In this document: positions 1 through 64,000 of the stretch, one piece after another
Position numbering within the stretch: position 1 is the stretch's first letter
Layout: the number at the start of each line of letters is the position of its first letter
Assembly (NCBI GenBank): GCA_947466535.1
Contig: CANIEV010000003.1
Span: 38-64,037 of the forward strand
Length of the DNA: 64,000 bases
Reading direction: 5' to 3'
DNA from: Betaproteobacteria bacterium
GTDB lineage: Bacteria; Pseudomonadota; Gammaproteobacteria; Burkholderiales; SG8-39
Position numbers and translations under genes: made by a program
Notes under the pieces: model-generated
The model's database searches: none
Told to the model about the DNA's origin: nothing
Seen by the model: only the letters and a program-made list of their open reading frames with translations

Positions 1-679
1 GCGTTTCAAGAAGAATCGCCTGCCCGCTCAATTGCGTCGCGGCTAGTCCCGCATCAGCCAGCCGGGACATGTATTGCTCGGGGGACTGTTTCCGGCTATT
101 TGACCTGAGGCACATCGGAGGATGCGCGTTCGACACGGTAAGTATCGTCTCCCACGAATCGGGGTAGGCGCGCTTCAATCTTTCGATCCACCACTTAGGG
201 TGGTTCCATCGCCCCGCATCACCTGACCGTGCATCTGCAATCAGGGCGAGGGGGTCCCGAAGGAATGCCCGCAGGATGGCATTTACGAGTCCCTTGGCGC
301 GCGAAAGGCCAAGCAGAGTGGCTGCTTCTACCGCCTGATGTACGACCGCGTGGACACCCCGTGGCTGGTCTTCGGATTGAGCAACAAGCTCCGCCAGCGC
401 GACGTAGATCAGCCCGCGAAGAAGAGGATCGGTTGCGGGACGATCCAGCAAAGTATCTGCGAGCGAGTCCACCATGCCATAGGCACGCAACGCGTTGAAC
501 GAAAGATCATGAGCAGCAGCGCGCAAGTTTGCGGGTTGCCCACGCGTCTGGATCAATGCCTCTGTCGAGCTGGCTCCCTCGAGCACGCGCGCGACCACGC
601 GGGAGGCGAGGGCCAGCGATTGTCCAAGCGAATGCGTGTGTGACGGCGTTATCGGGCTGCCGGATTCGCTATGAACCAA
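1..679 (-). CDS. rsmB: 16S rRNA m5C967 methyltransferase RsmB/Sun, 5' part (runs off the window edge; start codon uncertain, possible TTG at 679)
   Basis: Not in the ORF track. Manual minus-strand translation gives ...HAVVHQAVEAA...GLVNAILR...WNHPKWWIE...PPMCLR, the NusB-like N-terminus of RsmB, and it lies directly downstream of fmt as usual. Confidence 0.88.
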   Translation of the reverse strand, partial: MVHSESGSPITPSHTHSLGQSLALASRVVARVLEGASSTEALIQTRGQPANLRAAAHDLSFNALRAYGMVDSLADTLLDRPATDPLLRGLIYVALAELVAQSEDQPRGVHAVVHQAVEAATLLGLSRAKGLVNAILRAFLRDPLALIADARSGDAGRWNHPKWWIERLKRAYPDSWETILTVSNAHPPMCLRSNSRKQSPEQYMSRLADAGLAATQLSGQAILLET

Positions 680-1598
680 AGGTGTCGCCCTCGGCAATCT
701 GTATGCCTCTAAGGAATTCGACTACCGGCAACCGGCGTCCGCCGGCGCGCTGAAGCTCACTAATCCGCACCGAACCGGCTCCACATGCAATAACGATTCC
801 GTCAGAATCTGCCGCGATCACCGCTCCGGAAGCGCCGCCTGCACCCGGTACCCGCTCGGCGCGAAAAAGCTTTAGCGATTCACCCCTGAACGTCGTCGAT
901 GCGCCTGGAGCGGGATCGAACGCGCGGATCTGCCTCCAGATTTCATCAGAGGACTTCTCCCAGGAAATCTGTGCTTCAGCCTTTTCGAGCTTCTTTGCGT
1001 ACGTCACGCCATTGCTAGACTGCGGAATGGAGTTCTGTCCGACAAGTTCGGTCGCGTCCAGCGCGGCGACAATCATGCGGGCGCCCATGGAGGAAAGCCT
1101 GTCAAGCAGGCTGCCGGCGGTATCGGTATCGGCAATTGCCAGACGTTCCGCCTTCAACAACGGTCCCGTGTCCAGACCCGCATCCATTCGCATTATGCAA
1201 ATACCCGTTTCCCGGTCGCCCGCGAGAATCGCACGCTGTATCGGAGCCGCTCCGCGCCATCGAGGCAGCAAAGACGCATGAATGTTGATTGCTCCGAAAC
1301 GGGGAATGTCGAGCACCGCCTGAGGAAGGAGCAAACCATAGGCAGCAACCACAAGGACGTCTGCATCGAATTCGCGCAAGGTCTGTTGTACAGAGTCGTC
1401 CTTCAGCGTTGCAGGCTGTAACACAGGAAATCCCCGCGACAACGCGAACTTCTTTACCGCTGACGGCAAAAGTTTCATCCCCCGGCCTGCCGGTCGGTCC
1501 GGCTGCGTCAGAACAGCCTGAACCGTATGATGGCTGTCGGCCACTGCCACCAGCGCTTTCGCCGCGAATTCCGGGGTACCGGCAAAAATGACTCTCAT
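669..1598 (-). CDS. fmt: Methionyl-tRNA formyltransferase
   Basis: MRVIFAGTPEFA, TQPDRPAGRG and INIHASLLPRWRGAAPIQ motifs; downstream of def. Confidence 0.97.
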   Translation of the reverse strand: MRVIFAGTPEFAAKALVAVADSHHTVQAVLTQPDRPAGRGMKLLPSAVKKFALSRGFPVLQPATLKDDSVQQTLREFDADVLVVAAYGLLLPQAVLDIPRFGAINIHASLLPRWRGAAPIQRAILAGDRETGICIMRMDAGLDTGPLLKAERLAIADTDTAGSLLDRLSSMGARMIVAALDATELVGQNSIPQSSNGVTYAKKLEKAEAQISWEKSSDEIWRQIRAFDPAPGASTTFRGESLKLFRAERVPGAGGASGAVIAADSDGIVIACGAGSVRISELQRAGGRRLPVVEFLRGIQIAEGDTFGS

Positions 1599-1649
1599 GT
1601 TCGTCCCGGCTTCATCTACGATGGAGCGTAGCCGGCGCGCCCGCGGCGC

Positions 1650-2153
1650 TCAGGCAGGCCGACGTTGCTGCTTTTCCAGCTTGGCCTTGATTCGTTCGCG
1701 CTTCAGCCTCGAGAGGTAATTCACAAAGACCTTTCCCTCGAGATGATCCAACTCGTGTTGAATGCATACGGCGAGGAGCTCGCTTGCCTCCAGCTCGAAC
1801 CACGATCCGTTTTCTTTCCGTGCTTTCACGCGAACACGCTGCGAACGTTCGACAGGCTCGTATATTCCCGGGACAGATAGGCAACCCTCCTCGCACTGCT
1901 GACTGCCTTCACGATCGATGATTTCAGGATTGATCAGCACGAGAAGCTGATCACGTGTTTCCGAGATGTCTATGACCACCACGCGACGGTGTACGTCGAC
2001 CTGCGTTGCAGCCAAACCAATACCGGGAGCGGCGTACATGGTCTCCGCCATGTCCCGCACCAGATTTCTTACCTCATCGTTGATCCTCTCTACCTCCGCT
2101 GCCCGTTGGTATAACCTGGGGTCGGGGTATCGAAGAATAGAAAGCCTCGCCAT
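1650..2153 (-). CDS. def: Peptide deformylase (start trimmed to the ATG at 2153)
   Basis: [13 protein letters not shown] and QHELDHLEG motifs; N-terminus [14 protein letters not shown]. Confidence 0.96.
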
Positions 2154-2262
2154 AAAAACTTGCGAATTGAATGGATTAGATGCAGAATCTAAAGTGGATT
2201 GTAAGAAGCCCGCCTTGATCCTGTTTTGGGGCCCGGGCGTGCATTTCCCAGCCGAGGTCGAT

Positions 2263-3366
2263 ATGCGCCAGTCTACCACGCCGCTCTTTGCCGCCTTTTT
2301 GTTCGCGGCACTCTCCCATGCGGCTCCATTCGCCATTGCGTCTGCGTACGCGCAGGCTCAAGGTTCCACCCAATCTCCGATTGCGCTTCAAGAAAACGCG
2401 CCAGACAGATATGTCGTGGAAAAAGGCGACACTTTATGGGGCATTGCCAGCCGATTCCTGAAGGAGCCCTGGCGCTGGCAAGAGCTGTGGCGCCTCAACA
2501 AAGAGCAGATCAAGAATCCCCACCAGATCTATCCCGGAAACGTGATTGTTCTGGATCGTTCCAAATCTCCGGGGCAGGCATCTCTGCTTCCAACGGTGAA
2601 GCTTTCACCGACTGTTCGAAATGAGCCTGTACAGTCCGAGGCCATCGAAAGCATACCGGCGAACAAAATCGAGCCATTTCTTACTCAGCCGATCGTTATC
2701 GAAGCCGACGGACTGGAGAAAGCACCCCGGATTGTCGCAACGGAAGAAAACCGGTTTCATCTTGGCATAGGCGGGATAGCCTATGTCAGCGGTCTCGGGG
2801 ACTCCAAGGCGACAGTTTGGGAGATATTCCGGCCAGGCCGCCCTCTGGTAGATCCCGACAGTCAGAAAACGCTCGGGGTTGAAGCCATTTTTCTCGGTAC
2901 TGCGCGGTTGGTCAAAAGCGGAGACCCCGCAACACTTCAAATCGTCAGTTCAAAGCAGGAAATCACCAAGGGAGACCGATTGATCGCTTCTGCAGGGCCG
3001 GTGATCAACCGCTACGCACCGCATCCGCCGGCAACGTTCGTTAGGGCGCGAATAATTTCGCTGTACGACCGCCTTGTCACAAGCGAAGGGGGCAAGGATT
3101 CGATCATTGCCCTGAACAAGGGGCGACGCGACGGGCTGGAGATGGGGCACGTGCTCGCGATCTACCGGGCCGGAGCCGTCGTATCCGAAAACTCCGATCC
3201 CAAGTACAACCTGCTTCCATCGCGTGAGCGCTCGCCAGAGGTAACACTTCCGGACGAGCGATACGGTGTCGTCTTTGTATTTCGCGTGTTCGACTCGGTG
3301 TCCTACGGACTGGTCATGGAGAGTTCAAGACCGGTGACGCCGGGAGATATAGTGCAGACCCCCTGA
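2263..3366 (+). CDS. LysM peptidoglycan-binding protein with signal peptide (TsaP-like)
   Basis: Signal-like N-terminus, LysM motif [13 protein letters not shown]...[10 protein letters not shown], and the conserved def<->lysM-dprA arrangement. Confidence 0.85.
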
Positions 3367-3378
3367 TCGGACGCATCC

Positions 3379-4467
3379 TTGATCGACAAGGGGACGGAGC
3401 ACTGGATTGATCTCTCGCTCGTCGACGGGCTTGGCCCCGCCGGTTACCGCTCCCTGCTTTCCGCATTCGGCCTCCCTGAGGAGGTGCTGACCGCAAGCAG
3501 AAACCAGTTGGATCGGGTTGTCGGGCTTTCAATAGCGGAATCCATAAAGCGCAACGACCGTCAGGCTGCGGTCGAGTCGACGTTAGCTTGGCTCGAGAGC
3601 TCCAATCATCATCTGCTTACCCTTGCCGATTCAGCCTACCCGCAGGCGCTGCTTGAGATTTCCGACCCACCTCCGGTGATCTATGTGCGCGGCAGTCCGG
3701 AATGGTTATCCCGCCCTGCGCTGGCGATTGTCGGCAGCCGCAATTCCACCGGGCAGGGCCGAGAGAACGCCGAACAATTCGCAAGAATCCTGTCACAAGC
3801 AGAACTGACTATCGTCAGCGGTCTCGCACTGGGTATCGACACCGCAGCACATCGAGGAGGGCTCGAAGGAAGCGGATCCACGATCGCGATAGTCGGCACC
3901 GGCGCAGATCGGGTCTATCCCCGAGCAAACGAACGACTGGCCGACGAAATTGCCTCGCGCGGTGCGTTGATCTCCGAATTTCCGCTGGGCACCCCGCCTG
4001 TCGCCGGCAATTTTCCGCGTCGCAATCGACTTATCAGCGGAATTTCAAGGGGTGTGCTGGTCGTGGAAGCTGCCGTTTCGTCCGGTTCGCTTATCACCGC
4101 AAGGCTAGCCGCGGATCAAGGACGTGAAGTCCTCGCCATTCCGGGATCCATTCATTCACCGCTCTCCCGCGGCTGTCATGCACTGATCAAGCAGGGTGCG
4201 AAACTGGTGGAAAGCGCCCAGGATGTACTGGACGAAATACGCGTCGACCTGCGGATTCCTCAGGCAGACGCAGGGGTACCGACCCCCAATCTATCGGGGT
4301 CGAATGATGCTGTACTACAATATATTGGCTATGACCCTTGCAGCATAGACACTATTTCCGACCGCAGCCGCTTGACGCCCGCTGCGGTATCGGCGATCCT
4401 GCTGAGACTGGAGCTTGAAGGTGCAGTAGCAAGCCTTCCCGGAGGTTTGTACCAACGCATCCGCTAG
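3379..4467 (+). CDS. dprA: DNA processing protein DprA/Smf
   Basis: AIVGSR, IVSGLALGIDTAAH, FPRRNRLISG and SGSLITA motifs. Confidence 0.96.
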   Translation: MIDKGTEHWIDLSLVDGLGPAGYRSLLSAFGLPEEVLTASRNQLDRVVGLSIAESIKRNDRQAAVESTLAWLESSNHHLLTLADSAYPQALLEISDPPPVIYVRGSPEWLSRPALAIVGSRNSTGQGRENAEQFARILSQAELTIVSGLALGIDTAAHRGGLEGSGSTIAIVGTGADRVYPRANERLADEIASRGALISEFPLGTPPVAGNFPRRNRLISGISRGVLVVEAAVSSGSLITARLAADQGREVLAIPGSIHSPLSRGCHALIKQGAKLVESAQDVLDEIRVDLRIPQADAGVPTPNLSGSNDAVLQYIGYDPCSIDTISDRSRLTPAAVSAILLRLELEGAVASLPGGLYQRIR

Positions 4468-4483
4468 GGGATCCGATACTCGC

Positions 4484-4951
4484 ATGACGTCAATGTTCGA
4501 AGTCCTCGTATATCTGTTCGAAAATTACTACCAATCAGATGCGTATCCTGATCATGAAGTTTTATCGCGGAAGCTTCACGCCGCAGGTTTCGAGAACGAT
4601 GATATTTCCGAGGCACTGGTTTGGCTGAAGGGCCTCGCCCGCACTGATGATCAGGAACTTCCGGATTCGGTGGACCTGGGTAAATCCTTCCGGGGATATA
4701 CCACAGACGAGATATCCAAGATCACCACGGAAAGCCGCGGATTCCTTGTGTTCCTCGAAAGCGCCGGAATTCTTTCCGCTCTCTTGAGGGAAGTCATACT
4801 GGAGCGCGCAATGGCGCTTCCCGACGACGTTGTCGGCCTCGACAAGCTGAAAGTCATCGTTTTGATGGTGCTCTGGACCCGTCGGGGTAATGTCGACGCA
4901 CTAATCCTTGACGAGTTGCTTCCGGACGGTGAAAAAAGGCAGATGCATTAG
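4484..4951 (+). CDS. smg: Smg / DUF494 protein
   Basis: MFEVLVYLFENY N-terminus, LKVIVLMVLW near the C-terminus, and position between dprA and the topoisomerase. Confidence 0.9.
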   Translation: MTSMFEVLVYLFENYYQSDAYPDHEVLSRKLHAAGFENDDISEALVWLKGLARTDDQELPDSVDLGKSFRGYTTDEISKITTESRGFLVFLESAGILSALLREVILERAMALPDDVVGLDKLKVIVLMVLWTRRGNVDALILDELLPDGEKRQMH

Positions 4952-5235
4952 ACTGCACCTGTTTTACAAGGGAATTCCCGTACTACGATATCGGTCACCC
5001 CCGCTACCCGAATGCTGATCGGGCCGGGGTGCAAGACCTGATTCTTGCCTCCCGGCGCGGCTTGCACTTATCATGCGCGCTCTTTTCCGTGCCGGTTCTC
5101 GAGCACGGTTTGCATATTTCCGAGAACTCGACAGCATGGAATCAAATCTGATCAAGATTGCAGCATCACTTGCTGCCAATGCGACTGACCGTTACGTTTT
5201 CCTTGCGGTTGCTGTACTGAGTGGGACCGACTTAA

Positions 5236-7857
5236 ATGGGTAAGCAATTAATCATCGCCGAGAAACCCTCCGTCGCAAACGACATTTCCCGCGCGATCGG
5301 CGGCTTTACCAGACACGGCGATTATTACGAGAGCGACGAGTACGTTCTCTCCTCAGCAATCGGGCATCTCCTGGAAATCGCAGCTCCGGAAGAATTTGAG
5401 GTAAAGCGTGGTAAATGGTCATTCGCGAACCTGCCGGTCCTCCCTCCTCATTTTGACCTTCGGCCGATCGAAAAAAATGAGGAGCGACTGAAACTCCTGG
5501 TCAAGCTGATCAAGAGGAAAGACGTAGACGGCCTGATAAATGCTTGTGATGCGGGACGAGAAGGTGAACTGATCTTCCGCTACATCGTGCAGCACGCAAA
5601 AGCCACCAAACCGATTGAACGCCTGTGGCTTCAATCGATGACGCAGGGCGCAATCCAGGAGGGTTTCGAAAAACTGCGGTCCGATCAGGACTTGCTTGCA
5701 CTGGCCGATGCGGCGAAATGCCGCTCGGAAGCGGACTGGCTGGTCGGGATCAATGGCACCCGTGCCATGACAGCTTTCAATTCGAAGGAAGGCGGGTTTT
5801 ACCTGACGACCGTCGGACGCGTTCAAACGCCGACTCTCGCAATACTTGTCGAACGTGAACAACGCATCCGTGCGTTTCGCTCGCGCGACTTCTGGGAAGT
5901 TCACGCCCGGTTTGGTGCCAAAGCGGGCGAATATCCGGGCAGATGGTTCGATCCGGAGTTCAAGAAGTCTGAGGATGATGCCGAACGTCGCGCCGAACGC
6001 CTCTGGGATGAAGCCAAGGCCCTTTCGATCGTATCGGAATGCGAGGGGAAGACAGGCAGTGTTTCTGAGGAATCCAAACCGTCCACGCAACTTTCGCCGC
6101 TGCTCTTTGACCTGACGAGCCTGCAAAGGGAAGCAAACAGCCGGTTTGGGTTCTCCGCGCGCAATACCCTTGGCCTCGCGCAAGCGCTGTATGAAAAGCA
6201 TAAGGTCCTTACTTATCCTCGGACAGACTCGCGCGCCTTGCCTGAGGACTACTTGAGCACCATCAAAAAGACCTTGTCAGACGCGCTTGGAGGCGACGCA
6301 AAGCGATCGAAAGCCAAAGGAGCAACGGCTCAAGGTGAATATTCGGGATTCGCCTCAAAGATTCTCGCCGAAGGCTGGGTTAAACCGAACAAGCGGATTT
6401 TTGACAACTCAAAGATATCCGATCACTTCGCGATTATTCCGACACTGCAGGCGCCAAAGCATCTCAGCGAACCCGAATCAAAAATATACGATCTTGTCGT
6501 GCGCAGGTTTTTAGCCGTTTTTTATCCTGCAGCCGAGTACCTCCAGACCACACGCATCACACGTATTGAAAGCCACTCCTTCAAGACGGAAGGACGCGTT
6601 CTTGTCAGGCCAGGATGGCTGGAAGTCTATGGCAAGGCCGCTGCCGTGGAGGGCGAGCATCTCGTTGCCGCGGATCCTCAGGAGGCTGTCACCGCGCTGG
6701 AAACCAGAGCGGAAGCGCTACAAACGAAACCTCCCGCGCGATATTCGGAAGCGACTCTTTTGTCCGCGATGGAGGGTGCGGGCAAGTTGATCGAGGACGA
6801 TGAGTTGCGTGAAGCAATGCAGCAGAAGGGCTTGGGTACAGCAGCAACGCGTGCGGCTGTAATCGAAGGCCTTATCCGGGAAGATTACGTCCACCGGAAT
6901 ATGCGTGAATTGGTGCCGACGCCCAAAGCATTCTCCCTGCTATTTGCGCTTAAGCACTTTGGAATCGACGAACTTGTATCTCCGGAACTTACGGGAGACT
7001 GGGAATACAAGTTGAAGCAGATGGAACAAGGCAAGCTCGCCCGCGATGAATTCATGGGTCATATAACGGGAATCACCCGGGAATTCGTCGATAGAATAAA
7101 AAACGGGGACATTCCCGATACGGCTTTTTCCACCGTCGAAGCGCCCTGTCCGAAGTGCGGTGGCACCGTACAGGAAAACTACAGAAAGTTTCAGTGTCAA
7201 AAGTGCGACTTTTCTCTTTGGAAAGTCGTATCCGGGCGGGAATGGGCGCCGGAAGAAGTAGCAGAACTGATTCGAGACGGAAAAGTCGGGCCGATTACCG
7301 GCTTCAGAAGCCGTTTGGGTCGTCCGTTCGTGGCGACGATTCGGCTAAACGCCGAGAGCCGACTGGAGTTCGACTTCGGGCAGGAACGGCTCGATGCATC
7401 GGGCGAACCCGAGAAGATCGACCTCACGGGCAAGGAACCTCTTGGGGCATGCCCAAAGTGCAAGTCCAATGTCTACGAACTGGATATGGCTTATGCATGT
7501 GAGAAATCTCTCGGTCCGGCGAAAACCTGTGATTTCCGGTCTGGAAAGATCATTCTGCAAAGACCGATAGAACGGGAACAAATGGTGAAGCTCCTCACCA
7601 CTGGACGAACCGACTTGTTGCCCAAGTTCATTTCGAAAAAGGGCCGCCCTTTTTCCGCGTTTCTTGTCAAAGGTGCGGATGGGAAGGTGGGTTTTGAGTT
7701 TGCACCCAGGGCTGCAAAAAAAGTTGTGGTGGGAAAATCCGAGAAGCCCGAGACAGATATGGTTTCAAAGTCAGAAGCCAAGAAACCTGTCGTGAAGAAA
7801 TCAGCCAAAGTCGCCAAGAAAAAGGCTGCAAAGAAAAAGTCCGCGAAAGCAGGCTGA
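5236..7857 (+). CDS. topB: Type IA DNA topoisomerase (betaproteobacterial topoisomerase III type) with C-terminal Zn-ribbon repeats and a Lys-rich tail
   Basis: IAEKPSVA, NACDAGREGELIF, GRVQTPTL and catalytic TYPRTDS motifs. Confidence 0.92.
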   Translation: MGKQLIIAEKPSVANDISRAIGGFTRHGDYYESDEYVLSSAIGHLLEIAAPEEFEVKRGKWSFANLPVLPPHFDLRPIEKNEERLKLLVKLIKRKDVDGLINACDAGREGELIFRYIVQHAKATKPIERLWLQSMTQGAIQEGFEKLRSDQDLLALADAAKCRSEADWLVGINGTRAMTAFNSKEGGFYLTTVGRVQTPTLAILVEREQRIRAFRSRDFWEVHARFGAKAGEYPGRWFDPEFKKSEDDAERRAERLWDEAKALSIVSECEGKTGSVSEESKPSTQLSPLLFDLTSLQREANSRFGFSARNTLGLAQALYEKHKVLTYPRTDSRALPEDYLSTIKKTLSDALGGDAKRSKAKGATAQGEYSGFASKILAEGWVKPNKRIFDNSKISDHFAIIPTLQAPKHLSEPESKIYDLVVRRFLAVFYPAAEYLQTTRITRIESHSFKTEGRVLVRPGWLEVYGKAAAVEGEHLVAADPQEAVTALETRAEALQTKPPARYSEATLLSAMEGAGKLIEDDELREAMQQKGLGTAATRAAVIEGLIREDYVHRNMRELVPTPKAFSLLFALKHFGIDELVSPELTGDWEYKLKQMEQGKLARDEFMGHITGITREFVDRIKNGDIPDTAFSTVEAPCPKCGGTVQENYRKFQCQKCDFSLWKVVSGREWAPEEVAELIRDGKVGPITGFRSRLGRPFVATIRLNAESRLEFDFGQERLDASGEPEKIDLTGKEPLGACPKCKSNVYELDMAYACEKSLGPAKTCDFRSGKIILQRPIEREQMVKLLTTGRTDLLPKFISKKGRPFSAFLVKGADGKVGFEFAPRAAKKVVVGKSEKPETDMVSKSEAKKPVVKKSAKVAKKKAAKKKSAKAG

Positions 7858-7905
7858 TTTCACCGTTCAATATTGTTCTGATGCGTCTTCTCGCGCACTA
7901 AATTT

Positions 7906-7936
7906 TTACCCGGGTCTGCGTATCAGACCCGGGTAA
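7906..7936. terminator. 13-bp-stem hairpin between the convergent topB and gyrB genes
   Basis: TTACCCGGGTCTG-cgtat-CAGACCCGGGTAA perfect inverted repeat; no clear U-tract on either strand. Confidence 0.5.
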
Positions 7937-8002
7937 GCATATTCTTCGTTTAATTGTGATTCCTCTCGGGTTGCCTGCCGAGACACGGATCAAATTTAGG
8001 AC

Positions 8003-10441
<2,439 letters not shown>

Positions 10442-10495
10442 CTAGCGTTGCCTTAAACGAAACTTTGATTTCTTTTTTTTTCGTGAAGGTGAAGC

Positions 10496-11608
10496 TTAGA
10501 TGCGCATAGGCATTACGACGTACTTGAAATCGTCCTTGTCCGGGACGGTAATCAATGCACTGGAGTTGGCATCTCCCAAACCACAATCAATTTCTTCTGT
10601 CTCTAGGTTGTTGAGCACATCAAGAAGATATCCAACGTTAAACCCGATATCGAGAGACTCGCCCTGATAGGGAACATCAAGTTCTTCCTGAGCCTCTTCT
10701 TGTTCCGTATTGGTGCACAGGATCTTCAGGCTTCCATCCGAGAGAACCCAACGCACCCCGCGGAATTTGTCACTGGTTAGGATTGCGGCACGCTGCAGAG
10801 CGGCTAGTAACTCCGTGCGCTTCATTCTCAGCTTCTTTGGCTGATTCTGGGGTATCACCCTGCCGTAATCGGGAAATTTTCCATCGACCAACTTAGATAT
10901 GAGAGTGATTTCTCCAAATACGAACTTCGCCTGGTTAGCCGAAAGTTCAACCTTTACCTCTGCATCGGAATCTTCCAGTAGCTTAGACAATTCAATAATC
11001 GTTTTTCGAGGCAGGATTACTTCCTGCCTCGACAAGCCCTTTACATCGAGTTCCTTGGTGGCATATGCAAGGCGGTGCCCGTCCGTTGCAACCAGTCTGA
11101 GCAGACCATCCTCTACAACCATAAGCAGACCGTTCAGGTAGTAACGAATGTCCTGCTGGGCCATCGCGTACTGGACTAGGTCTACTTGAGCGCGCAGTAA
11201 CTTCTGAGGAACGCTGAACTTAACGGGGGCCCCTTCAGGAGGTGCTAGACGGGGGAAATCCTCTGCGGGAAGTGTTTGCAGGGAAAACCGGCTCTTACCA
11301 GATCGGACCTGCAAGCGCTTTTCCGAATGTACAAAGGAAACTTCGCTGTTCTCAGGCAATGCTCGAAGAATATCCAGAAGTTTTCTGGCTCCAACAGTAA
11401 CCAGTTTTGGTTCATCGTCGCTGGATGTCGTGTCGGTTGCGGCGGATATCTCGATTTCTATATCGGTCGCAATGAATTCGATTCGATTGCTCGTTCGCGA
11501 TATCAAGACGTTCGACAGAATTGGCAGCGTATGCCGCCGTTCGATAATGCCTGAGACCGCTTGCAACGGCTTCAGAATTGCTTCTCTGGTTATCTTTATG
11601 AATGTCAT
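10496..11608 (-). CDS. dnaN: DNA polymerase III beta clamp
   Basis: HTLPILSN, VATDGHRLA, GKFPDY and C-terminal YVVMPMRI motifs. Confidence 0.98.
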   Translation of the reverse strand: MTFIKITREAILKPLQAVSGIIERRHTLPILSNVLISRTSNRIEFIATDIEIEISAATDTTSSDDEPKLVTVGARKLLDILRALPENSEVSFVHSEKRLQVRSGKSRFSLQTLPAEDFPRLAPPEGAPVKFSVPQKLLRAQVDLVQYAMAQQDIRYYLNGLLMVVEDGLLRLVATDGHRLAYATKELDVKGLSRQEVILPRKTIIELSKLLEDSDAEVKVELSANQAKFVFGEITLISKLVDGKFPDYGRVIPQNQPKKLRMKRTELLAALQRAAILTSDKFRGVRWVLSDGSLKILCTNTEQEEAQEELDVPYQGESLDIGFNVGYLLDVLNNLETEEIDCGLGDANSSALITVPDKDDFKYVVMPMRI

Positions 11609-11814
11609 TTCTTATCCTTGATGATAATGATGATGTTCGTTATTTCTGTGGATAAGCAGGGTAGATCGAGCAAAGACGCGGTTTGGAGTTGTTGACAAGA
11701 TGTGCACAGTTTGTGGGAGTGAATGGGATAGTTTTTAGCAACTATTTCGGAAGTAGTGCCGATTCATACTTGCTAACAATTTGTTCACTTTCTATACAGA
11801 GTCTTTCGAGCATC
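11609..11814. other. Probable oriC (dnaA-dnaN intergenic region) with DnaA boxes and a trinucleotide array
   Basis: Perfect DnaA box TGTGGATAA at 11647-11655, degenerate boxes at 11690-11698, 11701-11709 and about 11770-11798, and GAT GAT AAT GAT GAT at 11620-11634. Confidence 0.7.
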
Positions 11815-13170
11815 TCAACCTTTCAGTACCTGTTCCAGAAAGTGATAGTCCCGATTGATGTCATGATTCTTTTCACGTAAGGAAGCAATGGTTCTGCAAG
11901 CGTGAAGAACTGTCGTGTGGTCGCGGTTTCCGAAAGCGTCACCGATATCGGGCAAACTCATCTGTGTAAGGTCTTTTGCGAGCGCCATCGCAACCTGGCG
12001 TGGTCGTGCGATGTTCCTGCTACGCTTTTTTGAATGCATATCGGTTATTTTGATCTTGTAATAATCGGCAACGGTCTTCTGGATGTTGTCGACTGTGATT
12101 TGCCGGTTCTGCGAAGAGAGCAAATCTTTCAGCGCATCCTTGGCGGAGTCTAGGGTTATTGGTTTTGAGCTGAAACGGGCGTACGCTGCGACGCTTTTGA
12201 GCGCGCCCTCGAGTTCCCGTACGTTTGATCGGATGTGCTTTGCGATGAAGAAAGCTACCTCTTCAGGCAGCGTTATTCCCATCGCATCAGCTTTCTTCAA
12301 GATGATAGCGACCCTCATTTCCTGCTCCGGGGGTTCTATCGCTACTGTCAATCCCCAGGAAAAGCGCGATTTCAAGCGTTCATCTATGCCAGCGAGATCT
12401 TTGGGATAGGTGTCACACGTGATGATTACCTGCTTGTGTGCTTCGATCAGAGCATTGAAAGCGTAGAAGAATTCTTCCTGAGTACGGTCTTTTCCGGTAA
12501 AGAACTGAATATCATCGATTAGAAGCAGGTCCAGCGAGTGGTAATACCGCTTGAATTCATCGAATGATCTTTGCTGATACGCCTTTACAACGTCAGAGAT
12601 GTACTGTGCGGCGTGAAGGTATCTGACCCTGGCTCTTGGCTGCTGTGCTATTACCTGATTTCCCACTGCGTGAAGCAGATGGGTTTTTCCCAAGCCGACG
12701 CCACCATAGATAAAAAGGGGGTTGTAAGAGGTTCCCGGGTGATCCGCAACCTGTATTGCGGCCGCGCGGGCAAGTTGATTTGCTTTTCCCGCAATGAAAT
12801 CATCAAAACTGAAACTGCTGATTAGGTTCGATGTAGAGCGCTCTTGCGTGAGCGGCTTTCTGTGGATTTCAGCGACAGCCGTATCGATTTCGGGGACTAA
12901 TACCGTGGTGTCTGTACTTTTGTTGCGGGCTTCTAGATTGACGACGACTCGGATGGAAACCCCTAATTTCTCAGCACCGAGTGCTTCTATTCTGGGTACA
13001 AAACGCTCCTTAACCCATTGCAGGACGAACCGGTTTGGAGCGTTCAGCCGAAGTTCGCCTTCAGTGACCTTGTTTAGATCAAGCTTGAGTGGACGAATCC
13101 AAGTGTTAAACTGTTGAGAATTAAGCTCTTTTTCAAAAAGACCCAAACAGTCATGCCAGAATGATTCCAT
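11815..13170 (-). CDS. dnaA: Chromosomal replication initiator DnaA
   Basis: [35 protein letters not shown] and RDHTTVLHA motifs. Confidence 0.98.
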
Positions 13171-13210
13171 GTGGGGTGCAGCACGTTTCTATGGGCTTAT
13201 TAAGGGATGA

Positions 13211-13241
13211 ATTCTACCCGTTTGGAAGTGACTTATCCACA
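13211..13241 (-). promoter_or_regulatory. dnaA promoter with a DnaA box overlapping the -35 element (autoregulation)
   Basis: Minus strand reads TGGATA (13239-13234), 17 bp, TAGAAT (13216-13211); perfect TTATCCACA at 13233-13241. Confidence 0.65.
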
Positions 13242-13261
13242 GGTGAGGTACAGGCAAGCTA

Positions 13262-13291
13262 TTGACAATTCAGCAGGAATTGTCGTGTAAT
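13262..13291 (+). promoter_or_regulatory. rpmH operon sigma70 promoter
   Basis: TTGACA at 13262-13267, 18-bp spacer, TGTAAT at 13286-13291. Confidence 0.6.
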
Positions 13292-13326
13292 AGCAGGTTC
13301 CGTATGCAAGTCAGCAAGGATTAGCC

Positions 13327-13461
13327 ATGAAGCGCACCTATCAGCCCTCCGTCGTTCGCCGCAAGCGCACGCACGGCTTTCTCGTCCGCATGCGTTCGCG
13401 TGGGGGCCGTGCAGTTATCCGTGCTCGTCGGGCAAAAGGACGGGCTCGTCTGTCAGTGTGA
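13327..13461 (+). CDS. rpmH: 50S ribosomal protein L34
   Basis: Below the ORF-track size cut-off; manual translation [44 protein letters not shown]. Confidence 0.97.
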
Positions 13462-13464
13462 GGT

Positions 13465-13821
13465 GTGACCAATTCTGGCGCGGTTAGGCGCCGGCATTTT
13501 TTCGGTTCAACGCAGCGTCTTCGGTCCGTCGATATCGGAGCGATGTTCAAGGTCGGTCGACCTCGCAGAACAGGGTTGCTCGCAGTTACCTCCCGACCTA
13601 ACGGCGTCAAGGCGGCTCGGATTGCAGTGATTGTGCCCAAGCGTTATTTGCGCAGGGCAGTCGATCGAAATCGGGCAAAGCGTTTGCTTAAAGAATGGTT
13701 TCGTTTGAATCAGGCTGACTTGACTGGTCAGGATCTGTTGGTACGGGTTGTTGCACGGCCGTCTTCACTTGAGTTGCTCCCCGAGCAATTGCATCATTTG
13801 CTCGCACGACCAAGAAGGTAA
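13465..13821 (+). CDS. rnpA: Ribonuclease P protein component
   Basis: RNR motif RRAVDRNRAKRLLKE; position after rpmH. Confidence 0.9.
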   Translation: MTNSGAVRRRHFFGSTQRLRSVDIGAMFKVGRPRRTGLLAVTSRPNGVKAARIAVIVPKRYLRRAVDRNRAKRLLKEWFRLNQADLTGQDLLVRVVARPSSLELLPEQLHHLLARPRR

Positions 13822-13831
13822 GCAAAGCGCG

Positions 13832-14041
13832 ATGACGAGGCTTCTTGTCGGGTTGCTGCAAGCTTATCGCTATATCGTAAGTCCGATGCTTGGGCAGAAC
13901 TGTAGGTACTTTCCGTCGTGCTCTGAATATGCTCAGGAAGCACTCCGAAAGCATGGTCTGGCCCGAGGGTCTTGGCTTTCCACAATGCGAATTTGCCGTT
14001 GCCATCCTTGGCATCCCGGCGGATACGATCCGATCCCCTGA
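13832..14041 (+). CDS. yidD: Membrane protein insertion efficiency factor YidD
   Basis: CRYFPSCSEY and RICRCHPWHPGGYDP motifs. Confidence 0.95.
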   Translation: MTRLLVGLLQAYRYIVSPMLGQNCRYFPSCSEYAQEALRKHGLARGSWLSTMRICRCHPWHPGGYDPIP

Positions 14042-14060
14042 CATTTTCTGATAGACGCTG

Positions 14061-15713
14061 ATGGACACGCGACGGCTGATCCTTTTTTTCATATTTTCCT
14101 TCTCGTTGCTTCTCATCTGGGAGGCTTGGCAAAAGGAAACGCGGCCCAAGGAGTCAGTTGCGACGGCACAGACCGCCGTTCCTGCACCTTCCGGCCAGCC
14201 TCCCAAAAGTGCGACACCGGTTCCTGGCGTCGGAGTCCCAGGCGCGGTTTCGACGGTCCCTCCAGCAGTGACTGCGTCGGGGCAAGGCGAGCGTATTCGC
14301 GTGGAAACGGACAATTTCGTCGCGGAAATCGATACGCTCGGAGCAGATATTGTTTTCCTCGAATTGCGCAAGCACCGGGACACCTTGGACAAATCCAAGG
14401 ATTTTGTCTTTCTTGGACCGGAACACAAATATTTCGCGCAGAGCGGACTCATCGGTGCCGAACTGCCTAATCACAAGACCCTGTTTTCTTCCCGATCTAA
14501 ATCAGCCAGCTTGGAGCCTGGAAAGGACGACCTTGAGTTGCGTCTGGATGCGAGTGGGCCTGAAGGAGTAAGGGTTACTAAGATCTTTTCCTTCCGACGT
14601 GGAAGCTATTTGATTGACGTTTCCTACGAGGTCACAAACGCAACGCAAGCTCCCCTTTCTGCGCATGCTTATTTCCAGATAACGCGCGATAACAAAGACC
14701 CGGCGGGCACCTCATCGATGATGAGTACGTACACCGGTCCTGCTGTTTATACCGAACAGGATAAATTCCATAAAGTCGCATTCGGGGATGTGGACAAAGG
14801 CAAAACGCCGTACTCGAAAAATGCGGATAACGGCTGGATCGCGATGCTGCAGCATTATTTCGTCGCCGCGATCGTTCCTGCCGAAAAGACACCGCGGGAG
14901 TACTACACACGAAAGCTGTCAGAGGGCTACTACTCTGCCGGTGTCATTGTTCCTATAGACCCGATCGCGGCTGGTAAGACCGCCAAGGTTTCCGTGCCGT
15001 TTTACGCCGGGCCGCAAGAGCAGGACAAACTGAAGGCAATTGCGGGTGGTCTGGATCTTGTGGTCGATTACGGATGGCTGACGATAATTGCTGCTCCGCT
15101 TTTCTGGGTCTTGGAACTATTTCACGGCTGGCTGGGCAACTGGGGCCTTGCCATTATTCTTCTGACGGTCGTGTTGAAGCTGATTTTCTTTCCGCTATCT
15201 GCGGCCAGTTATCGATCCATGGCAAAAATGAAGATGGTTGCGCCGCGCCTGACCAAGCTTCGCGAGACTTACGGCAATGACCGGGTCAAGCTGAATCAGG
15301 CAATGATGGATCTCTACAAGACCGAGAAAATAAATCCGCTCGGTGGTTGTTTGCCCATCGTGGTTCAGATCCCCGTATTTATCGCGCTGTACTGGGTTCT
15401 GCTGGCGGCGGTCGAATTGCGTCAGGCGCCGTTCTACGGGTGGATTGTGGACTTGTCTGCGGCGGATCCTTGGTACGTACTGCCTGCGCTCATGATGATT
15501 TCAATGGTCATTCAGACTAAGCTGAACCCCACGCCTCCGGATCCGGTACAAGCCAAAGTCATGATGATCATGCCTTTCGCGTTTGGAGTGATGTTCTTCT
15601 TTTTTCCTGCCGGTCTGGTGCTCTATTGGCTGGTCAACAATGTGTTGTCGATACTTCAGCAATGGCAGATCACGCGAATGATCGAAGGTACCAAGATCGT
15701 CGCGAAGCGCTAG
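14061..15713 (+). CDS. yidC: Membrane protein insertase YidC
   Basis: VVDYGWL, NPLGGCLP and PAGLVLYW motifs. Confidence 0.97.
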   Translation: MDTRRLILFFIFSFSLLLIWEAWQKETRPKESVATAQTAVPAPSGQPPKSATPVPGVGVPGAVSTVPPAVTASGQGERIRVETDNFVAEIDTLGADIVFLELRKHRDTLDKSKDFVFLGPEHKYFAQSGLIGAELPNHKTLFSSRSKSASLEPGKDDLELRLDASGPEGVRVTKIFSFRRGSYLIDVSYEVTNATQAPLSAHAYFQITRDNKDPAGTSSMMSTYTGPAVYTEQDKFHKVAFGDVDKGKTPYSKNADNGWIAMLQHYFVAAIVPAEKTPREYYTRKLSEGYYSAGVIVPIDPIAAGKTAKVSVPFYAGPQEQDKLKAIAGGLDLVVDYGWLTIIAAPLFWVLELFHGWLGNWGLAIILLTVVLKLIFFPLSAASYRSMAKMKMVAPRLTKLRETYGNDRVKLNQAMMDLYKTEKINPLGGCLPIVVQIPVFIALYWVLLAAVELRQAPFYGWIVDLSAADPWYVLPALMMISMVIQTKLNPTPPDPVQAKVMMIMPFAFGVMFFFFPAGLVLYWLVNNVLSILQQWQITRMIEGTKIVAKR

Positions 15714-15730
15714 CGGGCGCTTCATAGGCG

Positions 15731-17074
15731 ATGGCGCGTAGCGGCGACATAATCGCGGCAGTAGCTACGCCGTTAGGCCGTGGGGGTATTGGTATTGTCA
15801 GACTTTCCGGCGATGATCTCGCGCCGATCGTTCGCGCGATCATCGGCCGGATTCCCGAGGTCCGGAGGGCAAGCAAAGCCGCGTTTTTGGATTCGAGTGG
15901 TTTACCTCTCGACGAAGGCGTTGTGCTTTATTTTCGTGCACCTCATTCCTATACCGGCGAGGACGTGCTGGAGTTGCAGGGCCATGGCGGTCCGGTTGTC
16001 ATGCGGATGGTATTGAGTCGTTGTACAGAATTGGGCGCCCGACTCGCAGACCCCGGCGAATTTACCCGCCGTGCTTTTGAGAATAATCGTTTGGATCTAG
16101 CACAGGCCGAGGCGGTCGCGGATCTTATCGATGCGTCGACTGAGCAGGCAGCAAAATCCGCGTTACGGTCGCTGCGCGGGCAGTTTTCCGCACTTATTCA
16201 AGAATTTGAGTCCTCACTCGTTGATTTGCGCATGCTGGTTGAGGCCGGCCTCGATTTTCCCGAGGAGGAGATCGATGGAGTTGATCGATCAGATCTGAGT
16301 GGGCGATTGGTTCGCCTTCAGGATGCGGTCGGGCGCGTACTTTCGCAAAGTAGGCGGGGCAGTTTGTTGCGTACCGGAATCCAGGTTGTCCTGGCCGGTC
16401 AGCCTAACGTCGGTAAATCGTCTCTGCTGAATCAGGTCGCAGGCGAAGACGTTGCGATCGTAACTTCCGTAGCCGGCACTACACGCGACCCGATCCGTGA
16501 ATCCCTAAATCTGGAAGGGGTGCCACTCAACATCATCGACACCGCTGGATTGAGAGAGGCTTCTGATGAAGTTGAGGTGCTCGGTATTCAACGGAGCTGG
16601 CGAGCGATCGATCAGGCGGACCTTGTGTTGTTTCTCGTTGACGCTACACAGGGACTTACGGAGGCTGACGGGGCCATCATCGCGAAATTGCCGGCCGGGC
16701 TACGCCGGATTGTTGTGTTCAACAAGATTGATCTGTGCAGCGAACTGCCTCGCATCGAGTTGGCTTTAGGTGATACCCGGATTTACCTTTCGGCGAAAAC
16801 AGGGGAGGGTATCGAGTTACTGCGTTCAGCGTTGTTGCAGTCCGCGGGCTGGCAATCGGGGGATGAGGATGTTTTCATCGCACGTGAGCGTCACATCGGG
16901 GCGCTCGAGCTTGTTGAACGAATTCTCGTTCAGGCCAGAGGGCAACTGCGGAGTCCCGAACTGTTGGCAGAAGAACTCAGGCTGGCGCACAAGGCTCTCG
17001 GCTCAATCGTCGGGGAATTCACGCCGGATGATTTGCTCGGGGAAATTTTTTCGAGGTTTTGTATCGGAAAATAG
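15731..17074 (+). CDS. mnmE: tRNA modification GTPase MnmE/TrmE
   Basis: GQPNVGKSS, GTTRD, DTAG and NKID motifs; C-terminal FCIGK. Confidence 0.98.
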   Translation: MARSGDIIAAVATPLGRGGIGIVRLSGDDLAPIVRAIIGRIPEVRRASKAAFLDSSGLPLDEGVVLYFRAPHSYTGEDVLELQGHGGPVVMRMVLSRCTELGARLADPGEFTRRAFENNRLDLAQAEAVADLIDASTEQAAKSALRSLRGQFSALIQEFESSLVDLRMLVEAGLDFPEEEIDGVDRSDLSGRLVRLQDAVGRVLSQSRRGSLLRTGIQVVLAGQPNVGKSSLLNQVAGEDVAIVTSVAGTTRDPIRESLNLEGVPLNIIDTAGLREASDEVEVLGIQRSWRAIDQADLVLFLVDATQGLTEADGAIIAKLPAGLRRIVVFNKIDLCSELPRIELALGDTRIYLSAKTGEGIELLRSALLQSAGWQSGDEDVFIARERHIGALELVERILVQARGQLRSPELLAEELRLAHKALGSIVGEFTPDDLLGEIFSRFCIGK

Positions 17075-17086
17075 AATGGTCCACTC

Positions 17087-17809
17087 TCAGTGGCTGTCGC
17101 CCGCTTTCCAGTAGGCCGCCACAATATCTGCCGTGCGTTGGATATGTTGTGTCATCAATCGTGCTGCTTCGTCCGTTGACCGTGCGATTACGGCGTCCAT
17201 GATTGCGCGATGTTCGAGATCGATATTCCTCGCCTGCTGCTCCAGCGGGAACGAGTGAAACATGCGTACCCTTCGATACCGTTCCGAATGATCGACAAGT
17301 TGTGCATGAAAGCGCATCAGCCAAGGGGACTCACAGGCGTACACCAGTGCGTGATGAAATTCGCGGTGCCTCTCCTCCCACAAATTCACAGCAGTCAAAT
17401 CCGAACTGTCGCTTGGTAGAGGGTTTTTCGACAGCCGATGGAAAGCTGCGATGATCCCTGCTTCCCATTCGGCATCTCCACGACCCATGGCGGCGGTAAG
17501 CATAATTGCTTCAAGCTGTTGGCGGGCCCAGGTCAAGTCTTCGAGTTCCTTCAGCGAAACGGACGCGACAGCAAAGCCTTTCTGGCCCTCGCTTACTACC
17601 AGTCCATCGCCTTCCAGGCGCATCAGTGATTCACGAATCGGGCTGATACCGATGCTGTAGTGCTTTTGCAGTTCCACCAGCTTCAGGCGTTCTGCCGGCT
17701 TAAGCCGGCCGCCCAGTATGTCGTGGCGCAAAAGATTGAATGCCTTTTCGGAAAGTGTCTTTTCGGATGCTTCCAGTGGCTTGTCCGACGCAAGTCGTGC
17801 GGCGGTCAT
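17087..17809 (-). CDS. GntR (FadR/FCD) family transcriptional regulator
   Basis: Winged HTH (LKPAERL...GISPIRESLMRLEGDGLV) plus an FCD domain with HREFH and EH. Confidence 0.92.
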   Translation of the reverse strand: MTAARLASDKPLEASEKTLSEKAFNLLRHDILGGRLKPAERLKLVELQKHYSIGISPIRESLMRLEGDGLVVSEGQKGFAVASVSLKELEDLTWARQQLEAIMLTAAMGRGDAEWEAGIIAAFHRLSKNPLPSDSSDLTAVNLWEERHREFHHALVYACESPWLMRFHAQLVDHSERYRRVRMFHSFPLEQQARNIDLEHRAIMDAVIARSTDEAARLMTQHIQRTADIVAAYWKAGDSH

Positions 17810-17872
17810 ATTGCGGTTCCTGATGGTGTGAGCATTTATTAATTATATCAAAGTAATAAATTTATATGGACT

Positions 17873-17887
17873 AAGATAATTTATCTT
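17873..17887. promoter_or_regulatory. Candidate GntR operator
   Basis: AAGATAA-T-TTATCTT palindrome in the AT-rich divergent promoter region. Confidence 0.5.
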
Positions 17888-17929
17888 GGTAGTCTGGCCG
17901 CGCTTGATTTGTCAGTAAAGGGTGGATTC

Positions 17930-18841
17930 ATGAAGCGCTATGCACTGGTGACGGTGAGTGACAACGGCAAGTCACGGGCGTGCCTTGATGTTGATGGTGT
18001 CTATTTTCCGGTGTCGGATGCTTGCTCACGATTCGGTGGTGAACCTTTGCCAGACACGGTTATTGGGCTGCTCGCTGACTGGGAAAAGAACAAGATCCGG
18101 CTGGCTGAGCTAGCTCAGAAATGCGGGTTGATGTCGACCGGATTGGATCCCCGATCGGTGTTGGTAGAGACGCCCATTCAATTTCCCGGAAAGGTTCTGT
18201 GCGCGGGGGCTAATTACTATGATCACATCGCGGAAATGGGGGTAAAGGACCTTCGAAAAGAGGCGCAGCGATTGTTCTTTTTCTTCAAACCGCCCCGGAA
18301 TGCGATCGTCGGTCCCGGTCGGACGGTGATTTATCCGGCCGAGTCGATGATGTTCGATTGGGAAATTGAGCTTGCCGTGGTTATTGGCAAACGAGCCAAA
18401 CGACTGACTCTTGAAAACGCTCTTGATTCGGTCGCCGCTTATAGCGTGGCGATCGATTTGTCCGCGCGGGATATGAATCAGGCACCGGATACGTTTTACA
18501 AACTGGATTGGGTCGCGGGCAAGGGGCAGGACACGTGCTGTCCCCTGGGTCCGCGTCTGGTGCCCGCGGAATTCATTGCTGATCCTCAGAATCTCGGATT
18601 GGAGCTGTCGGTCAACGGCGAGGTAAAGCAGCAGGCGAGAACTTCCGGGATGATTTTTGATATTCGTGAGCAGCTTGTCATCCTCTCGAGACTGATGACA
18701 CTTGATCCGGGCGACGTGATACTCACCGGAACACCCGCGGGGGTCGGATTTCCCAAGCGTACTTTCCTCAAGGCGGGCGATCGGATTGACGCCGAAATCG
18801 AATCAATAGGTCGTCTGACTGTAGAAATCATGTCTGCCTGA
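17930..18841 (+). CDS. Fumarylacetoacetate hydrolase family protein
   Basis: CAGANYYDH, DWEIELAVVIG, DLSARD and GDVILTGTPAGVG motifs. Confidence 0.93.
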   Translation: MKRYALVTVSDNGKSRACLDVDGVYFPVSDACSRFGGEPLPDTVIGLLADWEKNKIRLAELAQKCGLMSTGLDPRSVLVETPIQFPGKVLCAGANYYDHIAEMGVKDLRKEAQRLFFFFKPPRNAIVGPGRTVIYPAESMMFDWEIELAVVIGKRAKRLTLENALDSVAAYSVAIDLSARDMNQAPDTFYKLDWVAGKGQDTCCPLGPRLVPAEFIADPQNLGLELSVNGEVKQQARTSGMIFDIREQLVILSRLMTLDPGDVILTGTPAGVGFPKRTFLKAGDRIDAEIESIGRLTVEIMSA

Positions 18842-18902
18842 CCTCAGGCGCCGTGTAGAGGAATCAAGGTAGTACTCATAACCACTTGCACAGGAGATCA
18901 CG

Positions 18903-19880
18903 ATGTTTCGAATGAACGCATGTCTTGTAGCCCTTGTTTGCGCGCTGTCCACGTCGGCCGCTGCGCAGGTACAGCTGAGAATTTCCTGTGCAGGTGCAGA
19001 AAACGATTGGCTTGTCGGTGGCTTGAAAGTGTTCAAGGAGCAAATTGACAAATCGTCTCCCGGTCAGTTCAACGTGCAGATTCATTCCGCGTCCAGTCTC
19101 TTCCGGCAGGGAACCGAAGTCCCGGCAATTCAGCGCGGCAACCTCGAGATGAGCACCATGACAACGTTCGAGGTGGAACAACAGATCCCGGAGTATTCCG
19201 TTTTCAGTGCCGGATATCTGTTTCGTGACTACGATCACGTTCTGAAAGTGCTTCGTAGCCCGATCGGACAGGAGTACGTCCAGACGGTGTCGCAGAAAAT
19301 GGGCATTCAGATCATTGAACCCATGTATCTCGGCACGCGCCAGGTCAATCTCCGCCAGGCGAAAAATATCCGCATTCCGTCAGATCTCTCCGGTGTCAAG
19401 CTTCGCATGCCAGGAGGCCCTGGCTGGCTCGCACTTGCCCGGGGAATGGGCGCGTCTCCTACGCCTATGGCGATGCCGGAAGTCTATCTTGCGCTGAAAA
19501 CCGGCTCGATCGATGGTCAGGAGAATCCGTTGTCTCTGACACGCGCAAACAATCTGCACGAAGTCACGCAGCAAATCGTCCTGACGGGTCATCTGGTTCA
19601 GCCGGTGTTTCTCGCCATTGGAAAACCCGTCTGGGACAAACTGAGTGACGCGCAAAAGGATGCTATGCGAAAGGCGGCGCGTGCTGGCGCGGAATACAAC
19701 GACAAGAACCGTCTTGATGAGGAGGGAAAACTTGTCGGCTTTTTTAAGGAAAAGGGACTCCAGGTAACGACACCTGATGTGTCGGCGTTCCGTTCGGCCG
19801 TAGCCAAGGCATACGCAGAATCGGATGTATCGAAGACATGGCCCAAAGGGCTCAAAGAGCGCATCGAAGCAATCAAGTAA
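18903..19880 (+). CDS. TRAP transporter substrate-binding protein (DctP)
   Basis: Signal peptide, GVKLRMP and EVYLALKTGSIDGQENP. Confidence 0.93.
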   Translation: MFRMNACLVALVCALSTSAAAQVQLRISCAGAENDWLVGGLKVFKEQIDKSSPGQFNVQIHSASSLFRQGTEVPAIQRGNLEMSTMTTFEVEQQIPEYSVFSAGYLFRDYDHVLKVLRSPIGQEYVQTVSQKMGIQIIEPMYLGTRQVNLRQAKNIRIPSDLSGVKLRMPGGPGWLALARGMGASPTPMAMPEVYLALKTGSIDGQENPLSLTRANNLHEVTQQIVLTGHLVQPVFLAIGKPVWDKLSDAQKDAMRKAARAGAEYNDKNRLDEEGKLVGFFKEKGLQVTTPDVSAFRSAVAKAYAESDVSKTWPKGLKERIEAIK

Positions 19881-20401
19881 TGGCGCGAATCTGGTTCTCC
19901 AAGGCGCACCGCACCGCAGAGGTCGTCGCAACGGCAATGTTCGCGGCGATCTTTGTGCTGTTTCTGTTCGCGGTTTTCATGCGCTATGCGGTTGGCAAGC
20001 CGCTCGCATGGCCGGATGAATTGAATATGGTGCTTCTTCTTTGGACAACCTTTCTGACGGAAGCGCTGGTGCTTGCCGAACGTGAGCAGGTTACGTTTGA
20101 CGCGGTGTACGACGTTGCCGGACCCGAGTTGCGTCGTGTTATCGGTTTGACGGCGAGCGTCTGTATTTTCCTTATGTTTCTGCTCGCGTTCCCGACCGTA
20201 TATGGTTATGTAACCTTTCTCTGGAGGGAACGAACCAATGTGCTTGAATGGCGCCTTGATTGGGTTTTTTCCTGTTTCGTCATGTACTGGATTGCGGTAA
20301 TGGTTCGCGCGGTGGCGAAATTCGTTGTGCTTTGTGGGAAGAATTGGCGAGAGAACGTGACCGCCGCACCACCCGACGAGCGAACAAATGTTCTCGGGTA
20401 G
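19880..20401 (+). CDS. TRAP small permease (DctQ)
   Basis: About four hydrophobic helices, VFMRY...WPDEL; ATG overlaps the dctP stop codon. Confidence 0.88.
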   Translation: MARIWFSKAHRTAEVVATAMFAAIFVLFLFAVFMRYAVGKPLAWPDELNMVLLLWTTFLTEALVLAEREQVTFDAVYDVAGPELRRVIGLTASVCIFLMFLLAFPTVYGYVTFLWRERTNVLEWRLDWVFSCFVMYWIAVMVRAVAKFVVLCGKNWRENVTAAPPDERTNVLG

Positions 20402-20416
20402 GCGGGGAATTCTCAA

Positions 20417-21712
20417 ATGAGTACACCGCTGCTGGTTCTCTGCGTCGTATTTGTAGTCGGGGCGATTCTGCGCTTTCCGGTATCGCTGCTCTTGTTCAGC
20501 AGTGGACTTGCCTACCTTTGGTCGAGCAAGCAGGACATCGGGCTTATCGTCGATCAGACCCTTAACTCGACGTTCGGCCTTAACGTGCTTCTTGCGGTTC
20601 CGATGTTCATTCTTGCCGGAAACGTAATGAATGCGGCGACGATCAGTGAAAGAATCTGGGCTGCCGCCGATTCACTCGTCGGCAGGTTCCGGGCCGGCCT
20701 TGCCCATGTGACTGTGCTCATGAATGTAGTTATTTCGAGTATGAGCGGCAGCGCGGTTAGTGATGCGGCTGGCGCTGGAATGGTAGCGATAAGAATGATG
20801 CAGAAGGTTGGCAACTACCCGCCCGGTTTCGCGGTGGCGCTGGCTGCCGCAGCCTCATGTCTCGGCCCCATTATTCCCCCATCAATTCCCATGGTTATCT
20901 ACGCGCTCATCAGCGGGGCGTCGATCGGAGCGCTTTTTCTCGCGGGCATCGTTCCCGGCCTTGTGATGGCGGTTAGCCTGATGATCCTGATCGCAATCGT
21001 TGCGCGGAAGAGGGGCTTGCCAAGAGGCGCAGTCGTCACGCTCAGGGAGATTCCCGCGGTGTTCGGGCGGGCATTCATACCGATGACGTTGCCTGCAGTA
21101 TTGCTGGGTGGTATCTGGGGAGGGATCTTCACTCCAACCGAATCCGCAGCTGTCGCCGCGTTCTGGGCGATCCTGCTGGGTGTCATTGTCTACCGAAATC
21201 TCGGAATGAAGGCGCTGATTGCGGTTTTCTCGCTTTCTGCGAGGCAGTCAGCGGTGGTGATGATGTTGATCGTTAGTTCTTTCGTGGTCAATTACGCGAT
21301 TACGAGTGAGGGTGTTGCGGCAGGGCTCGCGCGCTATATCGACGGGCTTGAGCTATCGGCGATCGGTTTCATGCTGGTTGTGAATGTGCTGTTTCTCGTC
21401 CTTGGAACGGTTCTCGATGGCGCGGTGATGCTGCTTGTGTTTGTGCCGGTTCTGATACCTGCGGCGAAAGCTCTGGGGATTGATTTGGTTCATTTCGGGG
21501 TTGTTGTGATCCTGAACTTCATGATTGCGATGATCACGCCGCCTTACGGACTCATTCTTTTCGTTCTGTCCGCATTAACCGGCGTTTCGATGCGCGAGAT
21601 CAATCGTGAAATCTGGCAATTCTGTATCCCGCTTACCGTCGTCCTTTTCATGCTCATCCTTATCCCCGATTTGACACTTTGGTTGCCAAAGATGTTTGGC
21701 TATGGGAAGTGA
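20417..21712 (+). CDS. TRAP large permease (DctM)
   Basis: LLAVPMFILAG, SGSAVSDA, PIIPPSIPM, FTPTES and ITPPYG motifs. Confidence 0.95.
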   Translation: MSTPLLVLCVVFVVGAILRFPVSLLLFSSGLAYLWSSKQDIGLIVDQTLNSTFGLNVLLAVPMFILAGNVMNAATISERIWAAADSLVGRFRAGLAHVTVLMNVVISSMSGSAVSDAAGAGMVAIRMMQKVGNYPPGFAVALAAAASCLGPIIPPSIPMVIYALISGASIGALFLAGIVPGLVMAVSLMILIAIVARKRGLPRGAVVTLREIPAVFGRAFIPMTLPAVLLGGIWGGIFTPTESAAVAAFWAILLGVIVYRNLGMKALIAVFSLSARQSAVVMMLIVSSFVVNYAITSEGVAAGLARYIDGLELSAIGFMLVVNVLFLVLGTVLDGAVMLLVFVPVLIPAAKALGIDLVHFGVVVILNFMIAMITPPYGLILFVLSALTGVSMREINREIWQFCIPLTVVLFMLILIPDLTLWLPKMFGYGK

Positions 21713-21721
21713 GGGGCCGCC

Positions 21722-22705
21722 TTGAGTGTTTTGATAACCGGGGCGGGCGGGATTGGGAGTTATACGGGTCGATATCTACTTGATCGCGGCGAATCCGTGG
21801 TTATGCTTGATCGAAGTCCTGCGCGGGATGCGATTGGTTCGGTTGTAGATCTTTCCCGCGTGCGGTTGATTGAAGGTGATATCACAGACACCTCGGCGCT
21901 GGACTTGCTGATCTCCAACGAGGGCGTTGATCGGATCGTTCACACGGCCGCACTACTTTCAACCGCGATTCGTGCCAATCCCGCGGAAGGTGTTCGGGTA
22001 AATGTGATGGGAACGCTTTCGGTCATCGATGCAGCGCGTCGGCACCGTCTGAAGCGGGTCGTATTGGCGAGTTCGACTACGGTGGGTTACCCGGCCTTTG
22101 GAACGTACAGGGGTACGGGGTTTCCTGAAGATTTCCCGATGCGGGTGCTTTCCGAGCGACCAACCTCGATCTACGCGGCGACAAAATTGTCGTGTGAGCA
22201 TCTTGCATTGTTGTACAGGGACCTCTACGAAGTTTCGATTGCGGTGTTGCGCTATGCGGCGGTTATTGGCCCATGGCAAGGACCCGGAACATCGGTTCCG
22301 GGAAAGATGCTGCAATCTCTGATTTGCCCCGCGCGCAGCGGCAAGCAGGCGGTCATCGACGATTCGCTGCTACTTTGGGAGGGCACAGAGGAGTTCGTCG
22401 ATCTTCGCGATTGTGCGGCCGCGAACGTGGCGGCTCTCTGTTCGCCCGATCCGAAGAGTGGCGTGTACAACATATCATCAGGGCGAGCGCTTACTCTTGA
22501 GCAGGTTATTGAATCGGTTCAGGCGGTGTTCCCCGGTTTCTCTGCTGAGGTGCGCGTTCAACCGAAGGGAGGATTCGCCGGATTTCCGCATCTTCGTCCG
22601 GCGCCCTCCGATATTCACCTGGCGGCAGATGAGCTTGATTTTCGTCCTCGTTACAGTCTGACCGATTCCATTCGAGACCTCGCCGCGTTAGTTGTGCGCG
22701 AGTGA
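21722..22705 (+). CDS. NAD-dependent epimerase/dehydratase (extended SDR)
   Basis: TGAGGIG, HTAA and YAATK motifs. Confidence 0.88.
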   Translation: MSVLITGAGGIGSYTGRYLLDRGESVVMLDRSPARDAIGSVVDLSRVRLIEGDITDTSALDLLISNEGVDRIVHTAALLSTAIRANPAEGVRVNVMGTLSVIDAARRHRLKRVVLASSTTVGYPAFGTYRGTGFPEDFPMRVLSERPTSIYAATKLSCEHLALLYRDLYEVSIAVLRYAAVIGPWQGPGTSVPGKMLQSLICPARSGKQAVIDDSLLLWEGTEEFVDLRDCAAANVAALCSPDPKSGVYNISSGRALTLEQVIESVQAVFPGFSAEVRVQPKGGFAGFPHLRPAPSDIHLAADELDFRPRYSLTDSIRDLAALVVRE

Positions 22706-22864
22706 AGATTTCGCATTGCGCAACGCGGTACGTTCTCTCTTCGGATGCAGTGGAATTGGTGTATATTCCGCGCCTCATTCACACCCCGGCAATAGAACCG
22801 GCCTGCCTTTTTGCTTCGCCAATTCGGCGGAGCCGGTCCCGCGCCAGTCATTGAGGCTTTGGAC

Positions 22865-24700
22865 ATGAATCGACCGTTTACCCCGGGTATCGACGTCAAC
22901 GCACCCGCCTACGTGAAACACGCGCGTGCGATAGAGTGGGTTTCGGAAATCGCGGCGCTTACCAAACCTGACCTGATCGTCTGGTGTGATGGTACGACTG
23001 CGGAATACGACCGACTCTGCGACGAGATGGTAGCGGCAGGCACCATGCGTCGGTTGAACCCGAAGCTTCGTCCCAACAGCTTTCTGGCCTGGTCAGATCC
23101 CACGGACGTTGCTCGAATGGAGGATCGGACGTTTATCTGTTCGGAGCAGAAGGAAGACGCAGGTCCCACGAACAACTGGGTTAGTCCGGTGGAAATGCGG
23201 GCTACGATGGCGAAGATATTCGATGGATCGATGCGCGGCCGGACAATGTATGTCGTGCCATTTTCCATGGGACCGCTCGGTTCCCATATCGCGCATGTAG
23301 GCATCGAACTCACCGACTCACCTTATGTGGTTGTGTCGATGAAGGTGATGACGCGTATGGGCGCAAAGGTCTGGGACGTTCTCGGACGCGACGGACACTT
23401 CGTGCCATGCATTCATTCAGTGGGGGCGCCTCTGGCGACCGGCCAGCGGGACGTACCCTGGCCGTGTAACAAGGAACACAAATACATCGTTCATTTCCCC
23501 GAGACCAAGGAAATCTGGTCATACGGTTCCGGCTATGGCGGAAACGCCTTGCTCGGCAAGAAGTGTCTGTCGTTGCGTATAGCGTCGATCATGGGCAAGG
23601 AGCAGGGTTGGCTTGCCGAACACATGCTGATTCTCGGGGTCACCGCGCCCTCAGGCGAAAAGACGTACGTCAGCGCGGCGTTCCCTTCTGCGTGTGGCAA
23701 GACCAATTTTGCAATGATCGTTCCGCCCCCTGCATTCGAGGGCTGGAAAGTCACGACGATCGGTGAGGATATCGCCTGGATCAAACCCGGCAAGGATGGG
23801 CGCCTGTATGCGATCAATCCGGAGGCGGGTTTCTTTGGCGTCGCCCCCGGAACGTCGAACAAGACCAACCCGAATTGCATGGCAACACTGAAGGAGAACG
23901 TGATCTTCACGAACGTGGCGCTTACGCCCGAGGGGGACGTTTGGTGGGAGGGGATGACCGACACGCCGCCTGCAGAACTTATTGATTGGCAAGGACAGCC
24001 CTGGACGCCCGACTCGGGACGGAAGGCAGCACATCCGAATTCCCGGTTTACCGTTCCCGCTTCGCAGTGTCCATCAATAGACCCCGAATGGGAAAATCCG
24101 ACCGGCGTTCCTATCTCGGCTTTCATGGTAGGCGGGCGTCGTTCAAACACGGTGCCTCTCGTCGTCGAAAGCTTTAACTGGGACTCTGGTGTCTATCTGG
24201 CAGCAACGATGGGCTCAGAGACTACAGCGGCGGCCACCGGGCAGGTCGGTATCGTTCGGCGTGATCCAATGGCGATGATCCCGTTCTGTGGCTATCACAT
24301 GGCGGACTATTTTGGTCACTGGCTGAAGCTTGGACGCTCGGTCGCGCATCGACCGCATGTGTTCGCGGTGAACTGGTTCAGGACCGACGCGAATGGCCGA
24401 TTCATCTGGCCCGGGTTTGGTGAAAATATGCGTGTACTAAAGTGGATTGTGGAGCGGTGTCAGGGCAAGGCGCATGCTCAGGAAACGGCGATAGGTTGGG
24501 TTCCTGATTTCGACGACATCGAATGGAAGGGTCTGGAGAAGTTCACTCGCGAACAGTTTGCTTCGGTGACTTCAATCAAGCACGACGAATGGGAAGCCGA
24601 ACTGGCGTCTCATGATGAATTGTTTGCGTCTTTGAAGACAAGGTTGCCTAAGGAGTTGCAGCTGCGTCTAGAAGCCTTGCGTCTGGGGCTGGCGGCGTAG
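22865..24700 (+). CDS. pckG: GTP-dependent phosphoenolpyruvate carboxykinase
   Basis: [35 protein letters not shown] and HPNSRF motifs. Confidence 0.95.
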
Positions 24701-24717
24701 CAAGGGTGTAGCAGAAA

Positions 24718-24744
24718 GAAAGGCCGCCTCGAGCGGCCTTTTTC
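24718..24744 (+). terminator. Rho-independent terminator after pckG
   Basis: AAAGGCCGC-ctcga-GCGGCCTTT followed by further T residues. Confidence 0.8.
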
Positions 24745-24830
24745 ATTACTGTGAGTACTTACTTGCTCAGTAGTCTCAGACTTCGCTTGATCTGGCGAAC
24801 GGGCTGCGTGAGACCTAAGCATACACCGAC

Positions 24831-24846
24831 TGTTCCACGTGGAACA
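24831..24846. promoter_or_regulatory. parS centromere-like site 1
   Basis: Perfect palindrome TGTTCCACGTGGAACA. Confidence 0.93.
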
Positions 24847-24857
24847 TCGGGGTTTAA

Positions 24858-24873
24858 TGTTTCACGTGGAACA
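24858..24873. promoter_or_regulatory. parS centromere-like site 2
   Basis: TGTTTCACGTGGAACA matches the parS consensus TGTTNCACGTGNAACA. Confidence 0.92.
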
Positions 24874-24930
24874 TAGCGCAAGGCCTCATTGGTCTTATAA
24901 TTCCGCGCCTTAGGTAGGCGCTCGGACATC

Positions 24931-26820
24931 ATGCAATTCCCCGAAACATTTGAAGTGATCGTTGTGGGTGGTGGACACGCTGGAACCGAAGCAGCGCTCG
25001 CCGCTGCACGCTCCGGATCGAGTACCTTGCTGCTCACCCATAACATCGAGACCCTGGGACAGATGTCCTGTAATCCTTCAATTGGAGGGATTGGAAAGGG
25101 GCACCTTGTTCGCGAAGTTGACGCTCTTGGCGGGGCGATGGCTATTGCTACCGACGAGGCGGGCATTCAGTTTCGGACCCTCAACTCCAGCAAAGGCCCT
25201 GCTGTTCGTGCCACGCGTGCGCAAGCCGATCGAATTCTCTACAAGCAGGCTATCCGCAGTCGCCTGGAAAATCAGGCGAACCTGACCCTCTTTCAACAGG
25301 CGGTGGATGATCTCATCCTTGAGGGCGAACGGGTTGTGGGCGTGGTGACCCAGATGGGCCTTCGATTCAAAGGCCGGTCGGTAGTGTTGACGACGGGAAC
25401 GTTTCTTTCTGGGCTGATCCATGTTGGTCTGGAAAATCATAGCGGCGGAAGGGCGGGGGATCCTCCGTCAATCAGCCTTGCGGCCAGACTTCGCGAACTG
25501 CGTCTTCCTGCGGGTAGGCTGAAGACGGGTACGCCGCCGAGAATTGACGGCAGAACAATCGATTTTTCCGCACTGCAACCGCAGCCGGGTGACGTTCCAG
25601 AACCGGTCTTTTCGCTTATGGGACGTCGTGATATGCATCCGGTCCAGTTGCCCTGCTGGATTACGCACACGAATGAACGGAGTCACGAAATCATCCGGGG
25701 CGGTCTGGATCGTTCGCCGATGTATACCGGTGTGATTGAGGGCGTCGGTCCGCGTTATTGCCCCTCGATCGAAGACAAGATTCATCGCTTCGCTCAGAAA
25801 GGCTCGCATCAGATCTTTCTTGAGCCCGAGGGCCTTACGACGCACGAGTTCTATCCAAACGGGATATCGACAAGCTTGCCGTTCGACGTGCAGCTTGATC
25901 TTGTTCGTTCCATCAAGGGACTCGAAAACGCTCATATCCTGAGACCCGGCTATGCGATCGAATACGACTACTACGACCCAAGGGGGCTGAAGCCGTCGCT
26001 AGAGACCAAAATGATCGAAGGCCTTTTCTTCGCCGGTCAGATCAACGGAACAACCGGTTACGAAGAAGCGGCAGCCCAGGGTTTGCTCGCCGGGATCAAC
26101 GCGGCACGGTACTCACGCAATACGGAACCCTGGTGGCCGCGCCGGGACGAAGCGTATCTCGGGGTTCTCGTGGATGATCTCATTACCCGTGGAGTGAGCG
26201 AGCCGTACCGAATGTTCACAAGTCGGGCTGAGTATCGCCTGATGCTGCGCGAAGACAACGCAGACTTGCGCCTCACCGAGTCGGGTCGCAGGCTCGGACT
26301 CGTTGACGATCTACGTTGGGACGCCTTCAACCGCAAGCGTGATGAAATTGCGCGTGAACAGGAGCGACTCAAATCAACATGGGTGAGTCCGCGAACGATT
26401 TCCGATGCAGATGCTTCGAGGGTGCTTGGCAAACCCATTGAGCGCGAATACACGCTGATGGATCTACTCAAGCGCCCCGATGTGACCTACGTATCACTGC
26501 GTACGCTTCAGGGTGTCGAATTCGCAGACGTGGATCCAATAGTTGCCGAGCAGGTTGAAATCCAGGCCAAGTATTTGGGTTATATCGCGCGTCAGCAAGT
26601 CGAGATCGCCCGTCATGAGCGCTATGAATCGATGGTAATGCCGGCCGACCTGGATTATCGCGAAGTGCACGGGCTTTCGATTGAAGTCCAGCAAAAGCTT
26701 AATCAGCACAAGCCCGCAACTCTTGGCCAGGCATCCCGGATGTCTGGAATTACTCCTGCTGCCATTTCGCTGCTCCTAGTTCACCTCAAGCGCTTGACAG
26801 TGCGCGATCGGGCCGCATAG
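24931..26820 (+). CDS. mnmG: tRNA uridine 5-carboxymethylaminomethyl modification enzyme MnmG/GidA
   Basis: [30 protein letters not shown] and [14 protein letters not shown] motifs. Confidence 0.98.
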
Positions 26821-27470
26821 TGCCGCAGGAAGATGTGGCCGTGGAAATTGTTCTCGCGGACCTCGTGAAGCGGGGACTAACTTCCTTGAAAATGGAAATT
26901 TTACAAGAACATATTGATAAGCTCGTCCAATACATCGGGCTCCTGATGAAATGGAACAAGGTGTACAACCTGACAGCAATTCGGGAGCCAGAGCGAATGG
27001 TAAGTCACCACATCATGGATAGCGCATCAGTCCTTCCGTACTTGCCCTCGAAGGACGTACTCGACGTCGGAACCGGACCCGGCCTCCCCGGGATTCCGCT
27101 GGCGATTCTGCGACCGACGAGCAGGGTCACGCTTCTGGACGTGATTCAGAAAAAAGCTGCGTTCCTCCGACAGGCGGCGGGAGAACTCGATTTGCGCAAT
27201 GTCGATGTGGTCTGCGAGCGCGTCGAGTCCTGGAACACGGACCGTCGATTTCCGGTTATCACGTCTCGTGCATTTTCCGAACTCGCCGATTTTGTTCGTT
27301 CCGCGGAACATCTGCTTGAGGAGGGCGGTCGGTTCGCGGCCATGAAGGGCGTTTTCCCGAAGGACGAGATTGATCGGCTTCCATCGGGATTTCATGTGGA
27401 GAGTGTCATCGAACTCCGAGTTCCCGGAATCGATGCGCAACGTCACCTTGTAATGATCGGACGATCATGA
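26820..27470 (+). CDS. rsmG: 16S rRNA m7G527 methyltransferase RsmG/GidB
   Basis: WNKVYNLTAI, LDVGTGPGLPGIPLA and TSRAF motifs. Confidence 0.96.
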   Translation: MPQEDVAVEIVLADLVKRGLTSLKMEILQEHIDKLVQYIGLLMKWNKVYNLTAIREPERMVSHHIMDSASVLPYLPSKDVLDVGTGPGLPGIPLAILRPTSRVTLLDVIQKKAAFLRQAAGELDLRNVDVVCERVESWNTDRRFPVITSRAFSELADFVRSAEHLLEEGGRFAAMKGVFPKDEIDRLPSGFHVESVIELRVPGIDAQRHLVMIGRS

Positions 27471-28258
27471 CCCGGGTTCTCGCCATCACCAACCAGAAAG
27501 GCGGCGTTGGTAAAACCACCACGACCGTCAATCTCGCTGCCGGTCTTGCAGGTGCCAACAAGCGGGTTTTGCTCGTGGATCTCGATCCGCAAGGCAACGC
27601 AACGATGGGAAGTGGCATCGAAAAGCGCATGCTCAAGGAGACCGTCTATCACGTACTTCTCGGCCTTTCGACTGCGGCGAACGTTCGCGTCCGATCGGAG
27701 TCGGGCGGGTACGATGTGCTGCCGGCGAATCGCGACCTGGCAGGTGCCGAAGTCGAACTGGTGGAACTCGAACATCGCGAAACCCGGATGAAACAGGCGC
27801 TCGAGACGTTCGTCGCTCAATACGATTTTGTGCTGATCGATTGTCCTCCCGCCCTCAACATGCTTACTGTGAATGCGCTGGTTTGCGCCGACGCGGTGAT
27901 GATCCCGATGCAATGCGAGTACTACGCACTCGAAGGACTTTCGGATCTGGTCAACACCATACGCCGCGTCCGGCAGCATCTGAATCCAAAGCTGGAGATC
28001 GAAGGGCTGCTTCGTACGATGTTCGATCCGCGAAATACGCTCGCGCAGAATGTGTCCGAACAGCTTCAACAGCACTTCGGCGACAAGGTGTATCGCACCG
28101 TAATACCCCGAAACATACGCCTGGCCGAAGCACCCAGCTACGGTGTTCCGGCGGTCAGCCTGGATGCGGCATGCAAAGGCTCGCAGGCCTATGTCGCGCT
28201 TGCCTGGGAGCTGATCACGCGGGGCGGCGCGGCCGCTGTGGCGGCAACTGCGGTCTGA
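27467..28258 (+). CDS. parA: Chromosome partitioning ATPase ParA/Soj
   Basis: NQKGGVGKTTT, DLDPQGNAT and IPRNIRLAEAPSYG motifs. Confidence 0.96.
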   Translation: MTRVLAITNQKGGVGKTTTTVNLAAGLAGANKRVLLVDLDPQGNATMGSGIEKRMLKETVYHVLLGLSTAANVRVRSESGGYDVLPANRDLAGAEVELVELEHRETRMKQALETFVAQYDFVLIDCPPALNMLTVNALVCADAVMIPMQCEYYALEGLSDLVNTIRRVRQHLNPKLEIEGLLRTMFDPRNTLAQNVSEQLQQHFGDKVYRTVIPRNIRLAEAPSYGVPAVSLDAACKGSQAYVALAWELITRGGAAAVAATAV

Positions 28259-28270
28259 CAGGAGAGATAG

Positions 28271-29140
28271 ATGAAGGTAAAGAAGGGGCTGGGCCGGGGA
28301 CTCGACGCATTGCTCGATACGGACGATGCGCCGCCCGCGGCACCCGCGAAGGAATCGCTCGCCGTGCTTTCGATCGACCGTCTTCAGCGCGGCAAGTACC
28401 AGCCGCGAACCAGAATGGACGAAGCGTCACTTGCCGAGCTGGCCGCGTCGATCGGTCAGCAGGGCTTGATGCAGCCCATTCTTGTCCGCCCGATTGGCAA
28501 GGATCGTTACGAAATAATCGCCGGGGAACGGCGCTGGCGTGCCGCACGGATCGCGGGTCTTGTCGAGGTCCCGGTGGTGGTGAGGGAGGTCCCGGACAAG
28601 GCGGCGCTGGCAATGGCCCTGATCGAGAACATTCAGCGCGAAGACCTAAATGCGCTCGAAGAAGCACAAGGCCTGAAACGCCTGATCGACGAGTTTGGAC
28701 TCACTCAGGAGCAGGCGGCGGAAGCCGTCGGACGCTCACGCGCCGCGGTGACGAACCTCCTGCGCCTGCTCAATCTCGGCAAGCCTGTGCAGCAACTGAT
28801 GATCGACGGCAAGCTCGAAATGGGACACGCCCGTGCGCTGCTCGCGCTCGATGCGCGTCGCCAGGAGGAACTTGCGCGTGATGCCGTGGAGCTTGGATGG
28901 TCGGTACGCGAGACGGAAAAGCGTGTGAACGAGCTCCTGAACCTCACCGGGAAGGTGGTGATCGGCAAGGCGGCCGAGCCCCCCAAGGTCGATCGTGACA
29001 TCGAACGATACGAGCAGGAATTGTCGGAGCGTTTCGGGACCCGGATTGAATTGCGTCCCGAACGTAAAGGCTCGGGAAAGCTGGTGATCCGATACACCAA
29101 CAATGAACATCTGGAGTCGCTGCTGGCCCGTTTCAGCTGA
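28271..29140 (+). CDS. parB: Chromosome partitioning protein ParB
   Basis: GLGRGLDAL, AGERRWRA and ENIQREDL motifs plus HTH. Confidence 0.96.
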   Translation: MKVKKGLGRGLDALLDTDDAPPAAPAKESLAVLSIDRLQRGKYQPRTRMDEASLAELAASIGQQGLMQPILVRPIGKDRYEIIAGERRWRAARIAGLVEVPVVVREVPDKAALAMALIENIQREDLNALEEAQGLKRLIDEFGLTQEQAAEAVGRSRAAVTNLLRLLNLGKPVQQLMIDGKLEMGHARALLALDARRQEELARDAVELGWSVRETEKRVNELLNLTGKVVIGKAAEPPKVDRDIERYEQELSERFGTRIELRPERKGSGKLVIRYTNNEHLESLLARFS

Positions 29141-29168
29141 TCCGGTCGCGCTACTTTTCCGGTGGCCT

Positions 29169-30443
29169 TCAAGCCGCAGGAAGAAACCGCGCTCGCGGGC
29201 GCAATACAAACCCTGCGAGCCGCTGTTCCATGACGTGGGCGATCCAGCCGGCTGTTCGTCCCAGAGCCCACAATGCGCCCGCGCTGTGGGCGGGCATCCC
29301 AAGCGCAATGGTCAGCGCAACCAGTCCGACTTCAAGACTGGGCCTGAGGTGCAATCGCCGGTCGGCTTCATCAATGAACTCACAGACCAGGCGAGTGTGT
29401 TCGTTGGTAGCGAAAGATCGAGCGATCTGAAGTAGCGCACGAGCTCTTGGATCTCCCTTGGGATACACGACGATATTGAATCCCGGGATGCGATTCCCCG
29501 CCTGCTCGAGAGTCAGTAAGCGCAAACGCACGTCTTCCGAGCTGTGCGCGTCGCGGAGAAGATCCTCCACACGATCACAGCCTGCACCGGCCAATGCACC
29601 GGAGTGGGCGCCAACAGCGGCAAGCATGCAGGCGCGCAGTTCTGCGCCTGTGGATGCTGCGACTCGCGCTGCGAAAGTTGACGGCGACAACTCGTGATCT
29701 GCGCACAAAACCAGCGCGGTATTGATCGCCAGAACGATTTCCGGCGAAACCGACGGCAGCAGAATTCGGGCGATATTTTCTGCGAGACCGCGAGCGCTTT
29801 CGGGTACGACGAAGCGCCGGGCCGGGCCGAGATAGCCGAGGCAACCGGTCAAGGTCAGGATCATTTGCCTCGCCGCGGGGATGGTCGTGCCGCGCCGAAT
29901 TTCGTTTCGTGCGGCCTCGGCGGCACCGAGCATCGTCGTTGCAATGCCGAACACGCGAAGAATCGGCGGGAGTTCGCCCTGCAGCACCACATGATCCATC
30001 AACTCGCCAAACCCGTTAGGTAACTGCTCACTGTCCCAAACAACGGCCTCGAGGTGATCTATCCCTGTCCAGAGAAGCTCCGCGACCGCTTCAAACGAGC
30101 GGCGTTGTCGCACCAGGTCAAGCGCAAGCCGCCCGCGGTAGCGGGGGCCGTCCGGTGTCAGTTCGGTGATCCCGGTGTTGATCACCGGTTGGCCCCAGCG
30201 AAGCGCCGATTCGGCCGCAGCGCCCGTTCCCGCACGCGCATCGCTGCGCGCACGAACCTTGTCGATGTCCTCCCGGTAGTACAACCTGTCCTTGCGGTCG
30301 AGCTGTGCGACCGAGCGGATCAGTCCCCGGCTCACGTAGGTGTACAAGGTCTGAGGCTTGACTTTGAGAATCCGGGCAGCCTCCGCTGCCGTGACGTATT
30401 CGGAAGCTGAGGAAGAAATTGTGGTGCTTGATGCGGAAGGCAT
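29169..30443 (-). CDS. HTH (excisionase/MerR-like) plus citrate synthase-fold fusion protein, catalytic residues substituted; probable regulator (start assigned to the ATG at 30443)
   Basis: N-terminal TAAEAARILKVKPQTLYTYVSRGLI; citrate synthase motifs ADHELSPSTF, GDPRA, GRTAGWIAH and LRPR, with GPLHGG>GALAGA, GFGH>GFNI and NVD>SLE. Confidence 0.8.
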   Translation of the reverse strand: MPSASSTTISSSASEYVTAAEAARILKVKPQTLYTYVSRGLIRSVAQLDRKDRLYYREDIDKVRARSDARAGTGAAAESALRWGQPVINTGITELTPDGPRYRGRLALDLVRQRRSFEAVAELLWTGIDHLEAVVWDSEQLPNGFGELMDHVVLQGELPPILRVFGIATTMLGAAEAARNEIRRGTTIPAARQMILTLTGCLGYLGPARRFVVPESARGLAENIARILLPSVSPEIVLAINTALVLCADHELSPSTFAARVAASTGAELRACMLAAVGAHSGALAGAGCDRVEDLLRDAHSSEDVRLRLLTLEQAGNRIPGFNIVVYPKGDPRARALLQIARSFATNEHTRLVCEFIDEADRRLHLRPSLEVGLVALTIALGMPAHSAGALWALGRTAGWIAHVMEQRLAGFVLRPRARFLPAA

Positions 30444-30482
30444 TTGGAAAACCGCGTTATTCAGCAGTGGGAAGAATATATG

Positions 30483-30505
30483 TCGATTATCAAATCGAGA
30501 TTGAT
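30483..30505. promoter_or_regulatory. Candidate operator in the divergent promoter
   Basis: Overlapping inverted repeats TCGAT-N6-ATCGA (30483-30498) and ATCAA-N7-TTGAT (30489-30505). Confidence 0.45.
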
Positions 30506-30613
30506 CTAGCCTAATTCTCACCCTACCATCCGCCTCCTGTAAAGCGCTTCCGGAAAATTTTACCCAACGTATCCCCGGGACCGAACCCGAAGCCACTCGC
30601 ACGAGGAGGAAGT

Positions 30614-31834
30614 ATGGGCGCCGCTCACGAATGGCCCGAAGAGGGCATCAGCCGAATTCCGTTTTGGGTCTACTCGGACCCCGAAATCTACCAACGCGAG
30701 CAGGAACGCATCTTCTGTGGACCGAACTGGTCCTACGTCGGACTCGAAGCAGAGGTGCCGAATCCGGGCGATTACGTGCGCACGTTCATCGGAGACAAGC
30801 CGGTGATCGTGGTGCGCAACAACGACGGTGCCATCAACGTTATGGAAAACCGTTGCGCCCATCGTGGCGTGCAGCTATGCCAGAAGCATCTCGGCAATGC
30901 CACCGAATTCATGTGCCCCTACCACCAGTGGACTTACAAGTTGGACGGGGAATTGATCGGTGTGCCAATGCGTCGCGGAATCCGCAAGCAGGGCGGCATG
31001 CCCGATGACTTCGACCCGAAGAACCATGGCCTGGCCAAGCTGCAGGTGGCCACGCGCAATGGCGTGATCTACGCCAGCTTTTCGAAGGACGTGAAGCCCT
31101 TCGAAGAAGACGTCGGCGCCAGCATGCTTGCACTGCACGACCGCGTCTTCGATGGCCGGAAGCTCAAGGTGCTCGGATACCAGCGTCAGCTCATTCCGTC
31201 GAACTGGAAGCTGATGATGGAAAACATCAAGGACCCGTACCACGCCAGCCTGTTGCACGTATTTCTGGTTTCATTTGGCCTGTTCCGCATAGACCAACCC
31301 TCAAAGGTTCAGATGGACCCGACTGGGCGGCACGGTGCGCTGATCAACTGGCGCGGCGAGCAGAAGAAAACCGAAGATAACGCCGATATGAAGAGCCTGG
31401 ATGTAAACCTGAAGCTCCAGGGTACAACCATGCTCCAGCCGGAACGCGAGTTTCCCGAGTACACCGTGGTGATGCTCACTCTTTGGCCGAATCTGATCGT
31501 GCAGCAACAGTCGAACACGCTCGCGATGCGTCAGATGATCACGAAGGGACCCAATGCGTTCGAACTCGCCTGGACATACTTCGGCTACGAAGATGACTCG
31601 CCGGAAATGACACAGCGCCGATTGCGGCAGGCTAATCTCATGGGCCCGTCCGGATTTGTCTCCATCGACGACAGCGAAGTCATGGCCGGTTCACAACAGG
31701 GTATCGCACCGTATCCGAACAGCATCGGCGTGCTCGAAATGGGCGGGCGCGAATGGGCCGACCAGCCGCACACTGTTACCGAATCGGTAATTCGCGGCTT
31801 CTGGGCCGGTTACCGCAAAGCCATGGACCTGTGA
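30614..31834 (+). CDS. Rieske oxygenase alpha subunit, salicylate 5-hydroxylase (NagG)-like
   Basis: CAHRG...CPYHQW Rieske site, NWKLMMENIKDPYHASLLH and QANLMGPSGFVSIDD; closely resembles NagG as I recall it. Confidence 0.9.
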   Translation: MGAAHEWPEEGISRIPFWVYSDPEIYQREQERIFCGPNWSYVGLEAEVPNPGDYVRTFIGDKPVIVVRNNDGAINVMENRCAHRGVQLCQKHLGNATEFMCPYHQWTYKLDGELIGVPMRRGIRKQGGMPDDFDPKNHGLAKLQVATRNGVIYASFSKDVKPFEEDVGASMLALHDRVFDGRKLKVLGYQRQLIPSNWKLMMENIKDPYHASLLHVFLVSFGLFRIDQPSKVQMDPTGRHGALINWRGEQKKTEDNADMKSLDVNLKLQGTTMLQPEREFPEYTVVMLTLWPNLIVQQQSNTLAMRQMITKGPNAFELAWTYFGYEDDSPEMTQRRLRQANLMGPSGFVSIDDSEVMAGSQQGIAPYPNSIGVLEMGGREWADQPHTVTESVIRGFWAGYRKAMDL

Positions 31835-31844
31835 GGCGCGAATC

Positions 31845-32345
31845 ATGACCGCTGCTGAACGTTTTCTTAGCCTGAGTGCCCGCGACCTGCGCTTCGAGGT
31901 CGAAGAGCTTTACGCCAATTACATCGGCTGCCTCGACGAGGAGAGATTCGAGGAGTGGCCGGGCTTTTTCACCGAACCCTGCCTGTACCGGATTATCCCG
32001 CGAGAGAATTTCGAGCGCGGCCTGCCGTTGTCGCTCTGGCTGTGTGAAAACCAGGGCTATCTGCAGGACCGTGTCACCGGCATCCGGAAAACGCTGGTCT
32101 ATGGCCCGAGAATGTTGCGCCGGATGGTGTCTGCGATACGCATTCTTGGATGGAAGGACGGGGAGCTCGAGGTTCGAGCCAACTACACCTCCTATGAAAC
32201 GCTTACCGACGAACCGACCCGCGTATTCAACGTCGGACAATATCGCGACAAGATTGTCGTGGAGGGTGATCGGCTGAAGTTCCGCGAAAAACTCTGCGTG
32301 TACGACAGCCTCCTCGTGCCCAACAGCCTGATCTTCCCGCTCTGA
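31845..32345 (+). CDS. Rieske oxygenase beta subunit (NagH-like)
   Basis: YRIIPRENFERGLPL, LQDRV and C-terminal NSLIFPL. Confidence 0.9.
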   Translation: MTAAERFLSLSARDLRFEVEELYANYIGCLDEERFEEWPGFFTEPCLYRIIPRENFERGLPLSLWLCENQGYLQDRVTGIRKTLVYGPRMLRRMVSAIRILGWKDGELEVRANYTSYETLTDEPTRVFNVGQYRDKIVVEGDRLKFREKLCVYDSLLVPNSLIFPL

Positions 32346-32386
32346 GCGGACAGGATTTTCCTAACAAGCAGCGAAGAAAGAGATCG

Positions 32387-32704
32387 ATGAGCAAAGACTG
32401 GATTGAGGTTGCCAAGGCCGACGATATTCCCGACGAGGGCACCCTCCTGGTGGATTGCGCCGGCGAACCGGTGTGCCTGTACAAGATTTCCGACGGCATT
32501 TTCGCGACCCACGACACCTGCTCACACGGCATGGCGAGCCTGGCCGACGGCTTCATCGTCGAAGGCAACCAGATCGAATGCCCCCTGCATCAGGGAACGT
32601 TCGATGTGCGCAACGGCAAGGCTGTCGGCATTCCCTGCAAGGTTGATGTACGTAGCTATCCCGTGAAAGTTGAAAACGGCGCAGTATTCATCAAGGAGTC
32701 CTGA
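32387..32704 (+). CDS. Rieske ferredoxin (NagAb-like)
   Basis: CSHG...ECPLHQGTFD motif. Confidence 0.93.
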   Translation: MSKDWIEVAKADDIPDEGTLLVDCAGEPVCLYKISDGIFATHDTCSHGMASLADGFIVEGNQIECPLHQGTFDVRNGKAVGIPCKVDVRSYPVKVENGAVFIKES

Positions 32705-32705
32705 C

Positions 32706-33554
32706 ATGGCCGCAGTACTGTCATCCAAGATCCAGACCCGTCCCCTGAGCCCCAACATCGGTGCCGAAATTCTCGGGGTCGATCTGACGAAAACCGTCGA
32801 CGCCGTAACTGCCGCGGCAATTCGGGATGCCTGGTACGCGAACAATATCGTTCTGTTTCGGAACCAGAACATTTCCGAGGAAGACCAGGTTCGGTTCGCG
32901 CGCCTCTTCGGCGAACTCGGGCAGGTGATTAACAAGCACGCCGGTGTCTCCAAACAACATCCCGGCGTAATGTTCATTTCCAACATCAAGGAAAACGGCG
33001 AGCTGATCGGCGCGCTGCCTGATGGCGAAATGATGTTCCACTCGGATCAGTGCTATAGCGAAGTGCCGAGCGCGGCCAGCATGCTCTACGCGATGGAAAT
33101 TCCCTCCAAGGGCGGCGACACGCTGTTTGCCAACATGTACAAGGCCTACGAGGCAGTGCCCGCCGACATCAAGGCGAAGATCGAGGGACGGAAGGCGCTG
33201 AACGTATACGACTATGCGAACGTTCCTACCCAGCGCGGCACGACTTCGAACGATGCGCCGCGATTCGCGCACCCGGTAGTTCGCACACATCCCGCTACCG
33301 GGCGCAAGGCGTTGTATATCAATCGACTGATGACCGAATACATTCTGGATATGGACCGGGCTGAAAGTGATGCCATCCTCGCGCAACTGTTCGACATTGC
33401 CGAGAACCCGGCCTGGGTCTACGAACACAATTGGAAAGTGGGTGACATTCTCATGTGGGACAACCGCTGCACCTTGCACGCGCGCTCGGATTTCGACGCG
33501 AGCGAGCGTCGTCTGATGCGTCGAAGTGTCGTGCTTGGCGAAAAGCCGGTCTGA
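32706..33554 (+). CDS. TauD/TfdA family Fe(II)/2-oxoglutarate dioxygenase
   Basis: FHSD, GGDTLFANMY, HPVVRTHP and WDNRCTLHAR motifs. Confidence 0.92.
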   Translation: MAAVLSSKIQTRPLSPNIGAEILGVDLTKTVDAVTAAAIRDAWYANNIVLFRNQNISEEDQVRFARLFGELGQVINKHAGVSKQHPGVMFISNIKENGELIGALPDGEMMFHSDQCYSEVPSAASMLYAMEIPSKGGDTLFANMYKAYEAVPADIKAKIEGRKALNVYDYANVPTQRGTTSNDAPRFAHPVVRTHPATGRKALYINRLMTEYILDMDRAESDAILAQLFDIAENPAWVYEHNWKVGDILMWDNRCTLHARSDFDASERRLMRRSVVLGEKPV

Positions 33555-33555
33555 C

Positions 33556-34545
33556 ATGTCCACCATGCCGAAGGTCCGCCTCTCGATCGCGCTTGGCGAG
33601 TACGACCATACCCGTGATCTGACCAGCGGCCTTGTGCCGGTGGAAGGCGCGGAACTCATCGTTCTCAACCTGCCCCCGGAAGAGATCTTCTTCCGATTCA
33701 CCTTCCATCGGGAATGGGATGTGTCCGAGATGTCGATGGGCAAGTACATCTCCTTGCGCTCCCAGGGCGACAAGAGCATCACTGCCATCCCTGTGTTCGT
33801 ATCACGGGTATTCCGTCATTCGATGATCTATGTCCGCGATGATGGAAAGATCACGAAGCCCGAGCAGTTGAAGGGAAAGCGTATTGGCATTCCCGAGTGG
33901 GCACAGACCGCGACGATCTACTCCCGCGGCATGCTCGCGCATGAAGCAGGCGTCCCGCTGACATCCGTGCAATGGTTCCAGGCAGGCGTGAACGAAGCAG
34001 GGCGGGTGGAGAAGGTCAAGCTCAAGTTGCCCAAGGGCATCCGCTATCAGAGCGTTCCCGATCGGTCCCTGAACGACATGCTGCTCGCGGGCGATCTCGA
34101 TGCCGTGCTTTCCGCGCGTCCTCCCAAAGCGCTGGGCAAGGGCGTTCGTCGCCTGATCCAGAATTTTGAGCAGGCCGAGGAAGCGTATTTCCGCAAGACC
34201 GGGATTTTCCCGATCATGCATGTCGTCGTGATCCGCACCGAGCTGCTCGACCGTTATCCGTGGCTTGCGATGAATCTGCTCAAGGCCTTCGAGGAGGCGA
34301 AACAGCGCTCGCTCGCGCGCATGAGCGACATCACTGCCTCCTACGCGCCGTTCGCCTGGATCCCGGGCTACGCTGCAAAAATGCGTTCGCTGTTTGGCGA
34401 GGACTTCTGGCCCTACGGCCTGGAGAAAAACCGCACCACGATTGAAGCCTTCCTGAAGTTCGGCTTCGAACAGGGGGTTTGCCACAAGAAGCTCTCGGCA
34501 GAAGAGCTCTTTGCCAAACAGGTACTGACCTCATACAAGGTCTGA
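33556..34545 (+). CDS. 4,5-dihydroxyphthalate decarboxylase (OphC/Pht5) family protein
   Basis: GEYDHT, EEIFFR, DVSEMS, PVFVSRVFRHS, GIFPIMHVVVIR and DFWPYG; no signal peptide. Confidence 0.8.
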   Translation: MSTMPKVRLSIALGEYDHTRDLTSGLVPVEGAELIVLNLPPEEIFFRFTFHREWDVSEMSMGKYISLRSQGDKSITAIPVFVSRVFRHSMIYVRDDGKITKPEQLKGKRIGIPEWAQTATIYSRGMLAHEAGVPLTSVQWFQAGVNEAGRVEKVKLKLPKGIRYQSVPDRSLNDMLLAGDLDAVLSARPPKALGKGVRRLIQNFEQAEEAYFRKTGIFPIMHVVVIRTELLDRYPWLAMNLLKAFEEAKQRSLARMSDITASYAPFAWIPGYAAKMRSLFGEDFWPYGLEKNRTTIEAFLKFGFEQGVCHKKLSAEELFAKQVLTSYKV

Positions 34546-34563
34546 ACAGTCCCGGAGGACGAG

Positions 34564-35532
34564 ATGAAGCGATTCACCAGTACGGTAGCAGCGGCGCTTG
34601 CTGTCGCTGCCCTTTCTTCGGTCGCCATGGCGCAGAGCTATCCGAGCAAGCCCATGAAGATCGTTGCTCCTTACGCGGCAGGCGGCGCAGCGGATCTGAT
34701 GGCACGGTACATCTGCGACAAATTCCCGCAGTCGATGGGACAGCCTTGCGTCGTGGAAAACCGCCCGGGGGCGGGCGGTATCATCGGACTCGATATCGTT
34801 CTCAAATCCGAGGCGGACGGGCACACGCTGGCCATGATGCCAAACAACCTGTCCATCATTCCGACCTTGTACGCAAAGGTGCCCTACGACACGCTGAAGG
34901 ACGTCGCACCGATCGCACTTGTTTCGAGCACACCGGTGATGATTGGTACGCACCCGGGTATCCCCGCGAAAACGTTCCAGGAGCTGATGGCTTACGCCAG
35001 GGCCAACGACGGAAAGGTGAACTTCACTACCTGCGGCCCCGCTTCTCCGCAGCATCTCGCAGGTGAAATGCTCGGTTCGCTCGCGGGGTTCAAGTGGGCG
35101 CATATTCCCTACAAGGGCTGCGGCGCTGCGCTCGCTGATGTGCTCTCGGGTACTGTTCCTGTCTTCATCAGCACCTATGCGCACTTTGCACCGCAGATCA
35201 AATCCGGAAAGCTCAAGGGTCTTGCCATGCTCGGCGCCAAGCGCAGCCAGTTTGCGCCCGAGTTCGCCACAGTCGCGGAATCCGGCTTCCCCGGTTATGA
35301 GATCGACGTCTGGTTCGGGCTAGTCGGCTCCACCCGTCTTCCGCCAGCGGTGATTGTCCGGCTCAATGCCGAGGTGAACAAAGCGCTGCAACTGCCCGAT
35401 CTGCGCGACAAGCTGCTCGCCGGTCAATATGAGCCGCTGGGGGGCACGCCGGAACGATTTGCCGAAGTCATCCGTGTTGACATTGCGAAATTCGGCAAAG
35501 TCATCCGGGATGTCGGCATCAAATCCGAATAG
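34564..35532 (+). CDS. Bug/TctC tripartite tricarboxylate transporter receptor
   Basis: Signal peptide, PYAAGGAAD, VENRPGAGG and HIPYKG. Confidence 0.93.
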   Translation: MKRFTSTVAAALAVAALSSVAMAQSYPSKPMKIVAPYAAGGAADLMARYICDKFPQSMGQPCVVENRPGAGGIIGLDIVLKSEADGHTLAMMPNNLSIIPTLYAKVPYDTLKDVAPIALVSSTPVMIGTHPGIPAKTFQELMAYARANDGKVNFTTCGPASPQHLAGEMLGSLAGFKWAHIPYKGCGAALADVLSGTVPVFISTYAHFAPQIKSGKLKGLAMLGAKRSQFAPEFATVAESGFPGYEIDVWFGLVGSTRLPPAVIVRLNAEVNKALQLPDLRDKLLAGQYEPLGGTPERFAEVIRVDIAKFGKVIRDVGIKSE

Positions 35533-35542
35533 CGCGATACGC

Positions 35543-36313
35543 ATGGTCAATTCCCGCTTCGACCTTCACGACCGTGTCGTCATTATTACCGGTGCCGGTG
35601 CCGGCATCGGCAAAGTATATGCTGCCGAACTCGCGCGCGCCGGTGCGCGGGTGGTTGTCGCCGACATCGAACAGGAGGCAGCCAATGCGGTGGCCGAAGT
35701 CATCAACGGCAACGGCGGCAAGGCTGTGGCGGCCCGCGCCGACGTCACCAGCGAGTCGCACATGGCGCATATGGCCGATGTCGCGATGCACGCGTTCGGC
35801 CGGATCGATGCCCTGGTGAACAATGCTGCGCTGATGAGCACGCTCGCGCGCCGTCCCTGGCACGAGATCCCGGTCGACGAATGGGACCGTGTCATGCAGG
35901 TGAACCTGCGCGGCATGTTCCTGGCGTGTCGCGCGGTGTACCCCCAGATGAAAAAGCAGCAGTCGGGTTCGATCGTGAACATCTCCTCGAGCCGCGTGTT
36001 CGAAGGCACGCCGAACCGCCTGCACTACACGACTTCGAAAGCGGGCGTGGTCGGCTTCACCCGCGCTCTCGCGCGCGAAGTCGGGCCGGATTCGATCCGG
36101 GTCAACTGCATCGCGCCGGGACTCACGCTGTCGGAAACGCAGGTCAAGTCATCCAAGCCGGAATACCTAGCGGAGACCGCCAAGGGCCGCGCGATCGCCC
36201 GGCCGCAGATGCCAGACGATCTCATCGGCACGCTGATGTATCTCGTCTCCGATGCGAGCGTTTATCTCACCGGACAGACGATCAATGTGGATGGCGGAAA
36301 GGCGATGCACTGA
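35543..36313 (+). CDS. Short-chain dehydrogenase/reductase
   Basis: TGAGAGIG, NNAA and YTTSK motifs. Confidence 0.92.
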   Translation: MVNSRFDLHDRVVIITGAGAGIGKVYAAELARAGARVVVADIEQEAANAVAEVINGNGGKAVAARADVTSESHMAHMADVAMHAFGRIDALVNNAALMSTLARRPWHEIPVDEWDRVMQVNLRGMFLACRAVYPQMKKQQSGSIVNISSSRVFEGTPNRLHYTTSKAGVVGFTRALAREVGPDSIRVNCIAPGLTLSETQVKSSKPEYLAETAKGRAIARPQMPDDLIGTLMYLVSDASVYLTGQTINVDGGKAMH

Positions 36314-36315
36314 GC

Positions 36316-36903
36316 ATGAGCGTCGCCATTCCCCGTCTTGAACTCGAGCAGATGCCCGCGGATCTGCAGGATTACCTCGGCCCGCGCGTCAAGCGTCTCA
36401 AGTACCTTGGCGAGCTCTTCAAGTGTGCGGCCAACACGCCGGCGGTGCTGTTGTCGTTCATGCACTTTACCGATGCACTCAAGGACTCGCTGCCCGACAG
36501 CCTCACCGAAGCGGCAGTGCTCACCACCGCGACCATGATGCACAACGCCTACGAGCGTAACCAGCACGAGCGGCTGTCGGTGCGCCTCGGCTACGGTCGC
36601 GAATGGGTGGCGGAAGTGGAGAAGCTCTCGCCCGACAGTGCGGTGCTGATGAGCGGGCCCGAGCGCGCGGTTCAGCGTTATGTCATTGCTGCGATCGAAA
36701 CCCGCGGTACAAACGTGCAGGCGGAATTCGATGTGATGGCGAAACTTGTTACTCCTGGCGAGGCCGTCGCAATCGTCATGCTGGTCGGTCGCTACATCAC
36801 CCACGCCCTCGTGGTGAACACCCTTCAACTCAAACCGCCCGTGCCTTCGATTTTCGAGGACGGGTTCAACGGGGACGGCGGTCCCGCAAAGGACAAACAA
36901 TGA
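36316..36903 (+). CDS. AhpD/carboxymuconolactone decarboxylase-like protein
   Basis: Helical protein with EAAVLT...AYERNQH, resembling the YEWxxH motif of the CMD-like family. Confidence 0.6.
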   Translation: MSVAIPRLELEQMPADLQDYLGPRVKRLKYLGELFKCAANTPAVLLSFMHFTDALKDSLPDSLTEAAVLTTATMMHNAYERNQHERLSVRLGYGREWVAEVEKLSPDSAVLMSGPERAVQRYVIAAIETRGTNVQAEFDVMAKLVTPGEAVAIVMLVGRYITHALVVNTLQLKPPVPSIFEDGFNGDGGPAKDKQ

Positions 36904-37886
36904 GCCAGGATCCACTCTGGATTAGCGAATCCGACGTTGTTCAGATGCTCGACCTCGGCGAGGCGATCGGCGCACTGGAAAAGGCGCTCGTCGAGGAAGC
37001 GCGCGGCGAGGCCATGAACATGACCAAGGCGCTCATGCAGTACGGCAAGTCCAACCTGCACGCCGTCGGCGGCAAGCTCGGCAACATCGTCGGCACCAAA
37101 ACCTGGGCGCACACAGAGGGCGGCACCTGCCCGCTGCTGCTGCTCTGGGATGCGTCCAACGGTTCCCTCGTCGCGGTGATCGAGGCGTTCGCGCTCGGCA
37201 ACATGCGTACCGGCGGCATCTCCGGCGTCGCGGCCAACTGGATGGCCAAACCCTCGGCGGATGTGATGGGTCTTGTTGGCACCGGCAAGCAGGCGCTATC
37301 GCAGGTAGGCACCATGCTCGCGGTGCGGCCGATCAGGCGTGTACAGGTGTTCTCCCCCACTGCGGACAAGCGCGCGGCATTCGTCGCGAAGGTGCGCGAG
37401 GAGTTCGGCATCGAAGTCGTGGACTGCACGAGCGCCGAGGCCGCCTGCAAGGGCGCACAGATCGTCACCCTCGTTACCCGGGCCACCCAGCCGTTCGTCA
37501 CCCCGGCCATGCTCGAACCCGGTACCCACCTCAACGCCGTCGGCGCGATCGCGCCTGACCGCGAGGAATTCACCCAGGACATGTTCGCCCGCGTCACCGC
37601 GGTGGCGGTGGACAATGTGTCGGGCGTGCAGGCGCTGTCGCGCGAGTTCATGACGTACTACGGCCGGGCCGGATGGGAGACTGTGCAGCCTTTGTCCAAA
37701 CTCATCGCGTCCGGCCGGCGTCGTACGGACAAGGACGACATCACCCTGTTCAAGGCAATGGGCATGGGCATTTCGGATCTCGCGCTCGGGGTCGAACTCG
37801 CAAAGCGGGCCCGCGAACGCGGTGTGGGGCGGGTCATGCCGCAACCCAAGAAGGTCAAGCCGCGGCTGGTAACCGGGAAAAAGTAA
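36900..37886 (+). CDS. Ornithine cyclodeaminase / mu-crystallin family protein
   Basis: MRTGGISGVA, GTGKQA, HLNAVG and LFKAMGMGISDLA motifs. Confidence 0.88.
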   Translation: MSQDPLWISESDVVQMLDLGEAIGALEKALVEEARGEAMNMTKALMQYGKSNLHAVGGKLGNIVGTKTWAHTEGGTCPLLLLWDASNGSLVAVIEAFALGNMRTGGISGVAANWMAKPSADVMGLVGTGKQALSQVGTMLAVRPIRRVQVFSPTADKRAAFVAKVREEFGIEVVDCTSAEAACKGAQIVTLVTRATQPFVTPAMLEPGTHLNAVGAIAPDREEFTQDMFARVTAVAVDNVSGVQALSREFMTYYGRAGWETVQPLSKLIASGRRRTDKDDITLFKAMGMGISDLALGVELAKRARERGVGRVMPQPKKVKPRLVTGKK

Positions 37887-37936
37887 CCAGCCGTTGGTGT
37901 GAAGAGCAATCGCAAATACCACTCAAGGAGGTTCAA

Positions 37937-39070
37937 ATGAGCAACGAGTTTCGCAAGGACTTCAAGGCCGGAAAGACGCGTTTCATTGACCGCACCGGCA
38001 AACCGCTTATCGACGAGAACGACTACTGGGCGCCGATGATCATCTCGAAGGAAGACATCGACGCCGAGATCGAGCGCCTGGCCTCGATGCCCGTGCCTGC
38101 CAACGGCCGTCGCGAGTCGCTTATTGCGCATCCGCAGTCCGAGGCGAACGCCCCGGGCCTCGCCCCCGGAATCCAGGTCAAGCTCTCTGTGCTCAAGCCG
38201 GGCGAGAAGTCCGCACCGTTCCGTCACAATGCCACTGAAGTGAATTTCTGCATCCGCGGTTCGGGCCACACCGTGGTCGCGGGCAAGACGATCGCGTTCC
38301 AGCAGTACGACGTATGGAACCATCCGTCGTTTGCGATCCATCAGCACGTCAACGACGGCAAGGATATTCAGGTTCGCCTGACCTACTCCAACGTTCCGCT
38401 GCTGCAGCACATGCAGACCTATCTGCCGGAAGAGTACCCGTCACCCGCCGTGCACTCGGTCGATCCGGTTGAAGCGAAGAAGCTCGCCGACGATCCGACG
38501 CGCAAGAACCCGTTCGGGATTTTTCCGATCAACGACGACGGCGGTCTGCTGATGCCCTATGAGACCCTGATCAACCCGACCCCGGTCATCTCCAAGGCGT
38601 TGCACTTCTCCTGGCAGAAGGCCAAGACCGAACTCGACAAGCTCGAGGCGCTCGGCAAGTCTTATGTCGGCCGCCGCCTGTACATGTACTACAACCCGGT
38701 CACCGGACGCACCAACGGCATCACGCCGAACTTCTTCGCGACCATGACCATCCGTCCGCCGAAGATCGTCGACAAGCCGCACCGTCACTCGTCGGCCGCG
38801 ATCAACTACTACTTCCAAGGCAGCGGCTACTCCACCGTCGCGGGGAACCGCTACGAATGGAAAGCGGGCGACCTGATGCTGTCGGCCCCGGGATGGGCGG
38901 TGCACAACCACGCGTCGTACGACGACCACGTGTACGAGCTCACCGTCCAGGACCAGCCGCTCAACCTCTACATGGAATCCCTGCTCTGGCAGGAAGACCT
39001 GAAGCACCCGGCGCTGGTGCTCGGCACCGAGTCGGGCTTCGAGACCAACCGCCAGAAGATCGCGGCCTAG
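37937..39070 (+). CDS. Bicupin dioxygenase, gentisate 1,2-dioxygenase-like
   Basis: Two cupin domains; PHRHSSAAI...GSGYS...WKAGDL...PGWAVHNH and YYNPVTG; strong AAGGAGG RBS. Confidence 0.75.
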   Translation: MSNEFRKDFKAGKTRFIDRTGKPLIDENDYWAPMIISKEDIDAEIERLASMPVPANGRRESLIAHPQSEANAPGLAPGIQVKLSVLKPGEKSAPFRHNATEVNFCIRGSGHTVVAGKTIAFQQYDVWNHPSFAIHQHVNDGKDIQVRLTYSNVPLLQHMQTYLPEEYPSPAVHSVDPVEAKKLADDPTRKNPFGIFPINDDGGLLMPYETLINPTPVISKALHFSWQKAKTELDKLEALGKSYVGRRLYMYYNPVTGRTNGITPNFFATMTIRPPKIVDKPHRHSSAAINYYFQGSGYSTVAGNRYEWKAGDLMLSAPGWAVHNHASYDDHVYELTVQDQPLNLYMESLLWQEDLKHPALVLGTESGFETNRQKIAA

Positions 39071-39080
39071 GGCATCGGTA

Positions 39081-39131
39081 GAACAAGGGGGCGACGCCCC
39101 CTTGTAAATTCCCCAATTCAGAGGGAAGCTC
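39081..39131 (+). repeat. REP-like element, copy 1
   Basis: GTAG-A followed by the ACAAGGGGGCGACGCCCCCTTGT hairpin and a ...CAGAGGGAAGCTC tail; inverted copy at 43542-43594. Confidence 0.75.
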
Positions 39132-39184
39132 ATCAGGATTCATCTGCACTCTGGTACAAATTCACTGCTTCCCAAGTAAGACGC

Positions 39185-39224
39185 CGCCGCCCGTCCGATA
39201 TCCTTGCGGGCGGCGTTTTGTTTT
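39185..39224 (+). terminator. Terminator-like hairpin upstream of the aldolase gene
   Basis: CGCCGCCCG / CGGGCGGCG stem followed by TTTTGTTTT. Confidence 0.6.
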
Positions 39225-39266
39225 GCAGCATCGCGACACATCAAGCACAACACAGGAAGGACGCAT

Positions 39267-40166
39267 ATGATCAAACTGGACCCGAAGTTCCTCATCGGCT
39301 CAGTGCCGCCGCTCATCACTCCGTTCAAGAACGGCAAGGTTGATTTCGACACCTACGGCAAACTGATCGAGTTCCAGATCAAGAACGGCACCCACGGAAT
39401 TCTGGTCAACGGCACCACCTCCGAGCCCTCGACCCTCACTATCGCCGAGCGCAACGATCTGGTGAAGTTCGCGGTGGATGCAGTGAAAAAACGCGTTCCG
39501 GTGGTAGCCCAGACCGGTTCGCAGTCGCATGCCGATTCGGTGGAACTCACCGAATTCGCCAACAAGGCGGGCGCCGATGCCCTGCTGATCCTCACGCCCT
39601 ACTTCATCCGCCCGCCGCAGCGCGGCGTCGTCGAATACTTCGTCGATCTCGGCAAACGAACCAATCTGCCGATGATGATGTATCACATCCCCGGACGCTC
39701 GGCCTTCAAGGTGGAAATGGCCACGCTTCAGGCGATCATGGAAAAGACGCCGCATTTCGTCGGCATCAAGCACGCGTTCGATGACCACAATTTCGTCTCC
39801 GAAATGATCCAGACGCTCGGACCCGAATTCCGCATCTTCGTCGGCCTCGAGGAATTCACCTTTTCGATGATGGCGATGGGTTCGCTCGGGACGATGAATG
39901 CTGCCGCGAACGTGATGCCCGCCAAGGTCGCGCAGATGTGCAACGAGGTGCTCGCGGGCAACATGGCAGCCGCGCGCAAGCTGCACTACGAGATGTTCGA
40001 AGTCATGAAGGCGATCTTCTACGACACGAACCCGATTCCGATGAAGTACATGATGAAGCGCCTTGGCATCATCGAGCGCAACGAGCATCGTCTGCCGATG
40101 GTGCCCGCCACGCCGGAGCTCGAGAAGCGCCTCGACGGCGTTCTGCAGCGCGCCGGCCTGCTGTAA
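39267..40166 (+). CDS. DapA/NanA-family class I aldolase (catabolic HpaI-like type)
   Basis: PLITPF, NGTTSE, YHIPGR, Schiff-base GIKH and TNPIPMK; catabolic context. Confidence 0.8.
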   Translation: MIKLDPKFLIGSVPPLITPFKNGKVDFDTYGKLIEFQIKNGTHGILVNGTTSEPSTLTIAERNDLVKFAVDAVKKRVPVVAQTGSQSHADSVELTEFANKAGADALLILTPYFIRPPQRGVVEYFVDLGKRTNLPMMMYHIPGRSAFKVEMATLQAIMEKTPHFVGIKHAFDDHNFVSEMIQTLGPEFRIFVGLEEFTFSMMAMGSLGTMNAAANVMPAKVAQMCNEVLAGNMAAARKLHYEMFEVMKAIFYDTNPIPMKYMMKRLGIIERNEHRLPMVPATPELEKRLDGVLQRAGLL

Positions 40167-40410
40167 TCGGCACCGGTAGCCGCTCTGCGAGGCTGGCATG
40201 CTGAGCGGCTGATTTTATGTCGGCGCCCGGGCGTACCCGATGTACGTCGAGTACCGGGTGCCCCCGAGTGCGGGGGTTCCCGCTGCGCGCATTCCGGTTG
40301 TGCTCGTGCATGGCGGTGCCACACCGGCGTTTGCTACACCTCCACGCTCGATGACCGCCCTGGCTGGAGCTTAAGAACCTGTAACGCCTCCGCCCCCTCG
40401 TCGCGGCGCC

Positions 40411-41334
40411 TTATTCCCGTCGCGTTGTCCGGAACAGCTGCCGCACCTGGTCGCGCAGCCAACGGTTGGCCGGGTCCGCATCGAAGCGCTTGTGCCAGTA
40501 CTGGTGCACCTGGAATCCGCCCGGATCGAAGGGCAGCGGCAACGCCCGCACCGCAAGCGGCCGCGGCAGCTCGGGAATGATTTCCTCCGGCACCGCCACC
40601 AGCAGGTCGGTCTTGGCCACGATCAGCGGCGCGACGAGGTAATGCGGCACGGTCAACGCGATCCGGCAGGTTAGGCGGTGCGTGTTCAGCATCTGCTCGA
40701 ACACCCCCGGCCCCGCGCCCGGCATTTCCACCGCGATATGGGACGCGGCGAGAAATTTCTTCAACGACATGCGCGAACCGATCTGCGGATGACCCTTGCG
40801 CACCAGGCACACGTAGCGGTCCTCGTAGAGGTGTTCCCGCAGCAGACCCGCATCGGGCCGCACATCGCGCACTATCGCGAGATCCACCTCCCCTGCCTCG
40901 AGCGCGTCGCGGTGCCGGTCGCGCGGCAGCTGCACCGAGCGCACGCTCACCGTTGGGGCCACCTTCTCCAGGTGCCGGATCAGGCGCGGCAGGATCACGA
41001 TTTCGCCCACATCCGACAGCAGCAGGCGGAAGGTCCTGTCCGAGCTCGCGGGAACGAAGGCGAACTCGCCCTCGAGGCTGTCGCGCAGCATTGCAAGTGC
41101 CCTCTGTACCGGACCGGCGAGCCGCAATGCGAGCGCGCTCGGCTGCATGCCCTCGCGCGAGCGCACGAACAGCGGGTCGCCGCACTGCTCGCGCAGGCGC
41201 GACAGCGCATTGCTCATCGATGGTTGCGAGAGTCCCACCGCGGCGCCGGCACGGGTTACGCTGCGTTCGCGCATCAGCGCATCGAACACCACCAGCAGGT
41301 TCAGGTCGAAGGCAGTGATATGTCGCTTGGCCAT
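40411..41334 (-). CDS. LysR family regulator (NahR/DntR-like)
   Basis: FDLNLLVVFDALMRERSVTRA...SQPSMSNALSRLR and DPANRWLR. Confidence 0.93.
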   Translation of the reverse strand: MAKRHITAFDLNLLVVFDALMRERSVTRAGAAVGLSQPSMSNALSRLREQCGDPLFVRSREGMQPSALALRLAGPVQRALAMLRDSLEGEFAFVPASSDRTFRLLLSDVGEIVILPRLIRHLEKVAPTVSVRSVQLPRDRHRDALEAGEVDLAIVRDVRPDAGLLREHLYEDRYVCLVRKGHPQIGSRMSLKKFLAASHIAVEMPGAGPGVFEQMLNTHRLTCRIALTVPHYLVAPLIVAKTDLLVAVPEEIIPELPRPLAVRALPLPFDPGGFQVHQYWHKRFDADPANRWLRDQVRQLFRTTRRE

Positions 41335-41411
41335 GTCGGGTATGGTCAGAATCAATTGGACAAATATAGCGTCCTGGCTGACATTGCGGCTCGAATTAAA
41401 AGGAGGAATGC

Positions 41412-42467
41412 ATGGGCAACAAGATCCTGATGGTCGGCAGTGTCCCCCTGGAGACAGCCGAAGAGGTATTTCGCATGTTCGCGCCGGCTCTTGGCCGGGG
41501 GCTCGCATCCATTCCCGATGGCGAGCTTGGTGAGCGTCGCTGGTGGGTGCAACGCTTTCCGCGCGTGCTGTATAGCAAGCATCCCGATATCGAGACGCTC
41601 GAGCGGCCGCCCGAGGAAGATCTCAGGACCGAGCGACTGACACGCCGCGGCCGGGGCAAGGGCTGGCGATTCCGCATCCGCGAAGGCGTACGCGAATTGC
41701 GCTTTGCCGATCCCGGCACCGGTCTCGGATTCACCGACGATGCGGTGGCCTCCTATGCGGTGTTTCGCAGGATGCGCGACGAGGGCGTGATTCCCGCCGA
41801 TGTACGCTTCCAGGTCTCGATCCCGCTGCCCAACAGCTCGGCCGCACCGAGCGTGATCGTGATGGAGGACCTCGAGCGTTTTCGCCGCGCGATGCGAGAC
41901 GGCCTGCGCGCGGAAGCCGCCGAGATCGTGCGCCGCATACCCAACGAGGACCTCGCCATTCAGTGGGACGGTTCCTGGGAGATCACCGATATCTACGGAG
42001 GCGTGCCCGAGATGGACCCGGCAGGCGCTATGGCACGCAACATCGAGCAACTGCGCGACCTGTCGAAGGACATACCTGACAAGGTGATGCTCGGCTATCA
42101 CCTGTGCTTTGGCACCTTCGGCGGCTGGCCGCGCTTCGCACCGCCCGATCTCGGCCGCGCGGTCGAATACGCCAATGCGATGATCGCCGCCACCGGTCGT
42201 CGGGTGGACTGGATGCACCTCCCCACGCTCGATACGGTGGATGATGCCTTTTATGCGCCGCTGACCGGCCTGAATGTGGGTGGCGCACGTGTGTACCTCG
42301 GCATGGTGCACAGCATGGGCAGCTTCGATTCGCGGCTCGCGGTGGCGAAGCGGCACCTGCCCGATTTCGGTCTGGGCGCTTATTGCGGTTTTGGCCGTAT
42401 TCCGCCCGCGGACCTGCCCGGCATCGTGCAGGACCATGTCCGGGCGCTCAAGGCGCTCGAAGCCTGA
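41412..42467 (+). CDS. MetE/UROD-superfamily single-barrel Zn protein of unknown function
   Basis: VGSVPL, IPDGE, IQWD, GYHLCFG and YCGFGR motifs. Confidence 0.7.
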   Translation: MGNKILMVGSVPLETAEEVFRMFAPALGRGLASIPDGELGERRWWVQRFPRVLYSKHPDIETLERPPEEDLRTERLTRRGRGKGWRFRIREGVRELRFADPGTGLGFTDDAVASYAVFRRMRDEGVIPADVRFQVSIPLPNSSAAPSVIVMEDLERFRRAMRDGLRAEAAEIVRRIPNEDLAIQWDGSWEITDIYGGVPEMDPAGAMARNIEQLRDLSKDIPDKVMLGYHLCFGTFGGWPRFAPPDLGRAVEYANAMIAATGRRVDWMHLPTLDTVDDAFYAPLTGLNVGGARVYLGMVHSMGSFDSRLAVAKRHLPDFGLGAYCGFGRIPPADLPGIVQDHVRALKALEA

Positions 42468-42537
42468 CGGTCGCCGCCGGCCCGGAACCGTATTCCGGTT
42501 CCGGGCGGTGGAGCTGCACTCTTGAGGAGGAGGCAGG

Positions 42538-43500
42538 ATGAGGCAATTCGTTGGCAGGACGCTGCTTGCGGCGTTAGTGGGGTCGACCGCGCTCGTTGCA
42601 CACGGCAACGCAAACGCGCAGTCCGGCCGCCCGGTGCGCATCATCGTGGCGGTGCCGCCCGGAGGCAGCGGCGACATCTTCGGCCGCCTGCTCGCGCCGC
42701 TGCTGTCGGCTGCCTGGAATGCGCCGGTGGTGATGGAAAACCGCCCCGGCGCGAGCGGATTCATTGCCGCCGAAGCGGCGGCAAAGGCGACACCCGACGG
42801 CACCACGCTGTTTTTCAGTTCTGCCGGGATCATGGCGATCAACCCGCACATGCACGCGAAGCTGCCCTACGACCCGCTCAAGGACTACACGCCGATCGCG
42901 ATGCTTTGCCTGCTTCCCAACGTCCTGCTGATGAATCCGGCGGTAATACCGGTGAAGAACGTGCAGGAGTTCGTACGTTATGCGAAGGAGCGCCCGGGCA
43001 AGCTGTCCTACGGGTCGCTCGGCGTTGGCTCCACGTCCTATCTTTCGGCCGAACTGCTCAACAGCATGGCCGGGTTGGACATTCTCAATGTTCCCTACAA
43101 GGGGTCCGGGCAGATACAGGCCGACCTGATCAGCGGGCAAATCGCGATCTACTTCGACACCGTCACCGCGGCGATTGGCCAGATCCGCTCCGGCCGGCTC
43201 GCGGCACTGGCCGTCACCACCCGCCGCCGGACCGGCGCCTTGCCGGATATCCCGACCATGGACGAGCAGGGTCTGCCCGGATTCGAAGTCACCCAGTGGT
43301 ACGGCATCTACGGACCAGCCGGATTGCCGCAGGCGATCACCCAACGCTACACCGCCGACTTCAACAGGGCGCTGTCCGATCCGGCAATTCGCGAAAAATT
43401 TGCCGATCAGGGCGCGGAAATCTCGATCATGGACGCCGAACAGACCGGCGCATTCACCCGATCCGAACTGGAGAAGTGGCGCAAGTTTCTCAAGCGTTAG
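42538..43500 (+). CDS. Bug/TctC receptor
   Basis: Signal peptide, VPPGGSGD, ENRPGASG and VPYKG. Confidence 0.92.
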   Translation: MRQFVGRTLLAALVGSTALVAHGNANAQSGRPVRIIVAVPPGGSGDIFGRLLAPLLSAAWNAPVVMENRPGASGFIAAEAAAKATPDGTTLFFSSAGIMAINPHMHAKLPYDPLKDYTPIAMLCLLPNVLLMNPAVIPVKNVQEFVRYAKERPGKLSYGSLGVGSTSYLSAELLNSMAGLDILNVPYKGSGQIQADLISGQIAIYFDTVTAAIGQIRSGRLAALAVTTRRRTGALPDIPTMDEQGLPGFEVTQWYGIYGPAGLPQAITQRYTADFNRALSDPAIREKFADQGAEISIMDAEQTGAFTRSELEKWRKFLKR

Positions 43501-43541
43501 GGAGGCTCTGATCAAGTTCCAATCGCCCCACCCGTTGAACA

Positions 43542-43594
43542 GAGCTTCCCTCTGGATTGTGGGGGATATACAAGGGGGCATCGCCCCCTTGTTC
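43542..43594 (-). repeat. REP-like element, copy 2 (inverted)
   Basis: Reverse complement reads GAACAAGGGGGCGATGCCCCCTTGTATATCCCCCACAATCCAGAGGGAAGCTC. Confidence 0.75.
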
Positions 43595-43665
43595 AGACAC
43601 TCCTGAGCGTTGCCACGCCGGTAAGTCAGGCTCACACGAAAACCACACAGGGAGGAGCGCCCCGC

Positions 43666-44802
43666 ATGCAACCGAACTCCGAACGCATCCTGACCACGCA
43701 CGTCGGCAGCCTGCCACGACGCCCCGACCTGCTCGAGCTTCTGCTGAAGCGCGAACGAAATGAGGAGGTGGCGGCGGCGCAATTCGATGCCTGCCTCGCC
43801 GATGCGGTGAAGGAGGTTGTGGCGAAGCAGGTCGTCACGGGTATCGATCTGGTGAGCGATGGCGAAGCCGGCAAGATTGCCTACTCGCTCTATGTGAAGG
43901 ACAGGCTCACGGGGTTCGGGGGGCAGGCCGGGCCGAGGCCGCACCTCGACCTGAAGGAGTTTCCGGAATTCGCTGCCAGGGCGAAGAAATTTCCCATCCT
44001 CAGCCCGAACTGCATAGGGCCGATCGCCTGGAAGAACCGAGCGCCGCTGGAGGCCGATCTGCGCAACTTCAGGGCCGCGGTGAACGCCGCTCAGCCGACC
44101 GGCAGCTTCATTACCTCGGCCTCACCCGGGCTGGTGGCTTACTTCATGCCAAATCGGTACTTTCCGACGCACGAGGGCTATCTGGAGGCGATCGCCGCGG
44201 TGCTTCGTGAGGAGTACGACGCGATCATCGCGGCCGGATTCGACCTGCAGCTCGATTGCCCGGACCTTGCCATGTCCCGGCACATCGGCTACTCGATGGA
44301 TCCGGACGACGTGTTCAGGCGCAAGTGCGAAGCGGCAGTGGAGATCCTCAACGCGGTCACAGCGCATATACCTCCGGAGCGGATGCGCATGCACCTGTGC
44401 TGGGGAAATTACGCGGGGCCGCATCACTTCGACCTGCCTCTTGAGCGGGTGCTGCCGCTCGCTCTGAAGGCGCTACCGTCGGCAATATCCTTCGAAGGCG
44501 CCAATCCCCGTCATGAACACGAATGGGAGGTGTTCTCCTCCCTGCGATTGCCCGAAAACAAGCTGATCATTCCCGGAGTGATCGACTCCACCACGAACTT
44601 CATCGAGCATCCGCGGCTGGTGGCGCAGCGCATCGAACGTTATGCGGGTGTGGTCGGGCGGGAGCGGGTGATCGCCGGGGTCGATTGCGGTTTCGCGACC
44701 ATCGCAACCTATGAAGGCGTGGATCCGGCGATTGCCTGGGCCAAGCTCGGCGCGTTGGCCGAGGGCGCGGCGCTCGCATCAAGGAATCTCTGGAGAAACT
44801 GA
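43666..44802 (+). CDS. Cobalamin-independent methionine synthase II family protein (C-terminal barrel; epoxyalkane:CoM transferase-related)
   Basis: THVGSLPR, SDGE, QLDCPD, HLCWGNY, PGVID and DCGF motifs. Confidence 0.85.
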   Translation: MQPNSERILTTHVGSLPRRPDLLELLLKRERNEEVAAAQFDACLADAVKEVVAKQVVTGIDLVSDGEAGKIAYSLYVKDRLTGFGGQAGPRPHLDLKEFPEFAARAKKFPILSPNCIGPIAWKNRAPLEADLRNFRAAVNAAQPTGSFITSASPGLVAYFMPNRYFPTHEGYLEAIAAVLREEYDAIIAAGFDLQLDCPDLAMSRHIGYSMDPDDVFRRKCEAAVEILNAVTAHIPPERMRMHLCWGNYAGPHHFDLPLERVLPLALKALPSAISFEGANPRHEHEWEVFSSLRLPENKLIIPGVIDSTTNFIEHPRLVAQRIERYAGVVGRERVIAGVDCGFATIATYEGVDPAIAWAKLGALAEGAALASRNLWRN

Positions 44803-44872
44803 AACGGCGTGATTGTTCCGCCGTATGTACAGTGTTGAAACGAAACCAGGTGGTCACAATAGGAGGGGTCGT

Positions 44873-46009
44873 ATGAACAAGCTCTGGATGAAAACGGGAA
44901 TCGCCCTTGCGGCAATGGTTTGCGCCGCGGGCGCATCGGCGCAGGAAATCCGCGTCGGGGTAATCATCACCGCGACCGGCCCGGCTGCGGCGATCGGCGT
45001 GGGCAATCGCAACACTGTTGACCTGATGCCCAGGCAAATCGCGGGTGTGCCGGTTCGTTACATCACGCTCGATGACGGCGGCGATCCCGGCGCAGCGGTT
45101 CAGGGTGCACGCAAACTGATCGATTCGGACAAGGTGGACGTGATCATGGGGCCGTTGGTGATTCCGGCCTGCGTGGCGACCGCGGCGGTGGTCAATCCGG
45201 CAAAAACACCGCAACTCTGCTTCGGTCCCGTCGCGGCGGAGGCGAACCCTTACCAGTTCTCAGCGGCGGTTTCGCAGGGTGTGCTGATGGCGGCGGTGGT
45301 GGAGAACATGAAAGCCAAGGGCATAAAGTCGCTGGCGTATCTCGGCTTTTCGGATTCGCTTGGTGAGGTCGTGAAGGAGGCGCTGCGGCCCTCGATGTCG
45401 GCCGCCGGCATCAGTTTTGTCGCCGATGAGCGTTTTGCCCGCACCGACACCAGCGTCGGGGCGCAGGTGCTCAAGGTTCTCGCAAGCCGGCCGGATGCGA
45501 TATTTGTCGGTGCCACGGGATCGCCGGCAGCGCTGCCGATGATCGCGCTCGCCGAGCGCGGTTTCAAAGGACAGGTTTATCTCGCCACCGGTGCATTCGT
45601 TCCCGATTTCATCCGGCTTGGCGGCAAAGCCGTGGAAGGAGCGATCGCACCGATGGGGCCGCTCGTCGCGGCCGAGTCGCTGCCGGATTCGCACCCGGTC
45701 AAGCGTCGTGCGGTGGAATTCAAACGGTTGTACGACGCAAAATTCGGTCCGGGATCGACCAACTACTTCGCCGGCGTTTCCTGGGACGAAAGCCTGTGGT
45801 TGGTCGAGGCGGCGACTCAGGCGCTCAAGAAAGCAAAACCCGGCACGCAGGAGTTCCGGGTTGCGATCCGCGACGCGCTGGAAGGACTGAAGGATTTTCC
45901 GGGGGCCAACAGCGTGGCGACGATGACGCCGAAGGATCACGTCGGGATGGATGCCCGCTCCGTGGTGCTGCAGGACGTTCGTGGCGGGGCTTTTCAGCTG
46001 CTGAAGTAG
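44873..46009 (+). CDS. Branched-chain amino acid-type ABC substrate-binding protein (aromatic-acid binding clade likely)
   Basis: Signal peptide, TGPAAAIG, LDDGGDP and ERFARTDTSV; no permease nearby. Confidence 0.85.
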   Translation: MNKLWMKTGIALAAMVCAAGASAQEIRVGVIITATGPAAAIGVGNRNTVDLMPRQIAGVPVRYITLDDGGDPGAAVQGARKLIDSDKVDVIMGPLVIPACVATAAVVNPAKTPQLCFGPVAAEANPYQFSAAVSQGVLMAAVVENMKAKGIKSLAYLGFSDSLGEVVKEALRPSMSAAGISFVADERFARTDTSVGAQVLKVLASRPDAIFVGATGSPAALPMIALAERGFKGQVYLATGAFVPDFIRLGGKAVEGAIAPMGPLVAAESLPDSHPVKRRAVEFKRLYDAKFGPGSTNYFAGVSWDESLWLVEAATQALKKAKPGTQEFRVAIRDALEGLKDFPGANSVATMTPKDHVGMDARSVVLQDVRGGAFQLLK

Positions 46010-46152
46010 GAAAAGCCGGGCGAATTGCTGCACACCTTTTGGGCGCTGCCGTCTTCGATCCTGTCGCCAGGCCGCGTCCGGGCACGTCTAAGACGTCCTC
46101 GTCCGACCTCCGCACAAGGCATACTTCAGGGATTCGTAAGGAGGAGGAAACC

Positions 46153-47133
46153 ATGAAGCGCATGCCCATTTCCGCAGCACTTGGCGGCCTGGCCCTGATC
46201 ATTGCTGCAGCGGCGCCGTCTGCGATCGCCCAGACGTACCCCTCGCGCGTGGTGCGTATCGTCGTGCCCAACGGTCCCGGCGGCCCGACCGATATTGTCG
46301 CCCGGGTGCTGGCGCAGAAACTCACCGAGAGCCTCGGCCAGTCGGTAATCGTGGAAAACCGCCTCGGCGCGGGTGGCACCGTCGGCACCGAATCGGTGGC
46401 GCGGTCCACGCCCGACGGCTACACCCTGATGTTCTCCGCCTCCGGGGCGATGGTCATCACGCCGCACCTGAACCCGAAGCTGCCCTACGACACCTTCCGC
46501 GATTTCGCGCCGATCGCCCTTGGCGCCACCTCGCCGGTGGTTCTGGTGGTGGGTCCGATGTCCAGCATCCAGACGGTGAGAGACCTGATCGCGCAAGCCA
46601 AAGCCAATCCCGGCAAGCTCAACTACTCCACCGCCGGCATCGGCACGCCGCCGCATCTTGCTGTCGAACTGCTCGCCGCCGCCACCGGCATCCAGACGGT
46701 TCACGTTCCGTACAAGGGCGCGCCGCAGTCCGAGGGCGCCGCGCTCGTCGGCGAAGTCAGCTTCACCTTCACCCAGCCGATCGTGATCAACATGGCGAAA
46801 GCCGGCAAGGCGCGCATCCTCGGCGTTTCGTCCACCAAGCGTTCGGCGCTAATGCCCGATGTTCCGACGATCGCGGAAGCCGGCGTTCCCGGATTCGAAG
46901 TGCTTGCCTGGTACGGCATGCTCGCACCGGCGAAGACGCCGCCCGAGATCGTCACCCGGCTGAACAGCGAAATGCTGCTGGCGCTGAAACAGAAGGATGT
47001 CGCCGACCGGCTTCAGACGCTGGGCTTCGAGCCGCCTGCGCCGCATACCCCGGCAGATTTCCTCGCCTACATGCGATCGGAAAGTGCCAAATGGCAGAAA
47101 GTGGTGAAGGACGCCAACATCAAGGCGGAATAG
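46153..47133 (+). CDS. Bug/TctC receptor
   Basis: Signal peptide, PNGPGGPTD, VENRLGAGG and HVPYKG. Confidence 0.93.
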   Translation: MKRMPISAALGGLALIIAAAAPSAIAQTYPSRVVRIVVPNGPGGPTDIVARVLAQKLTESLGQSVIVENRLGAGGTVGTESVARSTPDGYTLMFSASGAMVITPHLNPKLPYDTFRDFAPIALGATSPVVLVVGPMSSIQTVRDLIAQAKANPGKLNYSTAGIGTPPHLAVELLAAATGIQTVHVPYKGAPQSEGAALVGEVSFTFTQPIVINMAKAGKARILGVSSTKRSALMPDVPTIAEAGVPGFEVLAWYGMLAPAKTPPEIVTRLNSEMLLALKQKDVADRLQTLGFEPPAPHTPADFLAYMRSESAKWQKVVKDANIKAE

Positions 47134-47186
47134 TCGCAACCCAAGGCGCGGAAGCAACGATCAGCCGTGGCCGCACCCTCGGCTGC

Positions 47187-47969
47187 ATGTTTCGCGCGCT
47201 CGCGCTGGTCGCCCTGTTGTCACCCGGAGCAGCCATGACGCAGGAACGCAAGCTCGGCGGCTACGTCGAATGGGTGCCCACCCCGCCGACCATGGTCGAG
47301 AAGATGCTCGATGCCGCGCGCGTCGGGCCGAAGGATCACCTGATCGATCTCGGCGCGGGCGACGGGCGCTTCATGTTTGCCGCGGCGAATCGCGGCGCGA
47401 GCGCCACCGGCATCGAGATCGACTCCGGCATGGTGGAATTCGGCAACGCGCGTGCTGCGAAGGAAGGCCTCGCCGGACGGGTGCGCTTTCTCGAGCAGGA
47501 TCTTTTCGCCTACGACCTTGGCGAGGCGACGGTGATCTCGATGTACCTGCTCTCCGAGATGAACCTCAAGCTTCGCCCGAAGATCCTCGCGCTGAAACCC
47601 GGCACCCGCGTGCTCGCCTTCCAGTTCGGCATGGGCGACTGGCCGCCGGAGCGCACATTGGTCGAAGGCGATGTGCGTGCATTCTTCTGGACCGTGCCGG
47701 CGCAGGTGGGCGGCGGCTGGTCCGTCGAGGGACAAGGCAACACGGTTCGCGGCCTGAGTTTCACCCAGATCTACCAGAAGGTCAGCGGCGTCCTTCGCAC
47801 CCGAGAGGGCGAACTCGGTATCGACGGCATGCTCGACGGCGAGGTGCTGCGCTTTGTCGTCACCGGCCGCTCGGACTGGACCTTCCGCGGCCGCGTGACG
47901 GGTGATCGCATCGAGGGCGAACTCGCCCGCGGTTCGTCAGCCCCCGAAAAGCTCAACCTGCACCGCTAG
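47187..47969 (+). CDS. Class I SAM-dependent methyltransferase with signal-like N-terminus
   Basis: WVPTP, DLGAGDGR and MYLL...LRP motifs. Confidence 0.82.
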   Translation: MFRALALVALLSPGAAMTQERKLGGYVEWVPTPPTMVEKMLDAARVGPKDHLIDLGAGDGRFMFAAANRGASATGIEIDSGMVEFGNARAAKEGLAGRVRFLEQDLFAYDLGEATVISMYLLSEMNLKLRPKILALKPGTRVLAFQFGMGDWPPERTLVEGDVRAFFWTVPAQVGGGWSVEGQGNTVRGLSFTQIYQKVSGVLRTREGELGIDGMLDGEVLRFVVTGRSDWTFRGRVTGDRIEGELARGSSAPEKLNLHR

Positions 47970-48039
47970 TCGCTACAATCCACACTCAGCCGCGCATCGA
48001 CGTGCGCGCGGCACACCTCAACCCTCCAGGAGTCGTCCC

Positions 48040-48891
48040 GTGATTCGCCATCTGATCGCGCTTGCCGCGCTCGCTGTCTTCACCCTTTCCGCCCCGTTTG
48101 CGTACGCGCAGGCCCCGGTCGAAACCAAGCCCGGGTTCGAGCCGCAGGTCGGGCAGTCCGGCAAGGACGTCATCTGGGTGCCCACGCCGCTCACGCTGAT
48201 CGACAAGATGCTCGAGATGGCCAAGCTCACGCCCAGCGACTACCTCGTCGATCTCGGCTCGGGAGACGGCCGCACCGTGATTGCCGCCGCCAAGCGCGGC
48301 ACGCGGGCCCTCGGCCTGGAGTACAACCCGGACATGGTGGCCGTGTCCGAGCGCGAAGCGCAGAAAGCCGGCGTCACCGATAAAGCGAGTTTTCAGCGCG
48401 CCGACATCTTCGTCACCGATTTCACCCGCGCCACCGTGGTCACCATGTACTTGCTGCCTAGCCTCAACATGAAGCTGCGCCCGCAACTGCTCGACATGAA
48501 ACCCGGCACGCGCCTCGTGTCGCACGCCTTCTCGATGGGCGACTGGGAACCCGACGAGTCCGCCTATTCGGAAGATCGCCGCGCGATGCTGTGGATCGTG
48601 CCTGCCAAGGTCGGCGGCAACTGGCGCGTGCAGATCGACCAGGCCGGCGTGCAGCCAAGTGATGCCAGCTTCAAGCAGACTTTTCAGAAGATCGAAGGCA
48701 CGATGCGTGTTGCGCGCGACAACCATGCACTTTTCGACGCTCGCATTCGCGGCGAAGAAGTGCGCTTTACAGTGCTCGAAAATTCCAACCTGCGCCGCGA
48801 CTTCGTCGGCCGCGTGGAAGGCGACCGGATGTTCGGCACGGTGCGTACCACCGGCCAGGGTGAGGCGAAGTTCACCGCGACGCGCAAGTAG
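48040..48891 (+). CDS. Class I SAM-dependent methyltransferase with signal peptide (paralogue)
   Basis: AGGAG RBS and GTG start; signal peptide ending AYA-Q; DVIWVPTP, DLGSGDGR and GTRLVSHAF. Confidence 0.85.
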   Translation: MIRHLIALAALAVFTLSAPFAYAQAPVETKPGFEPQVGQSGKDVIWVPTPLTLIDKMLEMAKLTPSDYLVDLGSGDGRTVIAAAKRGTRALGLEYNPDMVAVSEREAQKAGVTDKASFQRADIFVTDFTRATVVTMYLLPSLNMKLRPQLLDMKPGTRLVSHAFSMGDWEPDESAYSEDRRAMLWIVPAKVGGNWRVQIDQAGVQPSDASFKQTFQKIEGTMRVARDNHALFDARIRGEEVRFTVLENSNLRRDFVGRVEGDRMFGTVRTTGQGEAKFTATRK

Positions 48892-48930
48892 TCCGTTGCG
48901 TGTTACCGCCTTTTGCGAGGCGACCGGTTG

Positions 48931-49014
48931 TTACTCCCCGCCGCGCACGAGGCTAACGGTTCCTACTCCCCGCCTCTCACGAGGCGGGGTGGCTGCGAAG
49001 CAGCCGGGGCGGTG
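48931..49014. repeat. Double-hairpin REP-like element with a partial tandem copy
   Basis: CCCCGCCTC-tcac-GAGGCGGGG and GGCTGC-gaa-GCAGCC; degenerate copy TACTCCCCGCC...CACGAGGC at 48932-48953. Confidence 0.6.
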
Positions 49015-49084
49015 TGGTGTGGAACTCCAGGCATTCGACACGCATGAGCTCCGAACAATTCGCTGACTACGAGCCCGGCTTGGG

Positions 49085-49434
49085 GTGACTGCCGCGCGCG
49101 AAGTACCGCGGCTGATGCAGGAATTCACCCGCGGTTCGCTCACCGAATACACACCTTGCCGCTTCACCGATGGCGAAGACCTCGCCTGGGCGCTGGGCGT
49201 GGTGTACGCGGATTTCCTGCGCATCCTCCGTTTCACGACGGCAACGCGCGCTGCGCCCGGCTTTTCGTCACGCTGATGGACGCACAGGCCGGCCTGCCGA
49301 GGCTCGACTTCTCGGGACTGCGCGGCCAGGGCAAGGCACATTACACCGCCGCGATCCACGCCGGCATCGAGCAGAACTACAAACCGATGGTGGAGGTGTT
49401 CCGGCGCGTGCTCAGGAAGATATTCACGGGCTGA
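49085..49434 (+). pseudogene. Fic-domain pseudogene (5'-truncated, frameshifted)
   Basis: Two overlapping frames join at ATC-CT-CCG-TTT-CAC-GAC-GGC-AAC; adding one base restores I-H-P-F-H-D-G-N-A-R, a variant of the Fic HPFxxGNGR motif. Confidence 0.75.
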
Positions 49435-49448
49435 TCCCGTCCCGCTCT

Positions 49449-49524
49449 ATTGCTAAAATTAGCAATAGAGTTGGCCACTTCGAGGCGCCGATACAGGCTC
49501 TGAAAACGGTAAAGTGCGCAATTT
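49449..49524 (+). repeat. 76-bp degenerate direct repeat, copy 1
   Basis: Ungapped alignment to 57443-57518 with 56/76 identities (hand count); starts with the palindrome ATTGCTAA-AA-TTAGCAAT. Confidence 0.75.
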
Positions 49525-49582
49525 GGAATCCGCGCAGTCCCCGCTGCTCATGCAACGGGGTGAGATCCGAAAGCCGGTCCGT

Positions 49583-50569
49583 TCAGTCCACCTGCAGCTT
49601 CACCTGCTCCACCACCTTCGCCCAGCGGGCGGACTCCGAACGGGCGCGGGTGAGGGAGTCAACGGCGTTGCTCGCCAGCGGCGGCAGATCGTTGGAGATC
49701 ATGCGCTCGCGCACCGTCGGGTCCTGGAAGGCGCGCGCGACTTCCTCCTGCCACTGCCGCATGATCGCGGCGGGCGTGCCCCTGGGTGCGAGCATGAATT
49801 CGCCGAAGGTCGCGTCGTAGCCCGGCACGCCGGCTTCGCGCGCGGTGGGAATGTCCGGCGCCATCACCGAGCGGTTTGCGCTCGACACCGCGAAGGCCTT
49901 GAGCTTGCCGCCCTTGACCTGCGGCACCACGACCGAGGTCGCAAGAAAACCGCAGGGCACCACGCCCGCCATCACGTCCTGCATCGCCGGACCCGGTCCC
50001 TTGTAGGGCACGTGAGTCATCGAGATGCCGGTCATCGACATGAACAGTTCCATCGCGAGGTGGCCGGGAACCCCCGCGCCGCCCGAGGCGTAGTTGAGCT
50101 TCTGCGACTTCGCGAGATTGATGTAATCGGTGAGGCTGGACACCGGCACCGAGGGGTTGCACACCATGGTCTGCGAGGTGCTGGTGAGGTAGGTCACTGG
50201 CACGAGGTCTTCGGCCGGGTTGATCGGCAGCTTGCGGAAGATGTGCGGGTTCACCGTGACCACCGTGTCCGGGCCGACGAAAAGCGTGTAGCCATCGGGC
50301 GTGGCCTTGGCCACGAGTTCGGTGGCGATGTTGCCGCTCGCGCCGGGCCGGTTCTCGATTACCAGCGGTTGCTTCGAGGCGACGAACACCTTGTCGGCGA
50401 TCAGGCGCATCACGAATTCACCCGGCGCACCGGGCGCGAAGCCGGTGAGGATGCGGATCGGTTTGGTGGGATAGGCCTGCGCCGAGGCGAACGAGGGCGC
50501 AAGCGCGCCGGCGACGGCGGTGACCACCGCCGCGATACGGACTGCGGTACGACGAATTGCGTGGGACAC
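49583..50569 (-). CDS. Bug/TctC receptor
   Basis: Signal peptide, YPTKPIR, ENRPGASG and HVPYKG. Confidence 0.92.
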   Translation of the reverse strand: MSHAIRRTAVRIAAVVTAVAGALAPSFASAQAYPTKPIRILTGFAPGAPGEFVMRLIADKVFVASKQPLVIENRPGASGNIATELVAKATPDGYTLFVGPDTVVTVNPHIFRKLPINPAEDLVPVTYLTSTSQTMVCNPSVPVSSLTDYINLAKSQKLNYASGGAGVPGHLAMELFMSMTGISMTHVPYKGPGPAMQDVMAGVVPCGFLATSVVVPQVKGGKLKAFAVSSANRSVMAPDIPTAREAGVPGYDATFGEFMLAPRGTPAAIMRQWQEEVARAFQDPTVRERMISNDLPPLASNAVDSLTRARSESARWAKVVEQVKLQVD

Positions 50570-50660
50570 GAAGATTCCTCCTAGGGTGAGGTCGCGCCGC
50601 TATGTGCACGGTTTTGCGACCGGGTTTGCTGATGGTTGCTGACGGTCGATTCGATGTTAG

Positions 50661-50688
50661 CTGGTAACCGGTAACCGGTAACTGGTAA
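50661..50688. repeat. Tandem heptamer repeat (CYGGTAA)x4
   Basis: CTGGTAA CCGGTAA CCGGTAA CTGGTAA. Confidence 0.8.
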
Positions 50689-50705
50689 AGGGGAACCGCC
50701 GAGCG

Positions 50706-51764
50706 CTAGGCCGCCTGCGACAGGATTTTCGCGTGCAGGTCGATCAGTCCCGGCACCGAGTCCGCCGGACGCCGGCCGAAGCCGCATTCGGTGGCGATGC
50801 CGAAATCCTTCACATGGCGCTTCGCCGTCGCGATCCGTCTGAGCGTGCCTTCGACGCCGTCGGTGTCGTGCACCAGGCCGAGGTACAGCTCGGTCTCGGG
50901 GCGCAGCTTGAGCGTCGACAACGGCGCGTAGAAGGCGTCGTCATCGCGATCCGCCGGCACCGGCATGTGCATGAATTGCACGTTTCGCCCGATGCCCGCC
51001 ATCAGCGCATTGGTGAGTTCGGCCATCGCGCCGCCGTCCTTCGGCTCGACGAAGTGCCGGCCGCCGAAACTGCCGTAGCAGAGGTGGTAGCCGAGTTCCG
51101 CATCCGCGGGCACCCGGTTGCCGAGGCGCACGAGGCGATCGATGATTCCTTCTTTTGCCGGAGCAAACCAGGGCGTGCGCGCACCGTCATAGGCCTGCAT
51201 GTCGTGCGCGCAATCCCACTGGATGGAAAGATCGCCGTGCGGGATCGCGGCGCAGATCTCGGCCAGCTCCTCCAGCACGCGCGCCTCGTAGGCGATCTCC
51301 ACCGCGACGCGCGATTCCTGCGCAATGCCCCAGGAGATCACGTTATAGGGCGAGGGCAGGGCAACCATGAAGCGCACGCCCGGCTTCACCGCGTCCGAGG
51401 CGCGCAAGGCCTTGAATTCGGCGTAGGACGCAATCGCGCTCTGCGCAAAGCCGAGCGCACCGAACGAGGACGCCTTGATCGTCGCCTCGGGCCGAAGCCG
51501 GAACTGCGCGTTCGCCGCCTTCTTCGCGGTCGGATTGCGCCAGTCGAAATCACCTTCCACCTTCTCGAGTTCCGGCATGCGCTCGAACACGCCTTCCTGG
51601 AACTGCAGCCAGTTGGTGCGCTCTCCGGTTTCGCCGTCAGGGATGCGTCGCAGCGCGGTGCCGAAGCTCCGGCCGAGGGCGCCGATCACAGCAAAAGCGT
51701 CGGCCAGCGGCAAGCTGCCCACGAAATGCACATGCCCTGCGGCACACATCGATCCTGCGTTCAT
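50706..51764 (-). CDS. MetE/UROD-superfamily single-barrel Zn protein (paralogue of 41412)
   Basis: VGSLPL, IPDGETGER, IQWD, GYHLCYG and TECGFGR motifs; AAGGA RBS. Confidence 0.72.
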   Translation of the reverse strand: MNAGSMCAAGHVHFVGSLPLADAFAVIGALGRSFGTALRRIPDGETGERTNWLQFQEGVFERMPELEKVEGDFDWRNPTAKKAANAQFRLRPEATIKASSFGALGFAQSAIASYAEFKALRASDAVKPGVRFMVALPSPYNVISWGIAQESRVAVEIAYEARVLEELAEICAAIPHGDLSIQWDCAHDMQAYDGARTPWFAPAKEGIIDRLVRLGNRVPADAELGYHLCYGSFGGRHFVEPKDGGAMAELTNALMAGIGRNVQFMHMPVPADRDDDAFYAPLSTLKLRPETELYLGLVHDTDGVEGTLRRIATAKRHVKDFGIATECGFGRRPADSVPGLIDLHAKILSQAA

Positions 51765-51783
51765 CGTCAATCCTTGTGGGGTT

Positions 51784-52794
51784 TCAGCTGCGGTTTTCAG
51801 CGGCGATCAGCCTGCTCATCAGGCGCTCCGCCTGCAGGCAGCCGCCGTCGTTCGGAATCGCCACCGGCCGCCAGCCCTCGGGCTTGCAGTCGAGCAGCAT
51901 CTGTTGTTGCTCGAGGATCGACAGATCCTCGAAAAAGGTTTCACGGTTGAGCTTCTGTTGCATCTCGGTGACCGCCTCGTCGCCGAGTGCGAAATTGCGC
52001 ATCAGGCCCCAGAAGTAATGCGTCGAGCGCTCGTTCTCCGGCGTGAGCGCGTTCAGCACCTGGAACTCCGCCGAGAGGTTCTCGCTTCCGCCCACGATAG
52101 AGGTCACGCGCGTGTTGATCACCACATGGCAGGGCGGGGTGAAGTCGATCTGCTGGCGGTGGTCCACCGGGCCGGTGAACCCGCCCATTCGCCTGAAGAA
52201 AGGCGAGGGCTCGATGCCGGGCATCTCGCGCGTCACCCGCACGCCGCGGCCGTGCATCTCGGTGTGGATCGGGTAGTCGGTAACAGCGGAGGTGCCGAGC
52301 GTTTTGCGATGTACGTAGCGCGCGTGGGTCAGGTCGAGCAGGTTGTCACGGACGTAGCAGTAGTTCGCCTTCACCGGCAGATACTCGCTGCGGCCTTCCC
52401 AGCCGGGCTCGTTCAGCCAGTGGTAGTCGGGTAGGCGCGACTCGTCGGCCTGATCCGCCTCGCCCATCCAGACGAATACCCAGCCCCAGCGCTCGATCAC
52501 TGCGTAGCTGCGCACCCTTGCCTGCGGCGGGATCGTGCTCATGCCGGGGATATGGGTGCAGGCGCCCGACGGACCGAAGGCAAAGCCGTGATAGCCGCAG
52601 GTAAGCGATTCCCCGCAGACCTCGCCCGAGGACAAGGGCGCGCCGCGGTGCGGGCAACGGTCCTCGAGGATCACTGCGCGGCCGGACGCGGTGCGAAACA
52701 GCGCAAGCGGTTCGCCGAGCACCCAGCGTTGCAGCGGGCGCTCGCAAAACTCACGGCTGAACCCCGCCACATACCATTCGTTGCGCAGAAACAT
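51784..52794 (-). CDS. VanA/TsaM/DdmC-like Rieske monooxygenase alpha subunit
   Basis: MFLRNEWYVA, CPHR...CGYHG, DNLLDLTHARYVH and EDLSILEQQQ motifs. Confidence 0.9.
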   Translation of the reverse strand: MFLRNEWYVAGFSREFCERPLQRWVLGEPLALFRTASGRAVILEDRCPHRGAPLSSGEVCGESLTCGYHGFAFGPSGACTHIPGMSTIPPQARVRSYAVIERWGWVFVWMGEADQADESRLPDYHWLNEPGWEGRSEYLPVKANYCYVRDNLLDLTHARYVHRKTLGTSAVTDYPIHTEMHGRGVRVTREMPGIEPSPFFRRMGGFTGPVDHRQQIDFTPPCHVVINTRVTSIVGGSENLSAEFQVLNALTPENERSTHYFWGLMRNFALGDEAVTEMQQKLNRETFFEDLSILEQQQMLLDCKPEGWRPVAIPNDGGCLQAERLMSRLIAAENRS

Positions 52795-52894
52795 CGGACT
52801 TTCTCCTCCTTGTCAGCGGCCGGCGTTTGTTCTTTGTGCCGTCAAATCGCTGATCCGCGCGGGATTCTGACAGCCATGCGACGCTTCGCCTAAC

Positions 52895-52911
52895 GTTCCA
52901 CGCTGTGGAAT
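52895..52911. promoter_or_regulatory. Candidate IclR operator 1
   Basis: GTTCCAC-GCT-GTGGAAT, about 100 bp upstream of the VanA-like gene. Confidence 0.7.
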
Positions 52912-52927
52912 ATCAGGAGACCCTGGC

Positions 52928-54505
52928 TTACCAGACACCGATCGTCACCCCACCCGCGGCGGCCGGGCTCGGGCGCTTCGCCACCGCCTCGTCGGTCATG
53001 CCGATGCGGTTGCGCCGTTCGCGCATCCAGTCGAACAGCAGGTGATAGAGCTCGTCGCGCGCCCGGCCGTACACCGCGCCACGGTCGCGGCCGCGATCGG
53101 CGAGTTCGAGCGGGTCTTCCTGCAAGTCGAAGAGCTGTGGCGGGAAATCGCGGCCGAAGTGCACGAGTTTCCAGCGCTCGGTGCAGGACATCACCATGCG
53201 CGCTTCGCGCGGCTGCAGACCGAGCTTGCGCGCGGTGGGGTAGATCGCGAAATCCAGCTCCGCGAACGCCGCTTCGCGCACCTTGTCCGCGGTGCCGTGC
53301 AGCAGCGGCAGGATCGAACGGCCCTCGATGATGTGGGTGGGAATCTTCAGGCCGAGCGCGTCCATGAAGGTCGGCACCATGTCCACCGCCTCCACCAGCG
53401 CATTGCACACCGCGCCGCGCTTCGCCTCGGGGCTGGGGTCCACCACGATCAGCGGCACCCGCACGCCCTGTTCGTACATGAACTCCTTCTCGCCCTGCCA
53501 GTGGTCGCCCTGGTAGTCGCCGTGGTCGGCGGTGAACACGATCATCGTGTCCGCAAGCCGGCCGGCTTTCTCGAGAAAGCTCATCACCCGCCCGAGGTGA
53601 TCGTCGATCTGCTTGACCATGCCCATGTAGGCGGGCTGCATGTTCAGGCGCACCTCGTCCTTGGAGAAGGACACCGATTCGGGGTGCTCCTGGAAGCCGA
53701 GGAAGATCGGGTTTGCGTCATCGCTTCGTTCCGCTTCCGAGCGCACCGGCGGCAGCGCGTCCTCGCGGCCGTACATGTCGTGGTACGGCGCGGAGGCGAT
53801 GTACGGCCAGTGCGGCTTGATGAAGGACATGTGCAGGCACCAGGGCTTCTCGCCCTGTTCGGTGATGAACTCGATCGCCCGCTTGGCGGTGTAGGCGGTC
53901 TCGGAGAATTCCTCCGGCAGGCGCGCCGGGCGGTGCGAATTGCGGATCAGCCAGCCGCTGGCGAGTTCGCCCTTTTCGTCCACGCCGGAGTTCGCCCATT
54001 CGTGCCACGGGTTCTTGCCGGCAAAGCCGTTGGCGCGCAGGTACTCGTTGTAGGCGAGGTCGTGTGGCGTGTTGTGGTCGGGATGGATGCCGTCGTCACG
54101 CCAGACTTCCTCGAAGCCGCCAGTGGCGATGAGTTTTCCCACGCCTTCGGTGGGCGACAGGCCGAGCCACTTCATGCCGTCCACATCGGGCTCGTGGTGC
54201 GTCTTGCCCACCACCGCCGTGCGCACCCCGGCGGGCCGCAGGTAATCGCCGAGGGTGCGTTCGCCCACCGGCAGCGGCACGAAGTTCCAGGTGGCGCCAT
54301 GCGAGAGCGTGTAGCGCCCGGTGTAGTAGGACATGCGCGACGGGCCGCACACCGGTGCCTGGACGTAGGCGCGGGTGAAGCGGGTTCCGCGCGCCGCCAG
54401 CGCGTCGATCGCGGGCGTGGACAGGCGCTTGTGGCCGTAGCAGGACAGGTGGTCCGCGCGAAGCTGGTCGCACATGATGAAGAGGATGTTCTTAACCTTG
54501 GACAT
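52928..54505 (-). CDS. Formylglycine-type sulfatase / phosphonate monoester hydrolase-like enzyme
   Basis: ILFIMCDQLRAD, CGPSR (CxPxR), TGRY, VGKTH, KPHWP and ADHGD; no signal peptide. Confidence 0.88.
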   Translation of the reverse strand: MSKVKNILFIMCDQLRADHLSCYGHKRLSTPAIDALAARGTRFTRAYVQAPVCGPSRMSYYTGRYTLSHGATWNFVPLPVGERTLGDYLRPAGVRTAVVGKTHHEPDVDGMKWLGLSPTEGVGKLIATGGFEEVWRDDGIHPDHNTPHDLAYNEYLRANGFAGKNPWHEWANSGVDEKGELASGWLIRNSHRPARLPEEFSETAYTAKRAIEFITEQGEKPWCLHMSFIKPHWPYIASAPYHDMYGREDALPPVRSEAERSDDANPIFLGFQEHPESVSFSKDEVRLNMQPAYMGMVKQIDDHLGRVMSFLEKAGRLADTMIVFTADHGDYQGDHWQGEKEFMYEQGVRVPLIVVDPSPEAKRGAVCNALVEAVDMVPTFMDALGLKIPTHIIEGRSILPLLHGTADKVREAAFAELDFAIYPTARKLGLQPREARMVMSCTERWKLVHFGRDFPPQLFDLQEDPLELADRGRDRGAVYGRARDELYHLLFDWMRERRNRIGMTDEAVAKRPSPAAAGGVTIGVW

Positions 54506-54613
54506 GAAGACTCGCTCGTCGTGGGGAATTGCCGAAGCGGTCAAAAGACAAGACCGCGGACCGCGCGTGATTCTGCGGCGCATGATCGCATGCGCGATCG
54601 ATGCGATCATAGC

Positions 54614-54630
54614 GTTCCACACCGCGAAAC
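54614..54630. promoter_or_regulatory. Candidate IclR operator 2
   Basis: GTTCCAC-ACC-GCGAAAC between the divergent sulfatase and iclR genes. Confidence 0.65.
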
Positions 54631-54645
54631 TCTTACTGCCACCGG

Positions 54646-55488
54646 ATGAAGCCGATACGAGTCCTGCAGCGCGCCGCCGAATTGCTTCGCGCGCTCGAGG
54701 CGCGGCCGGGCAGTTCGCTCGCCGAGCTGCATGCCGACACGCGCATCCCCAAGCCGACGCTGCTGCGCCTGCTCGGCACGCTCGAGGCCGAGCGCATGGT
54801 CTGGCGCGCGATGGCCGACGGCCGCTACCGCGCGCGCGTATCGCTCGAGCGGCCGGTGCTCGCCGACCACAAACACCTGCGGCTCGCCGAGCGTGCAGCT
54901 AGCCATCTCACCGTGCTGCGTCGCCGCGTGGTCTGGCCCTCGGACCTGACGGTGCGCCAGGGCTTCTACATGAAGCTGATCGAAACCAGCCGGCGCGAGA
55001 GTTCGCTCGGGATGCACCGCGATTCGATCGGCTTTCGCATCGACATGATCGTCTCGGCGGTGGGGCGGGCGTATCTCGCGTTCTGCCCGGAACCGGAGCG
55101 CGAGCGCATCCTCGCGCACCTTCGCAAGCACCCCGGCCGCTATCCGAACGGCGACATGCTCGATGCGCGCGCGATCGAGCGCGTGCTCGCGCAGACGCGC
55201 GAACGCGGCTACGGCGTGCGCGACCCGCGCTTCGGCGGCCTCGGCTGGATGAGCGAGGAAGACGACGACCGTCTTGCCGCGATTGCGGTGCCGGTGATGT
55301 CGGGCGATGCGGTGCTTGCCTGCATCAACATCGTCTGGCCGCGTCGCTTCAACACCGAGGCGGAAACCGCGCGCCGCTACCTTGCGGTGCTGCAGCGGAC
55401 CGCGGCCGATATCGCCGCGGCTGCGTCGGATGCGCCCGCGATGCCCGCCCGTCGCCGGTCCCGCAGGGTGGCAACCGCCACGCGCTGA
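54646..55488 (+). CDS. IclR family regulator (MhpR-like)
   Basis: HTH IPKPTLLRLLGTL, WPSDL, SAVGRAYLA and AIAVPV. Confidence 0.9.
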   Translation: MKPIRVLQRAAELLRALEARPGSSLAELHADTRIPKPTLLRLLGTLEAERMVWRAMADGRYRARVSLERPVLADHKHLRLAERAASHLTVLRRRVVWPSDLTVRQGFYMKLIETSRRESSLGMHRDSIGFRIDMIVSAVGRAYLAFCPEPERERILAHLRKHPGRYPNGDMLDARAIERVLAQTRERGYGVRDPRFGGLGWMSEEDDDRLAAIAVPVMSGDAVLACINIVWPRRFNTEAETARRYLAVLQRTAADIAAAASDAPAMPARRRSRRVATATR

Positions 55489-55515
55489 TCGTGTCGCGCC
55501 TACGAAGCGCGCTTC

Positions 55516-55532
55516 ATTCCACCGGGCGAAAC
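55516..55532. promoter_or_regulatory. Candidate IclR operator 3
   Basis: ATTCCAC-CGG-GCGAAAC, about 120 bp upstream of the monooxygenase gene. Confidence 0.65.
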
Positions 55533-55649
55533 GCGGACACGCGTGCCGCTGGCGCCGCAAAGACCGCGTGCTAGCCTGCCTCCCCACAAGGACATCGCGG
55601 CCTGCGCATGGCGTGACGATGCGGGCAAGGCAAGCACGGAGGAGGGGAG

Positions 55650-57428
55650 ATGAAACATATCGAGGTGCCGGTACTTATCTGCGGCGGAGGCGGTTGCGGC
55701 CTCGGCCTGTCGATTCTTCTCGCGGACTACGGGGTGAAGAGCCTTGCGGTCGAACGCAACGCCGAGACCACCGACCATCCGCGCGCGCACATCCTCAACA
55801 CCCGTACGCTTGAGATCTTTCGCCAGCACGGCCTGGCGGATGAGGTGTATCGCCAGGGCACGCCGACTTCGGGCATGGAGCGGATCTCGTTTCGCACCTC
55901 GCTCGGTGGCGACGGCCCGCTCGACCGGCGGCTGATCGGCAACCTCGACGGCTACGGCGGCGGATCTCTCCATGAACGTTACGAGGCCGACAGTGCCTGC
56001 CGCGCCACCAACCTGCCGCTGATGCAGCTGGAACCCTTGCTTCGCGAGGTGGCGGAACAGCGTGCGCCGGGCAGCACGCGTTTTCACCACGAACTTGTGT
56101 CGTTCGAGCAGGATGAGGGAGGAGAGAACGGCGGCGGCGTCACCTCGCGCATCCAGGACCACGATTCGGGCGAGGAGTACACGGTGCGCTCGCGCTACCT
56201 GATCGGCGCCGACGGTGGCAAGACCGTGGGTCGCGCACTCGGTGCCGAGATGGAAGGCCCGCGCAACCTTCGCAAGATGGTGAACACCTATTTCGCGGGT
56301 GATCTTTCGCCCTGGATCGACGACGACGGCGTGCTGATTTTCTACTTCATCAATCCCGACGGCCGCGGCCAGTGGGCGGGTGGCGGCCTGGTGAAGACGG
56401 GCCCGACGCGCTGGGACCGCCATTCCGAGTCCTGGGTGTTCATGCGCGAACTCGGCGCCGACGATCCGGACGAGATTGACGAGACCAATGTGGTGACGCG
56501 CATGCGCGAGCTGCTTCGCCTGCCCGAGAGCTTCAGGCCCGAGGTGCGCAAGATCGGCCGCTGGGATGTGCAGGGCGTGGTGGCGAAGAAATACCGCTTC
56601 GGGCGGGTGCTGCTCGCGGGCGACGCGGCGCATCGCCATCCGCCGGTGAGCGCGCTCGGGCTCAACACAGCGTTCGGCGATGCGCACAATCTCGCCTGGA
56701 AGTTGTCCCTCGTGCTTGCCGGCCGCGCACCGGATGCGCTGCTCGACAGCTACGAGTCGGAACGCCAGCCGGTGGGTGCGCGCGTGGCGGAATGGGCGCT
56801 GCACGGCTTTCGCATGCGCAGCCTGATCGACCAGTCGATCGGCCTCGCGCCGGGGCAGACCGACGCCAACCGCAAGGCCTTCGAGCGGCTGTATTCGGAT
56901 ACACCAGGCGGCGCCACCGCGCGCGCAATCCTTGCGGAGGCGATGAACATCCAGCGCATCGGTCCGCAGGCGCATGACATGGAAATCGGCTACGCCTACG
57001 AACAGGGCGCGCTCGTGCCCGACGGTACGTTGCTGCCGCCGCGCGATCCGATGGCGGGCATCTACCACCCGGTGACGCGGCCCGGCAGCCGCCTGCCGCA
57101 CGCGGTACTCGCGCGCGAGGGCAAGAGTATCGGCACGCACGACCTCGTTCGCCCCGGGCGCTGGACGCTGTTCTGCAATCTCGGCAGCTGGCGCAGCGCG
57201 GCGCGCGCGGCCGCCAAGAAGACCGGCATCGAAATCGATGTCGCGGTGATCGGTGCGCGCGGTGACTATCAGGACATCGAGGGCAACTGGAAGCGACTGT
57301 GCCAGATCAGCGGCGGCGGCGCGGTGCTGGTGCGCCCCGACACCCACGTCGCCTGGCGCAGCAAGGACGCGCCTGCAAAGCCGGCGGAGGCGCTTGCGGA
57401 TGCGATCCGTGCTGCGCTCAGACTCTAA
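55650..57428 (+). CDS. FAD-dependent aromatic monooxygenase (TfdB/phenol hydroxylase-like)
   Basis: GGGGCG, IGADG, GDAAHRHPP...GLNT...NLAWKL, RPGSRLPH and LVRPD motifs. Confidence 0.9.
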   Translation: MKHIEVPVLICGGGGCGLGLSILLADYGVKSLAVERNAETTDHPRAHILNTRTLEIFRQHGLADEVYRQGTPTSGMERISFRTSLGGDGPLDRRLIGNLDGYGGGSLHERYEADSACRATNLPLMQLEPLLREVAEQRAPGSTRFHHELVSFEQDEGGENGGGVTSRIQDHDSGEEYTVRSRYLIGADGGKTVGRALGAEMEGPRNLRKMVNTYFAGDLSPWIDDDGVLIFYFINPDGRGQWAGGGLVKTGPTRWDRHSESWVFMRELGADDPDEIDETNVVTRMRELLRLPESFRPEVRKIGRWDVQGVVAKKYRFGRVLLAGDAAHRHPPVSALGLNTAFGDAHNLAWKLSLVLAGRAPDALLDSYESERQPVGARVAEWALHGFRMRSLIDQSIGLAPGQTDANRKAFERLYSDTPGGATARAILAEAMNIQRIGPQAHDMEIGYAYEQGALVPDGTLLPPRDPMAGIYHPVTRPGSRLPHAVLAREGKSIGTHDLVRPGRWTLFCNLGSWRSAARAAAKKTGIEIDVAVIGARGDYQDIEGNWKRLCQISGGGAVLVRPDTHVAWRSKDAPAKPAEALADAIRAALRL

Positions 57429-57442
57429 TCCGCGCGTGATGA

Positions 57443-57518
57443 ATTGCTAAATTTCGCAATCTAATTTGCCACTTCGCCTCGCCCCTGTTTGATATAAAAA
57501 TGGCAAAGTGCGCAATTT
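57443..57518 (+). repeat. 76-bp degenerate direct repeat, copy 2
   Basis: ATTGCTAAATTTCGCAAT...GCCACTTCG...AAAGTGCGCAATTT; matches 49449-49524. Confidence 0.75.
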
Positions 57519-57559
57519 TCGCTGACCCATCGCTGTGCAGGGCGACTGATTCGTCTTGC

Positions 57560-57985
57560 TCAGGTCTTCTTCGACGGATCCGGCGGGTTGCGGAAAATCC
57601 CGGTCGCGGTGAGCAGCACACGGTCGCCCGCCATGATGCGGCCGGAGACGAACGACAGTGTGCGCGTGGTCTTGTCCACCTGCGCTTCGCCGTGGATCCA
57701 CTCGCCGTCGCGCGCCGCGGCAATCATGTTGCAGGAGAGCTGCACCGTCGCCACCACGCCCTCGTGGCCGAGCACCCGCGCGGCGGTGGCGCCGAGGGTC
57801 ACGTCCATCAGGCTCATCAGCATGCCGCCGTGGGTGGTGCCGATCGGATTGAGCTGGTGTTTTTCGAGGCGCACGCCGAGCTGCACGCTTTTCTCCAGCA
57901 CGCGGTGATAGATCGGACCGATATGGTCCATGTAGGACTTACCTTCGTCGCGGGCGGTGAAGCCTTCGGGGATGTTGGATGACAT
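57560..57985 (-). CDS. PaaI family thioesterase
   Basis: NPIGTTHGGMLMSLMD hotdog-fold motif. Confidence 0.9.
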   Translation of the reverse strand: MSSNIPEGFTARDEGKSYMDHIGPIYHRVLEKSVQLGVRLEKHQLNPIGTTHGGMLMSLMDVTLGATAARVLGHEGVVATVQLSCNMIAAARDGEWIHGEAQVDKTTRTLSFVSGRIMAGDRVLLTATGIFRNPPDPSKKT

Positions 57986-58028
57986 GTCGGGTTCTCGCTT
58001 CGTAGATCGGGTGTTAGAAAATTCTTTC

Positions 58029-58203
58029 ACCGCCAAGGCGCCAAGACTGCCAAGGACGCCAAGAAAGGCACTATTCACTTAACCAAAGCTCGCTCGATGC
58101 GAGCGTTGCCGGGGCGGGAGGGGTAACGGGGAGGGAGGGCTCTCCCTCCCTCCCTGTTCCGAAGCCTTCCGTTTTTGGTTTTGCTTCTTGGCGCCTTGGC
58201 GGT
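58029..58203. repeat. MITE-like element with 18-bp terminal inverted repeats and internal hairpins
   Basis: ACCGCCAAGGCGCCAAGA (58029-58046) pairs with TCTTGGCGCCTTGGCGGT (58186-58203); internal GGGAGGGAGGG-ctct-CCCTCCCTCCC. Confidence 0.7.
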
Positions 58204-58213
58204 TAGCGCTGCT

Positions 58214-58672
58214 TCAGTGATAGGCCATCATGATGTAATCCGCCACCATCGCCGGTCGCTCGCTACCGTCGATTTCCATGGTGCAGCCGCAGACCATTCG
58301 CACCGCGCCCGCTTTCTGTTCTTCCAGTTCCTTGAGCGTGAGCTTCAGCCGCACGCGCTCGCCCGCCTTCACCGCGTTGGTGAAGCGCAGTTTGTCCACG
58401 CCGTAGTTAAGCCAGCGCTTGGCGCCCTTGACCTCGTAGATCTCCTCGAGCAGAGCGTTCACCAGCGACAGCGTGAAGAACCCGTGGGCGATGATGCCGC
58501 CGTAGGGCGTCTCGCGTTTCGCGCGCTCGACATCCGAATGCACCCAGTGGGTGTTGCGGGTGATGCGGCCGAAATCGATTATCATGGATTCGGTGATCTC
58601 GACCCATTGGCTGGTGCCAAGCTCTTTTCCGATATACGGCGCGAGGTCCTTCGTGTGTTCGACGACGATCAT
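58214..58672 (-). CDS. MaoC family dehydratase
   Basis: HWVHSD, GIIAHGFFTLSL and NYGVDKLRF motifs. Confidence 0.9.
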   Translation of the reverse strand: MIVVEHTKDLAPYIGKELGTSQWVEITESMIIDFGRITRNTHWVHSDVERAKRETPYGGIIAHGFFTLSLVNALLEEIYEVKGAKRWLNYGVDKLRFTNAVKAGERVRLKLTLKELEEQKAGAVRMVCGCTMEIDGSERPAMVADYIMMAYH

Positions 58673-60477
58673 GCCTTGCTTCCTTTGAGTGTGATGACTG
58701 ATAGTGTGATGATCTGCGGATCCGCCGGTTCGGCGTACAGCGCGTCGATCTCTGAGGCGCGGCGATCGCGCGCGACGGCCTGCACGAGATACGCCTTCTC
58801 GTTGATCTCGCCCGCGTCCATCGAGGGGGGGCTCGCGGCAATCGCAAGCCGTTCGATACGCAGGCTGCTCGCGGATTGTCCCGCATCCAGCCGTGCAAGG
58901 GCGGCGCGAAGACGCGTGCGTAGCGCCTCAGTGTCGAGGCTTTTCGCCATCACCGGGTCGAGCCAGACGAGCGCCGCGGAATACGGCCGATTGGGCGCGA
59001 GGATCAGCGCCTCCGCGATCAGTCCGTCGGCGGCGGCGAGCAGCGCAACGCGCAGCGGCCCGACGCTCACCCAGGTCCCGGTGGCGAGTTTGAAGTCCTC
59101 CGCGATGCGGCCGTCGAACACCAGGCCCTTGTTCGGATCGTCCGGGTCGGCGAGGCGTCCGGCGTCGCCGGTGCAGTAGAAGCCTTCCTCGTCGAAGGCA
59201 AGCCTCGTTGCCTCCGGGTTGCCGAGATACCCGGTGGTGACGCTCGGGCTTTTGAACCGAAGCTCGTACTTGCCCGCCACCGGCGCGAGCTTGAGTTCGC
59301 CGCCGGGCACTGGCGTGCCGATGTTGCCCGGGCCATCGAGCAGGGCGTGGATCAGGGTCGCGGTCGGCCCGGTTTCGGTTGCGCCCCAGCCGCAGGTAAT
59401 CGGGATCGGTGAGCCGCGCTGCGCCACGGCGAGCCGCTGCAGGCGCTCCCAGGTGTCGCCGCTGATCGCAGCACCCGCATAGAAGATCGCATCCAGCCTC
59501 GAGAAGAAATGCGTGCAGAGCGTGCGGTCGTTTTCCAGGTGCGAGAGCAGGCCGGCAAAACCCGCGGGCACGTTGAAATACAGCGTTGGCGCGATCTCGC
59601 GCAGATTGGCAAGCGTCTGTTCCAGGCCGCCGGGCCGCGGCGAGCCGGCGTCGATATGCATCGTGCCGCCACGCGCAAGCGTGGTGTTGATGTTGTTGTT
59701 GGCGCCGAACACGTGCGTCCAGGGCAGCCAGTCGATCAGCACCGGATTGCGCTCGTTCAGAAACGGCCAGAGCTCGAGCGTCATCTGCAGGTTGCTGGTC
59801 ATCATGCGGTGGGTATAGACCACCGCCTTCGGCTGTCCGGTGGAGCCGGAGGTGAACAGGATTTTCGCGGGCGTCGCGCCTGTGATCGTAGGCAGACGGG
59901 CGGTCGCGGCTTTCGATGCGAACAATTCCTGCGCGGAAACCACGGGCACGCCGCGCGCCGCCAGCATCGCGAGTGCGTCCTCATACTTCGTGGCATCGTC
60001 CACCAGCACCGCCGAGGGATTCACCAGATCCGCGATTTTCGCGATCTTCGCGTGGCCGGCCGGCGAGAGCGCGTACTGCGGTGTCACCGGCGCGACCGGG
60101 ATGGCGGCTGCCATCGCGCCGAACAGGAAGCGCGCATGCGCAAGCCCGTTGGGCGCGAGGATGAGCAAGGGCCGGGTGGACGAGTGGCCGCGCGCGAGCA
60201 GACCGGCGCCGGTCGCCTGCGCATCGCGCCACGCATCGGCGTAGCGCCAGTGCCGCCATTGGCCCGAGGCGTCACGTTCTGCCATGAAGGGGCGATCGGG
60301 CGCCTCGTCCGCCCAGCGCGCCATCCACACCAGCAGGTGTTCGTCGGGCGGGGAGAGGGCCTTGCGCGAGCGCAACAGCACCGAGCCGTCGGCCCGGCGC
60401 TGCATCTCGATATCGGGCGGCGCAAAAAGCGGCATGAGCGGCGGCACCGCCTGCGCCCCGGAGTGCGGGGCGTTCAC
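58669..60477 (-). CDS. Feruloyl-CoA synthetase-like acyl-CoA ligase
   Basis: LFTSGSTGQPKAV, DWLPWTH, WGATET and DGRIAEDFKLATGTWV motifs. Confidence 0.85.
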   Translation of the reverse strand: MNAPHSGAQAVPPLMPLFAPPDIEMQRRADGSVLLRSRKALSPPDEHLLVWMARWADEAPDRPFMAERDASGQWRHWRYADAWRDAQATGAGLLARGHSSTRPLLILAPNGLAHARFLFGAMAAAIPVAPVTPQYALSPAGHAKIAKIADLVNPSAVLVDDATKYEDALAMLAARGVPVVSAQELFASKAATARLPTITGATPAKILFTSGSTGQPKAVVYTHRMMTSNLQMTLELWPFLNERNPVLIDWLPWTHVFGANNNINTTLARGGTMHIDAGSPRPGGLEQTLANLREIAPTLYFNVPAGFAGLLSHLENDRTLCTHFFSRLDAIFYAGAAISGDTWERLQRLAVAQRGSPIPITCGWGATETGPTATLIHALLDGPGNIGTPVPGGELKLAPVAGKYELRFKSPSVTTGYLGNPEATRLAFDEEGFYCTGDAGRLADPDDPNKGLVFDGRIAEDFKLATGTWVSVGPLRVALLAAADGLIAEALILAPNRPYSAALVWLDPVMAKSLDTEALRTRLRAALARLDAGQSASSLRIERLAIAASPPSMDAGEINEKAYLVQAVARDRRASEIDALYAEPADPQIITLSVITLKGSKA

Positions 60478-60487
60478 GGCACCCCGC

Positions 60488-62878
60488 TCACGCGGGCGCG
60501 TGCATCAGCCGCCAGAGCTTCTGCGGCGTCACCGGCATGTCCACGTGCTTCACGCCGAAATCGGCGAGCGCATTGACCACCGCGTTCACCAGCGCAGGCG
60601 GCGCGCCGATCGCGCCCGCCTCGCCACAGCCTTTCACGCCGAGCGGGTTGGTGGCGGTGGGGTAGTCGTTCACGGTCTCATCGACGAAGGACGGCATGTC
60701 ATCCGCCCGCGGCAGGCCGTAGTCCATGAACGAGCCGGTGGTGAGCTGGCCGGTGGCATCGTCGTAGATACAGTGCTCGTGGATCGCCTGGCCGAGGCCC
60801 TGCACGATGCCGCCGTGCACCTGGCCGCTGACCATCATCGGGTTGACGATGTTGCCGAAGTCATCCACCGAGACGAAGCTCGCCACATTCATCACGCCGG
60901 TGTCGCGGTCGATCTCGACTTCGCAGATATGGCAGCCGTTGGGAAAGGAAACGCCCGGCGGATCCCAGTAGCCGGTTTCGTCCAGCCCGGGTTCGAGTTC
61001 CTTGATCGGGTACTTCGACGGGAAAAACGCCACCTTGGCCACGTCTTCGATCGTGACACCCTTGTCGGTGCCCTTCACCTCGAAGCGACCTCGGCCGTCC
61101 TTGACCGAAAGCTCGATGTCCTCGGTGGCGCATTCGAGCAGGTGGGCGGCGATTTTCCGACCTTTTTCCACCACCTTGCCGAGTGCCACCTCCAGCGCCG
61201 CGCCGCCGGCGAGCAGCGAGCGCGCGCCGACCGTGCCGCGACCGTAGCCGATCTGGCGGGTGTCGCCGTGCAGCACCTCGACGTTTTTCACGTCGATACC
61301 GAGCCGGTCGGCGACGATCTGCGCGAGCGCGGTCTCCAGTCCCTGCCCGTGGGTGTGGGTGCCGGTGACAATCGTCGCGCCGCCGTCCTTGTTCATGCGC
61401 ACCTGCGCGGATTCGTAGGTCGGCACCTTCATGCCGCGGCCAAGCAGCATGTCCGAGGGGCCGATGCCGGTGTTGTCGATGTAGTAAGCCAAGCCGATGC
61501 CGCGCAGTTTGCCGCGGCTCTTCGACGCCTCGCGGCGCTTGTCGAAGCCTGCCCAGTCGGCACGCACAAGCGCCTTTTCGAACACCACCGGGAAATTGCC
61601 GCTGTCATACATACGGCCGGTGGGCGATTTGTAGGGTATCGCCGAGCCCGGGATCATGTTGCGGCGGCGGATCTCGACCGGCGAAATGCCGAGCTCACGC
61701 GCGGCGAGGTCCACCACGCGCTCGAGCATGTAGGCAGCCTCGGCGCGGCCCGGGCCGCGATAGGCGTCGGTGGGCATGGTATTGGTGAACACCATGCGGA
61801 TGCGTCCGGCGTACACCGGCGTGCGATAGGCGCCGATGATGAGCCCGGTCTGTCCGCCGATAGGGGGTCCGGCACCGAAGCTCGACACGTAGGCGCCCAT
61901 GTTGGCCAGGTCGTCCACGAAGATCGCAAGGAAATTGCCGTCGCGATCCAGCGCGAGTTCGATGGTCGTGAGGTGATCACGTGCCTGCGCATCCGAGAGG
62001 AAGAGCTCGCTGCGTTCGCACACCCACTTCACCGGCCGGCCGACGCGTTTCGCGGCCCAGACGAGCGCGATCTCCTCAGGGTAGTTCGGGCCCTTGACGC
62101 CGAAGCCGCCGCCGACGTCGTTGGATACCACCTGGACGTTGTCCTCGCGCACATGCAGCGTCTCGGCGAGCGCGCTGCGCAGCGGAAACGGTGTCTGGTG
62201 CGAGACATTCAGGAAATACTTCTGGTCGAGATCGTCGTAGCTCGCGGTCGCTGCGCGCGGTTCCATCGGGTTTACCGCAACGCGGTTGTTCACGTGCTGC
62301 AGCTTCACGCGGTGCGCGGCCGCGGCGAAGGCCTTCTCGGTCTCCGCGGCGTTGCCGTGGCGCATTTCGTAGCAGAGGTTGCCCGGCGCCTCGGGCCAGA
62401 GCTGCGTCGCACCGGGCGCGATGCTCGCGGTGAGTTCCACCGTCACCGGCAGGTCTTCGTAATCGACTACTACTGCTTCCGCGCCGTCCTTGGCGGCGTT
62501 CACCGACTCGGCGATCACGATCGCGACCGGCTCCCCGACATAAACCACGCGCCCGACGGAGAGCGCGAAACGCTGCGGCAGCGCCATCGACCGGCCATCG
62601 GGGTAGCGCACCACGAAATCGTGGCTGATCAGGCCCACGCCGTCGGCCCGGAGCTCTTCGCCGGTGAGCACCGCGATCACGCCTGGCACATCCAGCGCGG
62701 GCGCGATGTCGATGCTCTTCACGTTCGCGTGTGCGTGCGGCGAGCGCACGAATACCGCGTGCGCTTCGCCGTGGATACGGTGGTCGGACGAGTAGCGGCC
62801 GCGGCCGGTGAGAAAGCGCAAGTCCTCCTTGCGAAGAACCGATGCGCCAATGCCTTGTTTCGGGTTGGATTCGCTCAT
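60488..62878 (-). CDS. Xanthine dehydrogenase-family molybdopterin large subunit (form II CoxL-like)
   Basis: [43 protein letters not shown] and GVKGCGEAG motifs. Confidence 0.9.
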
Positions 62879-63181
62879 GTTGCCTCTGCGGGGGTATGTA
62901 GCGATGAACGGAAAGCGGCGGGGACGGCTTGTTTTGTGATGCGCGCAGCCAGCCGGCAATGTACTGCATGATGCGCGCAACGTGAATGCCGGTGCCGAAA
63001 AATCGCGCCATGCATGTTGCTCCTCAATCAATATGAGGCTTCGCCGGCAGTATCCGTGTGAGATACATATCGCGCTTCTTGTGCGCTGCCGCAGTCGTGT
63101 CCACATTCGCGGCAGTTTTTCCGGACGGCCGGACGACAAAAAACGAGCACGGCCGCCAGCTTCACCGAGGAGGAGTTCATC

Positions 63182-64000
63182 GTGATCCGCAGGCACCCGC
63201 TTCGTCCGCTATCCGTCTTGGCCGCGGCAGCAGCGCTTTTAGGCGCGTATCTTTCTGCGTCGCCCGCAATGGCGCAGACGACCTACCCGTCGCGGGTGAT
63301 CCGCATCATCGTACCCGCGGGTCCGGGCGGTCCCACCGACCTGGTGGCGCGGCCGTTTGCGGAAAAACTGTCTGCCGCGCTCGGTCAGCCGGCGGTGATA
63401 GAGAACCGCGCCGGCGCGGGCGGCAATATCGGTACCGAGGCGGTGGCGCGGGCAGAGCCTGACGGCCATACCCTGCTGCTCACGCCCTTCGGCCCGCTTG
63501 CGCTGAGCGAACATCTCTACGGAAAGATTCCGTTCGATCCGGAGAAGGATCTTGCGCCGATCAGCCTGCTTGCGACGGTGCCCGGTCTGCTGTTGATTTC
63601 CGCCACTGTGCCGGCGAACAATCTGCAGGAACTGATCGCGCTCGCCCGAGCCCAGCCGGGCAAACTCAATTACGCCACCTCGGGCTACGGAACCGGACCG
63701 CACCTCGCGGCGGAAATGTTTCGCCAGCGCACCGGGGTGGACATCGTTCATGTGCCCTACAAGAGCGGAGGTCAGGTCTACCCCGCCCTCATCACCGGCG
63801 AGGCACAGCTTTATTTCGACGGCGCAAACGGCCTGCCTTATGCGAAGGGCGGCAAGATCAAGGCGATCGCGATGCTCACCGCCGCGCGCGTGAGTTCGGC
63901 CCCCGAGATTCCCACCACTGCCGAAGGCGGCGCGGACGGCGTGCTGCACGAGGGCTGGTACTCGCTGCTCGCGCCCGCAGCGACGCCGCGTGCGGTGATC
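63182..64000 (+). CDS. Bug/TctC receptor, 5' part (runs off the window edge)
   Basis: GGAGGAG RBS and GTG start; manual translation gives a signal peptide then YPSRVIRIIVPAGPGGPTD, ENRAGAGG and HVPYKS. Confidence 0.9.
   Translation, partial: MIRRHPLRPLSVLAAAAALLGAYLSASPAMAQTTYPSRVIRIIVPAGPGGPTDLVARPFAEKLSAALGQPAVIENRAGAGGNIGTEAVARAEPDGHTLLLTPFGPLALSEHLYGKIPFDPEKDLAPISLLATVPGLLLISATVPANNLQELIALARAQPGKLNYATSGYGTGPHLAAEMFRQRTGVDIVHVPYKSGGQVYPALITGEAQLYFDGANGLPYAKGGKIKAIAMLTAARVSSAPEIPTTAEGGADGVLHEGWYSLLAPAATPRAVI

Follow-up and report, generated by a model that had tools for sequence, protein, structure and literature searches.

A candidate one-component regulator with a helix-turn-helix domain and a probably inactive citrate synthase fold, divergent from an aromatic catabolic operon

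What does a gene do that resembles citrate synthase (CS), carries a DNA-binding domain at its N-terminus, and is transcribed away from a set of genes for aromatic breakdown? The gene for such a protein, P0001, lies at 29169..30443 (-) of the window, which is the whole 64-kb stretch of DNA analyzed here. As read from the ORF list and its translation, it encodes 424 aa from an ATG, with the stop codon included in the coordinates. The longest ORF at the locus is 29169..30602 (-) (477 aa), and an in-frame GTG at 30521 is a possible alternative start, which would give 450 aa; most of the close homologues have 423-430 aa. Pfam and the models described below delimit an N-terminal winged helix-turn-helix (HTH) domain of the HTH_17/MerR-like type at residues 16-63 (30255..30398 (-)) and a CS-fold putative sensor domain at residues 83-417 (29193..30197 (-)), both in one polypeptide. 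The HTH was detected by HTH_17 (PF12728; E 3.4e-8, 34.1 bits, cut-off 27) and by MerR_1 (22.4 bits, cut-off 21.6), with MerR (PF00376) remaining below its cut-off (21.0 against 28.2 bits), and the CS domain by Citrate_synt (PF00285; E 2.5e-49, 168.7 bits, cut-off 27). P0001 fell below the NCBIfam cut-offs of all 20 CS-fold models, CS and PrpC included (best, 135 bits against 332), and was far under that of every CS and citryl-CoA lyase model. In databases, homologues with the same HTH-CS fusion are labeled simply as 'citrate synthase (family protein)'.

The AF2 model of P0001 had a pLDDT of 88.6 and a pTM of 0.80. Its HTH was modeled as strand-helix-helix-strands followed by a long helix (residues 57-71) at a pLDDT of about 90, and T32, L33, Y34, Y36, S38, R39, and G40 in this domain were near-invariant among 141 sequences. 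The top Foldseek matches were all CS or PrpC (methylcitrate synthase), with a TM score (target) of up to 0.83, whereas the only match of the HTH alone among PDB sequences was 6ama, presumably BldC, at an E-value of 0.74, which is below significance. An excisionase/MerR-like HTH joined to a CS fold, as the preliminary description had it from the sequence, was thus borne out by Pfam, the AF2 model, and Foldseek. The homodimer model passed with a score of 0.78 (best control, 0.00). The pass mark is one that 20 of 30 proteins solved as one-chain pairs attained, and 1 of 23 solved as single chains; at least 88% of the contacts agreed between runs, and the partner pLDDT was at least 80. Because CS dimers have already been solved, this result reflects likeness to them rather than binding. 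The predicted interface consists of the CS helices 251-287 and the C-terminal arm 412-423.

The CS fold of P0001 was aligned to Mycobacterium tuberculosis CitA (8gll and related entries; E 1e-25), which, from the depositors' names, we take to be an active CS. GALAGA of P0001 fell on GPLHGG and GFNI on GFGH, and the catalytic residues H274 and H320 (pig numbering) were consequently replaced by A285 and I324, respectively, while D375 corresponds to E371 (SLE). The oxaloacetate/citrate-binding His and three Arg were kept in the alignment: H238 as H250 (ADHE), R329 as R333 (GDPR), R401 as R396 (GRTAGW), and R421 as R415 (LRPR). All motifs quoted in the preliminary description (GALAGA, GFNI, and SLE at the catalytic positions; DHE, DPR, GRTAGW, and LRPR intact) were present, and the two checks that it had proposed, alignment with CS and a structure model, showed the His loss and confirmed the CS fold. 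Its claim of a dead triad holds for both catalytic His but not for SLE in place of NVD; Glu at the third position is not diagnostic of inactivity, since it is shared by CitA (NVE) and 18 of 22 bona fide CS genes (H/H/E). Loss of a CoA-binding Lys/Arg after the GFGH motif was also considered and dropped as uninformative, because PrpC-type enzymes lack it as well. On these sequence comparisons, the CS-like domain of P0001 is most likely dead as a condensing enzyme.

A domain of this kind could be a mere dimerization scaffold of a DNA-binding regulator whose control is constitutive or exerted through protein level, and the predicted dimer interface indeed lies wholly within the CS domain. We consider this improbable. 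Despite the lost catalysis, H250, R333, R396, and R415 show little or no variation in 141-201 sequences (ADHE in 198 and DPR in 200 of the 201 aligned sequences; the Arg residues invariant in alignment A1), and a scaffold would not need them. In addition, the former His positions are consistently hydrophobic in the clade with the dead triad (L/L, L/I, or A/I, Leu/Leu in most of it), suggesting that a remodeled pocket is still under selection.

The neighboring genes were then assigned with Pfam and NCBIfam. Ten genes on the (+) strand, from 30614 to 40166, constitute the divergent catabolic operon: Rieske oxygenase alpha (30614-31834) and beta (31845-32345), ferredoxin (32387-32704), a TauD-like protein (32670-33554), an unknown gene (33526-34545), a TctC-type binding protein (34564-35532), SDR (35429-36313), an OCD-like protein (36603-37886), a bicupin (37673-39070), and a DHDPS/HpaI-like protein (39204-40166). 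This confirms by Pfam the earlier account of a gene divergent from an aromatic operon of about ten genes. The Rieske trio was nearest to the anthranilate dioxygenase components AndAc/AndAd/AndAb, below the cut-off (441 bits against 750), and the bicupin was weakly similar to 5-aminosalicylate and gentisate dioxygenases. The absence of another adjacent regulator, also claimed earlier, is correct for the upstream side, but a LysR gene is present at the far (3') end of the operon (40411-41508 (-)). Compared with locus L002, the Rieske alpha protein is 74% and the regulator 64% identical, and, as far as the sequences indicate, the regulator and the Rieske operon are co-inherited in loci L001-L005.

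The region between P0001 and the operon contains an inverted repeat with the arms ATGTCGATT and AATCGAGAT, spanning 30480-30501, and with a perfect core palindrome, TCGATT-ATCA-AATCGA (30483-30498). Together with the conserved flank GATTGATC, repeat search and conservation define it as a candidate operator at 30480..30506, to which no strand is assigned. The core has its sole perfect match in the 64-kb window here; allowing up to 2 mismatches yields 6 matches in the window, consistent with chance (3.7 expected). The 22-nt pattern has one perfect match in the genome, at the operator, and two others with up to 2 mismatches. Across the family the palindrome reads T(C/T)GATT-N4-AATC(G/A)A and is located just upstream of the family gene, and its half-sites covary between lineages (TCGATT/AATCGA versus TTGATT/AATCAA). 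When the 12-mer TCAATCTCGATT was searched with up to 2 mismatches, the upstream windows (27,955 bp in total) gave 48 matches, each on the gene strand and distributed over 47 of 80 loci, compared with 51 matches in 904,040 bp outside these windows, which amounts to an upstream enrichment of about 30-fold. At the same tolerance it was absent in the other 33 of the 80 loci, including members that are paralogue-like or from Melainabacteria, and by eye no motif was obvious for the Ralstonia homologue.

Conservation of the motif could in principle be that of a peptide. Translated by gene callers, it gives QSRF in two homologues and INLD in about six more, and it is out of frame with the ORF or separated from it by a stop in L002-L005, L007, and L008. 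Because the motif is read in different frames among homologues, the conserved entity is DNA rather than peptide. The window, L001, P0004, P0006, and the Myxococcota have it in frame with the ORF at a spacing to the HTH that is a multiple of 3, and in these cases conservation could therefore be partly at the peptide level. The inverted repeats pointed out earlier in the spacer (30483-30505) are thus real, conserved across many phyla, and covarying in their half-sites, and these comparisons strongly support the palindrome as a candidate cognate operator that orthologues conserve near the regulator's own gene.

Promoter-like sites were located on both sides of the palindrome. For the operon, a candidate promoter read by hand consists of TTGATC (30501-30506), a 17-nt spacer, and TACCAT (30524-30529), i.e. 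30501..30529 (+). It is weak (8/12, below the threshold of the promoter scan). The palindrome ends 2 nt upstream of TTGATC and is centered near -45 of this candidate promoter. At least 17 of 42 palindrome-bearing loci have TTGAyn-N16-18-TAnnnT starting 2 nt after the palindrome; this count is a lower bound, as the wrong palindrome was used in L052 and L063 and L069 was not counted, and all three read TTGATC/G-17-TAGACT by eye. A MerR-type layout, with the operator inside a -35/-10 spacer of 19-20 bp, was sought and not found at the candidate promoter, where the predicted spacer is 17 nt. On the regulator side, the scan called TTTACA, an 18-nt spacer, and GAGAAT (30514..30543 (-)), its sole site (1 found against 0.2 expected in shuffles); the palindrome would fall just downstream of the start site that belongs to this promoter-like sequence. 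A sigma-54-like GG-N10-GC element upstream of prp genes in Xanthomonadales was also considered and dropped as inconsistent between loci. Metatranscriptome contigs from 4 runs covered 29169-29550 and the start of the Rieske gene from 30554, 30562, and 30576; with 95-99% likeness they stem from related strains, the libraries may hold DNA, and neither transcript ends nor levels can be read from them. The stretch 29629-30548 had no such contigs, an observation that carries no weight.

These sites bear on whether P0001 merely regulates itself or acts elsewhere, leaving the Rieske operon to the LysR protein encoded at 40411-41508 or to another factor. The position of the LysR gene at the end of the operon and the regulator-side location of the only promoter-like site called by the scan would fit that explanation. 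Nevertheless, it appears unlikely: the LysR gene, divergent from the next cluster (41412 onward, with a TctC gene), lies 10 kb away from the operon promoter, the palindrome abuts the operon-facing -35-like element in many loci, the Rieske operon accompanies the regulator in L001-L005 as described above, and the genome has no second perfect copy of the 22-nt site.

To place P0001 among its relatives, candidate stretches in species-representative genomes were collected, and 567 of 600 encoded a relative. The HTH was present in 78 of the 80 loci kept, the other 2 being cut by contig ends. In the tree, the HTH-CS fusions from several phyla formed a monophyletic family, with 124 fusion proteins apart from 22 bona fide CS; the clade of P0001 excluded bona fide CS genes, also those encoded in the same genome. 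That genome holds two such genes elsewhere (465 and 402 bits), and P0001 is therefore not needed for the TCA cycle; it also holds 4 HTH-CS paralogues, P0001 being one of 4, and 3 citryl-CoA-lyase-like CS-fold proteins. The triad H/H/D was intact in 43 of the 201 aligned family sequences. The 61 sequences without the first catalytic His formed one clade (support 0.90), within which the 50 sequences without both His were nested (support 0.76). The Burkholderiales clade with the dead triad is under purifying selection (dN/dS 0.11-0.36 in 9 pairs).

Gene context differed along the same division. Neighboring genes were called crudely, by ORF length and GC3, and the following counts exclude 9 of the 80 loci, in which the family gene was not called. 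The nearest upstream gene was divergent in 53 of 67 loci. None of the 14 dead-clade loci had a CS neighbor; the neighbors there were Rieske alpha/beta (5), UbiX/UbiD (2), TRAP (2), SDR and DctP (2), amidohydrolase_2 (1), LysE (1), and CoA-transferase/HMGL (1). In contrast, genes for CS, isocitrate lyase, malate synthase, PrpB-like proteins, or aconitase were found beside 34 of the 53 other loci. The preliminary description had proposed to check whether homologues are consistently divergent to catabolic operons with the same upstream motif. The His-less Burkholderiales clade adjoins aromatic/carboxylate catabolic and transport operons, members with an intact triad adjoin real (methyl)citrate synthase or glyoxylate-shunt genes, and the motif occurs in the 47 loci given above. 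Among cultured relatives, the homologue of Massilia sp. WG5, next to which a MarR gene is found, has the motif upstream and a divergent operon with a Rieske protein matching PDB 7fjl/7v25 (E 5e-245) and, at 7e-70, a chain named putative phthalate 4,5-dioxygenase, along with a PDR/VanB reductase, a Gfo/Idh/MocA dehydrogenase, and nadC. The divergent genes are an aromatic ring-hydroxylating dioxygenase alpha, ferredoxin, and FAD-dependent oxidoreductase in P. fungorum, and cupin, HpaI-like, and OCD genes in P. largidicola, the latter set resembling the distal part of the operon in the window.

That P0001 is still an enzyme with other CS-fold chemistry, for instance that of a lyase or thioesterase with a CoA ester as its substrate, with the HTH as a moonlighting or localization add-on, is very unlikely: the intact triads could mark active 'trigger enzymes' and the citryl-CoA-lyase-like proteins in the genome imply that the fold supports other chemistry, but here the general acid/base His have become Ala and Ile (Leu/Leu across most of the clade), the NCBIfam scores are far below every CS and citryl-CoA lyase cut-off, and the conserved upstream palindrome argues for use of the HTH in DNA binding.

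Reading the HTH-CS gene as that of a regulator is thus strongly supported by sequence evidence, and P0001 is most likely a small-molecule-sensing switch for the neighboring aromatic-acid breakdown genes. In its full form, this reading is of a homodimeric one-component regulator that uses a dead CS fold as a carboxylate sensor, binds the palindrome, and controls the divergent operon, and we regard it as probable, with a fair margin of doubt. The one-component regulator with a repurposed CS pocket suggested in the preliminary description is supported by the loss of the His, the kept pocket, purifying selection, the palindrome, and co-inheritance. For P0001 we infer DNA binding, the identity of the ligand, and the choice between activation and repression as follows. 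The homodimer would bind TCGATT-N4-AATCGA through its HTH domains in the 170-bp region common to the regulator and the operon. With both acid/base His gone, the CS fold would no longer condense acetyl-CoA with oxaloacetate, and the kept pocket of His and three Arg for carboxylates may now serve as the ligand sensor, the likely ligand being a carboxylated aromatic compound that the operon's pathway takes up as substrate or forms as intermediate. Ligand binding would drive the open-to-closed movement of the CS fold, and the contact of the two HTH domains with the operator would change with it. Directly upstream of the predicted -35 element of the operon and centered near -45, the operator would be in an activator-like position, and its placement downstream of the regulator's own promoter-like site suggests autorepression.

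A broader reading, for which we see the chances as evenly balanced, is that the HTH-CS fusions are an unrecognized multi-phylum family of metabolite-sensing transcription factors, in which a series from enzyme to sensor persists in living lineages. We propose that members with an intact triad (Chloroflexi, Actinobacteria, Xanthomonadales, and Myxococcota) bind the common palindrome beside genes for (methyl)citrate synthase, methylisocitrate lyase, and the glyoxylate shunt; they may be active 'trigger enzymes' reporting oxaloacetate, acyl-CoA, or (methyl)citrate. The Burkholderiales are proposed to have lost one and then both His, with the site filled by hydrophobic residues and the paralogues multiplied (4 here), and their members to have been recruited as sensors of aromatic carboxylates, including the phthalate type, for catabolic and transporter operons.

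P0001 shares its fold with citrate synthase and 2-methylcitrate synthase (CitA, 8gll; PrpC, 3hwk and 6s6f; TM up to 0.83 as above), together with the same predicted dimer interface including the C-terminal arm and the His and three-Arg set. It differs from them in A285/I324 at the positions of the catalytic His, in the N-terminal HTH, in its sub-cut-off scores, and in its separate clade. With the MerR superfamily and HTH_17 proteins (excisionase, BldC-like) it has in common an N-terminal winged HTH followed by a long helix and a palindromic target with short half-sites, whereas it has a whole enzyme fold instead of a MerR-type C-terminal effector region, and its candidate operator would lie upstream of the predicted -35-like element and not inside a 19-20 bp spacer. 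One-component regulators with enzyme-derived sensors include MocR/GabR (aminotransferase fold), ROK/NagC, and NrtR. Their logic is the same, in that a DNA-binding domain is combined with a duplicated enzyme fold of lost or reduced catalysis to report a metabolite related to the ancestral substrate; in P0001, unlike these, the sensor fold is that of CS. The preliminary description knew of no characterized example of an HTH-CS regulator, and no description was found in the literature searched here.

A functional parallel is Caulobacter CitA, a CS that regulates without recourse to its enzyme activity, in that its control of the cell cycle is independent of catalysis (PMC7083601); it differs from P0001 in being an active enzyme, and HTH or DNA binding is not mentioned in the text searched. 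According to the same source, Caulobacter CitC (CCNA_03758), encoded next to the functional CitB, fails to complement an E. coli gltA mutant (PMC7083601), an arrangement resembling the pairs of CS and HTH-CS genes found here. SCO5831 is mentioned as 'citrate synthase-like' in another study, which makes no regulatory claim for it (PMC9739823).

If the proposed role is correct, CS would join the short list of enzyme folds reused as sensor domains of transcription factors, with an unusual survival in living lineages of the stages in between, from an intact triad through the loss of one His to that of both. The annotation of many 'citrate synthase (family protein)' entries, labels that can distort metabolic reconstructions, would be corrected, and the (methyl)citrate and glyoxylate-shunt genes of several phyla would gain predicted regulators. 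The family would also provide candidate biosensor parts for aromatic carboxylates, e.g. phthalate-type breakdown products of plasticizers. Relevant to such a use, the Massilia homologue adjoins a phthalate-dioxygenase-like operon.

The gene for the helix-turn-helix-citrate-synthase-like (HTH-CS) protein was placed at 29169..30443 on the minus strand, corresponding to a 424-aa product with an ATG start (P0001). The longest open reading frame on this strand (29169..30602, 477 aa, GTG start) would extend to 12 nt short of the ATG of the divergent gene. The 424-aa start was adopted because most close homologues were 423-430 aa long and because a 1-nt indel further upstream in the 97%-identical homologous locus L001 broke the long frame; an in-frame GTG at 30521, giving 450 aa, is a possible alternative. 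The preliminary description had read the protein as an excisionase/MerR-like HTH joined to a citrate synthase (CS) fold and had proposed alignment to CS and structure modelling, both of which were conducted and bore this reading out. Pfam analysis detected HTH_17 (E 3.4e-8), MerR_1 just over the cut-off, and Citrate_synt (E 2.5e-49), and all 20 NCBIfam models for citrate synthase, methylcitrate synthase, and citryl-CoA lyase matched far under their cut-offs (best, 135 bits vs 332). The AlphaFold2 model, based on an alignment of 141 sequences, was confident (pLDDT 88.6, pTM 0.80) and predicted a small winged HTH (residues 16-56), a long helix (57-71), a poorly ordered linker, and an all-helical body from approximately residue 93. 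The best solved matches found with Foldseek were methylcitrate/citrate synthases only, with TM (target) up to 0.83.

HMMER alignment of P0001 with Mycobacterium tuberculosis CitA (E 1e-25) placed GALAGA on GPLHGG and GFNI on GFGH, so that the catalytic residues H274, H320, and D375 (pig CS numbering) correspond to A285, I324, and E371, respectively. The proposed loss of the catalytic site was upheld for both His; the Glu at the third position is no sign of inactivity, since CitA reads NVE there and 18 of the 22 bona fide CS genes collected had the triad H/H/E. As judged from the alignment, the loss of both His is the decisive change in the site. The oxaloacetate/citrate-binding residues H238, R329, R401, and R421' were all retained, as claimed, as H250, R333, R396, and R415. 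The own genome (a 4.6-Mb, 341-contig assembly) contained two bona fide CS genes (465 and 402 bits), and P0001 is therefore not the TCA-cycle enzyme. Three citryl-CoA-lyase-like genes with the CS fold and three further HTH-CS paralogues were also found, the latter with partly different triads (T/H/P, V/H/E, and I/H/E).

A protein search gave 4293 matches among 8000 scored candidates; PF12728 and PF00285 occurred together in 98 of the 120 matches listed, as counted by hand from the table, and the source names, where given, were "citrate synthase (family protein)". The ESM Atlas gave the same picture. A relative was encoded in 567 of 600 candidate stretches from one-genome-per-species contigs, and 80 loci kept from these contigs spanned Burkholderiales (44-97% identity), Myxococcota (approximately 40%), Xanthomonadales (approximately 35%), Melainabacteria, Obscuribacterales, Chloroflexi, Actinobacteria, and Acidobacteria. 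The HTH was present in 78 of them, the remaining two being truncated by contig ends. Among 201 aligned sequences, a sample biased towards close relatives, the triads were L/L/E (102), H/H/D (43), H/T/D (13), L/I/E (12), and A/I/E (4; P0001 and its nearest relatives), with other minor states. DHE was kept in 198 and DPR in 200 of these sequences, and the two later Arg were retained throughout. In the 141-row alignment, R103, R260, R333, R396, and R415 were invariant, and the HTH recognition region (T32, L33, Y34, Y36, S38, R39, and G40) was nearly so.

A tree of the CS domain only (FastTree, LG+gamma; 342 columns, 146 sequences, every third database match retained) set 22 bona fide CS apart from 124 fusion proteins, a split whose support was ambiguous after re-rooting (0.36 or 1.0) and which is not leaned on here. 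The 61 sequences without the first His formed one clade (support 0.90), inside which 50 sequences without both His were nested (0.76). Its sister (0.97) was a group of 15 Melainabacteria sequences in which only the second His was lost (1.0). Putative enzyme-to-sensor intermediates are still extant in the family, and their survival today makes HTH-CS proteins of interest. For family members without the catalytic His (the dead clade), dN/dS was 0.11-0.36 (Nei-Gojobori, 9 pairs; 0.145 for the window and L001), indicating that these proteins are maintained and are not decaying pseudogenes.

The inverted repeats noticed earlier in the spacer were confirmed as a repeat at 30480-30501 with the perfect core TCGATT-ATCA-AATCGA (30483-30498). 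This core was the sole perfect match in the window, where looser matches were at chance level (6 vs 3.7 expected); a 22-nt extended pattern matched the genome perfectly at this site only, with three matches at up to two mismatches vs none for a control pattern. In gene orientation, the motif aTCAAT(C/A)T(C/T)GATT-N4-5-(A/G)ATC(G/A)A occurred a short distance upstream of the family gene in 47 of the 80 loci, on the gene strand every time, and was enriched approximately 30-fold (48 matches in 27,955 bp upstream vs 51 in 904,040 bp elsewhere). The half-sites covaried, being TCGATT/AATCGA in Burkholderiales and Myxococcota and TTGATT/AATCAA in Chloroflexi, Actinobacteria, Acidobacteria, and Xanthomonadales. 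The motif was in frame with the open reading frame in the window, L001, and Myxococcota, where it would encode QSRFDNRH; its frame differed in L002-L005, L008, and L032, and an in-frame TAG intervened in L007. Gene callers translated these nucleotides as ...QSRF... in the homologues P0004 and P0006 and as ...INLD... in P0009, P0032, P0050, P0057, P0061, and P0062. As the frame varies, the conserved object is the DNA and not a peptide. In the Myxococcaceae loci, this palindrome, a candidate operator, lay inside the annotated 5' coding region, with spacings that were multiples of 3. The variants at the own-genome paralogue loci had diverged (TCGATC..AGTCGA at L090 and TTGAGT..ACTCAA at L092), as expected if cross-talk between paralogues is avoided.

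On the regulator strand, a scan detected one promoter-like site (TTTACA-18-GAGAAT, 30543-30514; 0.2 expected). The palindrome would lie just downstream of the start site predicted from it, which suggests autorepression. For the divergent operon, a candidate promoter was read by hand on the plus strand (TTGATC 30501-30506, 17-nt spacer, TACCAT 30524-30529), scoring 8 of 12 and under the scan threshold. The same layout was observed in 17 of 42 palindrome loci: TTGAyn begins 2 nt beyond the palindrome, and TAnnnT follows across a spacer of 16-18 nt. These loci include L002-L005, L007, L032, and the paralogue locus L092, and also Chloroflexi and Actinobacteria loci with a bona fide CS as the divergent gene. 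The operator centre would thus be near -45 of this weak predicted promoter, an activator-like position. Lake/freshwater metatranscriptome contigs (four runs, 95-99% alike) covered the Rieske alpha gene in its 5' half (30554-31626) and the regulator gene at its 3' end (29169-29550). Three contigs starting before the Rieske ATG, at 30554, 30562, and 30576, extended into the Rieske gene; these starts are weakly compatible with the proposed geometry. DNA runs from four studies contained the stretch almost completely.

Neighbours were counted from crude gene calls (family gene called in 71 of 80 loci, upstream gene in 67), and 130 upstream proteins were scanned against Pfam. In 53 loci the nearest upstream gene was divergent, and in 14 it shared the strand of the family gene. 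A high-scoring Citrate_synt gene lay within two genes in 28 of the 53 loci keeping at least the first His, often accompanied, in Xanthomonadales, by genes for a PrpB-like PEP-mutase and aconitase or, in Melainabacteria, by those for malate synthase and isocitrate lyase; six further loci had the companion genes alone. In the Melainabacteria loci L034, L036, L039-L042, L044, L051, L055, L056, and L071, the HTH-CS gene (H/T/D or H/S/D) lay directly 3' of a same-strand bona fide CS gene, with malate synthase or isocitrate lyase genes divergent, an arrangement resembling an operon of CS plus regulator that faces the glyoxylate shunt genes. Approximately 14 Myxococcaceae loci had a SAM-methyltransferase with a cupin or hydrolase instead of CS; in L014-L031, L035, and L067 this partner was a conserved divergent Methyltransf_11 protein with a cupin or alpha/beta hydrolase.

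No CS neighbour was detected by the Pfam scan of upstream proteins in the 14 loci of the first-His-less clade. Their neighbours were Rieske alpha plus beta (five loci), UbiX/UbiD, TRAP DctP/DctQ, and SDR plus DctP (two each), and amidohydrolase_2, LysE, and CoA-transferase/HMGL (one each). Common to all dead-clade partners were carboxylate transport (TctC) and carboxylate chemistry. On the proposed check for homologues divergent to catabolic operons with the same motif, neighbours in the dead clade were catabolic or transport genes, the upstream gene was divergent in 53/67 loci, the motif was present in 47/80 loci, and neighbours outside that clade were often CS or its companion genes. Between the window and L002, the Rieske alpha proteins were 74% and the regulators 64% identical, and the pair is therefore co-inherited. 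Genes downstream of the family gene varied (nadD-like, TonB receptor, parB, and acyl-CoA dehydrogenase). Of the paralogues, that of L090 (C93, 4925-6226) was divergent from a TRAP binding protein gene with Rieske and VanA-type oxygenases nearby, that of L091 (C20, 6839-8197) lay directly after a LysR gene, and that of L092 (C63, 1457-2800) was divergent from an unknown gene, after which come TctC, PrpD-like, and OCD genes.

A tblastn search of plasmids and chromids for cultured relatives gave 25 records, and six contexts were inspected. The homologue of Massilia sp. WG5 was divergent from ferredoxin, aldehyde dehydrogenase, Rieske, TauE, nadC, PDR/VanB reductase, and Gfo/Idh/MocA dehydrogenase genes, with TCAATATCGATTAAGCAATCAA approximately 30 nt upstream; nadC belongs to phthalate operons. 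Its Rieske protein matched PDB 7fjl/7v25/7v28 (E 5e-245), of which 7v25 is the Comamonas phthalate dioxygenase, and also a chain deposited as "putative phthalate 4,5-dioxygenase" (7e-70). The P. fungorum homologue was divergent from ring-hydroxylating dioxygenase, ferredoxin, and reductase genes, and that of P. largidicola from cupin, HpaI-like aldolase, and OCD genes, a module shared with the window's distal operon. The Caballeronia homologue, with TTGATT-GTTG-AATCAA upstream, was divergent from a TPP enzyme gene, while a cluster of Rieske alpha/beta, PdxA-like, and MFS genes lay convergent to it; dehydrogenases of the PdxA-like type are encoded in terephthalate operons. The Ralstonia homologue was upstream of cupin, flavin monooxygenase, and FAH-family genes, with no obvious motif by eye. 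The Acidovorax carolinensis plasmid pACP4.2 had three matching places; its homologue (L097 12007-13229) was probably disrupted, being split into two overlapping CDS with IS5 transposases on either side.

The window Rieske trio was nearest AndAc/AndAd/AndAb, a three-component anthranilate dioxygenase, under the NCBIfam cut-off (441 bits vs 750), and the bicupin was weakly similar to 5-aminosalicylate and gentisate dioxygenases, pointing to a substituted benzoate as the probable substrate. P0001 would act as a CS-type homodimer offering two HTH domains to the 16-bp palindrome. The homodimer model scored 0.78 vs 0.00 for the best control (runs agreeing in at least 88% of contacts, pLDDT at least 80); among proteins solved as pairs, 20 of 30 reached the mark, as did 1 of 23 among those solved as single chains. 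Since CS dimers are already solved, this pass shows likeness only. The former active site keeps its Arg and His carboxylate clamp, with hydrophobic residues gained at the catalytic His positions, and the remodelled pocket may bind an aromatic (di)carboxylate. Hinge closure, which is known for citrate synthases, might pass ligand binding on to the HTHs.

Regulators with enzyme-derived sensors, such as MocR/GabR, ROK, and NrtR, are a known kind. In full-text literature searches, no HTH-citrate synthase regulator was found to have been described. The closest published idea is that of Caulobacter CitA, a citrate synthase that controls the cell cycle independently of catalysis; the same paper reports that CitC, encoded next to the functional CitB, does not complement (PMC7083601). 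CitC might be a further family member.

In or after the operon, three long ORFs (33526-34545, 35881-36903, and 41412-42467) had no Pfam or NCBIfam match, of which 35881-36903 is possibly spurious and overlaps both the SDR and the OCD gene. A LysR regulator (40411-41508, minus strand), nearest the BsrA and LeuO models under cut-off, is divergent from a second plus-strand cluster from 41412 onward (an unknown gene, TctC at 42538-43500, a Meth_synt_2-like gene, and a periplasmic binding protein), and probably controls this cluster rather than the Rieske operon. Directly downstream of the HTH-CS gene lie rsmG (gidB), parA, and parB (26820-29140), which places the locus near the chromosome origin. 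The L006 homologue also adjoins parB, yet is divergent from UbiX/UbiD and not from a Rieske operon; the regulator appears to keep its chromosomal place while the partner operon differs. The G+C content was 0.48-0.57 in 1-28000 (minimum 0.477 at 10-12 kb) and 0.58-0.68 in 28000-64000, and the step at 28 kb could be due to a compositional island or to a join in the assembly upstream of the origin genes.
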